From contig CAIPTO010000083.1 of assembly GCA_903867985.1 (NCBI GenBank), positions 20,664 to 84,663 of the forward strand: a stretch of 64,000 nucleotides of DNA, written 5' to 3'. The DNA is from an uncultured Elusimicrobia bacterium. Its GTDB lineage: Bacteria; Elusimicrobiota; Elusimicrobia; Elusimicrobiales; UBA9959. Below the pieces are notes generated by a model. It was not told the DNA's origin and ran no database searches. It saw nothing but the letters and a program-made list of their open reading frames with translations. The position numbers and the translations under genes were made by a program. Positions 1 through 64,000 of the stretch are shown piece by piece; positions within the stretch are counted from its first letter, which is position 1; every line of letters starts with the position of its first letter.

Positions 1-30
1 GCGCCATAAGCTATAGGCTGTAAGCCATAG

Positions 31-66
31 GCCCTTAAGGAATCCCCTTAAGGGCTTATGTTTTAT
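31..66 (+). terminator. Intrinsic terminator-like hairpin for an upstream gene outside the window
   Basis: Perfect 10 bp stem gcccttaagg (31-40) / ccttaagggc (46-55) with a 5 nt loop, followed by T-rich ttatgttttat. Confidence 0.5.
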
Positions 67-115
67 ATTGTGCGCATGGACCGAAGCGTACAGCTTATGG
101 CTTATGGCGCTCTTA

Positions 116-124
116 TGATATAAT
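116..124 (+). promoter_or_regulatory. Extended -10 promoter element (TGaTATAAT) upstream of smc
   Basis: tgatataat at 116-124, 64 nt upstream of the smc ATG. No good -35, which is acceptable for an extended -10. Confidence 0.35.
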
Positions 125-187
125 AATGTTATAAACCCGCCGCGAGTTTACGGCGGCCGCCTGATTTTCATATAAAAGGACAATCTG

Positions 188-3100
188 ATGTATTTGAAAG
201 GTATTGAGATTTACGGTTTTAAGTCATTCGCGAACAAGGTTAAACTGCCGCTTAAACCCGGCATAACCTGCATCGTGGGTCCCAACGGCTGCGGCAAGTC
301 CAACGTGGTAGACTCGCTGAAATGGTGTATAGGCGAGATGTCCTGGAAGTCGCTTCGCATGCCGTCCATGATGGACGTCATATTTGCCGGCACCACCAAG
401 CGTTCCCAGCTAAATATGGCCGAAGTGGCCATGACCTTCGATAATGAATCCCGCAAGCTTCCTTTGGATTTCAGCGAAGTAACGGTAACCCGCAAGATCT
501 ACCGTTCCGAAGAATCCGAATATTTTATAAATAAGGTTCAGTGCCGCCTTAAAGATATCCGCGAGATGTTCCTGGACACAGGTGTCGGCACAGACGGCTA
601 CGCAATTATAGACCAGGGCGAAGTGGAATATGTCCTGTCCGCCAGCGCCGAGGAGCGCAGGGAGCTTTTTGAAGAGGCCGCCGGTGTTTCAAAATACAAG
701 GCCAAGCGCGAAGAAGCTTTGAGAAAACTGGAAAAAGTGGACGCGGATCTGGCGCGCCTGGCCGATTCCATGACCCTGATAGACGAGCAGATAAAAAAAC
801 TGGACGCCGAAGCCAAGCGCGCCCGCACCCAGCAGAAGTACAAGGAAGAACTCACGGCGGCTGAGGTCTCCATGCTGGTTAAGGAAATTTCCGGGTTCAA
901 CACTGAGGTGGAAGCTGAAAATGCAGCTCTTTTACCGGTGCAGAAGGATATCGAAGAAACCGCGACAGCCATAACCGCGCTTGAAGGCGAGCTCGCGGCC
1001 ATGAACCTTACGCTCACCCAGAGGCAGGAAGAAGAGCGGGTACTGAATGAAGCCATAGCGTCCGTAAAATTTGAAAAAGTCCGCCTTGAAGGCACCATCG
1101 TCAGCAACGGCAGTATGGCTGAAGTTGTAGCCAAACAGACAAAAACCGTTGAGGAGTCCGGGCTGCGCAATGATACGGCTATCGCGGCTGCCGCTCCCCG
1201 CATAGAAGAAACGCGGGCGGCCCTGGCAAACGGCGAAGCGGGACTGGGCGCGCTTAAAAATGATTATGAGACCGGCCTGGCGGAGCTTGCCAAGATAGAA
1301 GAGGAAATGAACTCCGTGGACGCCTCCACTAACGCCATAGAGAAAGACATAACAGCCGCTTACCAGACCGAAGTTGAAGTCTCCAGCGATATCGCCTCTA
1401 CAGGTTCCAGCATCGGCCACTACAAAGAAAATATTCTGAGTTTAAAAAAAGATCTGGAGGGCTTAAACGTCCGCCGCGCCGAAATTGCGGAGAAGCTTTC
1501 CGGTATTCGCGCCCGCTCGGCCGAGAATGAAGCGGCCCTGAACGCCGAAAAAGCCCTTCTCGCTGAAGCCGAAGCCGCCAGGAGAGCCTCCTCCGGCCGC
1601 CTGGACGCCATAATCCTCCGCCTGAACGAGTTGAACGCCGAAAAAACCGGCGCCCGCTCGCGCCTGGAAGCCATTCTGGCCCAGGGAGAAAAAGATTCTT
1701 ATTGGGTCGGGATCAACAATGTGCTCAATTCAGGCGTCTCCGGTATCCGGGGCACGCTTCGCCATCTCCTGACCGTCAAGAAAGAAGACAAGCTGGCAGT
1801 GGAAGAGGCGCTGGGCCGTTTCATGGACGCCGTCGTATGCGATAATTCCGAGCGCGCCCAGGAAGCAATAGATTATCTGAAACATCTGGGCAAGGGCCGC
1901 TGCCGTTTCCTCATCCTGGACAAGGTCAGTTCCGTTGGCGAACCCTCCGCCTGGGCTATCCCCAATGCGGTTAAGATCCGCGAGAAGATTTCAACCTCCG
2001 CCGAATACGACGCCGCGCTAAACCATCTTCTGAGCGGCATCTACTCTTCCGGCGGTTCCGTGATGGGCTCCTTCTGGGTGTCGGGCGGGGTTGAGGCGGT
2101 TACCTCAAACGAACCTTACTGGGAAGAGGAGGGCGACCTTAAGGACAAGATACGGGCTTACGAAGAAGAGGAGACCAAACTTTCCGCCGAAAAGGCAGAA
2201 GTCGCGGCTAAACTGGCTGAAGTCTCAGCCAGGGCCGAAGCTCTGGATATAAAGATAAACGATATCAATATGAACCTGCACCGCACGCAGGTGGAGACCG
2301 AGAACGCCGAGGGCGAAGCCGGGATCAACGCGCAGAATATTGAATTAATCTGCGGTGAAACCGCCAAAGCTGAAAGTGTCCTGGCTGACGCCGAAAGGCG
2401 CCTCACGGACTTAAACGCGCGGCTTGAGGACGCCAGACGGATATCCGAGAGTAAAAGGGCGGACATGGCCGCCCTGGCCGGCAAAAAGGATTCCCTGCAC
2501 TCGGCTTACTCCGGAGCCAAGCAAGATATCGGCGGCAAGAAAGCTAATCTGGAAAATCACCAGAAGAATCTGGAACTTATGAAGGAAGAGGCGGTCCGTC
2601 TGGAAAGTCATGTCGCCAGCCTGCGGGCCGAGAGGGAACACTCCGCCATCCGCGTGAAAGAACTGGCGGAACAAGCCGCCCAGCTTGTCATTGAGACCGG
2701 CGAGGCCCGCAACCGGCTTATGGAAGTTATGAGCGAGCTGGCGGAAAAAGAGATCATGGAGAAACAGCTGTCCGGTGAGACTAACGCGCTGCGCAACGAT
2801 TACGGCCGCCTGAACATAAACCTGAGCGACTCCAGGGAGCTGAGCGCGGAGAGCGAAAAAAAACGCTACGGCATAGAGCTAAGGATAAATACTTTAAAGA
2901 CTCGCAGCGAAGACCTGACCAAGAGGCTCAACGAGGAATGGAACCTGGTCCTGGAAGACGCCAGGGAAAAATTCGGCGCGGTTGAAGTGGACGCCGAACG
3001 GGTGAAATTCCTGCGTAAGCGCCTGGAGAATATGGGCGCGGTAAATATGACCGCCCCCGAGGAATACGACGCCCTGATCAACCGCTTCAATTTTATGAAT

Positions 3101-3679
3101 TCGCAGGTTGAGGACCTGAACCGCGCAAAGGCGGATCTGCGCTCCGCCATCGCCAAGATCAACGAGACTACCCGCGAGAACTTTAAGCTCACTTTTGACA
3201 AGGTACAGGGGCATTTTAAACAGATATACGGGCTTCTGTTCAACGGCGGAGAGGCGAACCTGATCCTGACCCAGCCGGAGAATATCCTTGAGACCGGGGT
3301 GGAAATACTGGCGCACCCCCCGGGCAAGAAACTTGTGAGCATTTCCCAGCTTTCCGGAGGAGAAAAAGCCCTCACTGCCCTGGCGCTGCTGTTCAGTTTC
3401 TTCTGCGTAAACCCTTCACCCTTCTGCGTGATGGACGAAGCCGACGCTCCCCTGGACGAAGCCAACGTGGAACGCTTTGTGCGCCTGCTGCGCGAATTTT
3501 CCGGCACAACGCAGTTTATTGTTATCACTCACAACAAACGCACCATGGAAGCCGCGGACGTGCTTTATGGCGTTACCATGGAAGAGCTCGGCGTGTCCAA
3601 GCTTATCTCGGTGGACCTCAAGAAAGCGTCGGCGATGACCGAGGGCGGGGGGAAAGTGAAGGCCCAGGTCGGAGCGTGA
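188..3679 (+). CDS. smc: Chromosome segregation ATPase SMC
   Basis: 1163 aa. Walker A GPNGCGKSN, long coiled-coil middle with hinge, signature LSGGEKALTALALLF, Walker B FCVMDEADAPLD. AAGGA RBS upstream of the ATG. Confidence 0.95.
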   Translation: MYLKGIEIYGFKSFANKVKLPLKPGITCIVGPNGCGKSNVVDSLKWCIGEMSWKSLRMPSMMDVIFAGTTKRSQLNMAEVAMTFDNESRKLPLDFSEVTVTRKIYRSEESEYFINKVQCRLKDIREMFLDTGVGTDGYAIIDQGEVEYVLSASAEERRELFEEAAGVSKYKAKREEALRKLEKVDADLARLADSMTLIDEQIKKLDAEAKRARTQQKYKEELTAAEVSMLVKEISGFNTEVEAENAALLPVQKDIEETATAITALEGELAAMNLTLTQRQEEERVLNEAIASVKFEKVRLEGTIVSNGSMAEVVAKQTKTVEESGLRNDTAIAAAAPRIEETRAALANGEAGLGALKNDYETGLAELAKIEEEMNSVDASTNAIEKDITAAYQTEVEVSSDIASTGSSIGHYKENILSLKKDLEGLNVRRAEIAEKLSGIRARSAENEAALNAEKALLAEAEAARRASSGRLDAIILRLNELNAEKTGARSRLEAILAQGEKDSYWVGINNVLNSGVSGIRGTLRHLLTVKKEDKLAVEEALGRFMDAVVCDNSERAQEAIDYLKHLGKGRCRFLILDKVSSVGEPSAWAIPNAVKIREKISTSAEYDAALNHLLSGIYSSGGSVMGSFWVSGGVEAVTSNEPYWEEEGDLKDKIRAYEEEETKLSAEKAEVAAKLAEVSARAEALDIKINDINMNLHRTQVETENAEGEAGINAQNIELICGETAKAESVLADAERRLTDLNARLEDARRISESKRADMAALAGKKDSLHSAYSGAKQDIGGKKANLENHQKNLELMKEEAVRLESHVASLRAEREHSAIRVKELAEQAAQLVIETGEARNRLMEVMSELAEKEIMEKQLSGETNALRNDYGRLNINLSDSRELSAESEKKRYGIELRINTLKTRSEDLTKRLNEEWNLVLEDAREKFGAVEVDAERVKFLRKRLENMGAVNMTAPEEYDALINRFNFMNSQVEDLNRAKADLRSAIAKINETTRENFKLTFDKVQGHFKQIYGLLFNGGEANLILTQPENILETGVEILAHPPGKKLVSISQLSGGEKALTALALLFSFFCVNPSPFCVMDEADAPLDEANVERFVRLLREFSGTTQFIVITHNKRTMEAADVLYGVTMEELGVSKLISVDLKKASAMTEGGGKVKAQVGA

Positions 3680-3801
3680 GCAGCGCTCTAGTACGACAGC
3701 GGGACAGCGCGGCAGTTTGAGATCCGACAGGGTATGTCGGGAATACTTTGTTTAAATGTCGTACTTGTTTGATGTAGTACTGCCGCTCTATCCAATAATT
3801 T

Positions 3802-4536
3802 ATGCTCTACGGGGTTTTTTCTGATGTCCACGCCAACTTTGAAGCCCTGAAAGCGGTGCTGGCTTTTTTCCGGAAAAATACGGTTTCGCGTTTTATCTGC
3901 TGCGGGGACCTGGTAGGCTACGGCCCACAGCCCGGAGAGTGTGTGCGTGAAGTTATGGGGTTGCCGGGCCTCGATATCGTCCTTGGGAACCACGACGCCG
4001 CGCTGACAGGGAAAATGGAGTTGCGCTGGTTCAATAAAAACGCGTTGACAGCTATAGCGTTCGCCAAAAAAGAATTATCCAAAATAGAACTGGTTTATCT
4101 GGCCGCCCTGCCCGAAACCGTAAAGACCGAAGATTTTACTCTTGTCCACGGCACGCCCAGAAAACCTCTCACTGAATATCTCCTGAGCGAAGATCAGTTT
4201 CTGGAAAATCTGGCCTATTGGGATAGATCACCCTGCTTTATGGGCCATAGCCATACGCCGATCTATTTCCGTCAGAGCGGCGGGCTTCCGCCGGAAACCG
4301 GTTTCCTGCGGCCCAAGGCCAAGATTGTTTTGGACGGCGCGCGCTATATGCTCAATCCCGGGTCCGTGGGGCAGCCACGCGACGGCAATCATCGCGCCTC
4401 CTGCGGGTTGTATAATTCAAAAAAAAAGACTTTTGAAATATTCCGCGTAGATTATGATTTTTCCAAAACGCAGGAGCTTATGCGGGCCGCCGGCTTTCCC
4501 GGAGTGCTTATAGAGCGCCTGGCTTTCGGATTATGA
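3802..4536 (+). CDS. Metallophosphoesterase (calcineurin-like, YfcE/MJ0936-type)
   Basis: Motifs SDVHAN, CCGDLVGYG, LGNHD, GHSH typical of the calcineurin-like phosphoesterase fold. Confidence 0.75.
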   Translation: MLYGVFSDVHANFEALKAVLAFFRKNTVSRFICCGDLVGYGPQPGECVREVMGLPGLDIVLGNHDAALTGKMELRWFNKNALTAIAFAKKELSKIELVYLAALPETVKTEDFTLVHGTPRKPLTEYLLSEDQFLENLAYWDRSPCFMGHSHTPIYFRQSGGLPPETGFLRPKAKIVLDGARYMLNPGSVGQPRDGNHRASCGLYNSKKKTFEIFRVDYDFSKTQELMRAAGFPGVLIERLAFGL

Positions 4537-4605
4537 GTTGTAAAGCGGAAACAGTTTGAGTTTTTAATTTTATAGCAGTTCGACGCGATAAGGATAAAAA
4601 AATTA

Positions 4606-4989
4606 ATGGAAATGAACATGCTGATAGTAGATGATGACAGGAATTTCATCGACACTCTTTCGGACGGTCTTAAACTTAAGAACGTGGAGGCCCAGATAAC
4701 CGTGGTCAACTCCGCCCGTGAGGCCATCGATGTGCTGGCTAAGACGATCCCGTCCATCATTATCCTGGATGTGCAGTTGCCTGACATGCACGGCGTGGAG
4801 TTTATGCGCACTATAAAACAAACGGAGCGGCTTAAGAACATCCCCGTTATTTTTATCTCCGCCAAATATACAGAACCGGCTGATCGTTCGGAGGCTATGC
4901 TCGCGGGCGGGGGGTCGTTCTTCTCCAAACCGGTAGATATTGACGAGCTCTGGGCCGAAGTCAAGTATCTGCTTGACAAGAAAAATTAA
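4606..4989 (+). CDS. Stand-alone response regulator receiver domain (CheY-like)
   Basis: 127 aa. N-terminal LIVDDD acidic pocket, phospho-acceptor context IILDVQLPDMHG, conserved Lys in FISAKY. No output domain and no adjacent histidine kinase. Confidence 0.8.
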   Translation: MEMNMLIVDDDRNFIDTLSDGLKLKNVEAQITVVNSAREAIDVLAKTIPSIIILDVQLPDMHGVEFMRTIKQTERLKNIPVIFISAKYTEPADRSEAMLAGGGSFFSKPVDIDELWAEVKYLLDKKN

Positions 4990-5079
4990 GTCTTATAACA
5001 TAGGTGAGGCAGGAGTAAGAATCAAGTTTTAAAACCCTGTTTCCTCCCACTTACAGTTTTTAAAAAATAGGAGCACGAT

Positions 5080-5406
5080 ATGTCCAATGAAATACAGCTG
5101 ACAGACGCCAGTTTTGACCAGGAAGTTATCAAAAGCGCCATCCCGGCGCTGGTGGATTTTTGGGCGCCATGGTGCGGCCCCTGCAAAATGATCGCGTCCA
5201 CCATTGAAGAGCTGGCCAAGGAATACGAGGGCAAAGTTAAGGTTTGTAAATTGAACACCGACGAGAATCCTGATTCATCCGCCGCTTACCGCATTTCCGC
5301 CATCCCTACCATATTGTTGTTCAAGGGCGGAAAACTGGTGCAGGAACTTGTGGGTCTGCAGCCAAAAGATGAGCTCAAGCGTCATCTGGACGAGCTGATA
5401 AAATAG
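5080..5406 (+). CDS. trxA: Thioredoxin
   Basis: 108 aa with active site WAPWCGPCK. AGGAG RBS upstream. Confidence 0.95.
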   Translation: MSNEIQLTDASFDQEVIKSAIPALVDFWAPWCGPCKMIASTIEELAKEYEGKVKVCKLNTDENPDSSAAYRISAIPTILLFKGGKLVQELVGLQPKDELKRHLDELIK

Positions 5407-5513
5407 GGTACAGGGGTCAGGGTTGAGGGTAAAGAAATAAAGAAGTCCTCATCCTAACTCCTGACAGCATGCCGTATACCCTTTTTCACCCTCAACCCTA
5501 ACCCCTTTCCCCC
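5406..5513. repeat. Inverted heptamer word arrays (GGGTnnA x4, then nnnCCC-type words); G4-motif pair
   Basis: gggtaca ggggtca gggttga gggtaaa at 5406-5433. Complementary array of about four words (three clean heptamers tcaaccc taacccc tttcccc plus tttcaccc) within 5478-5513. agggttgagggt pairs with accctcaaccct. Confidence 0.8.
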
Positions 5514-5519
5514 TAGCGT

Positions 5520-8084
5520 ATGTCCAAAAAAACAATCTTTATCATAGACGCGCACGCGTTCCTGCATCGCAGCTATCACGCCTTGCCTAAATTGACAACC
5601 TCCAGAGGGGAGCCGGTCGGAGCTTTGTACGGTTTCCTGCGCCTGCTTCTTAAAATAAAAAAAGAGCACAAGCCGTACTACGCGGCCGTTTGTTTTGACG
5701 CGCCCGGGAGTACTTTCCGCGATGTCATTTATGCCGAGTATAAAGCCAATCGGAAAGAGATCGAACCCGATTTGCTGGCGCAGCTTAAAGCCGCCGCGGA
5801 ATTGCCTAAAGCGGTGGGGCTCAAAGCCGTGGTCTTGCCCGGTTATGAGGCTGACGATATTATCGCTACTCTGGCGCGCAGGTTCGCGGCCGCTGGTTAT
5901 GAAGCCGTCATTGTGACCGGCGATAAGGATGCCGCACAATTGGTTGGGGACGAAATAAAACTCTGGGACGGCAGCGCCGCCTCATTTTCCGGAGAGGCGG
6001 AAGTTATTGCTAAGTTCGGGGTTAAGCCTTCCCAGATAGCGGATTATCTGGCCCTTACCGGTGACGCTTCCGATAATGTGCCGGGTGTGGCCGGTATAGG
6101 CCCGAAGGGCGCGGCCAAATTGCTGGGGGCGTACGGCGCGCTGGAAAACATACTGAGCGCAGCCTCAGACCCGCGGCAGGCGGTCAAGGATAAATTATTG
6201 GCCAAGGTGGCAGGGCATAAAGATGAAGCCGCGTTGTCCAAGCGGCTTGTTACGCTTGAAGGCAAGGCTCCAGTAGAGGGTGATATAGATGAATTTGAGG
6301 TTAAAGCTCCTGACGCCGCTCTGGCCGCCGAACTCGCCCGGCGTTACGAGTTCAGGGATCTGGCCGCCGTAACTCCGCAGCAGACTCTGTTTGACGCGCC
6401 GCTGACGGCCGAGATGCCGCTTTCTGAAGTGCTGGCGCGCGGAAAGAGTGACGGTTTTATCTGCCTGGCCCATTCCCTTGGCGCGGTTTGCGCCGGCTCG
6501 GACAAGGGGGCGGCGTACTTCGGGCAAGGCGAGCTTAAAAGTGAAGATAAGGCCGGCCTTTCCGTCCTTGTGCAGGACAGCAGGGTTTTCAAGGTCGCGG
6601 CCGGTCTCAAGAGCGTTCTCCATCTCATTAATTTTGAGCCGACCCGCGAAATGAATAATTTTTTCGAACTTGAGATCGCTCATTCGCTTTTGAGCGCGCG
6701 CAAGAGCGATATCTCAAAACTGGTTTTTGAGAAGACAGGCGCTCTGACGCGGGAGGAAGGCTCCAGGGAGGAGCTCCTCACCGCGGCCGGAGCGATGGCG
6801 CGCATCTACCCAGACATCAAGAAGGAGCTGGCTTCGGCCGGGATGGAAAAGGTTTACTCCGAACTGGAGCTGCCGCTGATACCGGTGATCTACGCGATGG
6901 AAGCGGCGGGCTTCAGGGTGGATGTCGGGCTGCTCAGGGAACTATCAGAAGATTTTTCGGCCAAATTAGCGGCTATCGAGGCTGAGGCCGAGCGGCTTAC
7001 CGGCCATAAAATAAATCTAAATTCTCCCAAGCAGCTGGGCTGGCTTTTGTACGAGAAACTGAATATACAGCTGGATGACGCGCAGAAAAAGATGTTTAAG
7101 ACCAAGGATGGATACTCGACCGCGGAGGAGGTCCTCACTTTTCTCAAACCGGCCCATCCCGTCATAGAAAAGCTTCTGGAATTCCGCGAGATCTCAAAGC
7201 TTAAGTCCTCTTTCGTTGACAATCTCCTGGACGTTGCCGACGGGAATGGGCGGGTGCACAGTACATTTGAGCAGGCGGGCACGGCCACCGGCAGATTTTC
7301 AAGTTCCAAACCCAATCTGCAGAATATCCCGGTACGCTCCGCTTACGGACAGCTGGTGCGCCGCGCTTTCCGCGCCCGGAACGGAAGCTCGCTTATGAGC
7401 GCCGACTATTCGCAGATCGATCTGCGGGTGCTTGCCCATGTCTCCGGAGATAAAAATCTGCTGGCTGCTTTCCGCGCCAACGAGGATATACATTTGCGCA
7501 CGGCCAGCGAGGTTTTTCACGCCGCCCCCGAGCTGGTTACAAAGGAGATGCGGCGTTCAGCCAAGGCCATAAACTTCGGCATAGTCTACGGCCAGACCGC
7601 CCAGGGGTTGGCCCGGGAATTGGGCATACCAAGGGCGGAGGCGGCTAAATATATAAAGCATTATTTCGAGGTTTATTCGGGAGTTAAGTCCTGGATAGAC
7701 GGCACAATAGCCGCCGCAAAGATTAACGGTTGTGTTACCACTTTCACCGGCCGGCGGCGGGCCGTGCCGGATATCAACGGGACCAACGGCAATATGCGCG
7801 CTTTTGCCGAGCGCGTGGCGATGAATACGCCCATACAAGGCGGCTCAGCCGACATAATAAAGAAAGCCATGATCGATATCCACGCGAAGATAAAGGGCTC
7901 CGATAAGATAATCCTGGTGCTGCAGGTGCACGACGAGCTGGTCTTCGAGGTTAAAGCGGGTTATGAAACAGAGGCCGCGCTCATTATAAAGGACGGCATG
8001 GAGAACGCCTTCAAGCTTGAAGTGCCGCTGCGCGCCGATATAAAAGCCGGCCCCAACTGGCAGGACATGAAACCTGTTCTTTAG
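5520..8084 (+). CDS. polA: DNA polymerase I
   Basis: 854 aa. N-terminal 5'-nuclease domain (FIIDAHAFLHRSYHA, GDASDNVPGVAGIGPKGA). Pol motifs DYSQIDLRVLAH, RRSAKAINFGIVYG, QVHDELVFE. The middle domain lacks recognisable DxE / NxxxD / YxxxD 3'-5' exonuclease carboxylates (Taq-like). Confidence 0.95.
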   Translation: MSKKTIFIIDAHAFLHRSYHALPKLTTSRGEPVGALYGFLRLLLKIKKEHKPYYAAVCFDAPGSTFRDVIYAEYKANRKEIEPDLLAQLKAAAELPKAVGLKAVVLPGYEADDIIATLARRFAAAGYEAVIVTGDKDAAQLVGDEIKLWDGSAASFSGEAEVIAKFGVKPSQIADYLALTGDASDNVPGVAGIGPKGAAKLLGAYGALENILSAASDPRQAVKDKLLAKVAGHKDEAALSKRLVTLEGKAPVEGDIDEFEVKAPDAALAAELARRYEFRDLAAVTPQQTLFDAPLTAEMPLSEVLARGKSDGFICLAHSLGAVCAGSDKGAAYFGQGELKSEDKAGLSVLVQDSRVFKVAAGLKSVLHLINFEPTREMNNFFELEIAHSLLSARKSDISKLVFEKTGALTREEGSREELLTAAGAMARIYPDIKKELASAGMEKVYSELELPLIPVIYAMEAAGFRVDVGLLRELSEDFSAKLAAIEAEAERLTGHKINLNSPKQLGWLLYEKLNIQLDDAQKKMFKTKDGYSTAEEVLTFLKPAHPVIEKLLEFREISKLKSSFVDNLLDVADGNGRVHSTFEQAGTATGRFSSSKPNLQNIPVRSAYGQLVRRAFRARNGSSLMSADYSQIDLRVLAHVSGDKNLLAAFRANEDIHLRTASEVFHAAPELVTKEMRRSAKAINFGIVYGQTAQGLARELGIPRAEAAKYIKHYFEVYSGVKSWIDGTIAAAKINGCVTTFTGRRRAVPDINGTNGNMRAFAERVAMNTPIQGGSADIIKKAMIDIHAKIKGSDKIILVLQVHDELVFEVKAGYETEAALIIKDGMENAFKLEVPLRADIKAGPNWQDMKPVL

Positions 8085-8099
8085 ATGGAAGGGTTCGCG

Positions 8100-8263
8100 G
8101 GTTCTGTCGGAGGCCCGGAACGCGAAAACGGTGTCGGCCACACCGTGGCCGCGCCTCCGGAGCGGGCCCAGTGTCGCCGGGCTCCACCCAGTCGCCGCGC
8201 TATGCAAGCGGCTCTTTCCGGTACGGTTTCGCTTATCCGGATCCCCCGCCACCCGCTCCAATT
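8100..8263. other. GC-rich multi-helix intergenic element (possible structured RNA; function unknown)
   Basis: Nested complementary segments. cggaggc 8108-8114 pairs with gcctccg 8153-8159. acggtgt 8128-8134 pairs with acaccgt 8140-8146; a mutually exclusive alternative is ggccac 8136-8141 with gtggcc 8145-8150. ggagcggg 8159-8166 pairs with cccgctcc 8252-8259. Confidence 0.3.
8217..8263 (+). repeat. 47 bp perfect direct repeat, copy A (left flank of decarboxylase gene)
   Basis: tccggtacggtttcgcttatccggatcccccgccacccgctccaatt, identical to 10069-10115. Confidence 0.95.
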
Positions 8264-8394
8264 AAGGTCTAAAACTCTTAATGGAGCGGAAGGACAGATA
8301 TTATTTCTTTAGTGCTCCAGTAAACGGGGGTACGTCACTCAGATTAGATTTTGTATCACAACTGTAAAGTTTAAAATAAACTAGTGAGGTTTTT

Positions 8395-10062
8395 ATGACA
8401 GAGCCACAATCCACTACTATCTCCCGCTATCTGCTTTACCGGCTGAAGGAAGCAGGCATCAATCATCTTTTCGGCGTGCCGGGCGACTATGTCCTCGATT
8501 TTCTGGACGAAGTTGTCGCCAGCCCGGTCCGGTGGGTGGGCACCTGCAACGAGCTTAACGCCGGCTATGCCGCTGACGGGTACGCCCGGATGAAGGGCGC
8601 GGGCGCGGCCGTGGTTACCTACGGGGTCGGCGGCCTGAGCATTCTTAACGCCGTGGCCGGCGCGTACGCCGAGCGGGTACCCCTTATTATCATCAGCGGC
8701 GCCCCGGCGAGCCGGCGTCGCGAGGCGGGGGCCCTCGTCCATCACCTTATAACCGATTATTATCTCCAGTTGGAGGTCTTCAAGAAAGTCACTACCGACG
8801 CGGCTATTCTCCTCAGGCCGGAAACGGCCCCGGACGATATCGATCGGATAATCCGCAACTGCATTATCCGTAAGCTGCCCGTTTACATCGAACTGCCGGC
8901 TGATCTCGCCCGCGCCTCCTGCCGCGCCCCCGGACCGCTCTCATTTGCCCCGGCGGAGCGCTCCGACGAGGACAGCCTTAAGGATTGTGTCGCGGAAGCG
9001 GCCGAAATGATAAATCAGGCTGCCTCACCCTTAGTGCTGGCGGGCGTAGAACTCTCGCGTTTCGGCCTGGGGCCCGACGCTCTCCGGCTGGTGGAGGCGG
9101 TAGAACTGCCCTTTGCTACCATGCTCAGCAGCAAGAGCGTTCTCCCGGAACTGCATCCCCAGTTCGTTGGCCTCTACCAGGGAGCGTGGAGCCGGGAAAG
9201 CGTCCGCCGGCAGGTGGAATCCTCCGACTGCCTGTTGTCGCTGGGGGTCTGGATGACCGACCTTGACACCGGCTTGTTCAGCTTAAAGATAGACAGCCGC
9301 CGGATGATCGCCGCCGCGAACGACCGCGTCCGTCTCAGGAATCACTACTACGATAATGTCCGGCTCGGCGATTTCGTCCGGGCCCTGATACCGGCCATAC
9401 GGCCGCGGTCCTACCTGGCTTCCCACCCGGCCGCGACTAACCTTGTCCGCAAGCCCTTCACGGCCGACCCGGACCGGCCCCTCACCGCCCCTCGGGCCTA
9501 CGAGCGCCTGAACTGTTTCCTCAACGACAAGATGGTCCTGCTGGCCGAACCGGGCGACGCTTTCTGCGCGGCGCCGGAGTTCCAGATAGAGGAGGCGCGC
9601 AACTTTATAGTGCAGTGCTATTACTGTTCGATCGGTTATTGCACTCCCGCCGCGCTGGGGGTGGGCCTTGCGGAGCCCGGGAAGAGGCCCGTGGTGCTTA
9701 CCGGAGACGGCGCTTTCCAGATGACGGCTCAGGAGCTTTCCACTTTGATCCGGCTGAAATGCCCAGCCATCGTGCTGGTGGTCAACAATGACGGCTACCT
9801 CATCGAGCGCGTTCTTCACGAGGACGGGCCTTACAACGATATCCAGCGGTGGGACTACGCGAAGCTTCCGGCGGCTTTTGCCGGCGACGGTCAGGCTATC
9901 GGCATCCGGGTCACCACGGAGGGCGAGCTGGAGGGCGCACTTGCCGTGGCTTCAAAGGAAGCAGACAAGCTGGTTCTCATCGACCTCTGTCTGACCGGCC
10001 GCGAATGCTCCCAGGGGCTGGCGCGTCTGGGCGAATCTTTCCGCTCTACGCAGCGCAAATAG
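8395..10062 (+). CDS. Thiamine-diphosphate-dependent alpha-keto-acid decarboxylase (IpdC / PDC family)
   Basis: 555 aa. N-terminal FGVPGDYVLDFLDE and NELNAGYAADGYAR, catalytic His pair in ALVHHLI, TPP-binding GDGAFQMTAQEL...VVNNDGY. The layout closely resembles indolepyruvate / phenylpyruvate decarboxylases. Visibly more GC-rich than its neighbours. Confidence 0.8.
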   Translation: MTEPQSTTISRYLLYRLKEAGINHLFGVPGDYVLDFLDEVVASPVRWVGTCNELNAGYAADGYARMKGAGAAVVTYGVGGLSILNAVAGAYAERVPLIIISGAPASRRREAGALVHHLITDYYLQLEVFKKVTTDAAILLRPETAPDDIDRIIRNCIIRKLPVYIELPADLARASCRAPGPLSFAPAERSDEDSLKDCVAEAAEMINQAASPLVLAGVELSRFGLGPDALRLVEAVELPFATMLSSKSVLPELHPQFVGLYQGAWSRESVRRQVESSDCLLSLGVWMTDLDTGLFSLKIDSRRMIAAANDRVRLRNHYYDNVRLGDFVRALIPAIRPRSYLASHPAATNLVRKPFTADPDRPLTAPRAYERLNCFLNDKMVLLAEPGDAFCAAPEFQIEEARNFIVQCYYCSIGYCTPAALGVGLAEPGKRPVVLTGDGAFQMTAQELSTLIRLKCPAIVLVVNNDGYLIERVLHEDGPYNDIQRWDYAKLPAAFAGDGQAIGIRVTTEGELEGALAVASKEADKLVLIDLCLTGRECSQGLARLGESFRSTQRK

Positions 10063-10068
10063 CCGAGC

Positions 10069-10115
10069 TCCGGTACGGTTTCGCTTATCCGGATCCCCCG
10101 CCACCCGCTCCAATT
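10069..10115 (+). repeat. 47 bp perfect direct repeat, copy B (right flank of decarboxylase gene)
   Basis: Identical to 8217-8263. Begins 7 nt after the decarboxylase stop codon. Confidence 0.95.
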
Positions 10116-10148
10116 TATATGTGAAGTTAACACACCGGATATAAAGGT

Positions 10149-10973
10149 ATGAACTTTTCACTGCGACCACCATCATTGAACGACTTGCCGCCGGCTACCC
10201 GGGGACTGGTGGCGGCTTCTTTCTGCGGGTGGATACTGGAGATGGCGTTCAGGGGCCCGCTGAATTATTATTTCGGTCTAGTGCCGCTCAAAGTGGCCGG
10301 CTCCGGCTGGCTCTGGCAGCCGATTACCTATATCTTTATTCACGGCGGGTTCTGGCATTTCCTCTTCAACGCTTTCATGCTCTGGATGATGGGGGCAATT
10401 ATTGAGCCGGTCATGGGTTCCAGGAAATTCTTTGTTTATTTCCTTTTCTGCGGCGCGGCGGCGGGGGTGATCACCGTGGCGGTCAGCCCCGGTTCCGCGA
10501 CAGCCGTCATAGGCGCTTCCGGAGCTGTTTACGGACTGCTATACGCCTTTGCCGCGCTTTACCCCGATCAGACTGTATATATGTATTTCCTTTTCCCTAT
10601 GAGCGCGCGCCAATTAGTGATGTTCCTTGCGGGGCTTTCCCTGGTGCTCAGCTTTACCACGCCTAATTCAAGCGTGGCCAACTTTACGCATTTGAGCGGG
10701 CTTGCGGCGGGCTGGCTGTATTTTAAAACCACAAGGCGGTTTGAGAGCAGGGCGGCAGCGCGGCAGCGGGACAGTGCGGCAGGAACAGGGCCAGGATTTT
10801 GGGCCAGGATTTTTGGCGGCTTGTCGCGGGAGACTGGCGACGGTGAAATGGAAACTTCCAGGAAAGTGGACGCCATTCTTGAAAAGATTTCCAGGAAAGG
10901 CGAAGCCGCCCTGACAGCCGGTGAACTCCGCGCACTGGATGAATATGCCCGAAATAAGGGGGGGAGGGCGTAG
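10149..10973 (+). CDS. Rhomboid family intramembrane serine protease
   Basis: Multi-TM protein with HGGFWHFLFNAFMLW, catalytic GASGAVYG and a downstream His in FTHLSGLAAG. Carries a soluble C-terminal tail of about 70 aa. Confidence 0.85.
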   Translation: MNFSLRPPSLNDLPPATRGLVAASFCGWILEMAFRGPLNYYFGLVPLKVAGSGWLWQPITYIFIHGGFWHFLFNAFMLWMMGAIIEPVMGSRKFFVYFLFCGAAAGVITVAVSPGSATAVIGASGAVYGLLYAFAALYPDQTVYMYFLFPMSARQLVMFLAGLSLVLSFTTPNSSVANFTHLSGLAAGWLYFKTTRRFESRAAARQRDSAAGTGPGFWARIFGGLSRETGDGEMETSRKVDAILEKISRKGEAALTAGELRALDEYARNKGGRA

Positions 10974-11035
10974 GACAGCGCGGCAGAGCGGCAGCAAGAC
11001 GGCGCGGCAGGGGGGGCGGCGGAGGCTGCCAAAAA
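10974..11035. repeat. Octamer-phased word array (CGGCAGnn family)
   Basis: ggacagcg cggcagag cggcagca agacggcg cggcaggg ggggcggc, closed by ggaggctgcc. Starts at the first base after the rhomboid stop codon. Confidence 0.75.
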
Positions 11036-11053
11036 ACAGGAGATTAAAACTGA

Positions 11054-11695
11054 ATGAATAAAGAAATGAAACAACTTTGCCGCCGGTTCAAAACAATGAA
11101 AGGCAAGACCATTATCGGGCTTACCGGGGCCGCCGCTTCGGGTAAGAGCGCCGCCCTTGAGTGCTTCAGAAAACTGGGCGCTTTTTGCGTTTCCACGGAC
11201 GCTCTCGCAAAAGAAGTGTTGACATCCAGGGCTTGTTATAATAAAATTTTAAGGAAGTTTGGTTCCGGGGTATTCCTAAAAGACGGTTCGATAGACAGAA
11301 AGAAGCTCGCCAAAGAAGTTTTTTCTGACAAATCCAAACGAAAACGGCTAGAAAGCATACTTCATCCCGAAATTCTCAAACACGCTCTCGCATTAATCAA
11401 AACATCCAATGACAATGTAATCATTTTAGAAGTCCCGCTGCTGTTCGAAGCCGGCCTTGAACAATGCCTCGCTTTAACAATATGCGTGGATGCACCCTAC
11501 AGATTGCGCCTTGAACGCGCGGCGGTAAGGGGGTGGACTTCCGGAGAGTTCAGGCGCAGGAGCGGGGCGCAGTTTACAGCCGGAGAAAAGGCGGCCAGGG
11601 CGGATATTGTGATAGGGAACGCAGGGTCAGTGAGAGCCCTTAGGACTAAAGTCGGGTGGGTTTACGATTTTTTAAATAAATTGGAGAAAAAATGA
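11054..11695 (+). CDS. coaE: Dephospho-CoA kinase
   Basis: P-loop [12 protein letters not shown] and overall CoaE layout. The start could instead be the internal Met at 11096. Confidence 0.8.
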
Positions 11696-13128
11696 CGGAC
11701 AACGGCGGAGACAGGAATCCCAGGACAGCTTTCGCTCAGGAAGTAAAAGGCGGGCCGCGGAACAACCATGTTGCGCCCGCGGATACAAGGAGAAATAATA
11801 CGATGGAAAACAATAACACTCACGCGCAGGGTTCGGGCAGCGGATCCGGGTCCCAGAACAATATGCCTAAGATGGATACGGCGGTCCTCTCAAAGATGAC
11901 CGTGGCCGAACTGCTCAAGATCGCCGACCAGTTCAAGCTTGAAGGCGTGTCCGGTATGCGCAAGCAGGAACTCATCGGCAAACTCATGGAAGCCCAGGCC
12001 AAACAGAACGGCATCGTCAAGGGCACCGGCGTGCTTGAGATCCTTCCGGACGGCTTCGGCTTTCTGCGCTCGCAGGAATACGATTACCTCTCAAGCCACG
12101 AGGATATCTATGTTTCTCCTTCCCAGATAAAGAAACTCGGTCTCCGTAAAGGCGACGAGGTTACGGGTCTGATCCGTCCGCCGAAGGAAGGCGAGAGATT
12201 CTTCGCGCTTCTGCAGGTAAAGACCGTCAACGGGATGGAAATTGAAAAGATAATCAACCGCGATCTCTTTGATAATCTGACGCCGCTGCATCCCAACCAG
12301 CGCTTTATACTGGAGACCACCAAGAACGACATGACCGCGCGCGTGATAGACCTTATCTCGCCCATCGGTAAAGGCCAGCGCGCCCTTATCGTGGCCGCGC
12401 CCAAGACCGGCAAAACCATGATCCTTCAGCGGATCGCCAACTCGCTTACCACCAATCACCCGGACATCGAACTTATCGTGCTGCTCATCGACGAGCGCCC
12501 CGAAGAAGTCACCGATATGAAGCGCTCCGTGAAGGGCGAGGTTATAGCCTCCACCTTCGACGAACCGGCCGACCGGCATGTGCAGGTGGCCGAAATCGTG
12601 CTTGAAAAAGCCAAGCGTATGACCGAACTCAAGAAAGATGTCGTCATCCTGCTGGATTCCGTTACCAGGCTGGCCCGCGCCTACAACACCATCTCGCCCT
12701 CAAGCGGAAGGGTTCTGTCCGGCGGTCTTGAATCCACCTCACTCCAGAGGCCCAAGCGCTTTTTCGGCGCCGCACGCAACATCGAAGAGGGTGGATCGCT
12801 GACCATAATCGCCACGGCGCTGGTGGAAACCGGCAGTCGCATGGACGATGTCATATTCGAAGAGTTCAAGGGAACCGGCAATTCGGAGATATATCTGGAC
12901 AGGAAACTTTCAGACCGCAGGATGTTCCCTGCGATAGATATAAACAGGACCTCCACCAGAAAAGAAGAACTCCTTATGAGCGAAGACGAACTTAATAAGG
13001 TGTGGATCCTTCGCAAGGTCCTGGCGCCGCTGTCGCCAGTTGACGCTATGGACCTGCTGCATTCAAAACTCTCGGCCACCAAATCCAATAAGGATTTCCT
13101 GAAGTCCATGGAAATGGCTGGAATGTAA
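11692..13128 (+). CDS. rho: Transcription termination factor Rho with an N-terminal low-complexity extension
   Basis: Rho_N ([17 protein letters not shown]), cold-shock-like RNA-binding domain ([14 protein letters not shown]), Walker A AAPKTGKT, Walker B VVILLDS. ATGA overlap with the coaE stop. Confidence 0.93.
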
Positions 13129-13129
13129 A

Positions 13130-13213
13130 TAAGGGTATAGGGTGTAGGGGGAAAGGGTTGAGTTATAGGGAACTCCTTACCCTAAACCCTGACACCTGAA
13201 CCCTCTACCCTGT
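13130..13213. repeat. Inverted heptamer word arrays (nnTAGGG, then CCCTnnn); G4-motif pair
   Basis: tataggg tgtaggg ggaaaggg ... tataggg, followed by ccctaaa ccctgac acctgaa ccctcta ccct. Confidence 0.8.
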
Positions 13214-13228
13214 TGCGGTGGAGACCGT

Positions 13229-14155
13229 TTGCGAATAGCCACAAAAAGTTATCTTATAGCGGTGGTCTGCGTGGCCGCGCTGGCGATGTTTTCTGCCGCA
13301 TTCATTCCTGCGGGCGGAAGTTCGGATTACGCCAGATTTTCCGTGCTTACTCCTTCCGGCCCGGCGGAACCGCCGCCTGAAGCTTTCCGCAGGATACCGC
13401 GCCTCATACACGCCCGGCACAAAGTTCTTAAGGGCGAGGACATCAGGACTATCGCGGCCGATTACGGCACGGACGTCAGGTCACTCCAAAGCACGAATAA
13501 TAACGACTTCATCTTTCTTTCCAGAGGAGGGTATATCCGGGTGCATAACGGCCGGGGATACCTTTACGAGGCGGTTGTGGACGGAGAGACCCTGGAAGGC
13601 ATTGCCCGCCGCTTTAAGCCGAATGAAACTAATCTGAAAGACTTTAAGGCCGCGATTATCAAAGACAACCAGCTGCCGGCGATGGCGATGTTGGTCCCGT
13701 ATAAATTTAAGAAAGGCGACCGCTTGCAGCTGCCGGCAGTCTACCTGAATTTAGACACTTACCGAATGCCGCTTCCGTATTTTTCCAGAATCAGTTCCAA
13801 CTTTGGCATGCGCTATCATCCGGTTCTGAAACGCAAAGTCTTTCATAAGGGCTGCGACATCCCGATGCCCGTAGGTACGCCTGTATTCCCCTCCAGATCA
13901 GGCACGGTTACGTTTGCCGGCTGGAAGGAGGGCTACGGCAATATTGTGGAGGTGCGCCACAAGGACGGTTCGCTTACGCGATACGGACACCTTTCCAAAG
14001 TGTCGGTGGGCGTCGGAGAGACGGTTCAGAAATCCAAAAACATGCTGGGGCGCGTAGGCGCCACCGGCATGTCCACGGGGCCTCACCTGCATTTTGAAAT
14101 AATCACGCCTTTAGGCAAATCCGTGAACCCCCTGGCCAGGATCGGTAAGCGATAA
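13229..14155 (+). CDS. LysM-domain M23 family metallopeptidase
   Basis: TTG start behind GGTGGAG. Signal/TM segment, two LysM-like segments (HKVLKGEDIRTIAADYG; VVDGETLEGIARRF). M23 motifs HKGCDI and GPHLHFEI. Confidence 0.85.
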   Translation: MRIATKSYLIAVVCVAALAMFSAAFIPAGGSSDYARFSVLTPSGPAEPPPEAFRRIPRLIHARHKVLKGEDIRTIAADYGTDVRSLQSTNNNDFIFLSRGGYIRVHNGRGYLYEAVVDGETLEGIARRFKPNETNLKDFKAAIIKDNQLPAMAMLVPYKFKKGDRLQLPAVYLNLDTYRMPLPYFSRISSNFGMRYHPVLKRKVFHKGCDIPMPVGTPVFPSRSGTVTFAGWKEGYGNIVEVRHKDGSLTRYGHLSKVSVGVGETVQKSKNMLGRVGATGMSTGPHLHFEIITPLGKSVNPLARIGKR

Positions 14156-14160
14156 CCGGA

Positions 14161-14297
14161 TCTAAAGCCGTTTAGAGGCAAAGCCGTCCAGATGTAAAGC
14201 GATTTAGCAAAATTGCCAACCTGCTTTGCCTCCAGACTGCTGGACTGCTTTGCATCCAAGCTGCTTTACATCCGGGTTGGACTGCTCTGCCTCTGCA
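14161..14297. repeat. Word arrays of the AAAGC / TTTAGAG family with complementary CTGCTTTG octamer array
   Basis: 5' part: taaagcc gtttagaggcaaagcc gtccagatgtaaagc gatttagc. 3' part: ctgctttg cctccaga ctgctgga ctgctttg catccaag ctgcttta catccggg. Confidence 0.75.
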
Positions 14298-14302
14298 TTT
14301 TA

Positions 14303-14311
14303 TGGTATAAT
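14303..14311 (+). promoter_or_regulatory. Extended -10 promoter (TGgTATAAT) for rpmE
   Basis: tggtataat lies 38 nt upstream of the rpmE ATG. AAGGA RBS at 14333-14337. Confidence 0.5.
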
Positions 14312-14348
14312 TTGAACACTATATTAACCGTTTAAGGACAAGATTATT

Positions 14349-14708
14349 ATGAAAACCGATATCCACCCCAAATATGTAGTCTCAGAGGTTTCCTGCGTGT
14401 GTGGCAACGCTTTCGTCACCCGCTCTACCAGAGCCTCTATCAAAGTTGAAGTCTGCTCCGCCTGCCATCCCTTTTATACCGGTAAGCAGAAAATGCTGGA
14501 CACCGCCGGCAGAGTGGAGAAGTTCAATAAAAAGTTCTCCGCCAGCGGCGGCAAGACCGTGGTGCGCAAGCCTAAAAAGGCCGCAAAGACCTCAGTGGCG
14601 CCCAAGCATTCCAAAAAAGTGCTTTCCTCCGCGCCCAAAGCCAAGACTGCTAAAGCCGCCAAGGCTGAGGCCAAAGCCGTGAAGAAGCCGGAAAGCAAGG
14701 CCGCCTGA
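14349..14708 (+). CDS. rpmE: 50S ribosomal protein L31 (Zn-ribbon type) with Lys/Ala-rich C-terminal tail
   Basis: MKTDIHPKY start, CxC...[11 protein letters not shown] zinc motif, then a tail of about 55 aa rich in K/A/P. Confidence 0.9.
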
Positions 14709-14730
14709 CGCGCATGGCGTAGTTTTCAGA

Positions 14731-14771
14731 GGCAGGCAAATCATGATATACATGTTTGCCTGCTTTTTTTT
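14731..14771 (+). terminator. Rho-independent terminator after rpmE
   Basis: Stem gcaggcaaa (14732-14740) / tttgcctgc (14755-14763), then a run of eight T. Confidence 0.8.
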
Positions 14772-14812
14772 AGCCCGATACTGCCGGCCTGACAGTTGCC
14801 TGAACGGGACAC

Positions 14813-15889
14813 ATGCTTGAAAAAGAACTGGAAAAAATAATCTCCGAACTTGCCGAAACTGAATCGCGCCTCTCTTCCGGCGGACTCAAGTCCGGAGAGA
14901 TAGAGGCCCTTTCCAAAAAACACGCCCGCCTTAAAACAATCATCGACACCAAGCGCGAGCTGGATGCCGCGCGTGCCGAGCTCGCCCAGACCCAGGGAAT
15001 GTTGACCGACACCGATCCCGCCATGGCGGAACTTGCTGCTGGCGAACTGGGACAAGTAAAGGCTAAAACCGAAGCTCTTGAGAAAAAAATGGAGCTCCTT
15101 ATCCTGCCCCCGGATCCGCAGGATTCAAAAAATATTTTTATGGAGATACGCGCGGGCGTGGGCGGAGATGAATCCGCACTTTTTGCCGCCGACCTGCTTC
15201 GGATCTACACCAGGTTCGCCGCTGCCATGGGTTGGAAAGCCGAGCTGCGCGACCTGAACTCTACGGGGCTTAAAGGCATAAAGAACGCGGTTCTGTTTAT
15301 CGAGGGGGTCAACGCTTTCGCCTGGTTGAAATACGAGGGGGGCGTGCACCGCGTACAGCGGGTGCCGCTAACGGAGGCTTCCGGGCGCGTCCACACCTCC
15401 ACTGTCACGGTGGCTATAATGCCGGAGCCGGAGGAGGTTGAGATAAAGATAGAAGCTAAGGACCTGAAAGTCGACACCTTCCGCGCCGGCGGCGCGGGCG
15501 GACAGAACGTAAACAAGGTTGAGACCGCTGTGCGCATCACTCATATCCCCACAGGAACAATCACCCAATGCCAGCAGGAACGCTCCCAGGGACAGAATAA
15601 GCAGAAGGCGTTACAGCTTCTGGCGGCCAAGCTGATCCTGGTGGCCGAGGAAACTCAGGCCGCCTCGCTGGCAGGCGAACGGAAGAAGCAGGTGGGCACG
15701 GGCGGCCGCACCGAAAAGATACGGACCTATAATTTCCCGCAAAACCGCGTGACCGACCACCGAATTCAGATGTCATGGTACAACATGGATGAGATCATTG
15801 AGGGCGGCATAAAGAATATGCTCGAAGATGTTAAATTAAATATCGGAAAAAAGAAGGAAAATGCCGACAACGAAAGCTTTGCTGACTAA
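14813..15889 (+). CDS. prfA: Peptide chain release factor 1
   Basis: GGQ motif ([24 protein letters not shown]). PxT-type anticodon tripeptide, here PLT in [14 protein letters not shown]. Confidence 0.93.
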
Positions 15890-16712
15890 AGGAGCCGAAC
15901 GGCTTGAAGCCGCCGGCATCTCCGAAGCCGCGCTCAACTGCGCCTGGCTGTTGGCGCATTTGCTGAAGACAGACAGGCTCTCCATGCTGGCCGACGGCGG
16001 AGCTCTGGTGCCGGCCGGAATCGTCGCGGACTTTGAAAAATTACTTTCACGCAAGGCGGAGGGCGAGCCGCTGGCTTATATACTCGGTTCCCAGCCTTTC
16101 TGCGGCCTGTCTCTTAAAGTTGATCACCGGGTGCTGGTTCCCAGGCCTGAGACGGAGGAACTGGTGGGGCTTGCCGTGGATTTTATACTTAAATCGCGCA
16201 GAGGTGGCGCACCCGCTATACTTGACTTCGGCGCCGGTTCAGGCGCCATCGCGCTGGCCCTGGCGCGCAGATTCCCGGCGGCAGCGGTGACCGCGGCGGA
16301 AAAATCCCGGGGAGCCCTGGCCTGCGCCGAGGAGAACGCCCGCGCGCTGGACCTGGCGGGACGGATGAAGTTCCTGAAAATTTCTTCGGTCAGCGATTGC
16401 GGCGGACCTTTCGATCTTATTGTTTCCAATCCGCCTTATATCCCTACCGGGGTCATAGCCGGGCTGGATAAAGAAGTTTTATCCGAACCGCGGCTTGCGC
16501 TGGACGGCGGGGCCGACGGGCTGGTTGTGGCCAGAGAAATAATCGCGGCCGCGCCAACTGCGCTCAAAAAAGGCGGAGCTCTCCTGCTGGAGTTGGGAGA
16601 TACGCAGGGCCCGCTGGCACTAAAGCTGCTGGATGAGAAAGTATGGAAGGAGCGGCAGGTCATAAAAGATTTAAACGGGAAGCAGCGGTTTGTAAAAGCG
16701 ATAAAGAAATAG
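15861..16712 (+). CDS. prmC: Release factor glutamine N5-methyltransferase
   Basis: SAM motif [12 protein letters not shown] and catalytic NPPY (VSNPPYIP). Overlaps the prfA end by 29 nt. Confidence 0.9.
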
Positions 16713-16756
16713 ATGCAAAGCCATTTAGAGGCACGGCAGTTTAGAGGGTGAAAAAT

Positions 16757-18013
16757 ATGGACAATTTTATTATACACGGCGGCAGGACCGTGAGCGGTGA
16801 GGTTAAGATAAGCGGTTCAAAAAACGCGGCTCTGCCGATACTTGCGGCCACGATGCTTACCAGGGAAAAATGCGAGATCAAGAACGTTCCCGACCTCATG
16901 GACATAAAGTCCACTTTTGAGCTCCTGAACTATATGGGCAAGCGGTGCTTTTTCGGTTTTAACACCTTTACCGTGCACGAAACCTCCGGTCTTAAGCATC
17001 ACGCCCCCTACGACCTTGTCCGCAAGATGCGCGCCTCCATGCTGGTGGCAGGGCCGTTGCTCGCTCGCTTTAAAAAGGTGCGCTTCTCCCTCCCTGGAGG
17101 CTGTTCGATAGGCGTGCGCCCTATAGATATACATTTGGAAGCTTTTAAAAAAATGGGCGCCGCAGTTTCCTATGAGGGTGGCGATGTTATACTCACCGCC
17201 GCCCGACTCAGGCCCGCGCGCCTTAAATTCCGGTTCCCGAGCGTGGGCGCTACAGAAAACCTTATGATGTGCGCCTCCCTGCTCAAAGGAACCACCGTGC
17301 TTGAGAACTGTGCCCGCGAACCTGAGATAGAAGACCTGGCCAGGGCCCTCGTTAAAATGGGTGCCTCGGTGGAGGGCGCGGGCACCTCCCTCATCAGAAT
17401 TTCAGGCGTGGATGAACTTAAGGGTCTTAAATATGAAGTTATGCCGGACAGAATAGAGACAGGCACATTCATGCTGGCCGCCGCAGCGGCCGGGGGAACG
17501 CTGAAACTTCTGAATACTGATATTGCGCTCATGAAGCCGGTCGCGCGCGCTCTCAAAAAAGCCGGAGTAAAGATAACTTCTGAAAAGGGCAGCATAACGA
17601 TCACTTCTTCCGGCGGCCGCCCGAAGCCTGTGAATATTGCAACTAAACCCCACCCCGGTTTTCCTACCGATCTACAGGCACCCTGGATGGCTTTTATGGC
17701 CCGCGCCAAGGGCTCGTGCGAAGTGCATGAAGCCATATTTGAAAATAGATTTATGCACGCGGCCGAACTTATGCGCATGGGCGCCGATATAACTGTCACG
17801 GACCGCAAGGCCGTTATACGGGGCGTAGAGCGCTTATTGGGCGCTCCTGTCATGGCGTCCGACATCCGTGCCGGCGCCGCATTAATAGTGGCCGCTGTTG
17901 CCGCCAAAGGTAAGTCGATCATAAGGCGCATTTACCATATAGACCGCGGCTATGAGAAGATTGAAAATAAACTTCGACTCTCAGGCGTCAGAATAGAAAG
18001 GGTGAAGGCATGA
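16757..18013 (+). CDS. murA: UDP-N-acetylglucosamine 1-carboxyvinyltransferase
   Basis: MDNFIIHGG start preferred over the GTG at 16748 (GAGGGTG RBS 7 nt upstream). Active-site Cys in LPGGCSIGVRPID. C-terminal IYHIDRGYE. Confidence 0.93.
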   Translation: MDNFIIHGGRTVSGEVKISGSKNAALPILAATMLTREKCEIKNVPDLMDIKSTFELLNYMGKRCFFGFNTFTVHETSGLKHHAPYDLVRKMRASMLVAGPLLARFKKVRFSLPGGCSIGVRPIDIHLEAFKKMGAAVSYEGGDVILTAARLRPARLKFRFPSVGATENLMMCASLLKGTTVLENCAREPEIEDLARALVKMGASVEGAGTSLIRISGVDELKGLKYEVMPDRIETGTFMLAAAAAGGTLKLLNTDIALMKPVARALKKAGVKITSEKGSITITSSGGRPKPVNIATKPHPGFPTDLQAPWMAFMARAKGSCEVHEAIFENRFMHAAELMRMGADITVTDRKAVIRGVERLLGAPVMASDIRAGAALIVAAVAAKGKSIIRRIYHIDRGYEKIENKLRLSGVRIERVKA

Positions 18014-18037
18014 TTTTTTGCTATGGCAAAAAAATGC

Positions 18038-18065
18038 CATAGGCCGTACGCCGTATGCCATAAGC
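18038..18065. repeat. Four tandem heptamers CrTAnGC
   Basis: cataggc cgtacgc cgtatgc cataagc. Preceded by hairpin ttttttgc-tatg-gcaaaaaa (18014-18033). Complementary words (ggcctatgcc) at 18111-18120. Confidence 0.8.
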
Positions 18066-18140
18066 TTTTAAGAAGTTTCTTAACATTTCTGCGTAAAGCC
18101 TAAAGTATATGGCCTATGCCAATATGTGTTTTTTAAAATT

Positions 18141-19427
18141 ATGACTTTTGAACAAGCTTCAAAAATATTGATGGAGAGGCAGGGCTTTGTTAAGAAGGAC
18201 GGTTTAGACCGGGTATGCGCGGCCCTTAATAATTTAGGGAACCCCCATGAGAAGATCAGGACCGTGCATGTTACCGGAACGAACGGCAAAGGTTCCGTTT
18301 GCGCGCTTTTTGATTCCGTGTTCCGGGCGGCGGGATACAAAACCGGCCTGTTTATCAGCCCCCACCTTCTGACCCTGACCGAGCGGATAAAGATAAACGG
18401 AGAGGAGATAGCAGAACAGAAATTCGCCGACTTGCTGGAGGAGGTTTTTAAAGCCGGCCCGGACCTGAATTTCTTTGAAATTCTGACTTGCATGGCTTTT
18501 CTCTATTTTGAGCGCGAGAAGACTGACATCGCCGTCATAGAGGTGGGTATAGGCGGACGTTTTGACACGACCAATGTTCTGCCGCGGCCGGAACTGTCGG
18601 TAATCTCCTCGGTGGATTACGATCATAAAAAATATCTCGGGGACACTCTCTGTGAGATAGCCGGTCAGAAAGCGGGTATCATTAAAAGCGGCGGCGTATG
18701 CCTGGCCCCTCTCCTGCCTGAAGCTGCCCGCGGGCCGGTGCTGCTGGCGGCCCAGGAGAAAAGCGCGCGGGTGCATTTTCTGGCTCCGGTCTTTGAAATC
18801 TCAGGCTACGACTGGAAGCGCGGACGAATGCGCCTAAAGCATAAAAAGACCGGCGACGAGCTGGAGTTGGGTCTCATGGGTGACGTCCAGGTTTCTAACG
18901 CAACGCTGGTTTACGAGGGAGTGTCTATTTTAAACGGAGCCGGGTTTAAGATAAGCAGGGAAGATATCGTCCGGGGCTTCGCGCGCGTGGACTGGCCGGG
19001 CCGTTTTCAGGTGTTGAGCCGCGGGGAGTGCGTATATATCCTGGACGGCGCGCATAATCCGGAAGCTGTAAGGGCTTTTGCTGCGACTTTCAGCCGGTCC
19101 CCTTTCAAAGACCGGGACGCTGTTTTTGTGGTGGGTCTTCTGAACGACAAGGACCACCTATCCATACTTACGACGCTGGCCCCTTACGCCGCAAAGGCTA
19201 TTTTTACCAAGCCGCCTTCCGAAAGAGCCATTGATCCCTGCGTTTTGGCGGATGAATTTTCCAGGCTGCGACCGGAAGCCGAAGTAGAAGTGCAGGAAGA
19301 CATAGAGGCCGCCCTGTCTGCCGGGGCCAGGACGGGGACGATAGTGATTCTCGGTTCTTTTTATCTGATAGGATCCGTTCTTTCTGTTTTGAAACCGATT
19401 TTTTGTGAACCGGTAATTGGTCGGTAG
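18141..19427 (+). CDS. folC: Folylpolyglutamate synthase / dihydrofolate synthase
   Basis: Mur-ligase P-loop HVTGTNGKGS. ATG at 18141 preferred over the GTG at 18126. Confidence 0.85.
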   Translation: MTFEQASKILMERQGFVKKDGLDRVCAALNNLGNPHEKIRTVHVTGTNGKGSVCALFDSVFRAAGYKTGLFISPHLLTLTERIKINGEEIAEQKFADLLEEVFKAGPDLNFFEILTCMAFLYFEREKTDIAVIEVGIGGRFDTTNVLPRPELSVISSVDYDHKKYLGDTLCEIAGQKAGIIKSGGVCLAPLLPEAARGPVLLAAQEKSARVHFLAPVFEISGYDWKRGRMRLKHKKTGDELELGLMGDVQVSNATLVYEGVSILNGAGFKISREDIVRGFARVDWPGRFQVLSRGECVYILDGAHNPEAVRAFAATFSRSPFKDRDAVFVVGLLNDKDHLSILTTLAPYAAKAIFTKPPSERAIDPCVLADEFSRLRPEAEVEVQEDIEAALSAGARTGTIVILGSFYLIGSVLSVLKPIFCEPVIGR

Positions 19428-19517
19428 CGATAAGCAGTAAGGATTAAGTGGTGAGCGGAAAATGGTAAGTTTGGAAAGCGCACAACTTAATCCTTTACTG
19501 TATGGAATGGGAGAATT

Positions 19518-20459
19518 ATGAAAGGTATCGGTATAGACATCGGCGGCACCAACACCAAACTTATAGTCATGGATGACAAGAACACTCTCCTACACGAGGA
19601 AAGATTCCATACCGCGCCGGAGAACGGGCAGGCTGATTTCATAAAGAGGCTGGGCGCCGCTGCCAAAAGGCTTAAGCAGGAATGGAAGGCCGTTTCCATC
19701 GGTATAGGCGCGGCCGGAGATATGGACCCTGAGAAAGGAATATTACGCTTCGCTCCCAATCTGAACCAGTGGAGAAATGTCCCCCTGGCGGTCTCCCTGA
19801 AGAAGATTACAGGCCTGGATTGTGTGCTGGAGAACGACGCCAATATGGCCGCCTGGGGCGCCTATGAGCTGGAGATAAAGCGCAGATACAGGAATGTGGT
19901 TGCCGTTACTTTGGGCACCGGCATAGGCAGCGGTATTATTATGGACGGCAGACTCTATCACGGCTCTACAGGGTCGGCCGGAGAATTAGGGCATTGTAAG
20001 CTTGATCGCGCCGGGGAGCAGTGCCACTGCGGCGCTAAAGGCTGCCTGGAGGCATACTGCGGCAGCTACGCTATAATGCGCAGCGCCCGGCGGGCCATAA
20101 AGAACCCCGAAGCTTTTATCGCCAGATACGCCGCCCCTGGCAGAGAGAGGCTTAATACCATCTGCCTCACAAGGGCTGCCGACAACGGGCACAAGCCGGC
20201 GCTTAAAATATGGCGGGACATGGGTGAGAATCTTGGGCGCGGATTGGCCGACATGATACTCTTTTTTAACCCGGACTGCGTCGTTCTTACCGGAGGGGTT
20301 TCCAAGGCTTCCAGGCATTTTCTGGGTCCTCTGAAGAGTGTTTTGGCCTCCCAGCAGATAACCACTCCATTCGTTAAAGTTAAACTTGTAGTGGCCAGGA
20401 ACGCCGACCTGGGTGTTTACGGGGCGGCTCTGCTGGGCATGGAAAGAGCGAGACACTAA
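19518..20459 (+). CDS. ROK family glucokinase
   Basis: GIDIGGTNTK ATP-binding start. ROK zinc motif HCKLDRAGEQCHCGAKGCLEAY. Confidence 0.85.
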   Translation: MKGIGIDIGGTNTKLIVMDDKNTLLHEERFHTAPENGQADFIKRLGAAAKRLKQEWKAVSIGIGAAGDMDPEKGILRFAPNLNQWRNVPLAVSLKKITGLDCVLENDANMAAWGAYELEIKRRYRNVVAVTLGTGIGSGIIMDGRLYHGSTGSAGELGHCKLDRAGEQCHCGAKGCLEAYCGSYAIMRSARRAIKNPEAFIARYAAPGRERLNTICLTRAADNGHKPALKIWRDMGENLGRGLADMILFFNPDCVVLTGGVSKASRHFLGPLKSVLASQQITTPFVKVKLVVARNADLGVYGAALLGMERARH

Positions 20460-20471
20460 CCCGGGCTCCAC

Positions 20472-22547
20472 ATGAGAAAAAAAATAATTCTGGCCATCCT
20501 GCTTGCCGGTCCCGCGTCTCCGGCGCGGGCTTACGACCTGCCTTCTTCCACAGGCACGCACAGGGTTGTGTTTTCATCCGAGTTGGGAGATTTTAACGAA
20601 AACACGCGGATCATAAATCTTCAGGGCAATGTTCAGCTGGACGAGCTGGGGCCGGATAATATGCTGGTGAAGACCATAAAGGCGGGACGCCTGACTGTGA
20701 ATTCATCCAGCAGTACGGTTTACGCTCCCGAGGACTTTGTGCTGAACGACACATCCGGCACGATCTCCGGTAAAAGCGGCTTATTTAACTATTCGGAGAA
20801 TACCGGCTATATAAACGACGCCCGTCTGAGCCAGAAGAATTTTTTCATTACAGGCAAACGGGGAGAGATGACCCCCACCCGCCAGATCTATAAAAAAGCG
20901 GAGTTCACTTCCTGCGAGGAGACCCCGCCCGATTATAAAATAAAGGCCTCGCGCGTCTACCTGGCACCGAATAAATATTTCCTGTCTTTTAATAACTTCT
21001 TTTATATCGGCCGGGTGCCTGTTTTATATTTCCCGGTGCTTTATAAGCCGCTCATACCCGGTACGCCTTTCGTGAGCGCATTCAATTTCGGCCATGACCA
21101 TCGGAGTGAATATTTCGTAAGGTCCAGCTATTCTTATCGATTCAATAATGAAACCAAAGGCAAGCTTTACCTTGATCACTTCGGAAAGCAGGGTTTCGGC
21201 ACCGGCGCGGAGGGTGATTATAGGAACGATAAGACCATCGCCAATATTTCCGCGTACCGCATACGCGAATACGGGACCTCTACCGATCGCTGGGGCCTGA
21301 ATGGGGGTTATTGGCGCCGCCTTGATCTGTTTCGCGGCATAGATTCGGCTTCATACTACAGCCAATCATATTTTCGACTGCTTTCCGACCCGGAATTTAA
21401 TAACGATTATTTCAGAACCAACCCTTTCGCCATCAGCCCCGACAGGCAGGCTAATCTGGCTTTTACCAGGACATCCAACACCACGGTCACACGGGTCAGC
21501 GCCGCCGTTCTTTACCAAGGCACGACCGATATGAAGCAATTTAGCAAAGCCTATGAAGCAACTCCCAGGCTGGATTTTCAGAAGTTGCCGTTCACTATAG
21601 CCAAGATACCTGTCCTTAATTCTTTCAACGGTTTTTTTGAGAGCGTAAAGGAGATCGGTGTGCCTTATTACCAGCGCAAAGCCGGCGGTACATGGACGAT
21701 TGCCAAGACGGTTCCGCTGCTCCACGGGGTAACCCTTGCGCCATCCGTTTTCTATAATCAAAGTCTTTATATTGCCACCAGCCCCCTCACCACTAATATC
21801 TGGACCGGGCGTTACGGAAGTAATGTAAACCTTCGTTATGACCGTCTTTTGGGTTCACTGGACCTTACCCATTCTTACCAAGTCCGTATGGCTATCAATC
21901 GCTTAGAACAGGACCGGAGAGCCGGTGATAAAGGGGAGGAAATAAATTCCTTATTTTCCCAGCTCTTTTTAATGCCGGTCTATAACACCTATTTTAAAAC
22001 TAATATCTCATATGATATGCGCTCGTGGGTGCGGGGCGCGGTTTCCAGGCGTCTTTCACCGCTTTTCGCGGAGTTGTACCATGCTCCGCGTAAAAATTTG
22101 AATATTTACATTCAGGATTCTTACATTTTTTCCGAAGGAAACAGCAGCCTTGTCGCCCAGGTTTACTCAGGCGACGAAAAAGATTACGTGGGGATGGGCC
22201 TGGCCAATTATAGCAACAAGCCTAATACATATGTGGTCAACCAGATGCTTGGTTTTCGTCTGCCATGGGCCAAGTCCTGGCGCGCCGAAAGTATTCTGCG
22301 GTGTGAGATCACGCGCTTTAACACGGACAGGGTCAGAAGCACCAGATTTTTTGAAAAAGGCCTCATCCTGTACAAAGATTTCCATGATTTTCACACGACC
22401 TGGTCCTATAAAGTCCGCAGAGGTGTGAAGGAATTCTTTTTTCTTTTAAGTCTGAAAAAGAGCGATCCTGCCAGACATGATTCGTTCGAGGACGCCTCAA
22501 GGAACTATTGGCACCCCTGGCGCAAAGAGGGGGATTTGAGGGACTAG
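20472..22547 (+). CDS. LptD/OstA-like outer-membrane LPS-assembly protein
   Basis: Signal peptide, N-terminal OstA-like beta-jellyroll pattern (INLQGNVQLDE ... TIKAGRLTVN ... GTISGKSGLFNY), then about 550 aa of amphipathic beta-strand sequence. This is a pattern-based assignment. Confidence 0.55.
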   Translation: MRKKIILAILLAGPASPARAYDLPSSTGTHRVVFSSELGDFNENTRIINLQGNVQLDELGPDNMLVKTIKAGRLTVNSSSSTVYAPEDFVLNDTSGTISGKSGLFNYSENTGYINDARLSQKNFFITGKRGEMTPTRQIYKKAEFTSCEETPPDYKIKASRVYLAPNKYFLSFNNFFYIGRVPVLYFPVLYKPLIPGTPFVSAFNFGHDHRSEYFVRSSYSYRFNNETKGKLYLDHFGKQGFGTGAEGDYRNDKTIANISAYRIREYGTSTDRWGLNGGYWRRLDLFRGIDSASYYSQSYFRLLSDPEFNNDYFRTNPFAISPDRQANLAFTRTSNTTVTRVSAAVLYQGTTDMKQFSKAYEATPRLDFQKLPFTIAKIPVLNSFNGFFESVKEIGVPYYQRKAGGTWTIAKTVPLLHGVTLAPSVFYNQSLYIATSPLTTNIWTGRYGSNVNLRYDRLLGSLDLTHSYQVRMAINRLEQDRRAGDKGEEINSLFSQLFLMPVYNTYFKTNISYDMRSWVRGAVSRRLSPLFAELYHAPRKNLNIYIQDSYIFSEGNSSLVAQVYSGDEKDYVGMGLANYSNKPNTYVVNQMLGFRLPWAKSWRAESILRCEITRFNTDRVRSTRFFEKGLILYKDFHDFHTTWSYKVRRGVKEFFFLLSLKKSDPARHDSFEDASRNYWHPWRKEGDLRD

Positions 22548-22703
22548 CCAGCAGGGAGTTATAAGGATTAAGGGATCATGGTAAATGAAACGGAAATGGG
22601 GCGAAATTAATCCTTAATGCTTAATTCTGCCGGTTTTTGATTTTTTTCAAAAATGCTAGACTATAAACATTGAGGGCCGCGGGTTAAAAGGTAAGGAGTT
22701 TTT

Positions 22704-23648
22704 ATGAAAAAACCTGTTTGGGTGGTGACCGGCGGAGCCGGCTTTATCGGCTCCAACATAACGGAAGAATTAGTGCGCCGCGGTGAGACGGTGCGCGTTT
22801 TTGATAATTTTTCTACCGGCAAAAAAGAGAACCTCGCTCCTTTCCTGAATAAGATACAGCTCGTCAAAGGTGATATACGCAATCCCGAACACCTGAAAAA
22901 GGCGATGAAGGGCGCGGTTTATGTTCTCCATCAGGCCGCTCTGCGCTCAGTGCCGAGATCCGTGGACAATCCCGTGGATTCCAACGATGTTAATGTCACC
23001 GGTACGCTTAATGTGTTAATGGCCGCCCGAGACGCCGGAGTCAGGCGCCTGGTGTATGCTTCTTCCAGTTCAGCCTACGGCGACTCCAGAGTTTTTCCGC
23101 AGGTTGAAACTCTCGCCACCAATCCGATATCCCCTTACGCTGTCTCAAAACTTGCCGGCGAACATTATTGCATGGTCTTCGCGCGGACTTACCGCTTTGA
23201 GACTGTCGCCCTCAGGTATTTTAATGTTTTTGGCCCCAGGCAGAATCCGGAATCGCTTTACTCCGCCGTCATTCCCAAGTTTATGGAAACTGCTTTGGCC
23301 GGCAAGTGTCTTGAGATACACTGGGACGGGAAACAATCCAGGGATTTCACTTTTATAAAGAACGTAGTGGACGCCAATATTTTAGCCGCCATGGCGCCTA
23401 AGGCCGCCGGCAATGTTTACAATATTGCCACCGGCACCTCTGTATCGCTCATGGATATCGTGTCGGGCCTGGAGGAGATTCTCGGACGTAAGCTTGATAA
23501 GAAGTTTCTGCCCAAGCGCGCCGGCGATGTGCGCAGAACCTGGGCGAATATTTCAAAGGCCCGCCGCGACATGGGCTACAAACCGCAGGTCGCTTTCCGG
23601 GACGGTTTGAAGGCCACCTGGGAATACTTCGGTGAACATTGGAAGTAA
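22704..23648 (+). CDS. NAD-dependent sugar-nucleotide epimerase/dehydratase (extended SDR, GalE/WbpP-like)
   Basis: Rossmann VTGGAGFIGSN, catalytic YAVSK. AAGGAG RBS. Confidence 0.85.
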   Translation: MKKPVWVVTGGAGFIGSNITEELVRRGETVRVFDNFSTGKKENLAPFLNKIQLVKGDIRNPEHLKKAMKGAVYVLHQAALRSVPRSVDNPVDSNDVNVTGTLNVLMAARDAGVRRLVYASSSSAYGDSRVFPQVETLATNPISPYAVSKLAGEHYCMVFARTYRFETVALRYFNVFGPRQNPESLYSAVIPKFMETALAGKCLEIHWDGKQSRDFTFIKNVVDANILAAMAPKAAGNVYNIATGTSVSLMDIVSGLEEILGRKLDKKFLPKRAGDVRRTWANISKARRDMGYKPQVAFRDGLKATWEYFGEHWK

Positions 23649-23725
23649 TAAGTCTTAAGTGGTAAGTCGTAATCGTAAAACTGTGAAGCTTAATATTTAC
23701 CCATAATTCTTAATGGAGCGCTTAA
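23649..23725. repeat. Entire intergenic spacer is a 7 nt-phased array (TAAnnnn x about 11)
   Basis: taagtct taagtgg taagtcg taatcg taaaact gtgaagc ttaatat ttaccca taattct taatgga gcgctta. Confidence 0.85.
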
Positions 23726-24292
23726 ATGATCCCTAATATAGTTTCTTCTTCATCGGGCTGGATAGAGGTTGTCTGCGGCAGTATGTTCTCCGGCAAGACG
23801 CAGGAACTCATCAGGCGGCTTCGGCTCGCCAATATCGCCAGACAGAAAGTACAGGTCTTTAATTCGCACCTGGATGTGCGCTATGGCAAAGAACATCTTG
23901 TCTCGCACGACAAATCCATGCTTCCGTCCAGACCCGTTAAAACGGCAAAAGACATTCTCAAGGAGATAGACCACGACACACAGGTGGTGGGTATAGACGA
24001 GGCGCATTTTTTTGCCGAAGATATCGTTGATGTATGCCAAAAACTGGCCAACTCCGGCAAGCGCGTGATCGTGGCTGGCCTGGACCAGGATTACCGCGGA
24101 GAGCCTTTCGCCAACATGGCCCGCCTTATGGCGGTTTCCGAGTTCGTTACCAAAAACCTTGCGATCTGCATGGTTTGCGGCAACCCGGCGCATTTTAGCC
24201 AGCGTCTGACAGACAGTTCTAGGCGTATAGAAGTCGGAGCCGGCGATAAGTACGAGGCCCGCTGCCGCAAATGTTTTACTCCGGAAAAGTAA
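23726..24292 (+). CDS. tdk: Thymidine kinase
   Basis: P-loop GSMFSGKT. Zn-ribbon cysteines CMVCGNPA...CRKCF. Confidence 0.92.
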   Translation: MIPNIVSSSSGWIEVVCGSMFSGKTQELIRRLRLANIARQKVQVFNSHLDVRYGKEHLVSHDKSMLPSRPVKTAKDILKEIDHDTQVVGIDEAHFFAEDIVDVCQKLANSGKRVIVAGLDQDYRGEPFANMARLMAVSEFVTKNLAICMVCGNPAHFSQRLTDSSRRIEVGAGDKYEARCRKCFTPEK

Positions 24293-24431
24293 TTGACGTA
24301 AAATGTGAAGCGTAAAGCGCAAAGAGTTAAAAACTTGTGGGGAATTTCGCCTGCTATGGCCATTTACGGCTTACGCTTTCCGCTTTACGATGAGTGTGGA
24401 AATAGATTTTATTTCGATAAGGTAATTCTTC

Positions 24432-24929
24432 ATGTACCGCTCTGAAAAAAACAATAACCCGATGCTTTTTCCCAAACTTTTTCACCTTGGGGGAAGGTTG
24501 GATGACTCCAATCGCTGGCTAAAGCTTGGCGAAGCTATGCCTTGGGAAAAGCTGGACGAACTTTATGGTAAGTATTTCACCAAAGGTTACGGCCGCCCGG
24601 CCAAGGATTCCCGCCTCATAACAGGGCTCCTGACAGTTAAACTGATCAAGAATCTTTCGGACGAGGAGGCTGTGCAGGAATTCATGGAGAACCCCTACAT
24701 GCAGGCTTTCTGCGGAGCCGAATATTTTGCCGTGGAAGACGTTATCAGTTCCAGCGTTCTTTCTGAACGCCGCAAGCGCCTCGGCGCAGATTTCTTCTCT
24801 TTCTTTGACTCCGAAGTTGGACGTGTTATTAGAGATTCCAAAACTTTCCGCCTCAGGTCCGCAAAAGACCCCTCCAGGGCCGGTTTAATAGGCCGCGTCA
24901 TTAATAAAATAAAAACCCTGTTCAATTGA
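24432..24929 (+). pseudogene. Truncated IS5/IS1182-like transposase (N-terminal DUF772-type domain only)
   Basis: 165 aa resembling the transposase N-terminal domain (NRWLKLGEAMPWEKLDELY ... GRPAKDSRLITGLLTVKLIKNLSDEEAV ... ENPYMQAFCG). No DDE catalytic domain follows. The ORF ends inside the tolB terminator hairpin. Lower GC than the flanks. Confidence 0.6.
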
Positions 24930-24935
24930 ACAGGG
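24905..24935 (-). terminator. Rho-independent terminator of the pal-cpoB-tolB unit
   Basis: Minus-strand hairpin ccctgttc-aatt-gaacaggg (24935-24916), followed by tttttatttta. Confidence 0.65.
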
Positions 24936-24967
24936 GAATTCTCAACTGCATTCTTTATACGGTGGGT

Positions 24968-26260
24968 TTAAGGACTCCAGTTGGGCGTGTAGGTCTGTCC
25001 CTCAAGATCGGTCAGGGGATGGGGAGCGGAGCCGTCCGCATCCATTATGTATAATTCCCTGCGTCCGCGCCGGCTGGAGGTGAAGGCTATAAATCTTCCG
25101 TCCGGAGACCAGGACGGATCCTCATTATCGCCGCTGTCGCTGGTAAGACGGCGGATCTGACTGCCGGTCAGATCGGTGAGAAAAATATTCAATTTTTCTT
25201 TAACGGTTTCCCGGCCGGAGAAAACTATCCATTCTCCGGTGGGAGACCAGTTAGGGGAATCGCACCAATTCATGCGAGTAAGCTTGCGCATTTTATTGGT
25301 TTCCATATCCAGTACGAATATCTGCGGATTGCCGGCGCGGTCCGAGATAAAAGCTATCTGTTTTCCGTCAGGGGCATAGGTCGGGGAAGAGCTGACTCCA
25401 AATCGGCTCAGCAGCTTCTTCAATTCCCGCGTCACGATATTAAGGCTGTAGATATTGGGGTCGTCGCCCTTTGAAAGGGTCATTACCATGGTCTGGCCGT
25501 CGGGGGAGAAGCCTCCTGGAATATTGAGGCCCTGGAAAGTGGCGAAGGGCCGTATTTTGCCGGCTTTCAAATCTATCTCAAACATATCCGGGTTGTCGTG
25601 GCGGTAGGTGGTGTAGTAGATCCGCGCGGCGTCCTGTGACCACCTCGGCAGGAGGGCTATCGATCGGTCGTTGGTGAATTTGACAAGGTTCTCACCGTCA
25701 TAATCTACGGCGTAGATCTCTTTTGAGCCTGTGGAATTGTTGGAAAAAGCTATTTTTGAGTGCGCAAGACCTTTCCTGCCGGTAACCCTTAGTATGATGT
25801 CATCTGAGAAAAGATGCGCGGCCCGACGCATGGCCCGGGGCTCACCCTGATAGAATTTTTCCAGGAGGATCCTGCCGCTTTCCAGGTCATGCAGACGGGC
25901 AGTGAAGGTCCAGACCTTTTCGTTTTGAGAGGCTTTACCGCTCACCAGCCATCCCGCGCCCAATGTCTTCCAAAAGTTCAGCGAGTCCGGATCATTTGAG
26001 AGGTTGGCGGGGCTAAAAGGTTCTTCTTTGACGTCAAAATATCGGGAAAACATGAGGTCCGCGCGGATGATGTCTCGGAACTGCTCTGCGAGTTCCAGAT
26101 CTTTGGGGTTGTCTGGCCTGACCGGAAGGAACTTGGCCATGGCCAGCGCGGTTTTATTGTACTCTTTGCCGGCTGCGACGCCTATGTATACATCGGTCTG
26201 CGCCAGCGCAACCTGGACCAAGGCGAGGCCAAGAATAACGATTGCTAAAACTCTTTTCAT
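24968..26260 (-). CDS. tolB: Tol-Pal system beta-propeller protein TolB
   Basis: 430 aa. Signal peptide, N-terminal TolB domain, repeated propeller blades with SPDG/APDG motifs (SPDGQTMV, APDGKQIAF, SPTGEWIVF, SPDGRFIAF). Confidence 0.9.
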   Translation of the reverse strand: MKRVLAIVILGLALVQVALAQTDVYIGVAAGKEYNKTALAMAKFLPVRPDNPKDLELAEQFRDIIRADLMFSRYFDVKEEPFSPANLSNDPDSLNFWKTLGAGWLVSGKASQNEKVWTFTARLHDLESGRILLEKFYQGEPRAMRRAAHLFSDDIILRVTGRKGLAHSKIAFSNNSTGSKEIYAVDYDGENLVKFTNDRSIALLPRWSQDAARIYYTTYRHDNPDMFEIDLKAGKIRPFATFQGLNIPGGFSPDGQTMVMTLSKGDDPNIYSLNIVTRELKKLLSRFGVSSSPTYAPDGKQIAFISDRAGNPQIFVLDMETNKMRKLTRMNWCDSPNWSPTGEWIVFSGRETVKEKLNIFLTDLTGSQIRRLTSDSGDNEDPSWSPDGRFIAFTSSRRGRRELYIMDADGSAPHPLTDLEGQTYTPNWSP

Positions 26261-26270
26261 CGGAGGCGGT

Positions 26271-27014
26271 CTATTTTGTCTTTTCGGTCTTGGTTTTAGG
26301 CTGACGCAGTTTTGCGATATACGTCTTGGCCGTACCGGCTTCCTGCGATTTGGGGTAGTCCCGGGTGATGGATTCCAGATATTTCAGGGATTCAGCCTTT
26401 TTGTCCTCGGGAAATTTCAGAATGGATAGGGCGTATTTAAGCCTGGCCGCCGGTATCCGCGGCGACTTGGGAAATTTGTCCAGAATAGTGGCGTAACTGA
26501 GGGCGGCATCCTGCCATTTTTCCTTCAGATAAAGTGATTCGCCCAGATAGAAGTAGGCGTTCTCCGCCAGTTCTCCCGCGGGAAACTTGGCCAGGTAGGA
26601 TTTGAAGCCGGCCGAAGCGCCGTCGAAGTTGTTGTTCAGAAAAGAGTTGTATGCGTCGTTGTAAATCTTGGCGGGCAGGAGGGCCGATTCCATATCCTCC
26701 TGCTGTTTTTTAATGGTGGCGCCTATGGCGTTGACGCGCTTGTTCATCATCGCGTCCAGTTCGTCAAGGCGGCCTGAAAGGCGCGCCATTTGGGAGATTA
26801 TATCCTTGAGGTTCTCGGAGAATACATTAAGGTTGGTGGAGAGAGAATCTATCTTTAAAGCCAGGTCGGCCTGGTTCTTTTGCATGTTGTTTAGGTTCGT
26901 GTTTAAATCATCCATCTGGCTCTGCATCTGGAGCATGTCCTGCTGTGTCGCAACGCAACCCCAGAGCGGAGCGAGCGCGAGCAGAACCGCAGCGGTTTTA
27001 AAAAAATTATTCAT
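26271..27014 (-). CDS. cpoB: Tol-Pal system protein CpoB/YbgF (coiled coil + TPR)
   Basis: Signal peptide, N-terminal coiled coil (QQDMLQMQSQMDDLNTNLNNMQKNQ), C-terminal TPR repeats (AENAYFYLGESLY; DAALSYATILDKFPKSP). Confidence 0.8.
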   Translation of the reverse strand: MNNFFKTAAVLLALAPLWGCVATQQDMLQMQSQMDDLNTNLNNMQKNQADLALKIDSLSTNLNVFSENLKDIISQMARLSGRLDELDAMMNKRVNAIGATIKKQQEDMESALLPAKIYNDAYNSFLNNNFDGASAGFKSYLAKFPAGELAENAYFYLGESLYLKEKWQDAALSYATILDKFPKSPRIPAARLKYALSILKFPEDKKAESLKYLESITRDYPKSQEAGTAKTYIAKLRQPKTKTEKTK

Positions 27015-27015
27015 A

Positions 27016-27558
27016 TTATTTTGATTTCACCTTAGTTTCGGATTTTCTGTTTTTCGCCCAGCAGGCGTCGGTTTCTTCCACGCAGGACGGTTTTTCCTTG
27101 CCGTATGAAATAGTGCCTATGGATGATTCCGGCACTCCGAGGCGGGTGTAATAATCTCTGACTTCCTTGGCTCGTTTCTGGCCCAGAGCGAGGTTGTATC
27201 CCACCGTCCCGCGGAGGTCGCAGTATCCTTCTACCAGAACGGTCCAATCCTTGCGGGTTTTCAGGACGTCGGCGTTTTTCTGCAGAGTCTTGCGCGCATC
27301 ATCTGAAAGGCCGTACATGTCAAAATCGAAATATATGGGTTGTATGGTTTCCTGATATGCGAACTCTCCGCCCCGGATATTGCCCTCCGTGCTCATTGTG
27401 TTGGTACTCTCCTGTATGTCCAGAGCCGGATTGGCGGCGAAGTCGGTAATCACATCGGTTTTATTGCCGGGATTTTTAATGTTCTTCTTGTTGCAGGAAA
27501 CAGCGCACAGCGCTATAAAAATGGAAAACAGGCTTACCAGGAAAGTATTTATCTTCAT
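27016..27558 (-). CDS. pal: Peptidoglycan-associated lipoprotein Pal (OmpA family)
   Basis: Lipobox ALCAVSC. OmpA-like domain YFDFDMYGL ... VLVEGYCDLRGTVGYNLALGQKRA. GGAGGA RBS. Confidence 0.88.
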   Translation of the reverse strand: MKINTFLVSLFSIFIALCAVSCNKKNIKNPGNKTDVITDFAANPALDIQESTNTMSTEGNIRGGEFAYQETIQPIYFDFDMYGLSDDARKTLQKNADVLKTRKDWTVLVEGYCDLRGTVGYNLALGQKRAKEVRDYYTRLGVPESSIGTISYGKEKPSCVEETDACWAKNRKSETKVKSK

Positions 27559-27632
27559 CTTTGATCCTCCGAACAGCGTTTATGTACACAATACTCTATA
27601 AAAAAAAGAGCCGTAAACCAAATAATACCGGG

Positions 27633-28475
27633 TCAAATCCAGAGGCCGACGGAGAAAAGCAGGCCGAAAACGGTCACGAATTTAGCGGTTTCTCTGACCA
27701 GATGGCGGAAGTCCCCGCCGGCGGATATCGCTTCCAGTTTGAGAGCTAACGGCAACGAGACAGCGACGAAGACAGCAGGCCAGAGACCGAGGGTTATGGC
27801 TAAAGCGTAGGGAGTGAATAAGAGAGCCCGATAAAATGTTCTGGACCTTTCAGGTCCCAGCAGTCCTGCCAGCGTTTTTATTCCGGAATCCAGGTCAGAA
27901 TTGATGTCGCGCATATTGTTGGCATGAAGTACTGCTGTTATCAAAAGTCCAACCGGCACCGAGGTCCACAGGGCTTCAGGGAGAATCTTCCCAGTCTGGA
28001 TAAGCGCTGTGCCGGTTACCATGAGCGGACCAAAAGCGAAAAATATTCCCAGGTCGCCTATCGCCCTGTATTTATAGCTTACGCCGCCAGCCGTATAGAA
28101 CCAGGCCAGCAGAAAGCCGGCCGCGCCCAGAACGAGCATGAGCGGGAGGCGGTGCGTTACGGAAAGATATAAGCCTATGGCCGCTCCGGCGGCGAACAGA
28201 GCTACAGTAAGGCGCAGGGCCGCGGCCGGGGTGATCAGGCCATCGACCAGCGCGCGGTCATCCGAAAGGCCCGGCTTATCCACTCCGTTCTTGAAGTCAA
28301 AATATGTGTTGGCAAGATTAGCTCCGGAGTGGACAAAAATAGCCGCCAGCAGAATCAGTATGAAATCCGCCCAGGAAAAAGCGCCGGTGTTGTGTGCGAC
28401 GACCGATCCTAATATCACCGGCACGACCGAGGCCGGCCAGGAATAAGCCCTAAGGATGATCAAAATTTTCTTCAT
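27633..28475 (-). CDS. menA: UbiA-family prenyltransferase, MenA-like (1,4-dihydroxy-2-naphthoate polyprenyltransferase)
   Basis: Polytopic membrane protein with Asp-rich motif NTYFDFKNGVD. Start chosen at MKKILII (28475) rather than the upstream Met at 28502. Confidence 0.7.
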   Translation of the reverse strand: MKKILIILRAYSWPASVVPVILGSVVAHNTGAFSWADFILILLAAIFVHSGANLANTYFDFKNGVDKPGLSDDRALVDGLITPAAALRLTVALFAAGAAIGLYLSVTHRLPLMLVLGAAGFLLAWFYTAGGVSYKYRAIGDLGIFFAFGPLMVTGTALIQTGKILPEALWTSVPVGLLITAVLHANNMRDINSDLDSGIKTLAGLLGPERSRTFYRALLFTPYALAITLGLWPAVFVAVSLPLALKLEAISAGGDFRHLVRETAKFVTVFGLLFSVGLWI

Positions 28476-28579
28476 ACAACGGTATGGAAAGATACAAAGC
28501 AATTTAGACGCATAGCAATACGGGAATTTGGCTAAATCACTTTATATCTAAACTGCTTTACCTCCAGCGGGCTTTACCT

Positions 28580-29542
28580 TTACTTTGTCCGCGTTGAGAA
28601 GGCAGAAATGTAATCCATGAAAGCGGTGGCCGCTTTTCGTTCTGGCAGGCGCGCTATTTCCGTTTCGAGGGCGCGGATTTTTACCGCAGCCAGAGCCCGT
28701 GCGCTGTCGGTGAATCCGTTCTCCCTTATGATGGCCGCTATGCGGAGCGCGGGAGCCAGATCTCTGTTCTCGCCTGCTTGCAAGGCCGTAAGATTTCTTT
28801 CTATTTCTTCGCAGAAGCGGGAATCGTTTATAGCAAGTATCAGGGGGAGGGTGGTGCGACCCTCCGTAATATCTTTTAATGCGTCCTTGCCGGTCAGTCC
28901 GGTTTCGCCTTCAAAGTCCAGAATGTCGTCCACAATCTGGAAGACTACTCCGGTTTCCCTGCCTATGGTCTCGCAGGCGTCGCGCAAATCCGGCTTTTTA
29001 GCCACACATGCCGCAGTCGTGGCGCACCAGCGGAAGAGTTCTCCGGTCTTAAGCTGTAAGATGCGCTCCGCCTGTTCGGCCGAAATCTTTTTATAGCGGA
29101 GGTTTTCCTCAAGGAGAGCGCCTTCTGTCATGCTGCGCACGGTTTTTACCAGGTCGCCGGGTGTCTCGGGGGTGATATTAACGGCGTAATCAAAAGCGAA
29201 TGATGCAACCAGGTCCCCAACCAGTATGGCGGTATTGACTCCCAGCTTTTCGTTCAGTGTGGGCAGGCCGCGCCTGAGAGACGACCTGTCGACGCAGTCG
29301 TCGTGCATAAGTGAAGCTGTGTGGATTAATTCAGCCGTGGCGCCGATGCGTTCGGCCGCGGCACGCTGGAGGCCGAGCGCGTCTCCGAGCAGCAGCGTGA
29401 AGCGTGACCTGACCGCCTTGCCCATAAAATTAAAGTTGTTCCTGCTGCGGTCGTATACCGTCTTATCCACGCGGTCCAGCAGCGAATTTATTTCCAGATT
29501 TATGCGGTGGAGTGAATCGTCAATAGAAATGATCTTATTCAT
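28580..29542 (-). CDS. trans-Polyprenyl diphosphate synthase (IspB/HepT-like)
   Basis: First Asp-rich motif LMHDDCVD and second FQIVDDILDF. Confidence 0.88.
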   Translation of the reverse strand: MNKIISIDDSLHRINLEINSLLDRVDKTVYDRSRNNFNFMGKAVRSRFTLLLGDALGLQRAAAERIGATAELIHTASLMHDDCVDRSSLRRGLPTLNEKLGVNTAILVGDLVASFAFDYAVNITPETPGDLVKTVRSMTEGALLEENLRYKKISAEQAERILQLKTGELFRWCATTAACVAKKPDLRDACETIGRETGVVFQIVDDILDFEGETGLTGKDALKDITEGRTTLPLILAINDSRFCEEIERNLTALQAGENRDLAPALRIAAIIRENGFTDSARALAAVKIRALETEIARLPERKAATAFMDYISAFSTRTK

Positions 29543-29737
29543 GTGATAAAAAGTATTTTAGCATAAAACGATTGCCGCATAATTAAACCGGCAGCCACTA
29601 TGCGCGCTTGGTCGGCAAGGGTGGCCGGCTTGATAACCATAGCTTCTGGTCCGGCACTACCATAGGTTTGTATGGCCGCAAAACGCGCTTTGTTATGCGG
29701 GGGAAAGGTTTAATTGAAACTCTCAGACTGATATCGG

Positions 29738-29766
29738 TTGACATGCGTGAAACGGATGCTTATAAT
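29738..29766 (+). promoter_or_regulatory. Perfect consensus sigma70 promoter for the FecR-OMP-giant protein-PorV-like locus
   Basis: TTGACA (29738-29743), 17 nt spacer, TATAAT (29761-29766). Predicted leader of about 145 nt before the ATG at 29920. Confidence 0.7.
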
Positions 29767-29919
29767 ACTAAGATAGGGTTGGGAATACAAGTTGAATTTA
29801 TAAATGCAATCGTGAATTACCGGAGCTTAAGCTCAGGCAATTGCCCCGATAAATATCAGGCTGGCGACGTATTGGCGTTTGTTAGTCGTATGAGGCTGAT
29901 GAAAGAGGTTTTAACACTT

Positions 29920-31356
29920 ATGAGATACATATCGTCATTATTTGTGATTATTGTTTTTGCCGGCTTTTCCTCAGCGGCGTATCTTTCCGGCTACCGGGGG
30001 GAGGTGAGCCTGAAAAAGACCGGGACCGCTGAATGGGTCAGGCTCAGCGAAGAGAAAAAAATTGAGTTAAACGAGGGCGATGAGATACGCACTGCGCGCG
30101 CATCTACCGTCGAGGTCTATATGGAAGACGGCTCCAGAATAAAACTGGCGCCGGTTACAGCTTTTAAAATGAGCGCCGAAAACAAAGATGTTGTTTCGTT
30201 GGGCCTTTACTTTGGCCGCGTCAGATCCTGGGTTAAGAAATTATCGCGTAAATTTGAAGTGCGCACTCCTTCCGCGGTCTGCGCCGTGCGCGGCACGGAT
30301 TTTATGGTTTATTCCGATGAGGGCGGCAACACCCGCGTAGAGGTATACGAAGGCACGGTTCTTGCCGGTGACGCCCATGGCCGCACAATACTTGTACGCC
30401 AGGGGGAATTTAGTGATATTCCGCGCGGCGGGAATGTAGGCGCTCCCAGGGGGCACTCAGGTTCGCCCTCCAATATGGATTCTTCAATCGGCGACGCGGT
30501 TACGATCGCCAGGAAGGAGATCTACGGTGAAATTTCCAAAGAGGACGTTATCTCCAGGGCCCAGCAGGAAATACAGTCCGCAGAATACCAGAACCGTAAA
30601 GTGGCGATAGACGCTTTCGGCAATCGCGTGCGCATGGAGGAGTATGTCATCCGTCCGGCGGCCGATCAGTTCAAGTATGTTGTTCTGAATACGCGCGCGG
30701 ATCGGTTCGACTTCGGGAAAATACTGTTCACTTTCGATAAGGCCCTGCCTGACGACCTTACGCTTGCCACCACCAACATGACCAGCTCCGCCTCACAGCC
30801 GGAGTGGGTGCTTACAGCGATGAATAGCGTCATGTCCAATACCATCGATAAGGTGACGGAGGACGCCTCCGGGGGAAAGATGGTCCCGGATAACGCCGCC
30901 AATCCGTCCGTGTGGACTCATTTCTTTCCCCAATATGCGGTTTACGCGGCAGGGCCTGCCGAGGCGGGCGATAACGGAGGCTTGGGCAAGAACCTTTGGT
31001 CTTATGCTGATCTGAACTCCGACAACGCCATTCAGTCCGGAGAGATGTCATTCCTGGGCGGCTCCGCGCCGGCCGGGGTTACCCTCTTTCCCGCCGGAGA
31101 GGATGTGTTCAATACCGTGATCAAGAATACTTACAGCGACGGCACCTGGATACAAGCCGCCGACTACGTAGTTTTTGATGACGGCAAAATTGTGAGCAAG
31201 GGGGATTTCGCCTCGCGGCTTGACGAAACCATGGACACTGTCACGGATAAGCTAAATTTTGAAAGGGTTTACACGAGCTCGCTTTTCGGCGGCCGCAAGA
31301 TAGATCTGGAATTCTCTGCCAAGCTCCTCAAAGACGCCGGACTATTGAGATTTTAA
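29920..31356 (+). CDS. Secreted FecR-domain protein with a C-terminal region of about 330 aa of unknown fold
   Basis: Start at ATG 29920 (AAGAGG RBS about 10 nt upstream; the consensus promoter lies inside the longer ORF call). Signal peptide MRYISSLFVIIVFAGFSSAAYL. FecR-type segment GEVSLKKTGTAEW...LNEGDEIRT...VRTPSAVCAVRGTDFMV...VYEGTV. No cytoplasmic anti-sigma domain. Confidence 0.75.
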   Translation: MRYISSLFVIIVFAGFSSAAYLSGYRGEVSLKKTGTAEWVRLSEEKKIELNEGDEIRTARASTVEVYMEDGSRIKLAPVTAFKMSAENKDVVSLGLYFGRVRSWVKKLSRKFEVRTPSAVCAVRGTDFMVYSDEGGNTRVEVYEGTVLAGDAHGRTILVRQGEFSDIPRGGNVGAPRGHSGSPSNMDSSIGDAVTIARKEIYGEISKEDVISRAQQEIQSAEYQNRKVAIDAFGNRVRMEEYVIRPAADQFKYVVLNTRADRFDFGKILFTFDKALPDDLTLATTNMTSSASQPEWVLTAMNSVMSNTIDKVTEDASGGKMVPDNAANPSVWTHFFPQYAVYAAGPAEAGDNGGLGKNLWSYADLNSDNAIQSGEMSFLGGSAPAGVTLFPAGEDVFNTVIKNTYSDGTWIQAADYVVFDDGKIVSKGDFASRLDETMDTVTDKLNFERVYTSSLFGGRKIDLEFSAKLLKDAGLLRF

Positions 31357-31434
31357 GTGACTGGTGTCGGGCGACGAGCGTGGAAAAACAGACTTCGGAT
31401 TTGTGGTCAACAATTATAGAAAGGGACTTTTTAT

Positions 31435-32682
31435 ATGAAAAAAACAAAGATCTCAGTCCTGAAAATATTCAGGTTTTTTATTCTTATCGCTCTTCCAGCT
31501 GCGTTGGCACCGCTGCCCCGCCTTTACGCACAGGTAAGGGTAATACCGGTGGCTAATATCTCTCTGATGGGAGGGAAATATTATCTGGACGATAAGGCGG
31601 CCTCTTTTCAGGGCAAGGCGGACGCTTTCATCTCGTCCGATATCAAGTTTTCGGAATCCAGCGATCTTATCCCGGTCTATTCAGGCTACTATAACGGCAC
31701 GCAGGATATTCAGGAGCTGGCCGGCGGCGGCGTACTGACGCGCAAGCGCCAGGGCCACACTTTTTCTTTGAAGTATGTGAATACCAGGGAGTTCGATAAA
31801 TATAAACCGCGGGTCTCGTATTCTAAAAATCTTATCAGCGAGACCAAAGATGAAAAATGGGGTGACGGTTTATTTGATTATGCCACCTTTTCGGCCGGCT
31901 TCGAAGCCGAGCAGGAGCGCCCGTATGGTACCTTCACCGAATCCTACGACTATTACTCGGTAAAGTATGGCAATTACGCCACACTGCTTTCCAAGTCGCA
32001 GACCGTTATCGACACCGCCACTTTCAACGAGCTTTCCGCTAACGCCGGAGCCAACACCATGGACAATGTGAACCACCGCCTGGGCTTCGCCTATACCTGG
32101 TTCCCGGACCCTTTGGTGCTGCAGGCCGGTTGCGATTTCACCTGGCGCGGCTATGGCGATCAGGCCGTGGTGTCCCGCCCGGTGGCCGGTTCGCCGTTCT
32201 TCAAGACCGACAAGCGATCAGACTTTCTTCAAAATGTCACTTTCAGGCTGACCCGCAATATCAAACCGCTGATGCTTTCTGTCGGCTCCCGCGTTTCTTA
32301 TTTAAGTTCGAATCAGAACTCGTATGACGCCTCCAGGACTAAGTTTATAGAGGATTATTACAGCTATGTGGAGTTCGGAGTTTCTCCGTCCATGAATTTT
32401 GCTTTCAAGAACGGCGCCATGTTCGGATTCTCGGTGGATTATTCAAAGCTTTATTACCTTGGCCGCCTTAAGCAGGATGACGCGGGCAATTATTCCAGGA
32501 CAAAGGCCAACCAGGACACCTGGCTTACCTCGCTTTCAGTCCGCTACCCGGTCATGAACAGGTTTTTCGCCCGTGCGGGGTACAATTACCAGATCGCAAG
32601 TTCCAATACGCGTTATGAGGCGAATTACAAATACAACTATCGGGCCAGTACTTACCTGATGGGTCTGGAGTGGGAGTTTTAA
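31435..32682 (+). CDS. Outer-membrane beta-barrel protein, family unknown
   Basis: Signal peptide, alternating hydrophobic beta-strand pattern rich in Y/S/N/G. C-terminal OMP signature ending in ...YLMGLEWEF. Confidence 0.6.
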   Translation: MKKTKISVLKIFRFFILIALPAALAPLPRLYAQVRVIPVANISLMGGKYYLDDKAASFQGKADAFISSDIKFSESSDLIPVYSGYYNGTQDIQELAGGGVLTRKRQGHTFSLKYVNTREFDKYKPRVSYSKNLISETKDEKWGDGLFDYATFSAGFEAEQERPYGTFTESYDYYSVKYGNYATLLSKSQTVIDTATFNELSANAGANTMDNVNHRLGFAYTWFPDPLVLQAGCDFTWRGYGDQAVVSRPVAGSPFFKTDKRSDFLQNVTFRLTRNIKPLMLSVGSRVSYLSSNQNSYDASRTKFIEDYYSYVEFGVSPSMNFAFKNGAMFGFSVDYSKLYYLGRLKQDDAGNYSRTKANQDTWLTSLSVRYPVMNRFFARAGYNYQIASSNTRYEANYKYNYRASTYLMGLEWEF

Positions 32683-32778
32683 ACAGAGGGCTGGGAACTG
32701 ATAATTAAGTTCGGTCAGACCTTAAAAACATACGGCTTGCAGTCTGCGGCTTATGCCGGGTATTTTTTAGGAGAAATT

Positions 32779-35700
32779 ATGTTTAACATTAGAAAAAATA
32801 TTTTAACTCTGACGACCGCGGCCGGTCTCTGGGCCGGATTGATCGGAAGCGCCGGAGCCGTTGCCACCCTTCCCCCGAGCGGGCTTAGCGTGGTAAGCGG
32901 CGATTATAACGGTTCCGTGAATCTATCCTGGAACGCGCCGGAAGCGCTTGCGGGAGGTAAATTTTACATTCAGTACAGCACTACGAACGGTCCATGGATC
33001 TCTACCGGTTCGGCGCAGATCGTCATAACCACTGCCACTATCGGGGCTCAGAGTATGCGCGTAAGCGGTCTGGAGTATGGCCGTAATGGCTCCGACCCCG
33101 CTTTCATATACTACTTTCATGTCTGGATAGAAAACACCGGCATCGTTTCCGCCCCTGTCACATCGGTTTCCGCTATTCCTTTGACCCCGGCCGCGCCTTC
33201 CACAGGCGTTTTGGCGCTGGCTGCCGGCTCTGTGCTATCCATAAACTCCCAGGGAGGCGGCTACGGATCCAAGCTTGCCGTAGACTCGTCCGGGAATTAT
33301 TACGCGCTTGCTTCCATGATGTTTTCATCATCAACCACGGGCACCGGTGGGACGAACTCATCGTCAGCCATAGCCCTGATAAAATTTTTACCGTCCGGCG
33401 CCGTGTCGTGGTACCGCGCGTACAACAGCACGATGAGTCTCTCCGGTTCGGATTGGACCAATGATCAGGCTACCGCCATGGCTCTCGGTTCGGACGGGAA
33501 CCTGATCATAGCCGGTAGGATAGATAAAGGCGCTAATGTCATGTTAAGGAAGTACACCGCCAACGGAGATATCTTGTGGACGAGGCTAATTGCGGCGGAT
33601 ATGTCCAGCAATAGCCGCATCAACGCTATTTCCATAAATTCCTCTACCGAGATATATACCGCAGGCGAGAAGTATTCCGGCACCGGGAATCTGTGGCTGG
33701 CAAAATTTAACAAGGATGGCGTCCAGCAGGGAGCGAACGCTTTTTATTCCAACGCGCAGTCCGGTTCATACGCCGGCAACGGGATAGCGTTGTATGGGGG
33801 GTATATTTATGTGGTCGGCACCAGGAATGTCCGCAACAACGACGACATCTTTGTGGAGAAATATGGAGATACCTGGCCCACGGTCCCGACACAGATCGGA
33901 GCGGTTACCGCAGGCGGTCCCAATTACGACCAGGGAAAGGGGATAAAGATAGACGCTTCGGGTAGCATTTTTGTGACAGGCGCGTATTATAGTTCCGCCA
34001 CGTATAATAATGCCTGTTGGACCGCTAAGTACGATTCCTCGCTTGTTCAGCAATGGCAGGACCTTTATTCCTACAGCGGTAATATGGCCTCCGGCGCGGC
34101 GCTGGAACTGGATCTAACCGGCAACGCTTATATTACCGGCAGTGAATATCGTAGCGACATATACCAGGGTGGCAATCTTTTGCTGCTGAAATATTCACCT
34201 GGCGGCGCGCGCCTGATGGTTCGCAGCGTGGACTACAATAAGGGTTATGAAGAAGGTTACGACGTTAAAGTGTCCAGCCTGGGCGTGATTTACGCCGTCG
34301 GAAGTTTCCCGAACGTGAACATGGGAACGAGTGTGAGCAGCCTGGGGATATATAAACTGGATATGACTTCGTCATCCTCCGGGCTTCTGGCCGACAAGGG
34401 CCCTTTCACCGGTTCCGTGAACCTGAGCTGGCTCTACCCGGCCGCCATGCCTGCCGGTTCCAAGTATTATGTTCAGTACAGCACTTTTTACAGTGTAAAC
34501 TGGTCCACGGCCTCCGCGGCAGAGTTCCCCATTAATGCCGCCGTCTCCGCTTTGTCGGCGCAAACCCACACGGTAGGCGGCCTGCAGGCCGCCCGCGGCG
34601 CCCTGAACAATATCAGCTCGCCTGTATATGCGTTTAGGGTCTGGTATTATAACGGAACAACTCTTACCGCCCTGCCCAACCTTGCTACTGCCTACACTAA
34701 CGTCCCCACCGCTCCGACAGAGAGCGTGATCACCAGTGCGGACGGTAATTTGCTCAAGCAGCTGGACGGCACGCCCGTCATGGGCTGGACCTCCGGCCCT
34801 TCCTTGGCCCGTGATAATGCCGGCAATGCCTATATGCTTTTTAGCGCAAATTTAGGCGTGGCCAGAGCTGATAACGCGGGTATCGCTCTCAGGAAATACA
34901 ATCCCTACGGTACACTTCTCTGGACCCGCTTCTATCACGGCGAACTTTCCGCCACCTATAACGCTTCCGCCATAGCCGCGGACGCGGACGGCAATATTAT
35001 AATAGCCGGCGAGGAGAACGCGCCCTCGCTGGAACAGGGTGACAATATCTGGGTCAGTAAGCTGGACTCCGACGGCAACCAGATCTGGACCAGAATTTAT
35101 GACGGCGCCGGTCATGGCGACGACTCCGTCAAAGCCGTGGCAACAGACGTTTCCGGAAATATTTATGTTACCGGCAAAGTTGAGGGTGCTTCCGGATCAG
35201 ATCTCGTTGTGATAAAATACACCGCGGCCGGCAGTCCTACGGCGCAAACCTATGATGGCGGCTCGACCGATGAAGGCACGGCTATAGACGCGGGAGCAGA
35301 CGGTTTCGTTTATGTGACCGGTAAATCCATGATCAACGCGTCTGGAGCGGATCCGGCCCATTATAGAATGATTTTCATTAAGTATAATTCTTCCCTTGCG
35401 TTTTCCTCAACCTGGACCAATAATCCTTTCTTTTACGAGTATCGCGCTGACAGGGATAATATTCCCTACGCCGTAAAGGTTTCTACGTGGGGCGACATCT
35501 ATGCCGCCGGTCAGGTATATGTTATCGGCTCCGATCTGCTGGATGCCTGGGCTGCCAGGATATCTCCGGCCGGTGTTATTACTTCCACTTCCGCTTCCGG
35601 CGCCGCCAGCGAATTCAGAGCGCTCACAATTTCCACCGCGACCGGAGAGGTCTTTGCCGCCGGCCGCCAGATATATCCCGTAGAAACGTTATGGTTCCAG

Positions 35701-38700
35701 AAACTAAACCCCTCTGACGTGAGTTACATGTGGAGCAAGAAGTTCCCTAATATCGGTCTGACCGGGCCTATATCCCCCGTGAATATCGTTATAGACAGCC
35801 GGGGGGACTTCAGCCTGAGCGTGATTATTTCCACCACGGTCAGCAGCCAGCCCGGTAGTTTTAAATTCAGTTCGCCGGCGGCGGCTATGTCCGCTGGTGT
35901 CACCGCGATCACTGGAACCGTGCCCGGCGGCGCGGAGCTATCCTGGGTCACCGGCGTCGCTCTGCCGGCCGGAACCTCTTATTATGTGCAGGCCAGCACC
36001 TGGAATGGCGGCTGGGATTTCGCCCTCGCGAAGCAGTCTTATCCGTCCCCCTACCAATATCAGCCACAGGCGTATACCGAGGGTTCGCTTGTCCGCATCA
36101 AAGCAGGTGATCTCACCGCCGGCCGCGACGCGCGGGGCAATACAACAGCGCCTTACTATTTCAATGTCTGGTACTATGCGGGCGGCGTCAGTACCACTAC
36201 GGTAACCGGTAATCCCTCAGCTCTGCCGAATATCCCAGTGATTTCAGAGACTTCCTACCCATACCCGCTCGGGCAGCTTTACCTGACCACGGGTCTCAAC
36301 ACCACCAGTCCGGTCAAAATGGTCCGTGCCGTTTCGGGAGATATCTATCTTGCCATCCAGACCTATTCCTCACAGGGCGACGCCTCATCTTCCGTCATCC
36401 TCAAAAAGTATAACCTGAGCGGCGTTTTGCAGTGGGTGCGCTATTATTTCTCGGGCAACGGCAGCGGCCTGCGTGCCTTGGCCAGCGACGCTTCCGGTAA
36501 TGTTTACATTTCCGGTTCCGGAAGGGACGCTGCCGGGACCAATCCATATATCGCAAAGTATTCCGACGCCGGAGAATTGCTCTGGTCCCGGACCATTCCT
36601 TCACGCGGAGCTTATGAGGATTTCAGCGGCTTAACGGCCGCGTCCGACGGAAGTATCTATCTGACCGGGCAGTACAACGCGGTAAGTTCAGGCGCGAATA
36701 TCTCCAGTGGCGCCGCTCTTCTGGCCAAGTATTCTCAGGCCGGAGTCCTGCTGGCTTCCTCAACGTATAGCGGGAGTTACAACTCTGTCCGGGCCGTTGG
36801 GATAACCTATAACGCGGTTGACGGCAATCTTTATGTGTCAGGCCAGGCGGGCATAAACACCTCCACAGCCTGCTTCTGGGTAGGAAAGTTTGACACCGGC
36901 CTGACATTCGTCGCAGATAAAAAATACTGTCCTTCCGCGCCCTATGGTTATTCATCCGGCAACACTATCAAAGTTGACGCTGCCGGCAGCATCTATGCCG
37001 CCGGCAGCGTTTATGACCAGTACCAGTATGACAATATGTTTATTGTGAAACTCACCCCGGCTCTTTCTGAGGTCTGGTCCAGCACCTACAATTCACCGGC
37101 CAATTCCTACGAATCAATACAGGGCCTTGCGGTGGACACGAGCAGCGGTGCGTATGTCAGCGGCTACGAGAACCGCAGCGACCTTAATCAGGGGTATAAC
37201 CTTTTCTTCAGGAAATACAATACCGGAACCGGCGACATAGTCTGGACCAATACTTTTAACAGTTCCGGGAACTCCTACGAGTATGCCGATGACATAGCCG
37301 TGGACTCATCCGGTTTCGTCTATGTGCCGGGCAGCTATAGCTATGGTGTTAATTACCAGTACGCCGCCGGCTATTTCAAATATAAACAGTTCAGCACTTC
37401 CGCCACCAATCCGATTATCACCGCATCCGTTAAATATAACGGGAGCAGCACGCCGCTGAAGGACGTGAATGTGATTTTGTTAGCGTTTAATCAGACGGGG
37501 GGGATGGACCCAGCCGGCATCCGGGTCAGCGCCACGGACGCCAACGGCAGATTCTCGGCCGCCGTGCCGGGCGGTTTAAAGTATTTTATCGGCCTTTCCA
37601 CACCCGGCTATGTGCCTACCGTAAAGGACCAATTAATGGATCCCAGCGGCAATTTTTACCTTACGCTCAACAGTGATACCACGAGAGAATTCTCTCTTTA
37701 TCCACGTGCGGCCTCTGACCCGATAAGCACACTGACCGTCAATGTTTCCGAGGGCCTGACGCCCGGTGACTTTCTGATGGGCGAGGTTTCAGTCAACAGG
37801 ACCGGAGAAAAAGTAGCCTACGGTGTATTGGCGGCCAGCGCCCCGGCCGGCCAGCTCCAGATTTTCAACGTGCCGTCCGCTCCGGCCGGAACCTACGGCG
37901 TGGCTTTGAGCGTACCCGGGAAGAATAAGTTCCTGAATTTTTTCCTGGACACAGCCTTTCCGGCCGATTCGGTTTACACGGTCAACATGTCCAGCGCTAT
38001 TTCTTCCAGCGGCGGTTTTGACACCTCCGGTTCCACCGTTCCTCCCTCTTTTCAGGGCGTAGTGCGCAGCAGTCCGACCATGGTTCCGTTGGAGGGCGCA
38101 AGGATAGAATTATTCATAAATCAGTGTTCCGGGGCCAACACCTGTTCCAAAGCGATTAGCTATGAGAATCTTACCGACGTAAACGGCCAATTCAGTTTCT
38201 ATAATCTCCCTTCCACTTCCACGCCGTATAATGTGAATGTTAAGAAACAGGGCTCGCGCAGCTGGTTTGACATGATCATGATCTCAAGCATGCCGGCGGG
38301 CGCCAATACAGCCGCTGCCGTGGCGCAGTACCGCGAGTACGCACTTTTCCCGGCCACTTATACTTTAACCGGCCTGATCAAATATAACGGTATACCCGTA
38401 CCCAACGCCCGAGTCATGGTCTACGGCGACTGGGCCACCGGCTCCGGGGACGATTCCTATTCCGGTTATTGGGACGGGGCCATGCAGAGCGACGCCCAGG
38501 TTCGCACCGGGGCGGACGGTTTATTTACCGCTGAAGGTCTGCCGGACGGCCGCGTGCGTGTGAATATGGACTTTATGGGCAACTGGCGAGACCTGAATAA
38601 CGGCCCGGATGGTACCAACGGCAACTCTGACGACTTGAAGATAATAATTTCTTCCGCCGGGGCCACCGGTCCCAGCGAGCCGGGAGGCAATCCCTGCCTG

Positions 38701-41700
38701 CCCGGGGCCAATTGGATACTTGACAGCGCCGGTGCCTGCCAGTCCGCCGGTCTTGTGACGTTCAATCTGACTCCGGACAGCGGCAACACCGCCGGCACCC
38801 TTTCCGGCACGGTGATTTTTGTCACCACCTATACGGTCAGCGCCGAAATGCCGCTGGTCGTGCCGGCGGAGTCGCCAGTCACCATCATGGCCACACAGTA
38901 TTGCGAGGGAGGTAACTGCCAGAACCGGCAGATGGGGTTCGCCTCAATCTCCGGCGAATTCACCAGCAACGCTACCACCTATTCGGTTACGCTTTCTACC
39001 GGCTTCTCTTATTACGCCAGCGTTATGTCCGGTGAATGGGGGAAGATGTCCAACTTCAACGACCGGGTCGACCTGACTTCCGCTACCACCGCCGCCATGG
39101 ACTTCACCCTGACCCGCTCCGGCGCGCTGCGCGGGGCTGTCAAAATGCCCGACGGCACCAGTTTCAAGCCCGTCTACAGTGTGGCCAGTGACGATCCCGG
39201 ATATATGACCGCCAGTATAGATGTGCGAGGCGTTAATGTTCAGTATAACTCCGGCACCGGCCTGGATGAATTCGGAAATTTTGAATTCCCTAACCTGCCG
39301 CCCGGCCTCTATAATGTCTACCTCAGGCCGCAAGGCGGGGCTTTCCGCTGGCCCCCCGCGGAAGTGGAGAATGTGCGTGTCACGCTGGGAAATACTACTG
39401 AGGTCAAGATAAAACTGAATGACGGTCTGACGGTACAGCCGCAGATCATCGGTCTGCAGGCGCTTTCAACGGCTACCTGGAGCTATACGGTTCTTGGCGT
39501 GCCTTCCGGTTTTCAGATGAATCAGAAGAATATCACCGAGATGTTCTTCGAGCAGCCGCAGTATTCCTTCAGCTACGACGCGGATTCCGCCAGCTGGGAT
39601 AAAAAGTTCATGGAGCCCGGGCAATACGACTTCTACCTGGTCGTAGGCGTCAATTATGATTGCGGCAAAAGCGTCGGGGCGAGTTGCGACCAGTTCGCCA
39701 CATTCATCGGCCGTGTGAAAAATGTCTCCATACAGAAAGATCCCAATAACGCGAATCTCGGTACCCTTACCCAGCCTATCCCTATAAATATTAAGGGCTC
39801 CCTGGGCCAGGCGGAGATGAAGGGCCGGGTTATTGGCGATAAGATATTCACGGCCGGAGATTTTGAGAAGATATTCTCTAACTTCGACTCGGAGATAATG
39901 GGCATCATTCCGGCCGTCATGCTGTACGATAATGCCGGCGATCTGAGGGCTTTTACCAACGCCATGCCGGATGCGGTCGGTCTGGTAGGGTTCGAGAGCG
40001 GCCTTAAAACCCGCAGTACGACCACCATCATAAATTCGCTTGCCGATAATCCTCTGCGCTACATGGCTTGGGGGCTGCCTCCGGGCAGGTATACCGCTGT
40101 TTATGTTAACCCTAATTATCCGCCCGTAACCGCGGATGTGACCCTGCCCAGGTCCGGTTCGGAGGAGACCACCCCCTTCGACTTCGACGCCCAGAAAAGT
40201 GTCGTGGGCACGATCCACGGTGTGGTGAAGAGCTCCGAGGCTGTCTCCTCGTTCGTGGGGAATGCTCTGGTCCGCCTGAAGCACAGGACTGTGGAAAAAT
40301 TCGTCGTAACCGATTCCTCCGGCGCCTATAGATTTTCAAACCTGCCCACCGGCATCTACAGGCTGGAAGTGACCCGGGATGGATTCGTAACCGTAGGTCA
40401 GAAAACCAGTCTCGCCGGTAACGACGAGGCGGAATTCAACTTCTTTATGCGGCCTTCCGAATCGAAGATAACCGGCAAAATTTACATGAGTAAGTTCCCG
40501 GCTCCGGTTACCAGGGCCGGGGTCAAGATAGTGGCATACGACGAGACCATGAATGTGGAAGCGCCGTCTTCCTATCTGCCCAAAATGGAAGTCCAGACTG
40601 ACGATGCCGGCTATTATGAGGTTCATGGCGTCATACCTGGCCATAAATACAAGCTTTCCGCCATGTTCAGCGGCAAAATGCCGGAAATAGTGGATGTCAA
40701 CGACGCGGCGGACGGCGTAACCGTGCTGGACGACATCGTGCTAAGGGATATCCCGCCGCAGATCATGGTCAAAGTGCGCCGGAATGCGGATTCCGTCAAC
40801 AAGGTAAATGTGGAAATACGCAGTCCGAGAGAACTGATCTCTACGCCGGTGTGCAAATACAACGCCGGTGATACTTACGAGGCGGCTTCCGCGGATGACA
40901 CTGTATGCGCTTCTACATCGGCGGTCATCCTCACGCTGGAGCTTGGCCCCGATAATACGTATCTGGGAGAGTTTACTGTCTCGCGGAACCAGCCGACTTA
41001 CAGCGTCTGCGTGTCGGCGGGGGACAATAATAAAATGAAAAAAGTTGTGGTGTACGACCAGGTCAGCGACGCCAAAACAGAGCAGTACATACAGGAAGAG
41101 GCCCTGGCCGGAGGCGAGATCAGCATGGATAAGGAAAAAGAGGAATATTCCGGCATGGAGCTTGACGCCGGTACTCTGTCCTATTCCACTTCTTCGGTTT
41201 CCGATGTCAATTTTCAGGACCTGGTCGGCGGCTTCTTCAGCGCCCTTCCCTCGGTTCGGACGGTAAAGACGGCCAAAGGCAATCTGAGCATTGAGGCGTC
41301 CCTGCAGGACTTGATGGCATCTGAAGTCTACAATATGGACCTTTCTAACGCCGATGTCAATAAGCCGTTCACCCTCACGCTGAAGTATGACAAAGAGCGG
41401 GTGATAAGTACCGGTAACCTTCGGATCTACCAGTATGACGAAGTCTCCGGCCAATGGAAGGAAGTTCCCGGCAACTATACCGTGGACCCGATGTCCGGAG
41501 TGATCGCGGTTGACATCGTTAATCTTAACTTCGCCTACGAAGGCACCGGCGGTTCCAATACCCCTCTGGGCCGCAAGCACTTCAAGATGAGCGCGGTGAG
41601 CAACGGGCGTTATGTTACCCGCGCGGCGCCAGCACTTCAGACCGGCAAATTCGCGGTGTTCACCGCCAAGCCCGGCAGCGGTGTGGCATACGCCGGTTCG

Positions 41701-42072
41701 TCGTACGAGGTTTACAATATGCCTAATCCGTTCAACCTTAAAGATAAGAACGTTACCATAAGCGCTGACGGCGGAGCGGCAATAGCCGCAGGGGCGCATA
41801 CCGTTAGGGGTACTATTATAAAATACCATCTTCCCGCCGGAAAATCAGGTGATCTTAAGTTTGTGATCTATAACCTGGCCGGAGAAAAGGTCAGGACCAT
41901 AGATGAAGGCGTCCGGACGATAACCACCGGCAGCGGAGAAGTGTTCTATTCCGAATGGGACGGAAAGAACGACACCAACCAGGATTGTGCTTCCGGCGTT
42001 TACTTCATGCTGACCTACCTTGACGGCAAGAAGCTGGGTAATAAGGTGCATAAGATGGCGATAATTAAATAG
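32779..42072 (+). CDS. Giant secreted surface protein: 3 x (FN3-like cap + SBBP beta-propeller) + CarboxypepD_reg-like array + T9SS-type C-terminal domain
   Basis: ATG 32779 behind AGGAG. Signal peptide MFNIRKNILTLTTAAGLWAGLIGSAGA. See the domain sub-features. 3097 aa from this start. Confidence 0.85.
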   Translation: MFNIRKNILTLTTAAGLWAGLIGSAGAVATLPPSGLSVVSGDYNGSVNLSWNAPEALAGGKFYIQYSTTNGPWISTGSAQIVITTATIGAQSMRVSGLEYGRNGSDPAFIYYFHVWIENTGIVSAPVTSVSAIPLTPAAPSTGVLALAAGSVLSINSQGGGYGSKLAVDSSGNYYALASMMFSSSTTGTGGTNSSSAIALIKFLPSGAVSWYRAYNSTMSLSGSDWTNDQATAMALGSDGNLIIAGRIDKGANVMLRKYTANGDILWTRLIAADMSSNSRINAISINSSTEIYTAGEKYSGTGNLWLAKFNKDGVQQGANAFYSNAQSGSYAGNGIALYGGYIYVVGTRNVRNNDDIFVEKYGDTWPTVPTQIGAVTAGGPNYDQGKGIKIDASGSIFVTGAYYSSATYNNACWTAKYDSSLVQQWQDLYSYSGNMASGAALELDLTGNAYITGSEYRSDIYQGGNLLLLKYSPGGARLMVRSVDYNKGYEEGYDVKVSSLGVIYAVGSFPNVNMGTSVSSLGIYKLDMTSSSSGLLADKGPFTGSVNLSWLYPAAMPAGSKYYVQYSTFYSVNWSTASAAEFPINAAVSALSAQTHTVGGLQAARGALNNISSPVYAFRVWYYNGTTLTALPNLATAYTNVPTAPTESVITSADGNLLKQLDGTPVMGWTSGPSLARDNAGNAYMLFSANLGVARADNAGIALRKYNPYGTLLWTRFYHGELSATYNASAIAADADGNIIIAGEENAPSLEQGDNIWVSKLDSDGNQIWTRIYDGAGHGDDSVKAVATDVSGNIYVTGKVEGASGSDLVVIKYTAAGSPTAQTYDGGSTDEGTAIDAGADGFVYVTGKSMINASGADPAHYRMIFIKYNSSLAFSSTWTNNPFFYEYRADRDNIPYAVKVSTWGDIYAAGQVYVIGSDLLDAWAARISPAGVITSTSASGAASEFRALTISTATGEVFAAGRQIYPVETLWFQKLNPSDVSYMWSKKFPNIGLTGPISPVNIVIDSRGDFSLSVIISTTVSSQPGSFKFSSPAAAMSAGVTAITGTVPGGAELSWVTGVALPAGTSYYVQASTWNGGWDFALAKQSYPSPYQYQPQAYTEGSLVRIKAGDLTAGRDARGNTTAPYYFNVWYYAGGVSTTTVTGNPSALPNIPVISETSYPYPLGQLYLTTGLNTTSPVKMVRAVSGDIYLAIQTYSSQGDASSSVILKKYNLSGVLQWVRYYFSGNGSGLRALASDASGNVYISGSGRDAAGTNPYIAKYSDAGELLWSRTIPSRGAYEDFSGLTAASDGSIYLTGQYNAVSSGANISSGAALLAKYSQAGVLLASSTYSGSYNSVRAVGITYNAVDGNLYVSGQAGINTSTACFWVGKFDTGLTFVADKKYCPSAPYGYSSGNTIKVDAAGSIYAAGSVYDQYQYDNMFIVKLTPALSEVWSSTYNSPANSYESIQGLAVDTSSGAYVSGYENRSDLNQGYNLFFRKYNTGTGDIVWTNTFNSSGNSYEYADDIAVDSSGFVYVPGSYSYGVNYQYAAGYFKYKQFSTSATNPIITASVKYNGSSTPLKDVNVILLAFNQTGGMDPAGIRVSATDANGRFSAAVPGGLKYFIGLSTPGYVPTVKDQLMDPSGNFYLTLNSDTTREFSLYPRAASDPISTLTVNVSEGLTPGDFLMGEVSVNRTGEKVAYGVLAASAPAGQLQIFNVPSAPAGTYGVALSVPGKNKFLNFFLDTAFPADSVYTVNMSSAISSSGGFDTSGSTVPPSFQGVVRSSPTMVPLEGARIELFINQCSGANTCSKAISYENLTDVNGQFSFYNLPSTSTPYNVNVKKQGSRSWFDMIMISSMPAGANTAAAVAQYREYALFPATYTLTGLIKYNGIPVPNARVMVYGDWATGSGDDSYSGYWDGAMQSDAQVRTGADGLFTAEGLPDGRVRVNMDFMGNWRDLNNGPDGTNGNSDDLKIIISSAGATGPSEPGGNPCLPGANWILDSAGACQSAGLVTFNLTPDSGNTAGTLSGTVIFVTTYTVSAEMPLVVPAESPVTIMATQYCEGGNCQNRQMGFASISGEFTSNATTYSVTLSTGFSYYASVMSGEWGKMSNFNDRVDLTSATTAAMDFTLTRSGALRGAVKMPDGTSFKPVYSVASDDPGYMTASIDVRGVNVQYNSGTGLDEFGNFEFPNLPPGLYNVYLRPQGGAFRWPPAEVENVRVTLGNTTEVKIKLNDGLTVQPQIIGLQALSTATWSYTVLGVPSGFQMNQKNITEMFFEQPQYSFSYDADSASWDKKFMEPGQYDFYLVVGVNYDCGKSVGASCDQFATFIGRVKNVSIQKDPNNANLGTLTQPIPINIKGSLGQAEMKGRVIGDKIFTAGDFEKIFSNFDSEIMGIIPAVMLYDNAGDLRAFTNAMPDAVGLVGFESGLKTRSTTTIINSLADNPLRYMAWGLPPGRYTAVYVNPNYPPVTADVTLPRSGSEETTPFDFDAQKSVVGTIHGVVKSSEAVSSFVGNALVRLKHRTVEKFVVTDSSGAYRFSNLPTGIYRLEVTRDGFVTVGQKTSLAGNDEAEFNFFMRPSESKITGKIYMSKFPAPVTRAGVKIVAYDETMNVEAPSSYLPKMEVQTDDAGYYEVHGVIPGHKYKLSAMFSGKMPEIVDVNDAADGVTVLDDIVLRDIPPQIMVKVRRNADSVNKVNVEIRSPRELISTPVCKYNAGDTYEAASADDTVCASTSAVILTLELGPDNTYLGEFTVSRNQPTYSVCVSAGDNNKMKKVVVYDQVSDAKTEQYIQEEALAGGEISMDKEKEEYSGMELDAGTLSYSTSSVSDVNFQDLVGGFFSALPSVRTVKTAKGNLSIEASLQDLMASEVYNMDLSNADVNKPFTLTLKYDKERVISTGNLRIYQYDEVSGQWKEVPGNYTVDPMSGVIAVDIVNLNFAYEGTGGSNTPLGRKHFKMSAVSNGRYVTRAAPALQTGKFAVFTAKPGSGVAYAGSSYEVYNMPNPFNLKDKNVTISADGGAAIAAGAHTVRGTIIKYHLPAGKSGDLKFVIYNLAGEKVRTIDEGVRTITTGSGEVFYSEWDGKNDTNQDCASGVYFMLTYLDGKKLGNKVHKMAIIK
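32869..34369 (+). other. Giant protein module 1: FN3-like cap plus SBBP beta-propeller repeats
   Basis: Cap: GSVNLSWNAPEALAGGKFYIQYST...YYFHVWIEN. Blades: DSSGNYYALAS, GSDGNLIIAGR, SSTEIYTAGE, GGYIYVVGT, DASGSIFVTGA, DLTGNAYITGS, SSLGVIYAVGS. Confidence 0.65.
34370..35880 (+). other. Giant protein module 2: FN3-like cap plus SBBP beta-propeller repeats
   Basis: Cap: GSVNLSWLYPAAMPAGSKYYVQYST...YAFRVWYYN. Blades: DNAGNAYMLFS, DADGNIIIAGE, DVSGNIYVTGK, GADGFVYVTGK, TWGDIYAAGQ, ATGEVFAAGR. Confidence 0.65.
35881..37400 (+). other. Giant protein module 3: FN3-like cap plus SBBP beta-propeller repeats
   Basis: Cap: GGAELSWVTGVALPAGTSYYVQAST...YYFNVWYYA. Blades: VSGDIYLAIQ, DASGNVYISGS, ASDGSIYLTGQ, VDGNLYVSGQ, DAAGSIYAAGS, DTSSGAYVSGY, DSSGFVYVPGS. 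Confidence 0.65.
37410..40700 (+). other. Giant protein: array of at least six CarboxypepD_reg-like (prealbumin-fold) domains
   Basis: Recurrent pattern G.V....G.P...A.V.L........TD..G.F.F..LP.G.Y.L. Examples: ATDANGRFSAAVPGGLKYFI, LTDVNGQFSFYNLPSTSTPY, TGADGLFTAEGLPDGRVRV, DEFGNFEFPNLPPGLYNVYL, TDSSGAYRFSNLPTGIYRLEV, TDDAGYYEVHGVIPGHKYKL. Confidence 0.6.
41704..42069 (+). other. Giant protein: T9SS type A sorting / FlgD-Ig-like C-terminal domain
   Basis: YNMPNPFNLKD...LKFVIYNLAGEKVRTI...EWDGKNDTNQDCASGVYFMLTYLDGKKLGNKVHKMAIIK. This matches the PNPF ... IY(N/D)xxG(R/E)xV ... WDG ... SGVY ... K pattern of Por-secretion-tail domains. Confidence 0.65.
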
Positions 42073-42214
42073 GGCTGCTGGTCGGTGAGTTTTAGAGTTA
42101 AGAGTTTTACAAGTTGCGGAGTTGAGGATTGTGTGTTGACTGCCGCGCTTCGGGCGAATCCTGACTGGGGGATTCGGAATCCGGGTAATGGATATTTTGC
42201 TGAAGAGGTAATTT

Positions 42215-43144
42215 ATGAAGAAAACACTATTTTTAGTGCTGACGCTGGCTTTGCCGGCTGGCGCTTACGCTTCGGGGGCCGGCACTACCGCCGCCCCGTT
42301 CCTGAAAGCTGCAATGAGCCCCAGGGCCGTGGCTATGGCTGGCGCATTCAGTCCGCTGGCCAACGATTCCGGCGCGGTCTTCGTGAATCCGGCCGGTCTG
42401 GCCCAGTTCGATAACAGGGAGGCGGGCGTGGACTTCACCAACTATTTTCAGGACGCCAAGATGGGGAACTTTTCTTACGCCGGTGAGATCGCCAATAACC
42501 GCTTCGGGTTTGGCGTGACGCTTATGAATGTTCCCGGAATAGAGAGGCGTTCCAACACTGACTCCGTGGGCGTGGTGCCGGATATCGGCTCATTCGATTC
42601 CAACGACCTGGCCGTTTCTCTGGCCTATGCCAGGAAGAATGTCTTCCCGGGCGCGTTGGACAATCTTGACGCGGGCGTGACTATCAAATTCATCCGCTCG
42701 TCCATAGATGATAATAACGCTTACGCCTTCGCGACGGACGCGGGTGCTATTTATCATGCCACTGATAAAATGAATTTTTCTCTGGTGATGCAGAACCTCG
42801 GTACCGGGATGAAATTTGAAGACGTCTCAGATCCGCTGCCCCTCAGCCTTAAAACCGGAATGCTTTACAAACTCTCTCCCCGGCTTAACCTCACCGGTGA
42901 GCTTGGGGAATATTTTAGAGATGAAAAGTTCTATCCCGCCTTTGGGGCTGAATACTGGTTCCGTGATTCTTTTGCGCTTCGCGGCGGATATAAGTTCGGC
43001 TATGACACCGTAAACCTCGGAGCCGAGGTCGGTTTGAGTCTGGGTTTCGGTCTTAAAGTAGCTGGTTTAGGGGTGGACTACGCCTATCTGCCATTCGGCG
43101 ATCTTGGCAATATTCACCGTTTCGGTTTTTGGATGCAGTTCTGA
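42215..43144 (+). CDS. PorV/PorQ-family-like outer-membrane beta-barrel
   Basis: Signal peptide, then the family-typical N-terminus GAGTTAAPFLKAAMSPRAVAMAGAFSPLANDSGAVFVNPAGLAQF. A barrel of about 290 aa ending in ...IHRFGFWMQF. Confidence 0.6.
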   Translation: MKKTLFLVLTLALPAGAYASGAGTTAAPFLKAAMSPRAVAMAGAFSPLANDSGAVFVNPAGLAQFDNREAGVDFTNYFQDAKMGNFSYAGEIANNRFGFGVTLMNVPGIERRSNTDSVGVVPDIGSFDSNDLAVSLAYARKNVFPGALDNLDAGVTIKFIRSSIDDNNAYAFATDAGAIYHATDKMNFSLVMQNLGTGMKFEDVSDPLPLSLKTGMLYKLSPRLNLTGELGEYFRDEKFYPAFGAEYWFRDSFALRGGYKFGYDTVNLGAEVGLSLGFGLKVAGLGVDYAYLPFGDLGNIHRFGFWMQF

Positions 43145-43152
43145 CCCGTCTT

Positions 43153-43782
43153 TTATTTTAAAAAATCCTGGTTAGGCCAATCGCTCGGCTGGCCTTCTAT
43201 CGAGACCAACCTGGCATCCTCGTTGGAGAGGGCGCTCATTTTTTGGAATGATTCCCTGAGCTCTGTCAATGATACATCCAGACGTTTTATTTTCATAAGG
43301 ATGATATAGGTTACCACCGCCATTGCCAGGGATAGCGGCAGAATAAGCATCCATGTTGAGGATTTCAGGCTCATGAGTATGCAGGCGCACAGAAAAACCC
43401 AGTAGCTCAGGGTGGCGCTGGCCCCGGCGAGTATATAGGCGATGATGATATTGTGTTCCTCGTTCCTGGGCAGGGAGAGCAGGATCACTATCAGGGCTAT
43501 ATCCATTATCAAAAGGTATACCGCCCGGGCCACCCAGCTTTTCCAGCGGCTTTTGGAGACCATGAATACGCCTCTGACCGAATCGTTTATCAATTCCGCG
43601 TCGTCGTAATCCACGGAAACAATTTCTTTTAGGACCTGTGATGCTTCATCGCCGGGGGGTGTGTAGTCGAAAGCCTGCTGTTTTGCGTCGCTATCGTATT
43701 GGGCCGCGGCAGGCAGAGCGGCGGCAAAGAACGGGAGCGCGAGAGTGAGCGCCAAAAAAACTCGGTTAATTCCCATTATCAA
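43153..43782 (-). CDS. Hypothetical membrane protein (signal peptide + 3-4 TM)
   Basis: MIMGINRVFLALTLALPFFAAALPAAAQ leader and hydrophobic helices (VYLLIMDIALIVILLSL; IIIAYILAGASATLSYWVFLCACILM; MLILPLSLAMAVVTYIILM). No recognisable family. Confidence 0.5.
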   Translation of the reverse strand: MIMGINRVFLALTLALPFFAAALPAAAQYDSDAKQQAFDYTPPGDEASQVLKEIVSVDYDDAELINDSVRGVFMVSKSRWKSWVARAVYLLIMDIALIVILLSLPRNEEHNIIIAYILAGASATLSYWVFLCACILMSLKSSTWMLILPLSLAMAVVTYIILMKIKRLDVSLTELRESFQKMSALSNEDARLVSIEGQPSDWPNQDFLK

Positions 43783-44074
43783 CCTCCGGGAGGGCGGGTA
43801 TCTTGGTAAGGGTACCCTTTTCTTCCAGTGTGTAATATTGCGTGGCGCCTACGCGAAACTTCGGGGCGTAGAACTGGGCCTCCTTCAGTTTCTGGGACTC
43901 CTGCGCCTTTGAGATCTTTTGCTGATGGATTTTTATGTTTGGCCTTACCGCCATGCGGTCGGAAAAGTGCCAGTAGGATGAAACGAATCCGCCTATAACG
44001 CAGGTCACCATTACCCCGCATAAAAAGTATTCTTCCCTGTCCGGGCGTATCCAAAATTTTCGCAGAGACATCAT
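43766..44074 (-). CDS. Small single-TM hypothetical protein, translationally coupled to valS
   Basis: 102 aa with TM FLCGVMVTCVIGGFVSSYW. Its ATG overlaps the valS TGA (ATGA). Overlaps the next ORF by 17 nt. Confidence 0.45.
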   Translation of the reverse strand: MMSLRKFWIRPDREEYFLCGVMVTCVIGGFVSSYWHFSDRMAVRPNIKIHQQKISKAQESQKLKEAQFYAPKFRVGATQYYTLEEKGTLTKIPALPEVDNGN

Positions 44075-46797
44075 AGAGCCAGATCCTTCGCAATTTCCCT
44101 GAGGCGGTTTATTCTGCTTTCAGCGTCGGCTTTACGCAATGTGATCTTTTCGATTTCTTCCTTCGGGGCGTGGCTGACGAAATTCTCGTTCTGAAGCCTG
44201 GTGTCGGCGGCGAATAGTTCTGCTGTCAGCTTTTCTGTTTCTTTAGCTATGCGCGAGCGCTCTTTTTCCAGGTCTACAACTCCGTCGACAGGGATATAAA
44301 TATTAAAAGGTCCTGATAATGATGTGACGGCGTGCGGCGGTTTGGCCAACCCGGGTGCAATATCCAGTTTATCAGTTTTGGCCAGGCGCGTTATGTAGCC
44401 GGGGTGCTTTTTAAGCAGTTCCAGGTCTTTTTCGTTCGCGGACGTTATAAGAGCGTTTATGTTTTTTGCGGGAGAGATTTCAAGCTGGGCGCGCACCATG
44501 CGTATCTGTGTGATGATGTCCATGATCTTCTTCATGTCCGCTTCAGTATTTACGCTGCCCGTTTTCCCTCCGCCCGGGTATGGTTCCTTCAGGAGGAAAG
44601 GTTTATCTGAGCCCAGATAAGGTTTGAGACTGGCGAAGATCTCTTCCGTCACATAAGGCATGAACGGGTGCAGGGCCTTCAGCGTTCCGCCGAAGACATG
44701 GAGGAGCAGACCCAGGACACGGTACTTATCAGCCGTCTCCAGGCGCGGCTTGGCGAGTTCCAGATACCAGTCGCAGAACTCGTCCCAGAGGAAAGAGTAG
44801 AGCGCCCCCACGGAAGCGGGGATATCGTAATCAGTCATTGAAACCCTGACTTTTTCGAGGGTTTTGTTGTAGCGCTCTAGGATCCATTCATCGGCAAGTT
44901 CCAGATCTTCCGGCACCGCGGACATCACCCGGGGAGTCTCCGGCAGATTCATCTGGATGAATCTGGAGACATTGTATATCTTGTTGACAAAATTTCTACC
45001 GCCGACCAAAGCTTCCTCTGAGAAAGGTATATCTTTGCCGCCGATCGCCTGGCTGAGGATGGTGAAGCGCATGGCGTCCGTTCCGTATTTTTCTATCATG
45101 GTCAGCGGGTCTATGCCGTTGCCGAGCGACTTGGACATTTTCTTGCCGTGTTTGTCGCGTATGATGCCGTGCACATAGACATGGCTGAAGGGGACGCGGC
45201 CCATATGTTCCAGACCGCTCATGACCATGCGGGCAACCCAGAGGTAGATGATCTCGTAGCCTGTCACCATGACCGAGGTGGGATAATAGTAATTCAATTC
45301 TTCGGTTTTTTTAGGCCAGCCGAACACTGAGAATGGCCAGAGGGCCGAGGAGAACCAGGTATCCAGCACATCCGGGTCCTGTATCAGATCATGCCCGCCG
45401 CACTTAGGACATTTCTCAGGTGTATTCATGCTCAGGATCGGGTTTGAGCCTTTCCTGGATCCGGGCAGCAATACGCCGCTTTCACCTGTTCTTGCGGACG
45501 CCGCTCCGGCTACATAAGGCAGGGTATTCTTATCGCAATCGAGGCAGTACCATACTGGTATGCGATGACCCCACCAGATCTGTCTGGAAACGCACCAGTC
45601 CTGGATGTTTTTCAGCCAGTCGATAAAAGGTTTTTTCCAGGAGACAGGGTAAAATTTAACTTCCTCTTTTTCAGCCGCCGCTATAGCCGGCGCGGCCAAG
45701 TCCTTCATCTTTACGAACCACTGCTCCGAAACCAAAGGCTCTATATGCTGCTTGCAGCGGTCGCATTTACCTACGGAATGTTTGTACTGCTCTTCTTTCT
45801 CCAGAAATTCTCCGGTTTTAAGGTCTTCCAAAATTTCTTTTCTTGCTGCCTGCACGCTTTTCCCTTTATACTTTTCGGGACAATTTATCATCTTGCCGTT
45901 AAAATCTATCACCTGGATAGTTTCAAGTCCGTGGCGCTGGCCTATGGTAAAGTCCAGCGGATCGTGGGCCGGAGTAACTTTTACCGCCCCGGTTCCGAAC
46001 TCAAGATCAACTTCTGTGTCGCCTATGACGGGAATGAGGCGGTCGGTGAGCGGGAGCTTAAGCTTTTTACCGATGAGGACTTTATATCTGGGGTCCTCCG
46101 GGTTTACGGCTACGGCCGTGTCTCCGACCATGGTTTCGGGGCGGGTGGTCGCCACCACCAGTCCTCTGGAACCGTTTTCAAGGGGGTAATGGATATGCCA
46201 GAGTTTTGACTTCTCCTCTTCATATTCAACTTCTATATCCGAGAGCGCGGTCTCGCAGCGGGTGCACCAGTTTATCATGCGCTCGTCGCGGTAAAGCAGC
46301 CCTTTCTCCCAGAGGGTTCTGAAAGCCTCAAAAACGGAGCCGGCCCGCGTCTCGTCCATAGTGAAGCGGACATTGTCCTTGCTCGTGTCGAGGGCGCAGC
46401 CCAGCTTTCTGAGCTGGTTCAGGATAGTCCCGCCGCATTCTCCGTACCAGACCCACATGCGCTCCAAAAATTTTTCCCGCCCCAGATCTTCCTTGGTTTT
46501 ACCTTCGGCTCTGAGCATCTTTTCCATTACATTTTGCGTGGCTATGCCGCCGTGGTCCGTGCCCGGCACCCAATAAGCTTCTTTTCCGGTCATCCGTTCA
46601 TAGCGGATCAGCGAGTCCTGCAGAGAATTGTTGAGGGCGTGGCCCATATGCAGAGCCCCGGTGATATTGGGCGGGGGGATGACTACGACAAAGGCTTTTT
46701 TGCTCTTGTCCACGGTTGAGACAAAAAGTTTCTCTTTTTGCCAGAGTTCCGACCACTTGTCCTCTACCGGCTTTGGATCATAAACCTTGGGGAGCAT
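44071..46797 (-). CDS. valS: Valine--tRNA ligase
   Basis: 908 aa. HIGH motif PNITGALHMGHAL, KMSKS motif KMSKSLGN, C-terminal coiled coil. Confidence 0.96.
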   Translation of the reverse strand: MLPKVYDPKPVEDKWSELWQKEKLFVSTVDKSKKAFVVVIPPPNITGALHMGHALNNSLQDSLIRYERMTGKEAYWVPGTDHGGIATQNVMEKMLRAEGKTKEDLGREKFLERMWVWYGECGGTILNQLRKLGCALDTSKDNVRFTMDETRAGSVFEAFRTLWEKGLLYRDERMINWCTRCETALSDIEVEYEEEKSKLWHIHYPLENGSRGLVVATTRPETMVGDTAVAVNPEDPRYKVLIGKKLKLPLTDRLIPVIGDTEVDLEFGTGAVKVTPAHDPLDFTIGQRHGLETIQVIDFNGKMINCPEKYKGKSVQAARKEILEDLKTGEFLEKEEQYKHSVGKCDRCKQHIEPLVSEQWFVKMKDLAAPAIAAAEKEEVKFYPVSWKKPFIDWLKNIQDWCVSRQIWWGHRIPVWYCLDCDKNTLPYVAGAASARTGESGVLLPGSRKGSNPILSMNTPEKCPKCGGHDLIQDPDVLDTWFSSALWPFSVFGWPKKTEELNYYYPTSVMVTGYEIIYLWVARMVMSGLEHMGRVPFSHVYVHGIIRDKHGKKMSKSLGNGIDPLTMIEKYGTDAMRFTILSQAIGGKDIPFSEEALVGGRNFVNKIYNVSRFIQMNLPETPRVMSAVPEDLELADEWILERYNKTLEKVRVSMTDYDIPASVGALYSFLWDEFCDWYLELAKPRLETADKYRVLGLLLHVFGGTLKALHPFMPYVTEEIFASLKPYLGSDKPFLLKEPYPGGGKTGSVNTEADMKKIMDIITQIRMVRAQLEISPAKNINALITSANEKDLELLKKHPGYITRLAKTDKLDIAPGLAKPPHAVTSLSGPFNIYIPVDGVVDLEKERSRIAKETEKLTAELFAADTRLQNENFVSHAPKEEIEKITLRKADAESRINRLREIAKDLAL

Positions 46798-46915
46798 AGG
46801 TATCCTTTTAGGGAGTCAGCGGGTTGAAAAGTTCGGCGGAGTCAGGGAGTTTAAAAGTAAAAAGTTCAAAATTCTGAAACTTCTGAACTCGCAACTTTCG
46901 AAACCCCTGAACTTA

Positions 46916-48007
46916 TTACACAAATTCCCGAAAAACCGCGTTGGAAATATAGAGCGCTTCTTTTTTAATCCTTATATTCCGGCCTGAGACTTCAATCAGG
47001 CCCTGCGCGGACAGCTTGTCTATCTGTTCTTTAGATTCTATAAATATATCGTCAGGTAATTCAATTCCGCCGGTTTTTCGCAGGCCCAGAATTATTTTTT
47101 CCGCCCGGCGCTGGGCCTGGGTTAGGGTTTCCGAGCATTCGAGCGTTGGTCCTTCGGCTCCGGCCGCGGTTTTTATATATAGCTCCGGGTCTTTTGTATT
47201 GGCCCAGCGTTTACCGTTGCGGTGCGAAGCCGCCGCGGCGCCAAGGCCCAGATAATCGCCCTGATCCCAGTAGTTAAGGTTGTGACGCGACTCCCTGCCC
47301 GGTTTGGCGAAATTGGATATTTCGTAATGGCTGAAACCGGCGGCTTCAATAAGCGGGCCAGCCAGCGCGAACATGGCTGCCGCCGGCTCCGGCGCCTCGC
47401 AAACCCCTTCGGCTGCGAAAGCCGTTCCTTCATGAACTTCCAGGGCGTAAAATGACAAGTGCTCCGGTTGTAAGGCCAATATCAGTTCAAGTGTCTCACG
47501 GAAATGCGCTTCGCTCTGGCCCGGCAGGCCGGTCATCAGGTCGACGTTGATGTTTTCAAACCCGGCTAGTCTTAGTTGACTGAAGGCCCTCAGAAAATCA
47601 TCAAATGACGCGAGGCGCCCCAATCGGTCCAAAAGATTATCCTGCGAGGCCTGAAGCCCGAGACTTATCCGGCTGACGCCGGCGGCCTTCAGCAGCCCTG
47701 TTTTTTCAGGTGTCAGGCTTTCTGGGTTCGCCTCAAAAGTCGTTTCCTTCAGATCTTTTATAGGTCCGAAAGTGTCTTCCACCAGCGAAAAAAGGGTTTT
47801 CAATTGCTCCGGCCCCAGCAGACTGGGGGTTCCGCCGCCTATATAAAGCGTGGTTGGCCGGGGGAAAATACGTTTTAAGCGCGCGGCCTCCGCTTTTAAG
47901 GCGTGAAGATAGGGGCTGATGAGCTCATCTCTTCCAGCCAGCGAGGCAAAATCGCAATAGTTGCACTTGCGCCTGCAGAAAGGTATATGAATGTACAGAC
48001 CGGGCAT
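46916..48007 (-). CDS. hemW: Radical SAM heme chaperone HemW-like (coproporphyrinogen III oxidase family)
   Basis: LYIHIPFCRRKCNYCDF radical-SAM cluster motif. GGGTPS. HemN_C-like tail. Confidence 0.85.
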   Translation of the reverse strand: MPGLYIHIPFCRRKCNYCDFASLAGRDELISPYLHALKAEAARLKRIFPRPTTLYIGGGTPSLLGPEQLKTLFSLVEDTFGPIKDLKETTFEANPESLTPEKTGLLKAAGVSRISLGLQASQDNLLDRLGRLASFDDFLRAFSQLRLAGFENINVDLMTGLPGQSEAHFRETLELILALQPEHLSFYALEVHEGTAFAAEGVCEAPEPAAAMFALAGPLIEAAGFSHYEISNFAKPGRESRHNLNYWDQGDYLGLGAAAASHRNGKRWANTKDPELYIKTAAGAEGPTLECSETLTQAQRRAEKIILGLRKTGGIELPDDIFIESKEQIDKLSAQGLIEVSGRNIRIKKEALYISNAVFREFV

Positions 48008-48124
48008 ATGACATTATAACTAAAGTGGATAGTGGTTAACGGACAAGGAGAAGATTGAAATATGAAAAAGGGAGCAGCGTTTTAGCGCCGCTCCCTTTTA
48101 ATCTGTTTGTTATCCGCCACGTCC

Positions 48125-48865
48125 CTATTTTTTCATGAACATGTTTATCATGTCTATCGGCACGGGGAAGATGGTGGTCGAGTTATTGTCTGTCGCTATC
48201 TCAGTCAGGGTTTGCAGGTATCTGAGCTGGATGGCGGCGGGATTTATGGCCATGATCGCGGCCGCATCGGAAAGCTTCTGGGCGGCCTGGAATTCGCCTT
48301 CGGCGTGGATGACCTTGGCGCGGCGTTCGCGCTCGGCCTCAGCCTGCTTTGCGATAGCGCGCTGCATTTCCTGCGGCAGGTCCACGTTTTTCACTTCCAC
48401 GCTGGAGATCTTTATGCCCCAGGGTTCGGTGTGAAGGTCCAGGATCTCCTGCAGATTCTTGTTAATTTTGTCGCGGTTGGCGAGAAGGTCGTCCAGTTCC
48501 TGCTGCCCGAGTACGCTTCTGAGAGTGGTCTGAGCAAGCTGGCTGGTTGCGTACATATAGTTCTCCACATTCAGGACGGCGGTCTGGGGATTGACCACCC
48601 TGAAGTAAATAACGGCGTTGACCTTGACCGATATATTATCGCGGGTGATCACATCCTGAGGGGGGACATCCAGCACGACCACGCGGGTACTCATACGGAA
48701 TATCTGCTGCACTCCGGGGAACACGAATATGAGGCCCGGGCCTTTAACGCCCGTGAAGCGTCCCAGCGTCAATATAACTCCTCTTTCATACTCATTGAGC
48801 ACCTTGATACTTGTGAAAACTATGACGATGACAATTATTATAATCGGGGTCATGCCAATAAACAT
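48125..48865 (-). CDS. SPFH/Band 7 (stomatin-like) membrane protein
   Basis: N-terminal TM, then [15 protein letters not shown] ... [20 protein letters not shown] ... [21 protein letters not shown]. Confidence 0.88.
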
Positions 48866-49135
48866 TGAAACCTCCCTTACCTTACTGTATTCTGAGCGCG
48901 GGAAGTTACTACTTGCCCCGCTATCTAGAGTCTACCAAAAAACCATATACATAACAAACGCGCCCGCAAATTAGAAGCGACAGCGCAGCAGCAAGACAGC
49001 GCGGCAACGCAAATCCGACAGTGGTCAACTATAAGCCTAAACGGGGTTATCAGTTACCACTAGTCACGGTTTTTGACGAGTCCGGGTGGAAATTTTGTAT
49101 TATATAATTGATTTGAAAGGTTCTTTGAAGGAATT

Positions 49136-49558
49136 ATGAGCAAAAGAAGACTATCCCGCGAACAGTGCCTGCAGTCGCTTTACCTGGCGGATGTTTCGAT
49201 ATTGGAGACGCAGGACATACTCGCCATGTTCCAGATGCAGGAATTCGCCCTGGAGGAGAAAGTCTTTGAGTTCTATAAAACCCTTTTCACCGACACTATC
49301 ACCAACCGGGAAAAAATAGATGGGATCATAACGTCCACCAGTAAGAACTGGGGACTTGAGCGCATGTCGGCTATCGACCGCTGCATCCTGCGGCTCGCCG
49401 TCTGTGAAATGATATTCCTGGAAGACGCGCCCGTCCCGGTCATCATCGATGAGGCCATAGAACTGGCTAAAAAGTATTCCACCGAGAATTCCGGCAAATT
49501 TGTGAACGGGGTTCTTGACAGTATCGCGAAACAACACAATCTTCACCTGCCCAAATGA
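49136..49558 (+). CDS. nusB: Transcription antitermination factor NusB
   Basis: 140 aa. NusB pattern ...RLAVCEMIFLEDAPVPVIIDEAIELAKKY...KFVNGVLD. Confidence 0.88.
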   Translation: MSKRRLSREQCLQSLYLADVSILETQDILAMFQMQEFALEEKVFEFYKTLFTDTITNREKIDGIITSTSKNWGLERMSAIDRCILRLAVCEMIFLEDAPVPVIIDEAIELAKKYSTENSGKFVNGVLDSIAKQHNLHLPK

Positions 49559-51561
49559 CCAGTCAGGGTCCCAGAGATGAAATAGAGCGTCTCCGGCATG
49601 AGATCCGGCGGCATGACCATTTTTATTATGTTGTGGATAACCCCCGTATCTCCGATGGGGAATATGACGCTTTACTAAGCCGTCTTAAAATTCTTGAAGC
49701 CGCGCACCCCGACCTGATAACTCCGGACTCTCCCACGCGCCGTGTGGGGGGGAAGCCCTCTATAGCTTTCGCACCGGTGGCCCATAAGATCCCGATGCTT
49801 TCTCTTGATAATGCCTATTCCGAAGCGGAATTCCTGGATTGGGATAAGCGGGTGCGCAGCAGCCTTAAAGGGGCGCCGTACGAATTGGTCGTGGAGCCAA
49901 AGATAGACGGCCTGTCCTGTTCAATTGAATACGAGCGCGGCGTCTTCGCGCGGGCCTCTACCCGGGGTGACGGGGAGACAGGAGAAGATGTTTCTCTTAA
50001 CGTGCGGACCATACGCGCTGTGCCGCTTAAGCTGAATATGGAGGAACCACCGGCTTTTTTTGAGGCCCGTGGAGAAGTTTACATAGATAAAAAGGATTTC
50101 GAATCCATCCGCGGCGAACAACTGAACCAAGGCGCGGAACCATTTGCCAATCCCAGAAACGCCGCGGCCGGATCGCTCCGTCAGAAAGATCCAGCCGTAA
50201 CCGCCAAAAGGAAATTGAAATTTTTTGCGCATTCTTACGGCTATTTTGAAGGTATGTCTGAGCCTGAAACGCATCTGGAATATCTGGAGTATTGCGGAAA
50301 AGCCGGTTTCCCGGTTCCGCTTATAAGCAAAAAACCCTGCAAGGACGCCTCCGAGGTCCTGAAGCTTTACAAAGAATACGCTTCAAAAAGATTTATGCTC
50401 CCTTATGAGATAGACGGCCTGGTGGTGAAGGTCAACGCCCACAGTTCGAAGAAACTGCTGGGCTTTACCTCTAAAAGCCCGCGCTGGGCCATAGCCTTCA
50501 AGTATCCCGCCCAGCAGGCGACAACTACCGTCAAAAATGTATGGTTCTCTGTAGGCCGCACCGGAGTCATTACTCCTGTGGCGGATCTTGAACCGGTAAA
50601 ATGCGGAGGCGTAACCATATCAAGTTCCACTCTGCATAACTTTGACGAGATAAAAAGGCTAGGGCTTAAAGCGGGTGATAAAGTGGTCATCGAAAGGGCC
50701 GGCGAGGTCATCCCCAAAGTTATAAAGGTCGTAGCGTATTCCCGGACCGGGCATGAAAGGGATATACTCCCGCCGATACACTGCCCCTCCTGCGGTTCGA
50801 ACGTTTTTAAAGATGAGGAGGTTGTGGCCTATCGCTGCCTTAATCCCTCCTGCCCCAGTCAGATACAGAGAAGTCTGCTCCACTTCGCATCCAGGGACGC
50901 CATGAATATAGACGGCCTTGGCGAAGCGTCAGTGGAACAGCTTACGGCTAAGAAATTGGTCGCTAAATTTTCCGACATCTATCGGTTGAAAAAAGAGGAC
51001 TTGTTGGCGCTGGAACTCTTTAAGGATAAAAAGGCCGCAAATCTTCTGGCACAGATAGAAGCGAGCAAAAAGCAGCCGCTCTCCCGGTTGGTCTACGCCC
51101 TTGGGATCCCGCATATCGGTGAGAAAAGCGCCCGTGTGCTGGCTGAGCATTTTAAAAATATGAACGCCCTGATGCGGGCCGGACTTGAAGACCTCAGCCG
51201 GGTAAGCGACATCGGGCCCGTAATTGCCAAGGCGATAATTGATTTTTTCAGCGAAAAGCATGTGCGGGCTCTGGCGCATGAACTTGAAAATCTCGGGGTC
51301 AGCATGACAGAGCCTGAGAAAGCGAAAGGCTCCAAACTGGCCGGAAAAAGTTTTGTTTTTACGGGCGAACTGAGAGCCATGTCCCGCGCAGAGGCAGAGC
51401 TTCAGGTACGGGAACTGGGTGGTAAAGAAGCTACAAGCGTTTCCTCAAAGACTTCATACGTGGTTGCGGGGGAGAATCCAGGCTCAAAACACGACAAGGC
51501 CAAAAAGCTGGGCGTAACGATACTTTCCGAAGAAGAATTCCTCAAACTAATCGGGCGATAA
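49555..51561 (+). CDS. ligA: NAD-dependent DNA ligase
   Basis: Adenylation motif VEPKIDGLS, four-Cys Zn finger (CPSCGS...CLNPSCP), HhH repeats, C-terminal BRCT. ATGA overlap with nusB. Confidence 0.95.
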   Translation: MTSQGPRDEIERLRHEIRRHDHFYYVVDNPRISDGEYDALLSRLKILEAAHPDLITPDSPTRRVGGKPSIAFAPVAHKIPMLSLDNAYSEAEFLDWDKRVRSSLKGAPYELVVEPKIDGLSCSIEYERGVFARASTRGDGETGEDVSLNVRTIRAVPLKLNMEEPPAFFEARGEVYIDKKDFESIRGEQLNQGAEPFANPRNAAAGSLRQKDPAVTAKRKLKFFAHSYGYFEGMSEPETHLEYLEYCGKAGFPVPLISKKPCKDASEVLKLYKEYASKRFMLPYEIDGLVVKVNAHSSKKLLGFTSKSPRWAIAFKYPAQQATTTVKNVWFSVGRTGVITPVADLEPVKCGGVTISSSTLHNFDEIKRLGLKAGDKVVIERAGEVIPKVIKVVAYSRTGHERDILPPIHCPSCGSNVFKDEEVVAYRCLNPSCPSQIQRSLLHFASRDAMNIDGLGEASVEQLTAKKLVAKFSDIYRLKKEDLLALELFKDKKAANLLAQIEASKKQPLSRLVYALGIPHIGEKSARVLAEHFKNMNALMRAGLEDLSRVSDIGPVIAKAIIDFFSEKHVRALAHELENLGVSMTEPEKAKGSKLAGKSFVFTGELRAMSRAEAELQVRELGGKEATSVSSKTSYVVAGENPGSKHDKAKKLGVTILSEEEFLKLIGR

Positions 51562-51662
51562 CTTCGGGATATGGATGCACAGCAGTTTAGATGTAAAGCA
51601 ATTTCGCTAAATTGCTGAATTGCGGTGCATCTAAATGGCTAGATTGCTTTCATCTCGTTCTT

Positions 51663-53162
51663 ATGAATAAAGTCGCTTATCTGAGCGTTTACGATAAGAC
51701 CGGTATCGTTGATTTCGCACGCGGTCTGGACGAACTCGGCTTTGAAATCTACGCGTCCGGGTCCACGTTTAAACTTTTAAAGGATTCCGAAGTGGAAGCG
51801 GAAGAGATCCGCTATTCTCCTCCGGTTCCCGTTTCCGTCCTCAAGGCGCTCGCCGGCGCGTCGGCTGTGGTTTCCGAGAACGGAGTTGAAGTCCCGAAGC
51901 CTTACTTAGTGGCCGCCAATCTCTATCCTATCGCCAGCATAGTGGGGCAGGAAGAATTCGCCATTGAGGAACTTTCCAGTTATCTGGACCAGGCCAACGC
52001 TTCAGTGCTGCGCGCCGCCGCCAGGGATTTTGAAAATGTGATAACCCTCTGCCGACCGGAGGACTATCTGATTGTCCTTGAGAAATTTAAGGCCGCGGGC
52101 GGGCTTGAGCCTGAGCAAAAGCGGCAGCTCTCAGCCAAAGCCTGGCAGTACATGGCCGCCTACGACGCAACCATCGCTCAGTATCTTTCCGAGACGAGGG
52201 ACCTGCTGGGTGAAGAAGTTGTGATGAGCCTTAAGAAAGTGTCAAACCTGGCCTACGGAGAGAACCGCCACCAGAAAGCCGCTTTTTACGCGCTGAGCGG
52301 CGCCAGACCGCGCGGCCTTAACGCCGCCAGGATACTTTCCGGCGGGCAGTTTAACCTTAACCATTATCTTGATCTGGACACGGCTTTTGAATTGGCCGCG
52401 GAGTTTGAAGAACCGGTCTGCGTCATCTCAAAGCACGCCAAACCGGCCGGAGTCTGCTCCGCCGGTAAACCGCTGGATTGCTTCCGGGGGGCTTTGACGG
52501 CCAATCCGGCGGGCGCGGCGGGTGGTACGGTCGCCTTTAACAGACAGGTAGATTCGGATACGGCCAGGGCTCTTGCAGAGGCTTTTATAGAGAGCGTGGT
52601 GGCGCCGGATTATAGCGGCGAGGCTCTGACGCTGCTGCGCGCTAAGGAAGGACTCAGGGTCGTCACCCTGCCGCCCCCGGTGCTTTCGCCGCATGAGGTA
52701 GAACTTTACGCGGTGGCGGGGGGAGTATTGATCGAGTCTAAAGATCAGGCTGTCCTGGGGCAGGAACTGCAATGCGTTACCAGGCGCAAGCCGTCCGACC
52801 AGGAGTTGAGGTCGCTGAAACTGGCCTGGAAGACGTCCAAATACGCAAAAACCTACGCGGTGGTGCTGGCTTCAGGCGGCACGGCCGTTTCCGTGAGCGC
52901 GGCAGAAAGTTCAACTTATGACGCGCTTTGTAGCGCTGTTTTAAAACTTAAGAATAAGCATCCGATATTTGAGGGTAAGGCGCCGCTGGTTATGGCCTGC
53001 GACGCGGCGCTGCCGTTGAGCACTCTTGAGGCCGCGCTGATGAGCGGCGTCAGCGCGGTAATCCAGCCGGGAGGCTGGCGGGAAGATCTTTTGTGCGCCC
53101 AATTCTGCGACCTCAAGAACGCGGCAATGCTCCTTACAGGCATCCGTCATTTCCGTCACTGA
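51663..53162 (+). CDS. PurH-like protein (AICAR transformylase/IMP cyclohydrolase family) with degenerate motifs
   Basis: MGS-like start AYLSVYDKTGIVDFARGL. Transformylase motifs LAYGENRHQKAAFY and VISKHAKPAG. C-terminal VIQPGG...GIRHFRH. Start moved to ATG 51663. Confidence 0.65.
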   Translation: MNKVAYLSVYDKTGIVDFARGLDELGFEIYASGSTFKLLKDSEVEAEEIRYSPPVPVSVLKALAGASAVVSENGVEVPKPYLVAANLYPIASIVGQEEFAIEELSSYLDQANASVLRAAARDFENVITLCRPEDYLIVLEKFKAAGGLEPEQKRQLSAKAWQYMAAYDATIAQYLSETRDLLGEEVVMSLKKVSNLAYGENRHQKAAFYALSGARPRGLNAARILSGGQFNLNHYLDLDTAFELAAEFEEPVCVISKHAKPAGVCSAGKPLDCFRGALTANPAGAAGGTVAFNRQVDSDTARALAEAFIESVVAPDYSGEALTLLRAKEGLRVVTLPPPVLSPHEVELYAVAGGVLIESKDQAVLGQELQCVTRRKPSDQELRSLKLAWKTSKYAKTYAVVLASGGTAVSVSAAESSTYDALCSAVLKLKNKHPIFEGKAPLVMACDAALPLSTLEAALMSGVSAVIQPGGWREDLLCAQFCDLKNAAMLLTGIRHFRH

Positions 53163-53177
53163 TAGTTCAAGGAAGTA

Positions 53178-53849
53178 TTACAGAGGGGGGATGAAGAGTG
53201 TAACTTCCTGCGCTGCCGAATCGAGTTTGCTTTTAAGTTTCCCCAGGACGATTTTTTCTATTCGTGAACCGGCGTTAGGTATATGTGCCGACTCCACCAG
53301 GTATACCGGGTGTGAGTGCGCATAAGTCTTAGACAGTTTTGCCATGAATTTGGACCTGATTGCCTGATGTCTGATCAGCTCACTGAAGCGGAAGATAAAA
53401 AGCGGAAGGCCGGCATCAAGTTGCGTCTTATGCAGGTGCAGCGCCTGGTGAGCCTGGAACCCAGCCGGGCCCACCACGTAGCCAAGTTCGCAAAGGACCG
53501 CGTCCACGGCCGAAATGCCGGGTATTACCCGGCACTCTATGCCGCGGGCCCGGCACTCCCCTGCCAGAAAGGCCGCGGGTTTGTCGAAGATAAGCGGATG
53601 ACCCATAGTGCATAAACCAACTGTTTTTCCGCGCGCCGCCTCGGCCAGTACGGCTTCCGTCACCCGGAGTTCCGCGCCTTCGCCCTGGTAGAGTTGCACA
53701 ATGTCGCGGAAGTCAGGAATCGTCCTGAGTATATCTGGCGGGATGGCTCCCTTTGGTCCGAACACTATATCGCAACCTTGGAGCATTTTAAGTCCCTGCA
53801 GGGTCAAATGTTCTCCACACGAGATGCCGAAGCCTATTATTGTAACCAT
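53178..53849 (-). CDS. Tetrapyrrole (corrin/porphyrin) methylase-family SAM-dependent methyltransferase-like protein
   Basis: VTIIGFGIS...LTLQGLKMLQGCDIVF ... GHPLIFD ... VIPGISAVDA pattern of the TP_methylase fold. Substrate unknown. Confidence 0.5.
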   Translation of the reverse strand: MVTIIGFGISCGEHLTLQGLKMLQGCDIVFGPKGAIPPDILRTIPDFRDIVQLYQGEGAELRVTEAVLAEAARGKTVGLCTMGHPLIFDKPAAFLAGECRARGIECRVIPGISAVDAVLCELGYVVGPAGFQAHQALHLHKTQLDAGLPLFIFRFSELIRHQAIRSKFMAKLSKTYAHSHPVYLVESAHIPNAGSRIEKIVLGKLKSKLDSAAQEVTLFIPPL

Positions 53850-53905
53850 ACGTTCCCGGTTGCTTTTCCTGTTTTTTGCTGTTAACCCCGGCTTGGCCCC
53901 GGAAC

Positions 53906-55087
53906 TTATATTATGTTCAGTTCTTTGCCCACTTTGCGGAACTTATCTACGGCGAATTCAAGGTCCTTTATCGTGTGGCCGGCGGTCACTATCGTGCGCA
54001 GGCGCTCTTTGCCCCTTGGGACAGTGGGAAAACCGAGGGCGAGAGCGAACACGCCCTCTTCGAAAAGGCGGTTTGAGAACTCTACGGCTTTCGCCGTCAT
54101 GACGGGCGTGATGGGTGTTACCGAGGCGCCGGTGTCGAAACCGGCTTTCTTCAGTTCTTCTTTCAGAAATGCGGTGTTGTCCCAAAGGCTTTTTAAATGC
54201 CGCGGTTCGGTGAGCAATAGGTCAAGAACCGCCAGCGAGGTCGCAGCCACTGACGGCGGCTGTGAACTGGAGAATAGGAAGGGTCTGGCTACTGAGCCCA
54301 GATAATCTCTGAGATTCCGTGTCGTGGCCGCGTATCCGCCTACGGACGCGAAAGCTTTTGAAAGCGTTCCTATTTGTATCTCCACCTTCCCGTCAAGATT
54401 GAAATGGCTTACGGTGCCGCGGCCTTCCTTGCCGATGACGCCGCTGGCGTGCGCGTCGTCCACCATAACAAAAGCTCCGTATTTATGCGCCGTGGCCACA
54501 ACCTCGTCGAGTTGCGCGATATCGCCGTCCATGGAAAACACCCCGTCGGTGACCACCATCTTTCTGCGGGCCTTTCTCGCCTCCGGGGTTTCAAGTATCT
54601 CTATCAGATGCTTGGTATCTTTGTGACGGTAAATCTTACGGGGAGCTTTGGCCAGGCGCGCGCCGTCTATTATTGAGGCATGGTTGAGTTCGTCGGAAAT
54701 AAGCAGGTCGGCTTCACTTGACATCAGGGACTGGCAGACCGCGACGTTCGAGGTAAAGCCGGACTGGAAGAGGATGGAGGCTTCGGAGTGTTTGAAGGCG
54801 GCAAATTTGCTTTCCAGTTCTTCATGGATCGACATGGTGCCGATGATGGTGCGCACGGCCGCGGAGCCCACGCCGTATTTTTCTATTGCTTCGATGGCGG
54901 CTCTTTTTACTTTGTGGTTATTGGCCAGGGCCAGGTAATTATTGGAGGTAAGGTTGATAACTCTTTTCCCGTCAATTACGGAAACCGGTTCCTGCGCGGA
55001 CTCCAGGACGCGGGGCTTAATGAAACGGCCTTCCTTTTTAAGCGCGGCGACTTCGTCTTGCGCGAATTTCAGCGTATCAAAAATCAT
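53906..55087 (-). CDS. kbl: Glycine C-acetyltransferase (2-amino-3-ketobutyrate CoA ligase)
   Basis: 393 aa class-II aminotransferase. PLP-lysine context GTLSKAF. VDDAHASG. Confidence 0.9.
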   Translation of the reverse strand: MIFDTLKFAQDEVAALKKEGRFIKPRVLESAQEPVSVIDGKRVINLTSNNYLALANNHKVKRAAIEAIEKYGVGSAAVRTIIGTMSIHEELESKFAAFKHSEASILFQSGFTSNVAVCQSLMSSEADLLISDELNHASIIDGARLAKAPRKIYRHKDTKHLIEILETPEARKARRKMVVTDGVFSMDGDIAQLDEVVATAHKYGAFVMVDDAHASGVIGKEGRGTVSHFNLDGKVEIQIGTLSKAFASVGGYAATTRNLRDYLGSVARPFLFSSSQPPSVAATSLAVLDLLLTEPRHLKSLWDNTAFLKEELKKAGFDTGASVTPITPVMTAKAVEFSNRLFEEGVFALALGFPTVPRGKERLRTIVTAGHTIKDLEFAVDKFRKVGKELNII

Positions 55088-55124
55088 GTGGTTGTCTCCT
55101 TAATCGACGAAAATGAAAATTTAC

Positions 55125-55249
55125 CGCCATATCCGCCATTGGCCATTCGCGGAAAAATCAGGCAACTCCTTTAAAGCATATGGCGTACGGCTAATAGCAA
55201 GTGGCAGTCCTTTTCTGTTTATGGCAAACGGCTAACGATACTCTGGCGC
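55125..55249. repeat. Inverted word arrays (GCCAT words, then nnnnGGC/ATGGC heptamers) in the tdh-kbl spacer
   Basis: cgccata tccgccat tggccat (55125-55150). Then atatggc gtacggc taatagc aagtggc (55178-55205) and tttatggc aaacggc ... gcctatggc. Confidence 0.8.
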
Positions 55250-56287
55250 CTATGGCGTAAGAATAACTTTGCCGCATTTCTTTTCTTTCGACCCTACCAG
55301 TTCAAAGGCTTTTTTGAAATCCTTGAATTTGAAAGTATGGGTGATTATCGGTCGTGGATCTACCGCGTTTGATTTCAGTATGCTTTCCATCTTGTACCAG
55401 CTCCTGAAAATCTCGCGTCCGGCCACGCCGTAGAGGCGTATGCCTTTTGAGATTATGTCTTTGGCATAATCAAGTTCTATTTTCTTGCCGGGCATACCGA
55501 AGGCGGTGAATCTGCCTCCGTAGCGGAGCACGGATAACCCCAGCCCTATGGCTTTAGGGTCCCCTGACATTTCTATGACGGTATCAACGCCGTCCGGAGA
55601 TTTCGCGGCGTGCTTTATCTTTGTAAAAATATCCTCGGACTGCGGGTCCAGAACGTGGCCCGCGCCCGCTTTTTTTGCCAGCTTCTGCCGGTAGGCGGAG
55701 GAGTCGAGCGCGATAATGTTCTTGGCGCCGCCGGCTCTGGCTATGCCTATGCCGAACAGCCCCTGGGGATCGCAGCCGGAGATAAGCACTGTTTTGCCCA
55801 CGATGTCCTCGGCCAGTACGCCGTAGACGGCGTTGCCGAATGGCTCCATGATGGCGCCAATATCTTTCAGCGAATCGTCTGTGTGCTTCCAGGCGCAGCG
55901 GGCCGGCACGGCCGCGTATTCGGCGAAGCCGCCCGGCGTGTCTATGCCTATCATGCGCACATTGGCGCATACATGGCGCTGATCATTGCGGCACTGATAG
56001 CAGAGACCGCAGAAAATGTGGGATTCAACGGACACGAAATCGCCTTTATTAAAGCCTTTATCCAACTGGCCCATTTCCACTACTTCGCCACAGAGCTCGT
56101 GCCCGAATATCATGGGGGTTTTGACCCGGTCCGGCGCCCAGCCTGTCCAGTTGTAGATCGCCAGATCATTCTCGCAAATGGCGGCGTGATCCACCCTCAA
56201 AAGCAGCTCGTCTTTATTGATGACCGGGACGTCGCAGTCTGTATATTCGGCGCCGGGTCCGGGAGATAGTTTGCAGATAGCTTTCAT
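55250..56287 (-). CDS. tdh: L-threonine 3-dehydrogenase (Zn-dependent MDR)
   Basis: GHELCGEVVEMG catalytic Zn motif, structural Zn cysteines CGLCYQCRNDQRHVC. Adjacent to kbl. Confidence 0.88.
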   Translation of the reverse strand: MKAICKLSPGPGAEYTDCDVPVINKDELLLRVDHAAICENDLAIYNWTGWAPDRVKTPMIFGHELCGEVVEMGQLDKGFNKGDFVSVESHIFCGLCYQCRNDQRHVCANVRMIGIDTPGGFAEYAAVPARCAWKHTDDSLKDIGAIMEPFGNAVYGVLAEDIVGKTVLISGCDPQGLFGIGIARAGGAKNIIALDSSAYRQKLAKKAGAGHVLDPQSEDIFTKIKHAAKSPDGVDTVIEMSGDPKAIGLGLSVLRYGGRFTAFGMPGKKIELDYAKDIISKGIRLYGVAGREIFRSWYKMESILKSNAVDPRPIITHTFKFKDFKKAFELVGSKEKKCGKVILTP

Positions 56288-56512
56288 GAAGGCTCCTTGT
56301 TCAAATAGGCCGGGTTGTTCAGGTTAAACATCTGACTTCTATCATATAAAAAAACAAAACATAAAAAAATGTTTTTAATTAGGGGCAAATTTAGTAAATT
56401 ATCTGTAGCAGTCAGGTCGCTCAGCCTGGAGGCCGGTGGTTTAAAATTTACGCTTCTTCTCCGCAGTCTGACTGTCTATAGTCTATTCGCTTGAGCGGTT
56501 CCTTTTCCCTAT

Positions 56513-56908
56513 ATGGCCAACGAAACACTTTTCACTCCGTCAAGCGACAGGGTTTACCTGCTGCCCAAGAACCCGGCCGCGGTTTTTGTCTGCTGGACCT
56601 GGAGCCGGTCCATGGAGGAAACTTTTGAAGCCCGGACATACGAGCCGGAAATAATTGTGAAGATCTCCGCCGTGGACGACAAAGCTCTGACCTCGGAAGT
56701 TTCCGCCCAATGGAATGCGGGTAAGCTTTATATGAAACCGCCCGTTGAAGGCCGGACATATACCGCCGCCGTCTATGTCCGCAAAAAAGACGGCACCCAG
56801 GAAAAAATCCTGGAGAGCAACGTAGCGGCCACACCCATATCGGCTCCCAGACAGATTCTGTCGGCCGGGTACTCAAGTTCCGAATTTTTCCGGAAGGATC
56901 CTGTATGA
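56513..56908 (+). CDS. DUF4912-like small protein coupled to the GH57 gene
   Basis: 131 aa. DRVYLLPKNPAAVFVCWTWS pattern. ATGA overlap with the downstream GH57 gene. Confidence 0.55.
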   Translation: MANETLFTPSSDRVYLLPKNPAAVFVCWTWSRSMEETFEARTYEPEIIVKISAVDDKALTSEVSAQWNAGKLYMKPPVEGRTYTAAVYVRKKDGTQEKILESNVAATPISAPRQILSAGYSSSEFFRKDPV

Positions 56909-58509
56909 GTTCCAAAGGTTCTCTGCTTTTCCTCCTGCACGCGCATCTTCCGTATGTCAATCATCCGGAGCAGCAGGATTTTCTGGAAGAGAACTGGTTC
57001 TTTGAAGGCGTGGTGGAAACCTATATACCGCTTATTTCCATGCTTGACAGGCTTGTGCGGGACGGTATCAGGCCCGGCATCGCCATTTCTATCTCGCCGA
57101 CCCTTGGCGCGATGCTTGAGAACGAGCAGTTGGAAAAAAAACTCAACCGCTACATTGACGCGCGCCTGGAACTGATAGATAAAGAACTTATCCGCACTGA
57201 GAACGATCCTGTACTTTCAAAGACAGTGAGGCTTTACGCCGGGCTTTACGGTGAAGCGGCTAGGATCATCCATAAGTATAGCGGCGATCTTATCACCCCT
57301 TTAAAGCAACTTCAGCACGCAGGGCATATTGAGATCATAACCACTTCAGCCACGCACTCGATTCTGCCTCTGTTGGCGCACCCTGAAGCGCTGCGCGCTC
57401 AGATATCTGCCGCGGCTGATGATTATTTTGACAGGTTTAACAGGAAAGCGTCCGGTTTCTGGCTGCCGGAATGCGCTTATGACGCCCGTCTTCAGACTTA
57501 CCTTAAGCTTTCCGGATTCAAATACATTTTTACGGAGTCTCACGCCGTTAGTTTTTCCGACGCGGCGCCCAAGAACGGCGTCTATGCGTCCTACCGTACG
57601 CCCAATGGTCTCAACCTTTTTGCCCGCGACGCTGACTCTTCCAAAGAAGTATGGAGCGCTAAATTCGGCTATCCGGGAGCCCCCGCCTACAGAGAGTTTT
57701 ACCGCGACTTAGGATACGACGCCGACTATGATTACATAAAGCCTTATTTGAGCACAGACGGCACGCGCCGATCCCTGGGCCTGAAGTACCACCGCATCAC
57801 GGGTTCCGTGGACCTTGCCCAAAAGCTTTATTACGATTCCGACGAAGCCCTGGCCACCGTTGAGCGCCACGCCGCCGATTTCCTTGCCCGCCGTATGAAA
57901 CAGATTGACGAAATTCACGCCTCTAAAAGTATTCGGCCGGTAATCGTGGGTTGCTATGACGCGGAACTGTTCGGTCACTGGTGGTTTGAAGGGCCGGCCT
58001 TCCTGGAAAGTGTCATAAGGAAGATAAGGCAGGATCGGCTGCCCCTGCAATTCGTCACACCCGAAGAATACATGAATACCTGTCCTGAACCCGTTGAAAT
58101 AAATCCTCAGATTTCTTCCTGGGGAGAGAATGGCTATTTTGATCCTTGGGTTAACGAGTCTAATGATGTTATCTATCCAAAGATCCTGGACGTGACGGAC
58201 AAGATGATCATGACCGCCAACAGATTCCGCAACCAAGACCTGTCCACTGTCACTCTCAGGGCCCTTAACCAGGCCGCCCGGGAGGTCCTGCTCGCTCAGA
58301 GTTCCGATTGGCCGTTTCTTATGTATATAGGTTCCCACTCGCAATATGCCGCCGGTCGCGTAGAAACTCATACAACCAACGCCATACGACTGCTTTCCGA
58401 AGTCCTGGAGAAGCGCGTTGATGAAAAAAATCTTCTCAGCCTGGAAAAAAAGAACAGCCTGTTCCCCAAACTGGATTTCAGGCTGTTCGCTTCAGTGTCT
58501 AAGTTATAA
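56905..58509 (+). CDS. Glycoside hydrolase family 57 (alpha-glucan branching enzyme-like)
   Basis: LFLLHAHLPYVNHPE start. GHIEIITTSATHSILPLL. WLPECAY. CYDAELFGHWWFEGP. Confidence 0.85.
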   Translation: MSSKGSLLFLLHAHLPYVNHPEQQDFLEENWFFEGVVETYIPLISMLDRLVRDGIRPGIAISISPTLGAMLENEQLEKKLNRYIDARLELIDKELIRTENDPVLSKTVRLYAGLYGEAARIIHKYSGDLITPLKQLQHAGHIEIITTSATHSILPLLAHPEALRAQISAAADDYFDRFNRKASGFWLPECAYDARLQTYLKLSGFKYIFTESHAVSFSDAAPKNGVYASYRTPNGLNLFARDADSSKEVWSAKFGYPGAPAYREFYRDLGYDADYDYIKPYLSTDGTRRSLGLKYHRITGSVDLAQKLYYDSDEALATVERHAADFLARRMKQIDEIHASKSIRPVIVGCYDAELFGHWWFEGPAFLESVIRKIRQDRLPLQFVTPEEYMNTCPEPVEINPQISSWGENGYFDPWVNESNDVIYPKILDVTDKMIMTANRFRNQDLSTVTLRALNQAAREVLLAQSSDWPFLMYIGSHSQYAAGRVETHTTNAIRLLSEVLEKRVDEKNLLSLEKKNSLFPKLDFRLFASVSKL

Positions 58510-58556
58510 AGGGCTGGATTATGTCTGGTCCGTCGTTCTTCCAATTCCTGGATTCT

Positions 58557-59474
58557 CTATTTGTCCGCTTTTTTGATTTTGGTCCATTCCCGCAGGAAAT
58601 CTTCCGGCAGCTCCACTTTCAGAGTCATGTTCTTGTTCTTCGAGGGGTGCATAAAAGTTATTTCGCGCGAGTGAAGCATGAGGCGGGAAGCTCTTTCCCC
58701 GGCGTAAAGCCTGTCGCCGACTATCGGGTGGCCTATGAACTCCAGATGAATTCTTATCTGGTTGGTGCGGCCCGTGCGGGGGTAAACCTCGAGCATGGCG
58801 TGTTTCCCTGTTTTTTCCGTCACCTTGAAATCCGTGAGCGCGGCCCGGCCGTACTCCCATACTTTTATTTTTTTGAAGCCTGAAGCGCGGCCTATAGGCG
58901 CATCTATGGACCCGGTCTTTTTAGACGGCACTCCTCCGACAACGCCAACATATGTTTTTTCCACCAGCCTTTCGCGGAATTGGGTTTGCAGGGCGGTTTG
59001 CGCTTGAAGCGTTTTCGCAACCAGCATGAGGCCGCTAGTGTCCCGGTCCAGGCGGTGTACCAGGCCCATGCGGGGGACTTTATTATTACCCAGTTCCGGG
59101 CGCGCCCGGAGCAGCATCGATACAAGTGTGGGTTCACAGATAAGGCAGGCTTCGGGGCGGCGCTCCCAGTTGGAATCGTTGGGATGCACGCTTACGCCCG
59201 CAGGTTTTGAGACTGCCAGCAGGTCTTTGTCCTCATATATTATAATGGAGTCGAGTGCGGCAGTTTCCTTTTTCCCCATGGCCGGAAGGTCTATTGTAAC
59301 AGAGTCGCCGGGTTCAAGCAAAAAAGACGGTTTTCTTACCGTGCCGTTTACCAGTGCCCTGCCGTCATTGATCATCCGCTTTACGAATTCCCTTGATAGC
59401 CCGGATTCAGAGCGGGTTATAAATACGTCAAGCCTTTCCGGCGCGCCTTCAAATATCATTGCCTGTGTTTTCAT
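58557..59474 (-). CDS. rluD: 23S rRNA pseudouridine synthase, RluA/RluD family
   Basis: S4-like N-terminus, catalytic HRLDRDTSG. Start set at ATG 59474, which forms an ATGA overlap with the lgt stop. Confidence 0.88.
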   Translation of the reverse strand: MKTQAMIFEGAPERLDVFITRSESGLSREFVKRMINDGRALVNGTVRKPSFLLEPGDSVTIDLPAMGKKETAALDSIIIYEDKDLLAVSKPAGVSVHPNDSNWERRPEACLICEPTLVSMLLRARPELGNNKVPRMGLVHRLDRDTSGLMLVAKTLQAQTALQTQFRERLVEKTYVGVVGGVPSKKTGSIDAPIGRASGFKKIKVWEYGRAALTDFKVTEKTGKHAMLEVYPRTGRTNQIRIHLEFIGHPIVGDRLYAGERASRLMLHSREITFMHPSKNKNMTLKVELPEDFLREWTKIKKADK

Positions 59475-60250
59475 TTTTTTCTCACAATAGTAATTATAAA
59501 TATCGCGGCTGAAGCCACGAGGAGCGACAATATCTGAGCGGGTGAAAGCCCCAGCCACGATCCTCCGCGGTCGTCTCCCCTCAGGAATTCCACCAGGAAG
59601 CGCAGGATCGAATACGCCAGCATATAGGCGGCTAATATCACGCCTCCGGGCAGCGGTTTTTCACGGCGTGACAACCAGACCAGACCTCCGAATATTAAAA
59701 AATTTCCAGCCGCTTCAATAAGTTGTGTCGGATATAGCGGCACGCCCAGGTATGCCTGCGGGACCTCTGATAAAGGGTCAGTAAAGGCCATTCCTAAATT
59801 GCCGGGTGAGGGGCGGCCATAGCAGCAACCGGCCATAAAACAGCCTATTCTGCCGAATCCATGCGCCAAGGCCAGCGCCGGAGCGAAATAGTCTGCGGCT
59901 TTGAGGAAATTAAGTTTATGGCGGCGGCAATAGACAAAGAAGGCCGCGGCGCCGGCGGCAAAACCGCCGTAAAACACGAAACCGTACTTGAAAGATTTCA
60001 TAACATAAAGGAGCTTTGAGATGAGGTCCGGACCCAATTCGCTCCAGTATGTGACGGCGAATACAACTTTCGCGCCCAATATCCCTGACAGGGCCGAATA
60101 AAATACCAGATCAGCGGTCTGTTCCCTGGTGATAGCGGAGCTGGCGCGGCTCTTAAGAAGATAGAAAATCGCAGCCGAGTACCCGAGGGCTACCATAAAC
60201 CCGTAGGCTGGCAGTTTAAAACCGACGAGGTGTAATAAAAAAGGGTGCAT
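59471..60250 (-). CDS. lgt: Prolipoprotein diacylglyceryl transferase
   Basis: Polytopic. GRIGCFMAGCCYGRP signature. Confidence 0.92.
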   Translation of the reverse strand: MHPFLLHLVGFKLPAYGFMVALGYSAAIFYLLKSRASSAITREQTADLVFYSALSGILGAKVVFAVTYWSELGPDLISKLLYVMKSFKYGFVFYGGFAAGAAAFFVYCRRHKLNFLKAADYFAPALALAHGFGRIGCFMAGCCYGRPSPGNLGMAFTDPLSEVPQAYLGVPLYPTQLIEAAGNFLIFGGLVWLSRREKPLPGGVILAAYMLAYSILRFLVEFLRGDDRGGSWLGLSPAQILSLLVASAAIFIITIVRKK

Positions 60251-60371
60251 GTTCAGTATTTAAGACCGTGCGATTCAACATCTTTGGATTACGATTTAAA
60301 AGCGATAATCCTTTAATTAGTTTATCCTTTAAGGATTGTCCGCGCAAGCGCAGATTCCGCCCAGGCCCTTC

Positions 60372-61001
60372 TCATGCCGCGGCTTTCAGGAATTCAGCCT
60401 CGCTTTTAGCGGCCAGTTTCATATAAATATTACATTCCTTCTGCACCCCGATGGTGGAACTGTTTCCGTTGTAGGAGTGACCGGGGTAAAGCGTTGTTTC
60501 TCCGCTGAGGGCGGCGAGCTTTAAAAGACTAATGCGCAGAGCTTTGGGGTCGGAGCCGGGCAGATCCACTCTGCCGCATCCGCCCACAAAGAGCGTGTCT
60601 CCCGTGAACACGCAGCCGCCTGCCACATAAGAGACAGAACCGGGGGTATGTCCCGGAGTATGTATCACCTTTATTTTAACGCGCCCGAGAACGAGTTCGT
60701 CATTGTCTTTAATCAGGTTCAGCGGTTTAATGTCGTCACCCAGGAGGAACAGGTCGTTCTTATGCATGGTAAGGGTAAGGGCCTTATCCTTATCCAGAAA
60801 ATAGCGGGCGGCGTTGACGTGATCAGGATGAGCGTGAGTCAGAAGCAGGAGTTTAAGGGCGAGTTTTTCTTTTTGCAGGAAGTCCTCGATTTTTTTCGGC
60901 TGCCAGGCCGGGTCGATAACGGCGGCTTCTCTCAGATGTGTGTCCCAGACCACGTAGGAAAAATTATCCATGGGGCCCAGCTTGAGTTGTTCTGCCTTCA
61001 T
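60372..61001 (-). CDS. MBL-fold metallo-hydrolase (glyoxalase II-like)
   Basis: HxHxDH motif LLTHAHPDHV. Downstream HTPGHTPGS. Confidence 0.85.
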   Translation of the reverse strand: MKAEQLKLGPMDNFSYVVWDTHLREAAVIDPAWQPKKIEDFLQKEKLALKLLLLTHAHPDHVNAARYFLDKDKALTLTMHKNDLFLLGDDIKPLNLIKDNDELVLGRVKIKVIHTPGHTPGSVSYVAGGCVFTGDTLFVGGCGRVDLPGSDPKALRISLLKLAALSGETTLYPGHSYNGNSSTIGVQKECNIYMKLAAKSEAEFLKAAA

Positions 61002-61285
61002 TTATCGTCCTTTGGCGGCGGAAAGCGGTATTCTATTTCGCCGGGTTTTATTAGGCCCAGTTCTTTGCGGGCCGTATGTTCTATCTGCCCGGGTTCCTTC
61101 ATTGTTGAAAAACTTTTTTCGAGTCCCAACTCCTCCGATTTAAGTTCTATTTTCTGGTTTTTAAGCCGCCTTAATTCCAGGTAGTTTTTTATCAGCGACC
61201 TGAAGCCTCTGTTTGCCAATAGAAATATAGTCAGCGCAAGTAGAATAATATATTTAAGCTTGGCTTTATGCTTTTTAGGCTGCAT
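60998..61285 (-). CDS. ftsB: Septum formation initiator (FtsB/DivIC family)
   Basis: 95 aa. N-terminal TM, coiled coil, C-terminal IEHTARKELGLIKPGEIEYRF. Immediately downstream of eno, a commonly conserved synteny. Confidence 0.8.
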   Translation of the reverse strand: MQPKKHKAKLKYIILLALTIFLLANRGFRSLIKNYLELRRLKNQKIELKSEELGLEKSFSTMKEPGQIEHTARKELGLIKPGEIEYRFPPPKDDK

Positions 61286-61289
61286 AGTT

Positions 61290-61392
61290 GAGGTTGTGAA
61301 ACAACGAACAGCGAAACAGCGAAGCAGTCGGCTGACAAGAATTTTATTCTCTGCGCGCCATTTCGCTGCTTCCCTACTTCGCTGTCAGCTGA
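61290..61392. repeat. Inverted word arrays (GAAACAGC words, then complementary GCTG words) between eno and ftsB
   Basis: gaaacaac gaacagc gaaacagc gaagcag tcggctgacaag ... atttcgctgcttc cctacttcgctgtcagctg. Confidence 0.75.
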
Positions 61393-61398
61393 ATTTTT

Positions 61399-62682
61399 CT
61401 ATTTAAATCTGAACGCCATGTCTTTGGCGTATTTGGCTTTCTTGCCCAGTTCTTCCTCTATCCTGATGAGCTGGTTGTATTTGCACAGGCGCTCCGAACG
61501 GCAGGGCGCACCGGTCTTTATGGCTCCGGCGTTTGTTGCCACTGCCAGGTCGGCTATAAAGGCGTCTTCCGTCTCGCCGGAGCGGTGAGAGATGATGGTC
61601 GCGTAATCGGCTTTCTGCGCCATTTCTATAACGCGCACGGTTTCGGTCAGGGACCCTATCTGGTTCAGTTTGATCAGGATGGCGTTGGCTATGCCCTCTT
61701 CTATTCCGCGTTTCAGGCGCTCCGGGTTGGTGACAAAAATATCGTCGCCCACGATGCGGGCCTTTTTCCCCAGCTGTTTGGTCATGTGCTCCCAGCCTTC
61801 CCAATCGTCCTCGGCAAGGGGGTCTTCATAGGAAATAAGAGGGAAATGTTTTTTCCATTCCGAATATTTGCTGGTCATCTCCTGGTGGGTGAGGTTAGAA
61901 CTCTCAAACACGTAGCGGTCATTCTGGTGGAACTCGCTAGCGGCCGAATCCAGGGCCAGTTGGACTTCCTTGAAGGTATAGCCGGCGTCCTTTATTGCCT
62001 TGCAGATAGTTTCAAGCACGGATTCGTGGGTGAAGATCTTGGGGGCGAAACCGCCTTCGTCTCCTACGGACACCGTATAACCGCCCTTGGACAGGATGCC
62101 TTTGAGGGTGTGATATATTTCCGATCCGACGCGTATAGCCTCGGAAAACTTTGTGACGCCTGTAGGGACGATCATAAATTCCTGAATGTTGATGCCGGAG
62201 TCGGCGTGCTTGCCGCCGTTTACGATATTGAGCATAGGGGCCGGGATAATAAAGTCCTTGTGCCTTATGCCGTAAGCTTTGCGAATATAGGCGTAAAGCG
62301 GCAGCCTGGCGGACGCCGCGGCGGCCCGCGCCAGGGCCATGGAAACCGAGAGTATGGCGTTCGCGCCCAGCTTTGATTTCGTATGGGTGCCGTCCAGCTC
62401 TATCATAAGCTCGTCTATTTTAACCTGGTCTGTTTTCAGGCCGGCGATTTCGGGTGCGATAAGGTCGTTGACATTTTCAACGGCCTTGACCACGCCCTTA
62501 CCCTGATAGCGCTTGCCGCCGTCGCGCAGTTCCAGGGCCTCGTGAGTGCCGGTGGAGGCACCGCTCGGGACCGCGGCGCGTCCGAAGGACCCGTCCGTTA
62601 AATATATGTCGGTTTCAACCGTGGGGAAACCTCGTGAGTCAAGTATCTCTCTTGCAGTTACTTTTTTAATTTTAGCGTCCAT
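61399..62682 (-). CDS. eno: Enolase
   Basis: 427 aa. ILDSRGFPTVE start. SHRSGETED. Confidence 0.97.
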   Translation of the reverse strand: MDAKIKKVTAREILDSRGFPTVETDIYLTDGSFGRAAVPSGASTGTHEALELRDGGKRYQGKGVVKAVENVNDLIAPEIAGLKTDQVKIDELMIELDGTHTKSKLGANAILSVSMALARAAAASARLPLYAYIRKAYGIRHKDFIIPAPMLNIVNGGKHADSGINIQEFMIVPTGVTKFSEAIRVGSEIYHTLKGILSKGGYTVSVGDEGGFAPKIFTHESVLETICKAIKDAGYTFKEVQLALDSAASEFHQNDRYVFESSNLTHQEMTSKYSEWKKHFPLISYEDPLAEDDWEGWEHMTKQLGKKARIVGDDIFVTNPERLKRGIEEGIANAILIKLNQIGSLTETVRVIEMAQKADYATIISHRSGETEDAFIADLAVATNAGAIKTGAPCRSERLCKYNQLIRIEEELGKKAKYAKDMAFRFK

Positions 62683-62724
62683 ATTTTTCTCCTCTCAATC
62701 GTATCTGGCACATTCCGCCAGGGT

Positions 62725-64000
62725 TTAGAACTTTCCGTTTATTATTTTTTTACCGGTCTCTATGAGCGCTTCCATCCGGGGTTTGGTCGAAGCTTCGGCG
62801 TATATTCTTATTGTCGGATCAGTGTCTGAAGGTCGCAGACCCATCCAGCTGCCGTCCTTCATGATGAATTTGAACCCGTCTGTGTGGTCTATACGCCATA
62901 CCGAGGCACCGGACAGGTTCAGGGGCGGGCGATGAGTGAGCTTTTCAAGCACCGCGGCCAAATTGACGCCCTTATCCACGCACTGGTCAATCCTGGAATT
63001 GACAAAATTACCTACTTTCCTGTTAAGCTCGGCCAGTATTTTCTTTATGGGCCTGCGTTCATAAGCGACCATTTCCGCCATAAGCAAACAGGCAAGGATG
63101 CCGTCCTGCTCCGGAGCGTGTCCCATTATCGAGAGCCCGCCGGACTCTTCGCCGCCGATCAGATATTGGCCTGTGCGCAGCAGATTTCCTACGTGTTTGA
63201 AGCCCACGGGTGTCTCCCTTACGGTCAGGCCGTACTGCCGTCCGACCGCGTCGGCGAAATGGGAGGTCATGAGCGACCGCGCAATCTTGCCTTTAAAACC
63301 GCGATTCTTCACCAGGTGTTCGAGTGCGAGTCCAAACACCAGGTTGGGGGAGATCCAGGTTCCGTCTGAATCAATGATCCCGAAACTGTCGGCGTCGCAA
63401 TTACAGGCCAGACCGAGGTTCAGCCGGTTCTTTACAACTGCTGTTTTAAGCTCTCTGAGGTTCTCTTCGGCAGTGTCCGGCGCGCGGCTGCCGAAAAGCA
63501 CGTCTCTGGTCTCCCGTAAGGGGATAACTTTCGCGCCTAGTTTTTCAAGCGCGGGACGCAAATAGGTGCGGGCGGCGCCATAAACGGAATCCGCCGCGAC
63601 TTTTAATCCGGCTTTCTTTATGGCTGAGGAGTCCAACAGGGAATAAAGTTGCTTAAAATAGTTTTCGTGAAAATCCAGAACCTTGATGACGCCGGCGGAT
63701 ACCGCGTGGTCAAACGGCAGAAACTTTTCTGATTCGGCGATAGTCAGGCTCTGTATCCTGGCTTCCAGGTCGTCCGTTACTTCAGGCAGGGCGGGACCGC
63801 CCCAGTATGGCATCCACTTGAAACCGTTATAGTGGGCCGGGTCGTTGCCGGCGGTTATTACGAGGCCGCCGGCAGCGAAGGTTTTCATAACCGTACAGGC
63901 GACTGCGGGCGCGGGCGTCTCCATATTGGAAAACAGGACCGTAAGTCCCTCGGCGGCGAAAGCTTCCGCTACATTCCTGGCGAATTCCTCTGAGAGATAT
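62725..64000 (-). CDS. alpha-D-phosphohexomutase (PGM/PMM)-like protein, 5' end outside the window, catalytic serine motif degenerate
   Basis: The reading frame stays open upstream of the called Met to the window edge (...YLSEEFARNVAEAFAAEGLTVLFSNMETP...). Sugar loop GGEESGG and phosphate loop RPSDTDP are present. The active-site loop reads ITAGNDPAHYNGFKW instead of T(A/G)SHNP. Confidence 0.75.
   Translation of the reverse strand, partial: YLSEEFARNVAEAFAAEGLTVLFSNMETPAPAVACTVMKTFAAGGLVITAGNDPAHYNGFKWMPYWGGPALPEVTDDLEARIQSLTIAESEKFLPFDHAVSAGVIKVLDFHENYFKQLYSLLDSSAIKKAGLKVAADSVYGAARTYLRPALEKLGAKVIPLRETRDVLFGSRAPDTAEENLRELKTAVVKNRLNLGLACNCDADSFGIIDSDGTWISPNLVFGLALEHLVKNRGFKGKIARSLMTSHFADAVGRQYGLTVRETPVGFKHVGNLLRTGQYLIGGEESGGLSIMGHAPEQDGILACLLMAEMVAYERRPIKKILAELNRKVGNFVNSRIDQCVDKGVNLAAVLEKLTHRPPLNLSGASVWRIDHTDGFKFIMKDGSWMGLRPSDTDPTIRIYAEASTKPRMEALIETGKKIINGKF

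What the first reader, a model, noticed from the sequence alone, without database searches (positions are those of the whole stretch)
41704..43144. T9SS-type C-terminal sorting domain encoded right next to a PorV-like barrel
The last roughly 120 aa of the giant protein match the Por-secretion-tail / FlgD-Ig pattern: NMPNPFN, VIYNLAGEKVRTI, WDGKND, SGVYFM and a basic C-terminal end. The next gene, 142 nt downstream, starts like PorV/PorQ family proteins (TTAAPFLK...SPRAVAMAGAF...NPAGLA). In Bacteroidota, PorV is the outer-membrane shuttle that binds CTD cargo. A dedicated one-cargo, one-shuttle pair would be an unusual, minimal arrangement, particularly if the genome lacks the rest of the T9SS.
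Basis: partly seen in the sequence, partly recalled or inferred. Interest (0 to 1): 0.65.

Follow-up and report, generated by a model that had tools for sequence, protein, structure and literature searches.

The report
Giant surface protein with dedicated PorV-like partner
In a phylum (Elusimicrobiota) not known to have the type IX secretion system, a 3,097-residue surface-type protein ending in a T9SS-like tail is always encoded next to its own PorV/PorQ-family outer-membrane barrel, inside a conserved four-gene cassette that may be a small, self-contained surface-display module.

Summary
The giant ORF (32779..42072) ends in the quoted motifs, and 142 nt downstream lies a 309-aa barrel (42215..43144).

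The barrel passes NCBIfam PorV/PorQ family NF033709 (168 bits, cutoff 90) but not the PorV or PorQ equivalogs. The window's own CTD fails both thresholds (TIGR04183 14.9 vs 23; FlgD_ig 22.3 vs 27). Even so, 47 of 54 orthologous CTDs reach the FlgD_ig threshold, and CTDs in a related Elusimicrobia locus (L070) pass TIGR04183.

The organism is an Elusimicrobiota MAG, outside the FCB group. The adjacency is not incidental. The barrel follows the CTD in 51 of 52 species-level genomes. The pair belongs to a four-gene cassette: a FecR-domain protein, a novel 16-strand barrel, the giant cargo and the PorV/Q-like barrel. The cassette keeps together down to about 30% identity while its flanks change, and it occurs as paralogous copies (L013, L070).

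Best reading: a dedicated display module in which the CTD docks on its cognate barrel, as PorZ does on PorQ or type-B cargo on SprF.

Not shown: that the genome lacks a canonical T9SS, that CTD and barrel physically bind, and how the protein crosses the outer membrane.

The parts
29738..29766 (+). Perfect sigma-70 consensus promoter (TTGACA-17 nt-TATAAT), the likely cassette promoter
   Evidence: 12 of 12 matches, the only perfect site in 29400-44200. It lies inside the long TTG-started ORF, so the FecR-like gene must start downstream of it. Whether it functions as a promoter is inferred.
29890..31356 (+). FecR-domain protein. It has an N-terminal signal/TM segment MRYISSLFVIIVFAGFSSAA, then a FecR domain, then a C-terminal region of about 330 aa with no known family. 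The start is ATG 29890 or 29920.
   Evidence: PF04773 66.2 bits against a cutoff of 24. Weak LipL45/Lsa33 hits. No PDB sequence relative. Conserved upstream in the cassette in L004, L023, L026, L043, L049, L050, L052, L054, L058, L060 and L063-L065, L068, L069.
31435..32682 (+). Novel outer-membrane beta-barrel ('bar415', 415 aa). It has a signal peptide, about 16 strands and the C-terminal ...GLEWEF signature.
   Evidence: No Pfam, NCBIfam or PDB sequence hit. AlphaFold model pLDDT 85.1 with 16 long strands. Foldseek gives only generic porin/OmpG/BcsC/AlgE-like matches, TM 0.37-0.48. The family has 517 representatives among 1.84 billion proteins. It is upstream of the giant gene in 28 of 28 loci where that region is visible.
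32779..42072 (+). Giant cargo protein (3,097 aa). It has a Sec-type signal peptide, then N-terminal modules with SBBP beta-propeller repeats, each preceded by a recurring 'SW...YY.QYST' segment that looks Fn3-like by eye, then an array of CarboxypepD_reg/transthyretin-like domains, then the CTD.
   Evidence: SBBP/LipL53-like 145 bits in 6 stretches; CarboxypepD_reg 102.6 bits in 6 stretches. Gene callers on public contigs start it at this ATG. Median identity to orthologues rises along the protein: N-terminal half 28%, C-terminal body 50%, CTD 68%.
41698..42069 (+). C-terminal domain (last 124 aa): an FlgD-Ig / T9SS type-A-like beta-sandwich ending in KMAIIK
   Evidence: Window copy: FlgD_ig 22.3 (below 27), TIGR04183 14.9 (below 23), PorU C-terminus E=4.6e-4, PorZ C-terminus E=4.4e-3. 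47 of 54 orthologues reach the FlgD_ig gathering-score equivalent. AlphaFold pLDDT 81.8, 8-strand sandwich. Weak fold matches to FlgD, PorZ 5m11, PorU 6za2 and the NucA CTD 8glk_D. It is the most conserved part of the cargo.
42073..42214 (+). 142-nt spacer with a ribosome-binding site (GAAGAGG) before the barrel ATG
   Evidence: No terminator-like site. No significant RNA structure, z=-0.01. In orthologous loci the gap has a median of about 74 nt, and the genes overlap in L064, L068 and the second pair of L070.
42215..43144 (+). PorV/PorQ-family outer-membrane barrel (309 aa) with a signal peptide (cleavage after AYA) and the C-terminal ...FWMQF signature
   Evidence: NF033709 168.3 bits against a cutoff of 90. 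PorQ equivalog 123 (below 220), PorV equivalog 64.6 (below 250), PF19572 16.6 (below 27). PDB: PorV 6h3i_F, E=1.2e-5. NCBI names orthologues 'PorV/PorQ family protein'. It lies directly downstream of the CTD in 51 of 52 genomes.

Best explanation
The four co-directional genes 29890..43144 form one operon-like cassette that builds a dedicated cell-surface display module of Elusimicrobiota.

The 3,097-aa protein is exported by Sec. Its variable N-terminal beta-propeller modules are the exposed, functional end (adhesin or S-layer-like). Its conserved C-terminal beta-sandwich is homologous to FlgD-Ig / T9SS type-A CTDs and is the handle by which the protein is recognised and held at the outer membrane by the PorV/PorQ-family barrel encoded immediately downstream. 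The closest functional analogues are PorZ held by PorQ, PorU held by PorV, and type-B-CTD adhesins held by their cognate PorP/SprF barrel.

The two upstream genes always travel with the pair: a periplasmic FecR-domain protein and a novel 16-strand barrel. I propose that they supply the outer-membrane passage or assembly step that SprA and PorKLMN supply in Bacteroidota.

Shown: gene content, family assignments, phylum-wide linkage, duplication of the genes as a unit, and the conservation gradient.

Inferred: physical CTD-barrel binding, surface location of the cargo, and the role of the second barrel and the FecR-like protein. The last is the weakest step.
For: - Barrel family: NF033709 passes in the window (168 bits) and in every cassette barrel tested (153-183 bits); PorQ always scores above PorV. 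Its only PDB relative is PorV.
- CTD family: 47 of 54 orthologues reach the FlgD_ig threshold. The two L070 cargo CTDs pass TIGR04183 at 29.7 and 39.9 bits. All CTDs hit the extreme C-termini of the PorU and PorZ models and end in K-[MLI]-[AG]-[IV]-[IV]-[KR]. The model is a beta-sandwich.
- Linkage: the barrel lies within 1.2 kb downstream of the CTD in 51 of 52 Elusimicrobiota species genomes, and bar415 lies upstream in 28 of 28. The full cassette persists at 41-49% barrel identity with unrelated flanking genes in L004, L068 and L069. Around bar415 homologues of only 29-37% identity, FecR-bar415-giant is kept in L063, L064 and L065; only L064 extends beyond the giant gene, and there the PorV-like gene follows. 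Start and stop codons overlap in L064 and L068.
- Unit duplication: L013 carries a second, diverged, tightly packed copy of all four gene types in a different order. L070 carries two cargo genes, each followed by a PorV-family barrel gene: directly after the second cargo, and two genes downstream of the giant.
- Constraint: the CTD (68%), the PorV/Q barrel (68%) and bar415 (66%) are as conserved as ValRS (65%), whereas the cargo N-terminus is at 28%. CTD identity tracks barrel identity (rho 0.72) better than it tracks the rest of its own protein (rho 0.47) or a neighbouring gene (rho 0.07).
- Expression: a perfect sigma-70 promoter precedes the first gene, and there is no terminator-like site in the spacer between the giant gene and the barrel.
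- Precedent: cargo genes directly followed by a cognate shuttle or anchor barrel gene are established for type-B CTDs (PMC12618676, PMC9143113).
Against: - The window's own CTD is below both curated thresholds, and TIGR04183 fails in most orthologues tested.
- Fold matches to T9SS CTDs are weak (E>2e-3, TM up to 0.55) and no better than matches to FlgD.
- No co-fold or binding evidence could be obtained.
- Across ten pairs, CTD and barrel identities correlate only moderately (rho 0.50). The L070 barrel #1 is 73% identical to the L004 barrel although the upstream CTDs are only 41% identical.
- One barrel homologue (L005) has no giant gene next to it.
- bar415 has no specific structural relative. 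FecR-plus-bar415 pairs also occur without any cargo or PorV-like gene, once next to an ECF sigma factor (L066, L067). That fits a signalling role as well as it fits a transport role.
- Whether a canonical T9SS exists elsewhere in the genome is untested.
Confidence: 0.6

Rival explanations
1. An ordinary T9SS accessory. The organism has a complete T9SS elsewhere in its genome. The giant protein is one of many type-A CTD cargos, and the barrel is a PorQ/PorV paralogue that happens to be encoded next to it.
For: The barrel is in the PorV/PorQ family. Related CTDs pass TIGR04183. An Ignavibacteria locus from the FCB group shows the same CTD-then-barrel order (L061). Only 64 kb of this genome was examined.
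Against: The literature restricts T9SS to Bacteroidota or the FCB superphylum (PMC12618676, PMC11205867, PMC12398890), and Elusimicrobiota lies outside the FCB group. No paper links T9SS with Elusimicrobia. No T9SS core gene was seen in the window. A CTD-profile search of the 1.07 Mb held at that point found only one CTD per locus except in L013; L070, fetched later, also has two. A general shuttle would not need strict one-to-one linkage with a cargo, or duplication together with it.
Confidence: 0.12
2. The barrel is a FadL/UPF0164-type importer of hydrophobic compounds. The C-terminal domain is merely a structural Ig-like domain, and the adjacency reflects co-expression of envelope genes rather than a physical partnership.
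For: Weak Pfam hits to Toluene_X (19.1 bits) and UPF0164 (18.2 bits). JGI names some orthologues 'long-subunit fatty acid transport protein'. FlgD_ig is a general fold. The CTD fails TIGR04183. L005 has a barrel without the giant gene.
Against: Both Pfam hits are below threshold, whereas NF033709 passes by a wide margin. Linkage in 51 of 52 genomes, overlapping genes and co-duplication with a cargo are not expected for a lipid importer. The domain is always at the extreme C-terminus, is the most conserved part of the cargo, and matches the C-terminal ends of the PorU and PorZ models specifically.
Confidence: 0.1
3. The cassette is two modules with different jobs. The FecR-like protein and bar415 form a trans-envelope sensing pair descended from FecR/FecA-type signalling that regulates or monitors the surface protein. 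Only the CTD and the PorV/Q barrel deal with display, and export across the outer membrane uses some other route such as T2SS or Bam.
For: A FecR domain is present. FecR-plus-bar415 pairs occur without a cargo or PorV-like gene, in L067 directly after an ECF sigma factor. L063 has a cNMP-binding gene inserted in the cassette. bar415 has no translocon-like features that could be recognised.
Against: The window's FecR-like protein has no cytoplasmic anti-sigma domain, since the promoter lies just upstream of a signal/TM segment, and no ECF sigma gene is adjacent. In Elusimicrobiota all four genes stay together and duplicate together.
Confidence: 0.18

Closest known systems
PorZ-PorQ and PorU-PorV pairs of the Porphyromonas gingivalis T9SS attachment complex
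   Same: A surface protein keeps a type-A-like CTD and is held on the cell surface by a PorV-family barrel. The CTDs here reproducibly match the extreme C-termini of the PorU and PorZ models, and the barrels score best against PorQ among the equivalogs.
   Different: Here the genes are adjacent and strictly linked. The barrel is shorter (309 aa) and fails the PorQ and PorV equivalog cutoffs. The phylum lies outside the FCB group. No PorU sortase or any other T9SS gene was seen in the window. The cargo is a 3,097-aa adhesin-like protein, not an LPS-delivery or sortase component.
[quoted passage not shown]
   Same: The gene order is cargo followed directly by its own outer-membrane barrel. Specificity is one-to-one. 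The cargos are very large adhesins, and there are multiple paralogous pairs per genome.
   Different: The CTD is type-A/FlgD-Ig-like: the window CTD gave no TIGR04131 hit at E<=1, and the L070 cargo-2 CTD scored 13.4 against a cutoff of 35. The barrel is PorV/PorQ family, not PorP/SprF: TIGR03519 scored at most 28 against a cutoff of 90.55. The Flavobacterium pairs depend on the SprA translocon and GldKLMN.
PorV as the general type-A CTD shuttle on the SprA translocon (PDB 6h3i, 8gl6-8gln)
   Same: It is the only solved structure with detectable sequence similarity to the barrel, and it belongs to the same NCBIfam subfamily.
   Different: PorV serves all type-A cargos and is not encoded next to them. 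About 80 residues of PorV (roughly 193-323) have no counterpart in the 309-aa barrel.
Two-partner secretion (TpsA exoprotein with a TpsB 16-strand barrel)
   Same: An operon couples a giant Sec-exported surface protein to a dedicated 16-strand outer-membrane barrel.
   Different: This is an analogy only. bar415 has no POTRA domains and no Omp85/TpsB sequence or specific fold match. The cargo has no N-terminal TPS domain, and its recognition element is C-terminal.
FecI-FecR-FecA trans-envelope signalling
   Same: A FecR periplasmic domain is encoded next to an outer-membrane barrel. One distant relative (L067) also has an adjacent ECF sigma factor.
   Different: In the window there is no anti-sigma N-terminal domain, no adjacent ECF sigma factor, and the barrel is not a TonB-dependent transducer.

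Membership tests
PorV/PorQ family (NCBIfam NF033709) | Whole-protein score at or above the curated cutoff (90 bits) | tested here: met
   168.3 bits, E=3.1e-49, covering model positions 1-326 of 326. Barrels of related cassettes score 153-183 bits.
PorV/PorQ family (NCBIfam NF033709) | Outer-membrane beta-barrel hallmarks: a signal peptide and a C-terminal aromatic residue | tested here: met
   MKKTLFLVLTLALPAGAYA|SG at the N-terminus and ...FGFWMQF at the C-terminus, read directly from the sequence. No dedicated predictor was run and no structure model was made for this protein.
T9SS PorV proper (NF033710 equivalog; Pfam PF19572) | Equivalog cutoff of 250 bits; Pfam gathering score of 27 | tested here: not met
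   64.6 bits and 16.6 bits. Some relatives pass PF19572: L064 35.5, L013 copy 2 28.2.
T9SS PorQ proper (NF033711 equivalog) | Equivalog cutoff of 220 bits | tested here: not met
   123.2 bits in the window and 102-140 bits in relatives. PorQ is always the best-scoring equivalog but always below cutoff.
T9SS type-A CTD (TIGR04183 / PF18962) | Score at or above the cutoff (23 bits; Pfam 27) | tested here: not met
   Window 14.9 bits. Orthologues and other relatives score 15-20.6. It passes only in L070 (29.7 and 39.9 bits) and in the Ignavibacteria locus L061 (34.1 bits; PF18962 30.8).
T9SS type-A CTD (TIGR04183 / PF18962) | Located at the extreme C-terminus of a protein with a Sec signal peptide; a seven-strand Ig-like beta-sandwich | tested here: met
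   The last 124 aa form the domain, and the N-terminus MFNIRKNILTLTTAAGLWAGLIGSAGA is signal-like. The AlphaFold model is a beta-sandwich with pLDDT 81.8. Fold similarity to the PorZ, PorU and NucA CTDs is weak, E 5e-3 to 3e-2.
T9SS type-A CTD (TIGR04183 / PF18962) | Secretion depends on SprA/Sov, PorKLMN and PorV | not testable with these tools
   This needs the whole genome plus genetics. Only the 64-kb window could be scanned, and no core gene was found.
FlgD Ig-like domain (Pfam PF13860) | Gathering score of 27 bits | tested here: not met
   The window copy scores 22.3 bits, E=1.3e-4. At family level, 47 of 54 orthologous CTDs reach E<=4.5e-6, which corresponds to about 27 bits, so the window copy is a borderline member of a family that belongs.
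Type-B CTD with PorP/SprF pairs (TIGR04131 / TIGR03519) | The CTD passes TIGR04131 (35 bits) and the barrel passes TIGR03519 (90.55 bits) | tested here: not met
   No hit for the window proteins at E<=1. The best scores in relatives are 13.4 and 28.3 bits.
Complete type IX secretion system | Presence of SprA/Sov, PorK/L/M/N (GldK-N), PorU, PorT and the other core components | not testable with these tools
   None was found among the roughly 50 ORFs of the window scanned. Genome-wide presence or absence could not be examined. The literature places T9SS in Bacteroidota/FCB only (PMC12618676, PMC11205867), and Elusimicrobiota is outside the FCB group.
FecR family (Pfam PF04773) / FecR-type anti-sigma factor | FecR domain at or above the gathering score; for an anti-sigma factor, also an N-terminal cytoplasmic anti-sigma domain and an adjacent ECF sigma gene | tested here: inconclusive
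   The domain criterion is met at 66.2 bits against 24. The anti-sigma architecture is not met: the promoter at 29738-29766 leaves only a signal/TM segment before the FecR domain, and no ECF sigma gene is adjacent.
FadL/Toluene_X (PF03349) and UPF0164 (PF03687) | Gathering scores of 29.7 and 21.4 bits | tested here: not met
   19.1 and 18.2 bits.

The most novel reading that the evidence does not exclude
The four genes constitute a self-contained, T9SS-independent system for secretion and anchoring through a C-terminal domain. The novel 16-strand barrel, helped by the periplasmic FecR-domain protein, passes the giant protein across the outer membrane, and the PorV/PorQ-like barrel captures its CTD and retains it on the surface. 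That would make CTD/PorV-type recognition older and more widespread than the Bacteroidota T9SS, and this cassette a minimal relative or precursor of its cargo-handling module, present across Elusimicrobiota and, in part, in Omnitrophota.
Probability: 0.3. Interest if true: 0.85.

Novelty: new variant of a known kind. Interest (0 to 1): 0.62.

Why it matters
T9SS research treats CTD recognition by PorV-family barrels as a feature of a 15-to-20-component Bacteroidota machine. This locus shows the same two parts, a type-A-like CTD and a PorV/PorQ-family barrel, hard-wired one-to-one in a phylum outside the FCB group. With them travel just two other conserved partners, one of which is a barrel family with no annotation anywhere.

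If the cassette works without SprA and PorKLMN, it is a far simpler system in which to study how a CTD is recognised and how a protein of about 3,000 residues reaches and stays on the cell surface. It would also bear on the evolutionary origin of T9SS.

It also identifies what is probably the main surface protein of many uncultured Elusimicrobiota. A cultured species (Elusimicrobium minutum) exists for testing, provided it carries the cassette, which was not checked directly.

Even under the conservative reading it extends the 'each cargo brings its own barrel' rule from type-B CTD/PorP pairs to type-A-like CTD/PorV-Q pairs.

Tried and rejected
- Homologue search with the CTD alone returned only 16 short contig-end fragments of the same orthologue and gave no information on other cargos.
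- A PDB sequence search with the CTD profile found only FlgD Ig domains at E>=3e-3, and no T9SS CTD.
- A Foldseek PDB search with the CTD model gave no match at E<=1e-3. T9SS CTD-bearing chains appear, but no better than FlgD or unrelated Ig domains.
- A Foldseek PDB search with the bar415 model returned generic barrels only.
- PDB sequence searches with bar415, the FecR-like protein and the whole giant protein gave no hits.
- Rfam and tRNA scans of the window found nothing.
- The 142-nt spacer has no significant RNA structure (z=-0.01) and no terminator, so the idea of an attenuator was rejected.
- Tandem-repeat and self-BLAST searches found no recent internal repeats in the giant gene.
- Literature searches for T9SS in Elusimicrobia or Elusimicrobiota turned up only incidental co-mentions. 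The E. minutum genome paper is not held.
- I considered the two conserved minus-strand genes downstream (43153..44074) as cassette members and rejected them. They are lost in the more distant loci that keep the cassette: L004, L052, L054, L058, L060, L068, L069.
- The co-divergence test on ten CTD/barrel pairs gave only moderate support (rho 0.50) and is not used as strong evidence.

Full report
**1. The observation**

The ORF 32737..42072 encodes a giant protein. Gene callers on identical public contigs start it at 32779, giving 3,097 aa. The next ORF on the same strand, 42215..43144 (309 aa), begins MKKTLFLVLTLALPAGAYASGAGTTAAPFLKAAMSPRAVAMAGAF...NPAGLA and ends ...FWMQF. The spacer is exactly 142 nt. 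The description is accurate.

**2. Family scores**

The barrel:
- It passes the NCBIfam PorV/PorQ family model NF033709 over its full length (168.3 bits, cutoff 90).
- It does not reach the PorQ (123 vs 220), PorV (64.6 vs 250) or PorV2 equivalogs, nor Pfam PorV (16.6 vs 27).
- Its only sequence relative among solved structures is F. johnsoniae PorV (6h3i_F, E=1.2e-5).

The window's CTD:
- It is below threshold for TIGR04183 (14.9 vs 23) and FlgD_ig (22.3 vs 27).
- It has weak hits to the extreme C-terminal ends of the PorU and PorZ models.
- At family level the picture changes. 47 of 54 orthologous CTDs reach the E-value that corresponds to the FlgD_ig gathering score.
- In a related Elusimicrobia locus (L070) two cargo C-termini pass TIGR04183, at 29.7 and 39.9 bits.
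- All CTDs tested hit the PorU and PorZ C-termini and end in K-[MLI]-[AG]-[IV]-[IV]-[KR].
- An AlphaFold model (pLDDT 81.8) is a beta-sandwich. Its PDB fold matches (FlgD, PorZ, PorU, a NucA CTD) are all weak.

I conclude that the tail is a divergent member of the FlgD-Ig / type-A-CTD kind. It is not a member of TIGR04183 by the curated test.

**3. Organism and surroundings**

Barrel homologues (40-94% identity, about 309 aa) come from Elusimicrobiota MAGs, and NCBI already names many of them 'PorV/PorQ family protein'. The closest genome in the species collection is Elusimicrobiota ELA399. Elusimicrobiota is a phylum outside the FCB group.

The rest of the window is housekeeping: SMC, PolA, Rho, RF1, MurA, Tol-Pal, MenA, ValRS, LigA, PurH, enolase and others. 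No T9SS core gene is present.

**4. The adjacency is part of a conserved cassette**

A scan of one genome per species with the CTD profile found 53 Elusimicrobiota genomes, each with one locus.
- The PorV/Q-like gene lies within 1.2 kb downstream of the CTD in 51 of the 52 loci that have at least 400 nt of downstream sequence. The exception ends 405 nt after the CTD. The median gap is about 74 nt.
- Upstream of the giant gene there is always a homologue of the 415-aa ORF 31435..32682 (28 of 28 loci where that region is visible). Where the flank reaches further, there is also a homologue of the FecR-domain ORF ending at 31356.
- The four genes stay together at 41-49% barrel identity while the flanking genes differ completely (L004, L068, L069).
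- Around bar415 homologues of only 29-37% identity, the order FecR-like, bar415, giant is kept in L063, L064 and L065. L064, the only one of these loci that extends past the giant gene, also has the PorV-like gene, with overlapping start and stop codons.
- The two minus-strand genes downstream in the window are not retained in the distant loci, so they are not part of the unit.
- A perfect sigma-70 consensus promoter lies at 29738-29766, just before the FecR-like gene. It fixes that gene's start at ATG 29890 or 29920 and leaves only a signal/TM segment ahead of the FecR domain.

**5. The other two genes**

The 415-aa protein has a signal peptide and an ...EWEF end, and it has no Pfam, NCBIfam or PDB sequence match. 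With a 41-sequence alignment AlphaFold gives a confident 16-strand barrel (pLDDT 85.1) that resembles only generic porin-like barrels.

An exhaustive HMMER search finds 517 representatives among 1.84 billion proteins. The named ones are Elusimicrobia or, for two of the more distant members, Candidatus Omnitrophota.

In an Omnitrophota contig, and in one unassigned contig, a FecR-like gene and a bar415-like gene are paired without any giant or PorV-like gene. In the unassigned contig the pair sits next to an ECF sigma factor. The cassette may therefore be a union of two older pairs.

**6. Evidence that the genes work as a unit**

- L013 carries, beside the primary cassette, a second, diverged and tightly packed set of all four gene types in a different order: cargo with a 42%-identical CTD, a PorV/Q-like barrel at 35%, a bar415-like barrel at 26% and a FecR-like protein at 29%.
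- L070 carries two cargo genes with CTDs and two PorV-family barrel genes. One barrel directly follows the second cargo. The other lies two genes downstream of the giant.
- Conservation rises along the cargo from 28% (N-terminal half) to 50% (C-terminal body) to 68% (CTD). That equals the PorV/Q barrel (68%), bar415 (66%) and ValRS (65%).
- CTD identity tracks barrel identity (rho 0.72) better than it tracks the rest of its own protein (0.47) or a neighbouring gene (0.07).
- A ten-pair comparison that included paralogues gave only rho 0.50 and one clear mismatch. I therefore treat co-divergence as suggestive only.

**7. Mechanism**

The best-supported reading is a dedicated display module.
- Sec exports the giant protein.
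- Its fast-evolving beta-propeller end is the exposed, functional part.
- Its strongly constrained CTD is recognised and held by the cognate PorV/PorQ-family barrel.

Known parallels are PorZ on PorQ, PorU on PorV, and type-B CTD adhesins on their PorP/SprF barrel. In the last case the barrel gene likewise lies directly downstream of the cargo gene (PMC12618676, PMC9143113).

How the protein crosses the outer membrane is not shown. I propose bar415 with the FecR-like protein as the most economical candidates, because they are always co-inherited. A signalling role is a serious rival.

**8. What could not be done**

The literature places T9SS only in Bacteroidota or the FCB superphylum (PMC12618676, PMC11205867, PMC12398890), and no paper connects it with Elusimicrobia. 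I could not scan a whole Elusimicrobiota genome for SprA, PorKLMN or PorU. I could not count CTD proteins genome-wide. I could not co-fold the CTD with the barrel. These are the decisive tests.

**9. Novelty and verdict**

The individual parts are of known kinds, and the barrel is already named by NCBI. The following appear undescribed:
- strict one-to-one genetic coupling of a type-A-like CTD cargo with a PorV/PorQ-family barrel;
- its embedding in a four-gene cassette with an unannotated barrel family and a FecR-domain protein;
- its phylum-wide presence outside the FCB group.

I rate it a new variant of a known kind, with interest 0.62. I give about a 0.3 chance that it is a self-contained CTD-dependent secretion and anchoring system.

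Noticed in passing
window 24432..24929 (+): A 165-aa ORF matches only the N-terminal quarter of IS5-family transposases (model positions 8-116 of 419). It is an insertion-sequence remnant between the thymidine kinase gene and the Tol-Pal genes.
   Followed up: no
window 20472..22547 (+): A 691-aa protein whose only recognisable feature is a weak LptC domain at residues 25-102. That is unusually long for an LptC-like protein.
   Followed up: no
window 29608..29889 (+): The mechanical ORF for the FecR-like gene starts at a TTG 280 nt too early. A perfect TTGACA-17-TATAAT promoter (29738-29766) lies inside that extension, so the true start is ATG 29890 or 29920.
   Followed up: yes
L013 1..6489: A second, diverged four-gene cassette in a different order (cargo, PorV/Q-like, bar415-like, FecR-like) sits directly beside the primary one. 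The primary giant gene there appears truncated or mis-assembled: an 823-aa ORF plus a stray FecR fragment at 6634-6843.
   Followed up: partly
L070 1..17305: An Elusimicrobia locus with two CTD cargos that pass TIGR04183 and two PorV-family barrels. An extra 597-aa CarboxypepD_reg protein and a short 337-aa FecR/Lsa33-like protein lie between the giant gene and the first barrel. No bar415 is visible within the locus.
   Followed up: partly
L061 4779..5421 (Ignavibacteria MAG): A 1,656-aa protein whose CTD passes TIGR04183 and strongly resembles the PorZ C-terminus (58.5 bits) is followed 88 nt later by a PorV/Q-like barrel gene. The same cargo-then-barrel order therefore also occurs inside the FCB group.
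   Followed up: partly
L066 1991..6850 (Ca. Omnitrophota) and L067 7575..12203: bar415-like barrels are paired with FecR-domain proteins but with no giant cargo or PorV-like gene on the contig. In L067 the pair follows an ECF sigma factor, which hints at a signalling ancestry for this half of the cassette.
   Followed up: partly
L027 10372..10863, L045 10360..10935; proteins P0002, P0014, P0078: In a few genomes the gap between CTD and barrel is 490-570 nt, and the 'barrel' is called as a 435-437-aa protein carrying PF05635/PF22296 (23S rRNA-intervening-sequence-type four-helix bundle). A small extra gene is inserted or fused there.
   Followed up: no
L063 3104..3547: A 147-aa cyclic-nucleotide-binding protein gene is inserted between the bar415-like gene and the giant gene in one divergent cassette.
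   Followed up: no
L005 9298..10972: One barrel homologue (48% identical, on a 655-kb contig) has no giant gene upstream and sits beside an IS110-family transposase. This may be a rearranged locus.
   Followed up: no
window 43153..44074 (-): Two small genes of unknown function (209 and 102 aa, overlapping) lie between the barrel and valS. They are conserved only in the nearer relatives. The 102-aa one has a faint OEP-like hit.
   Followed up: partly
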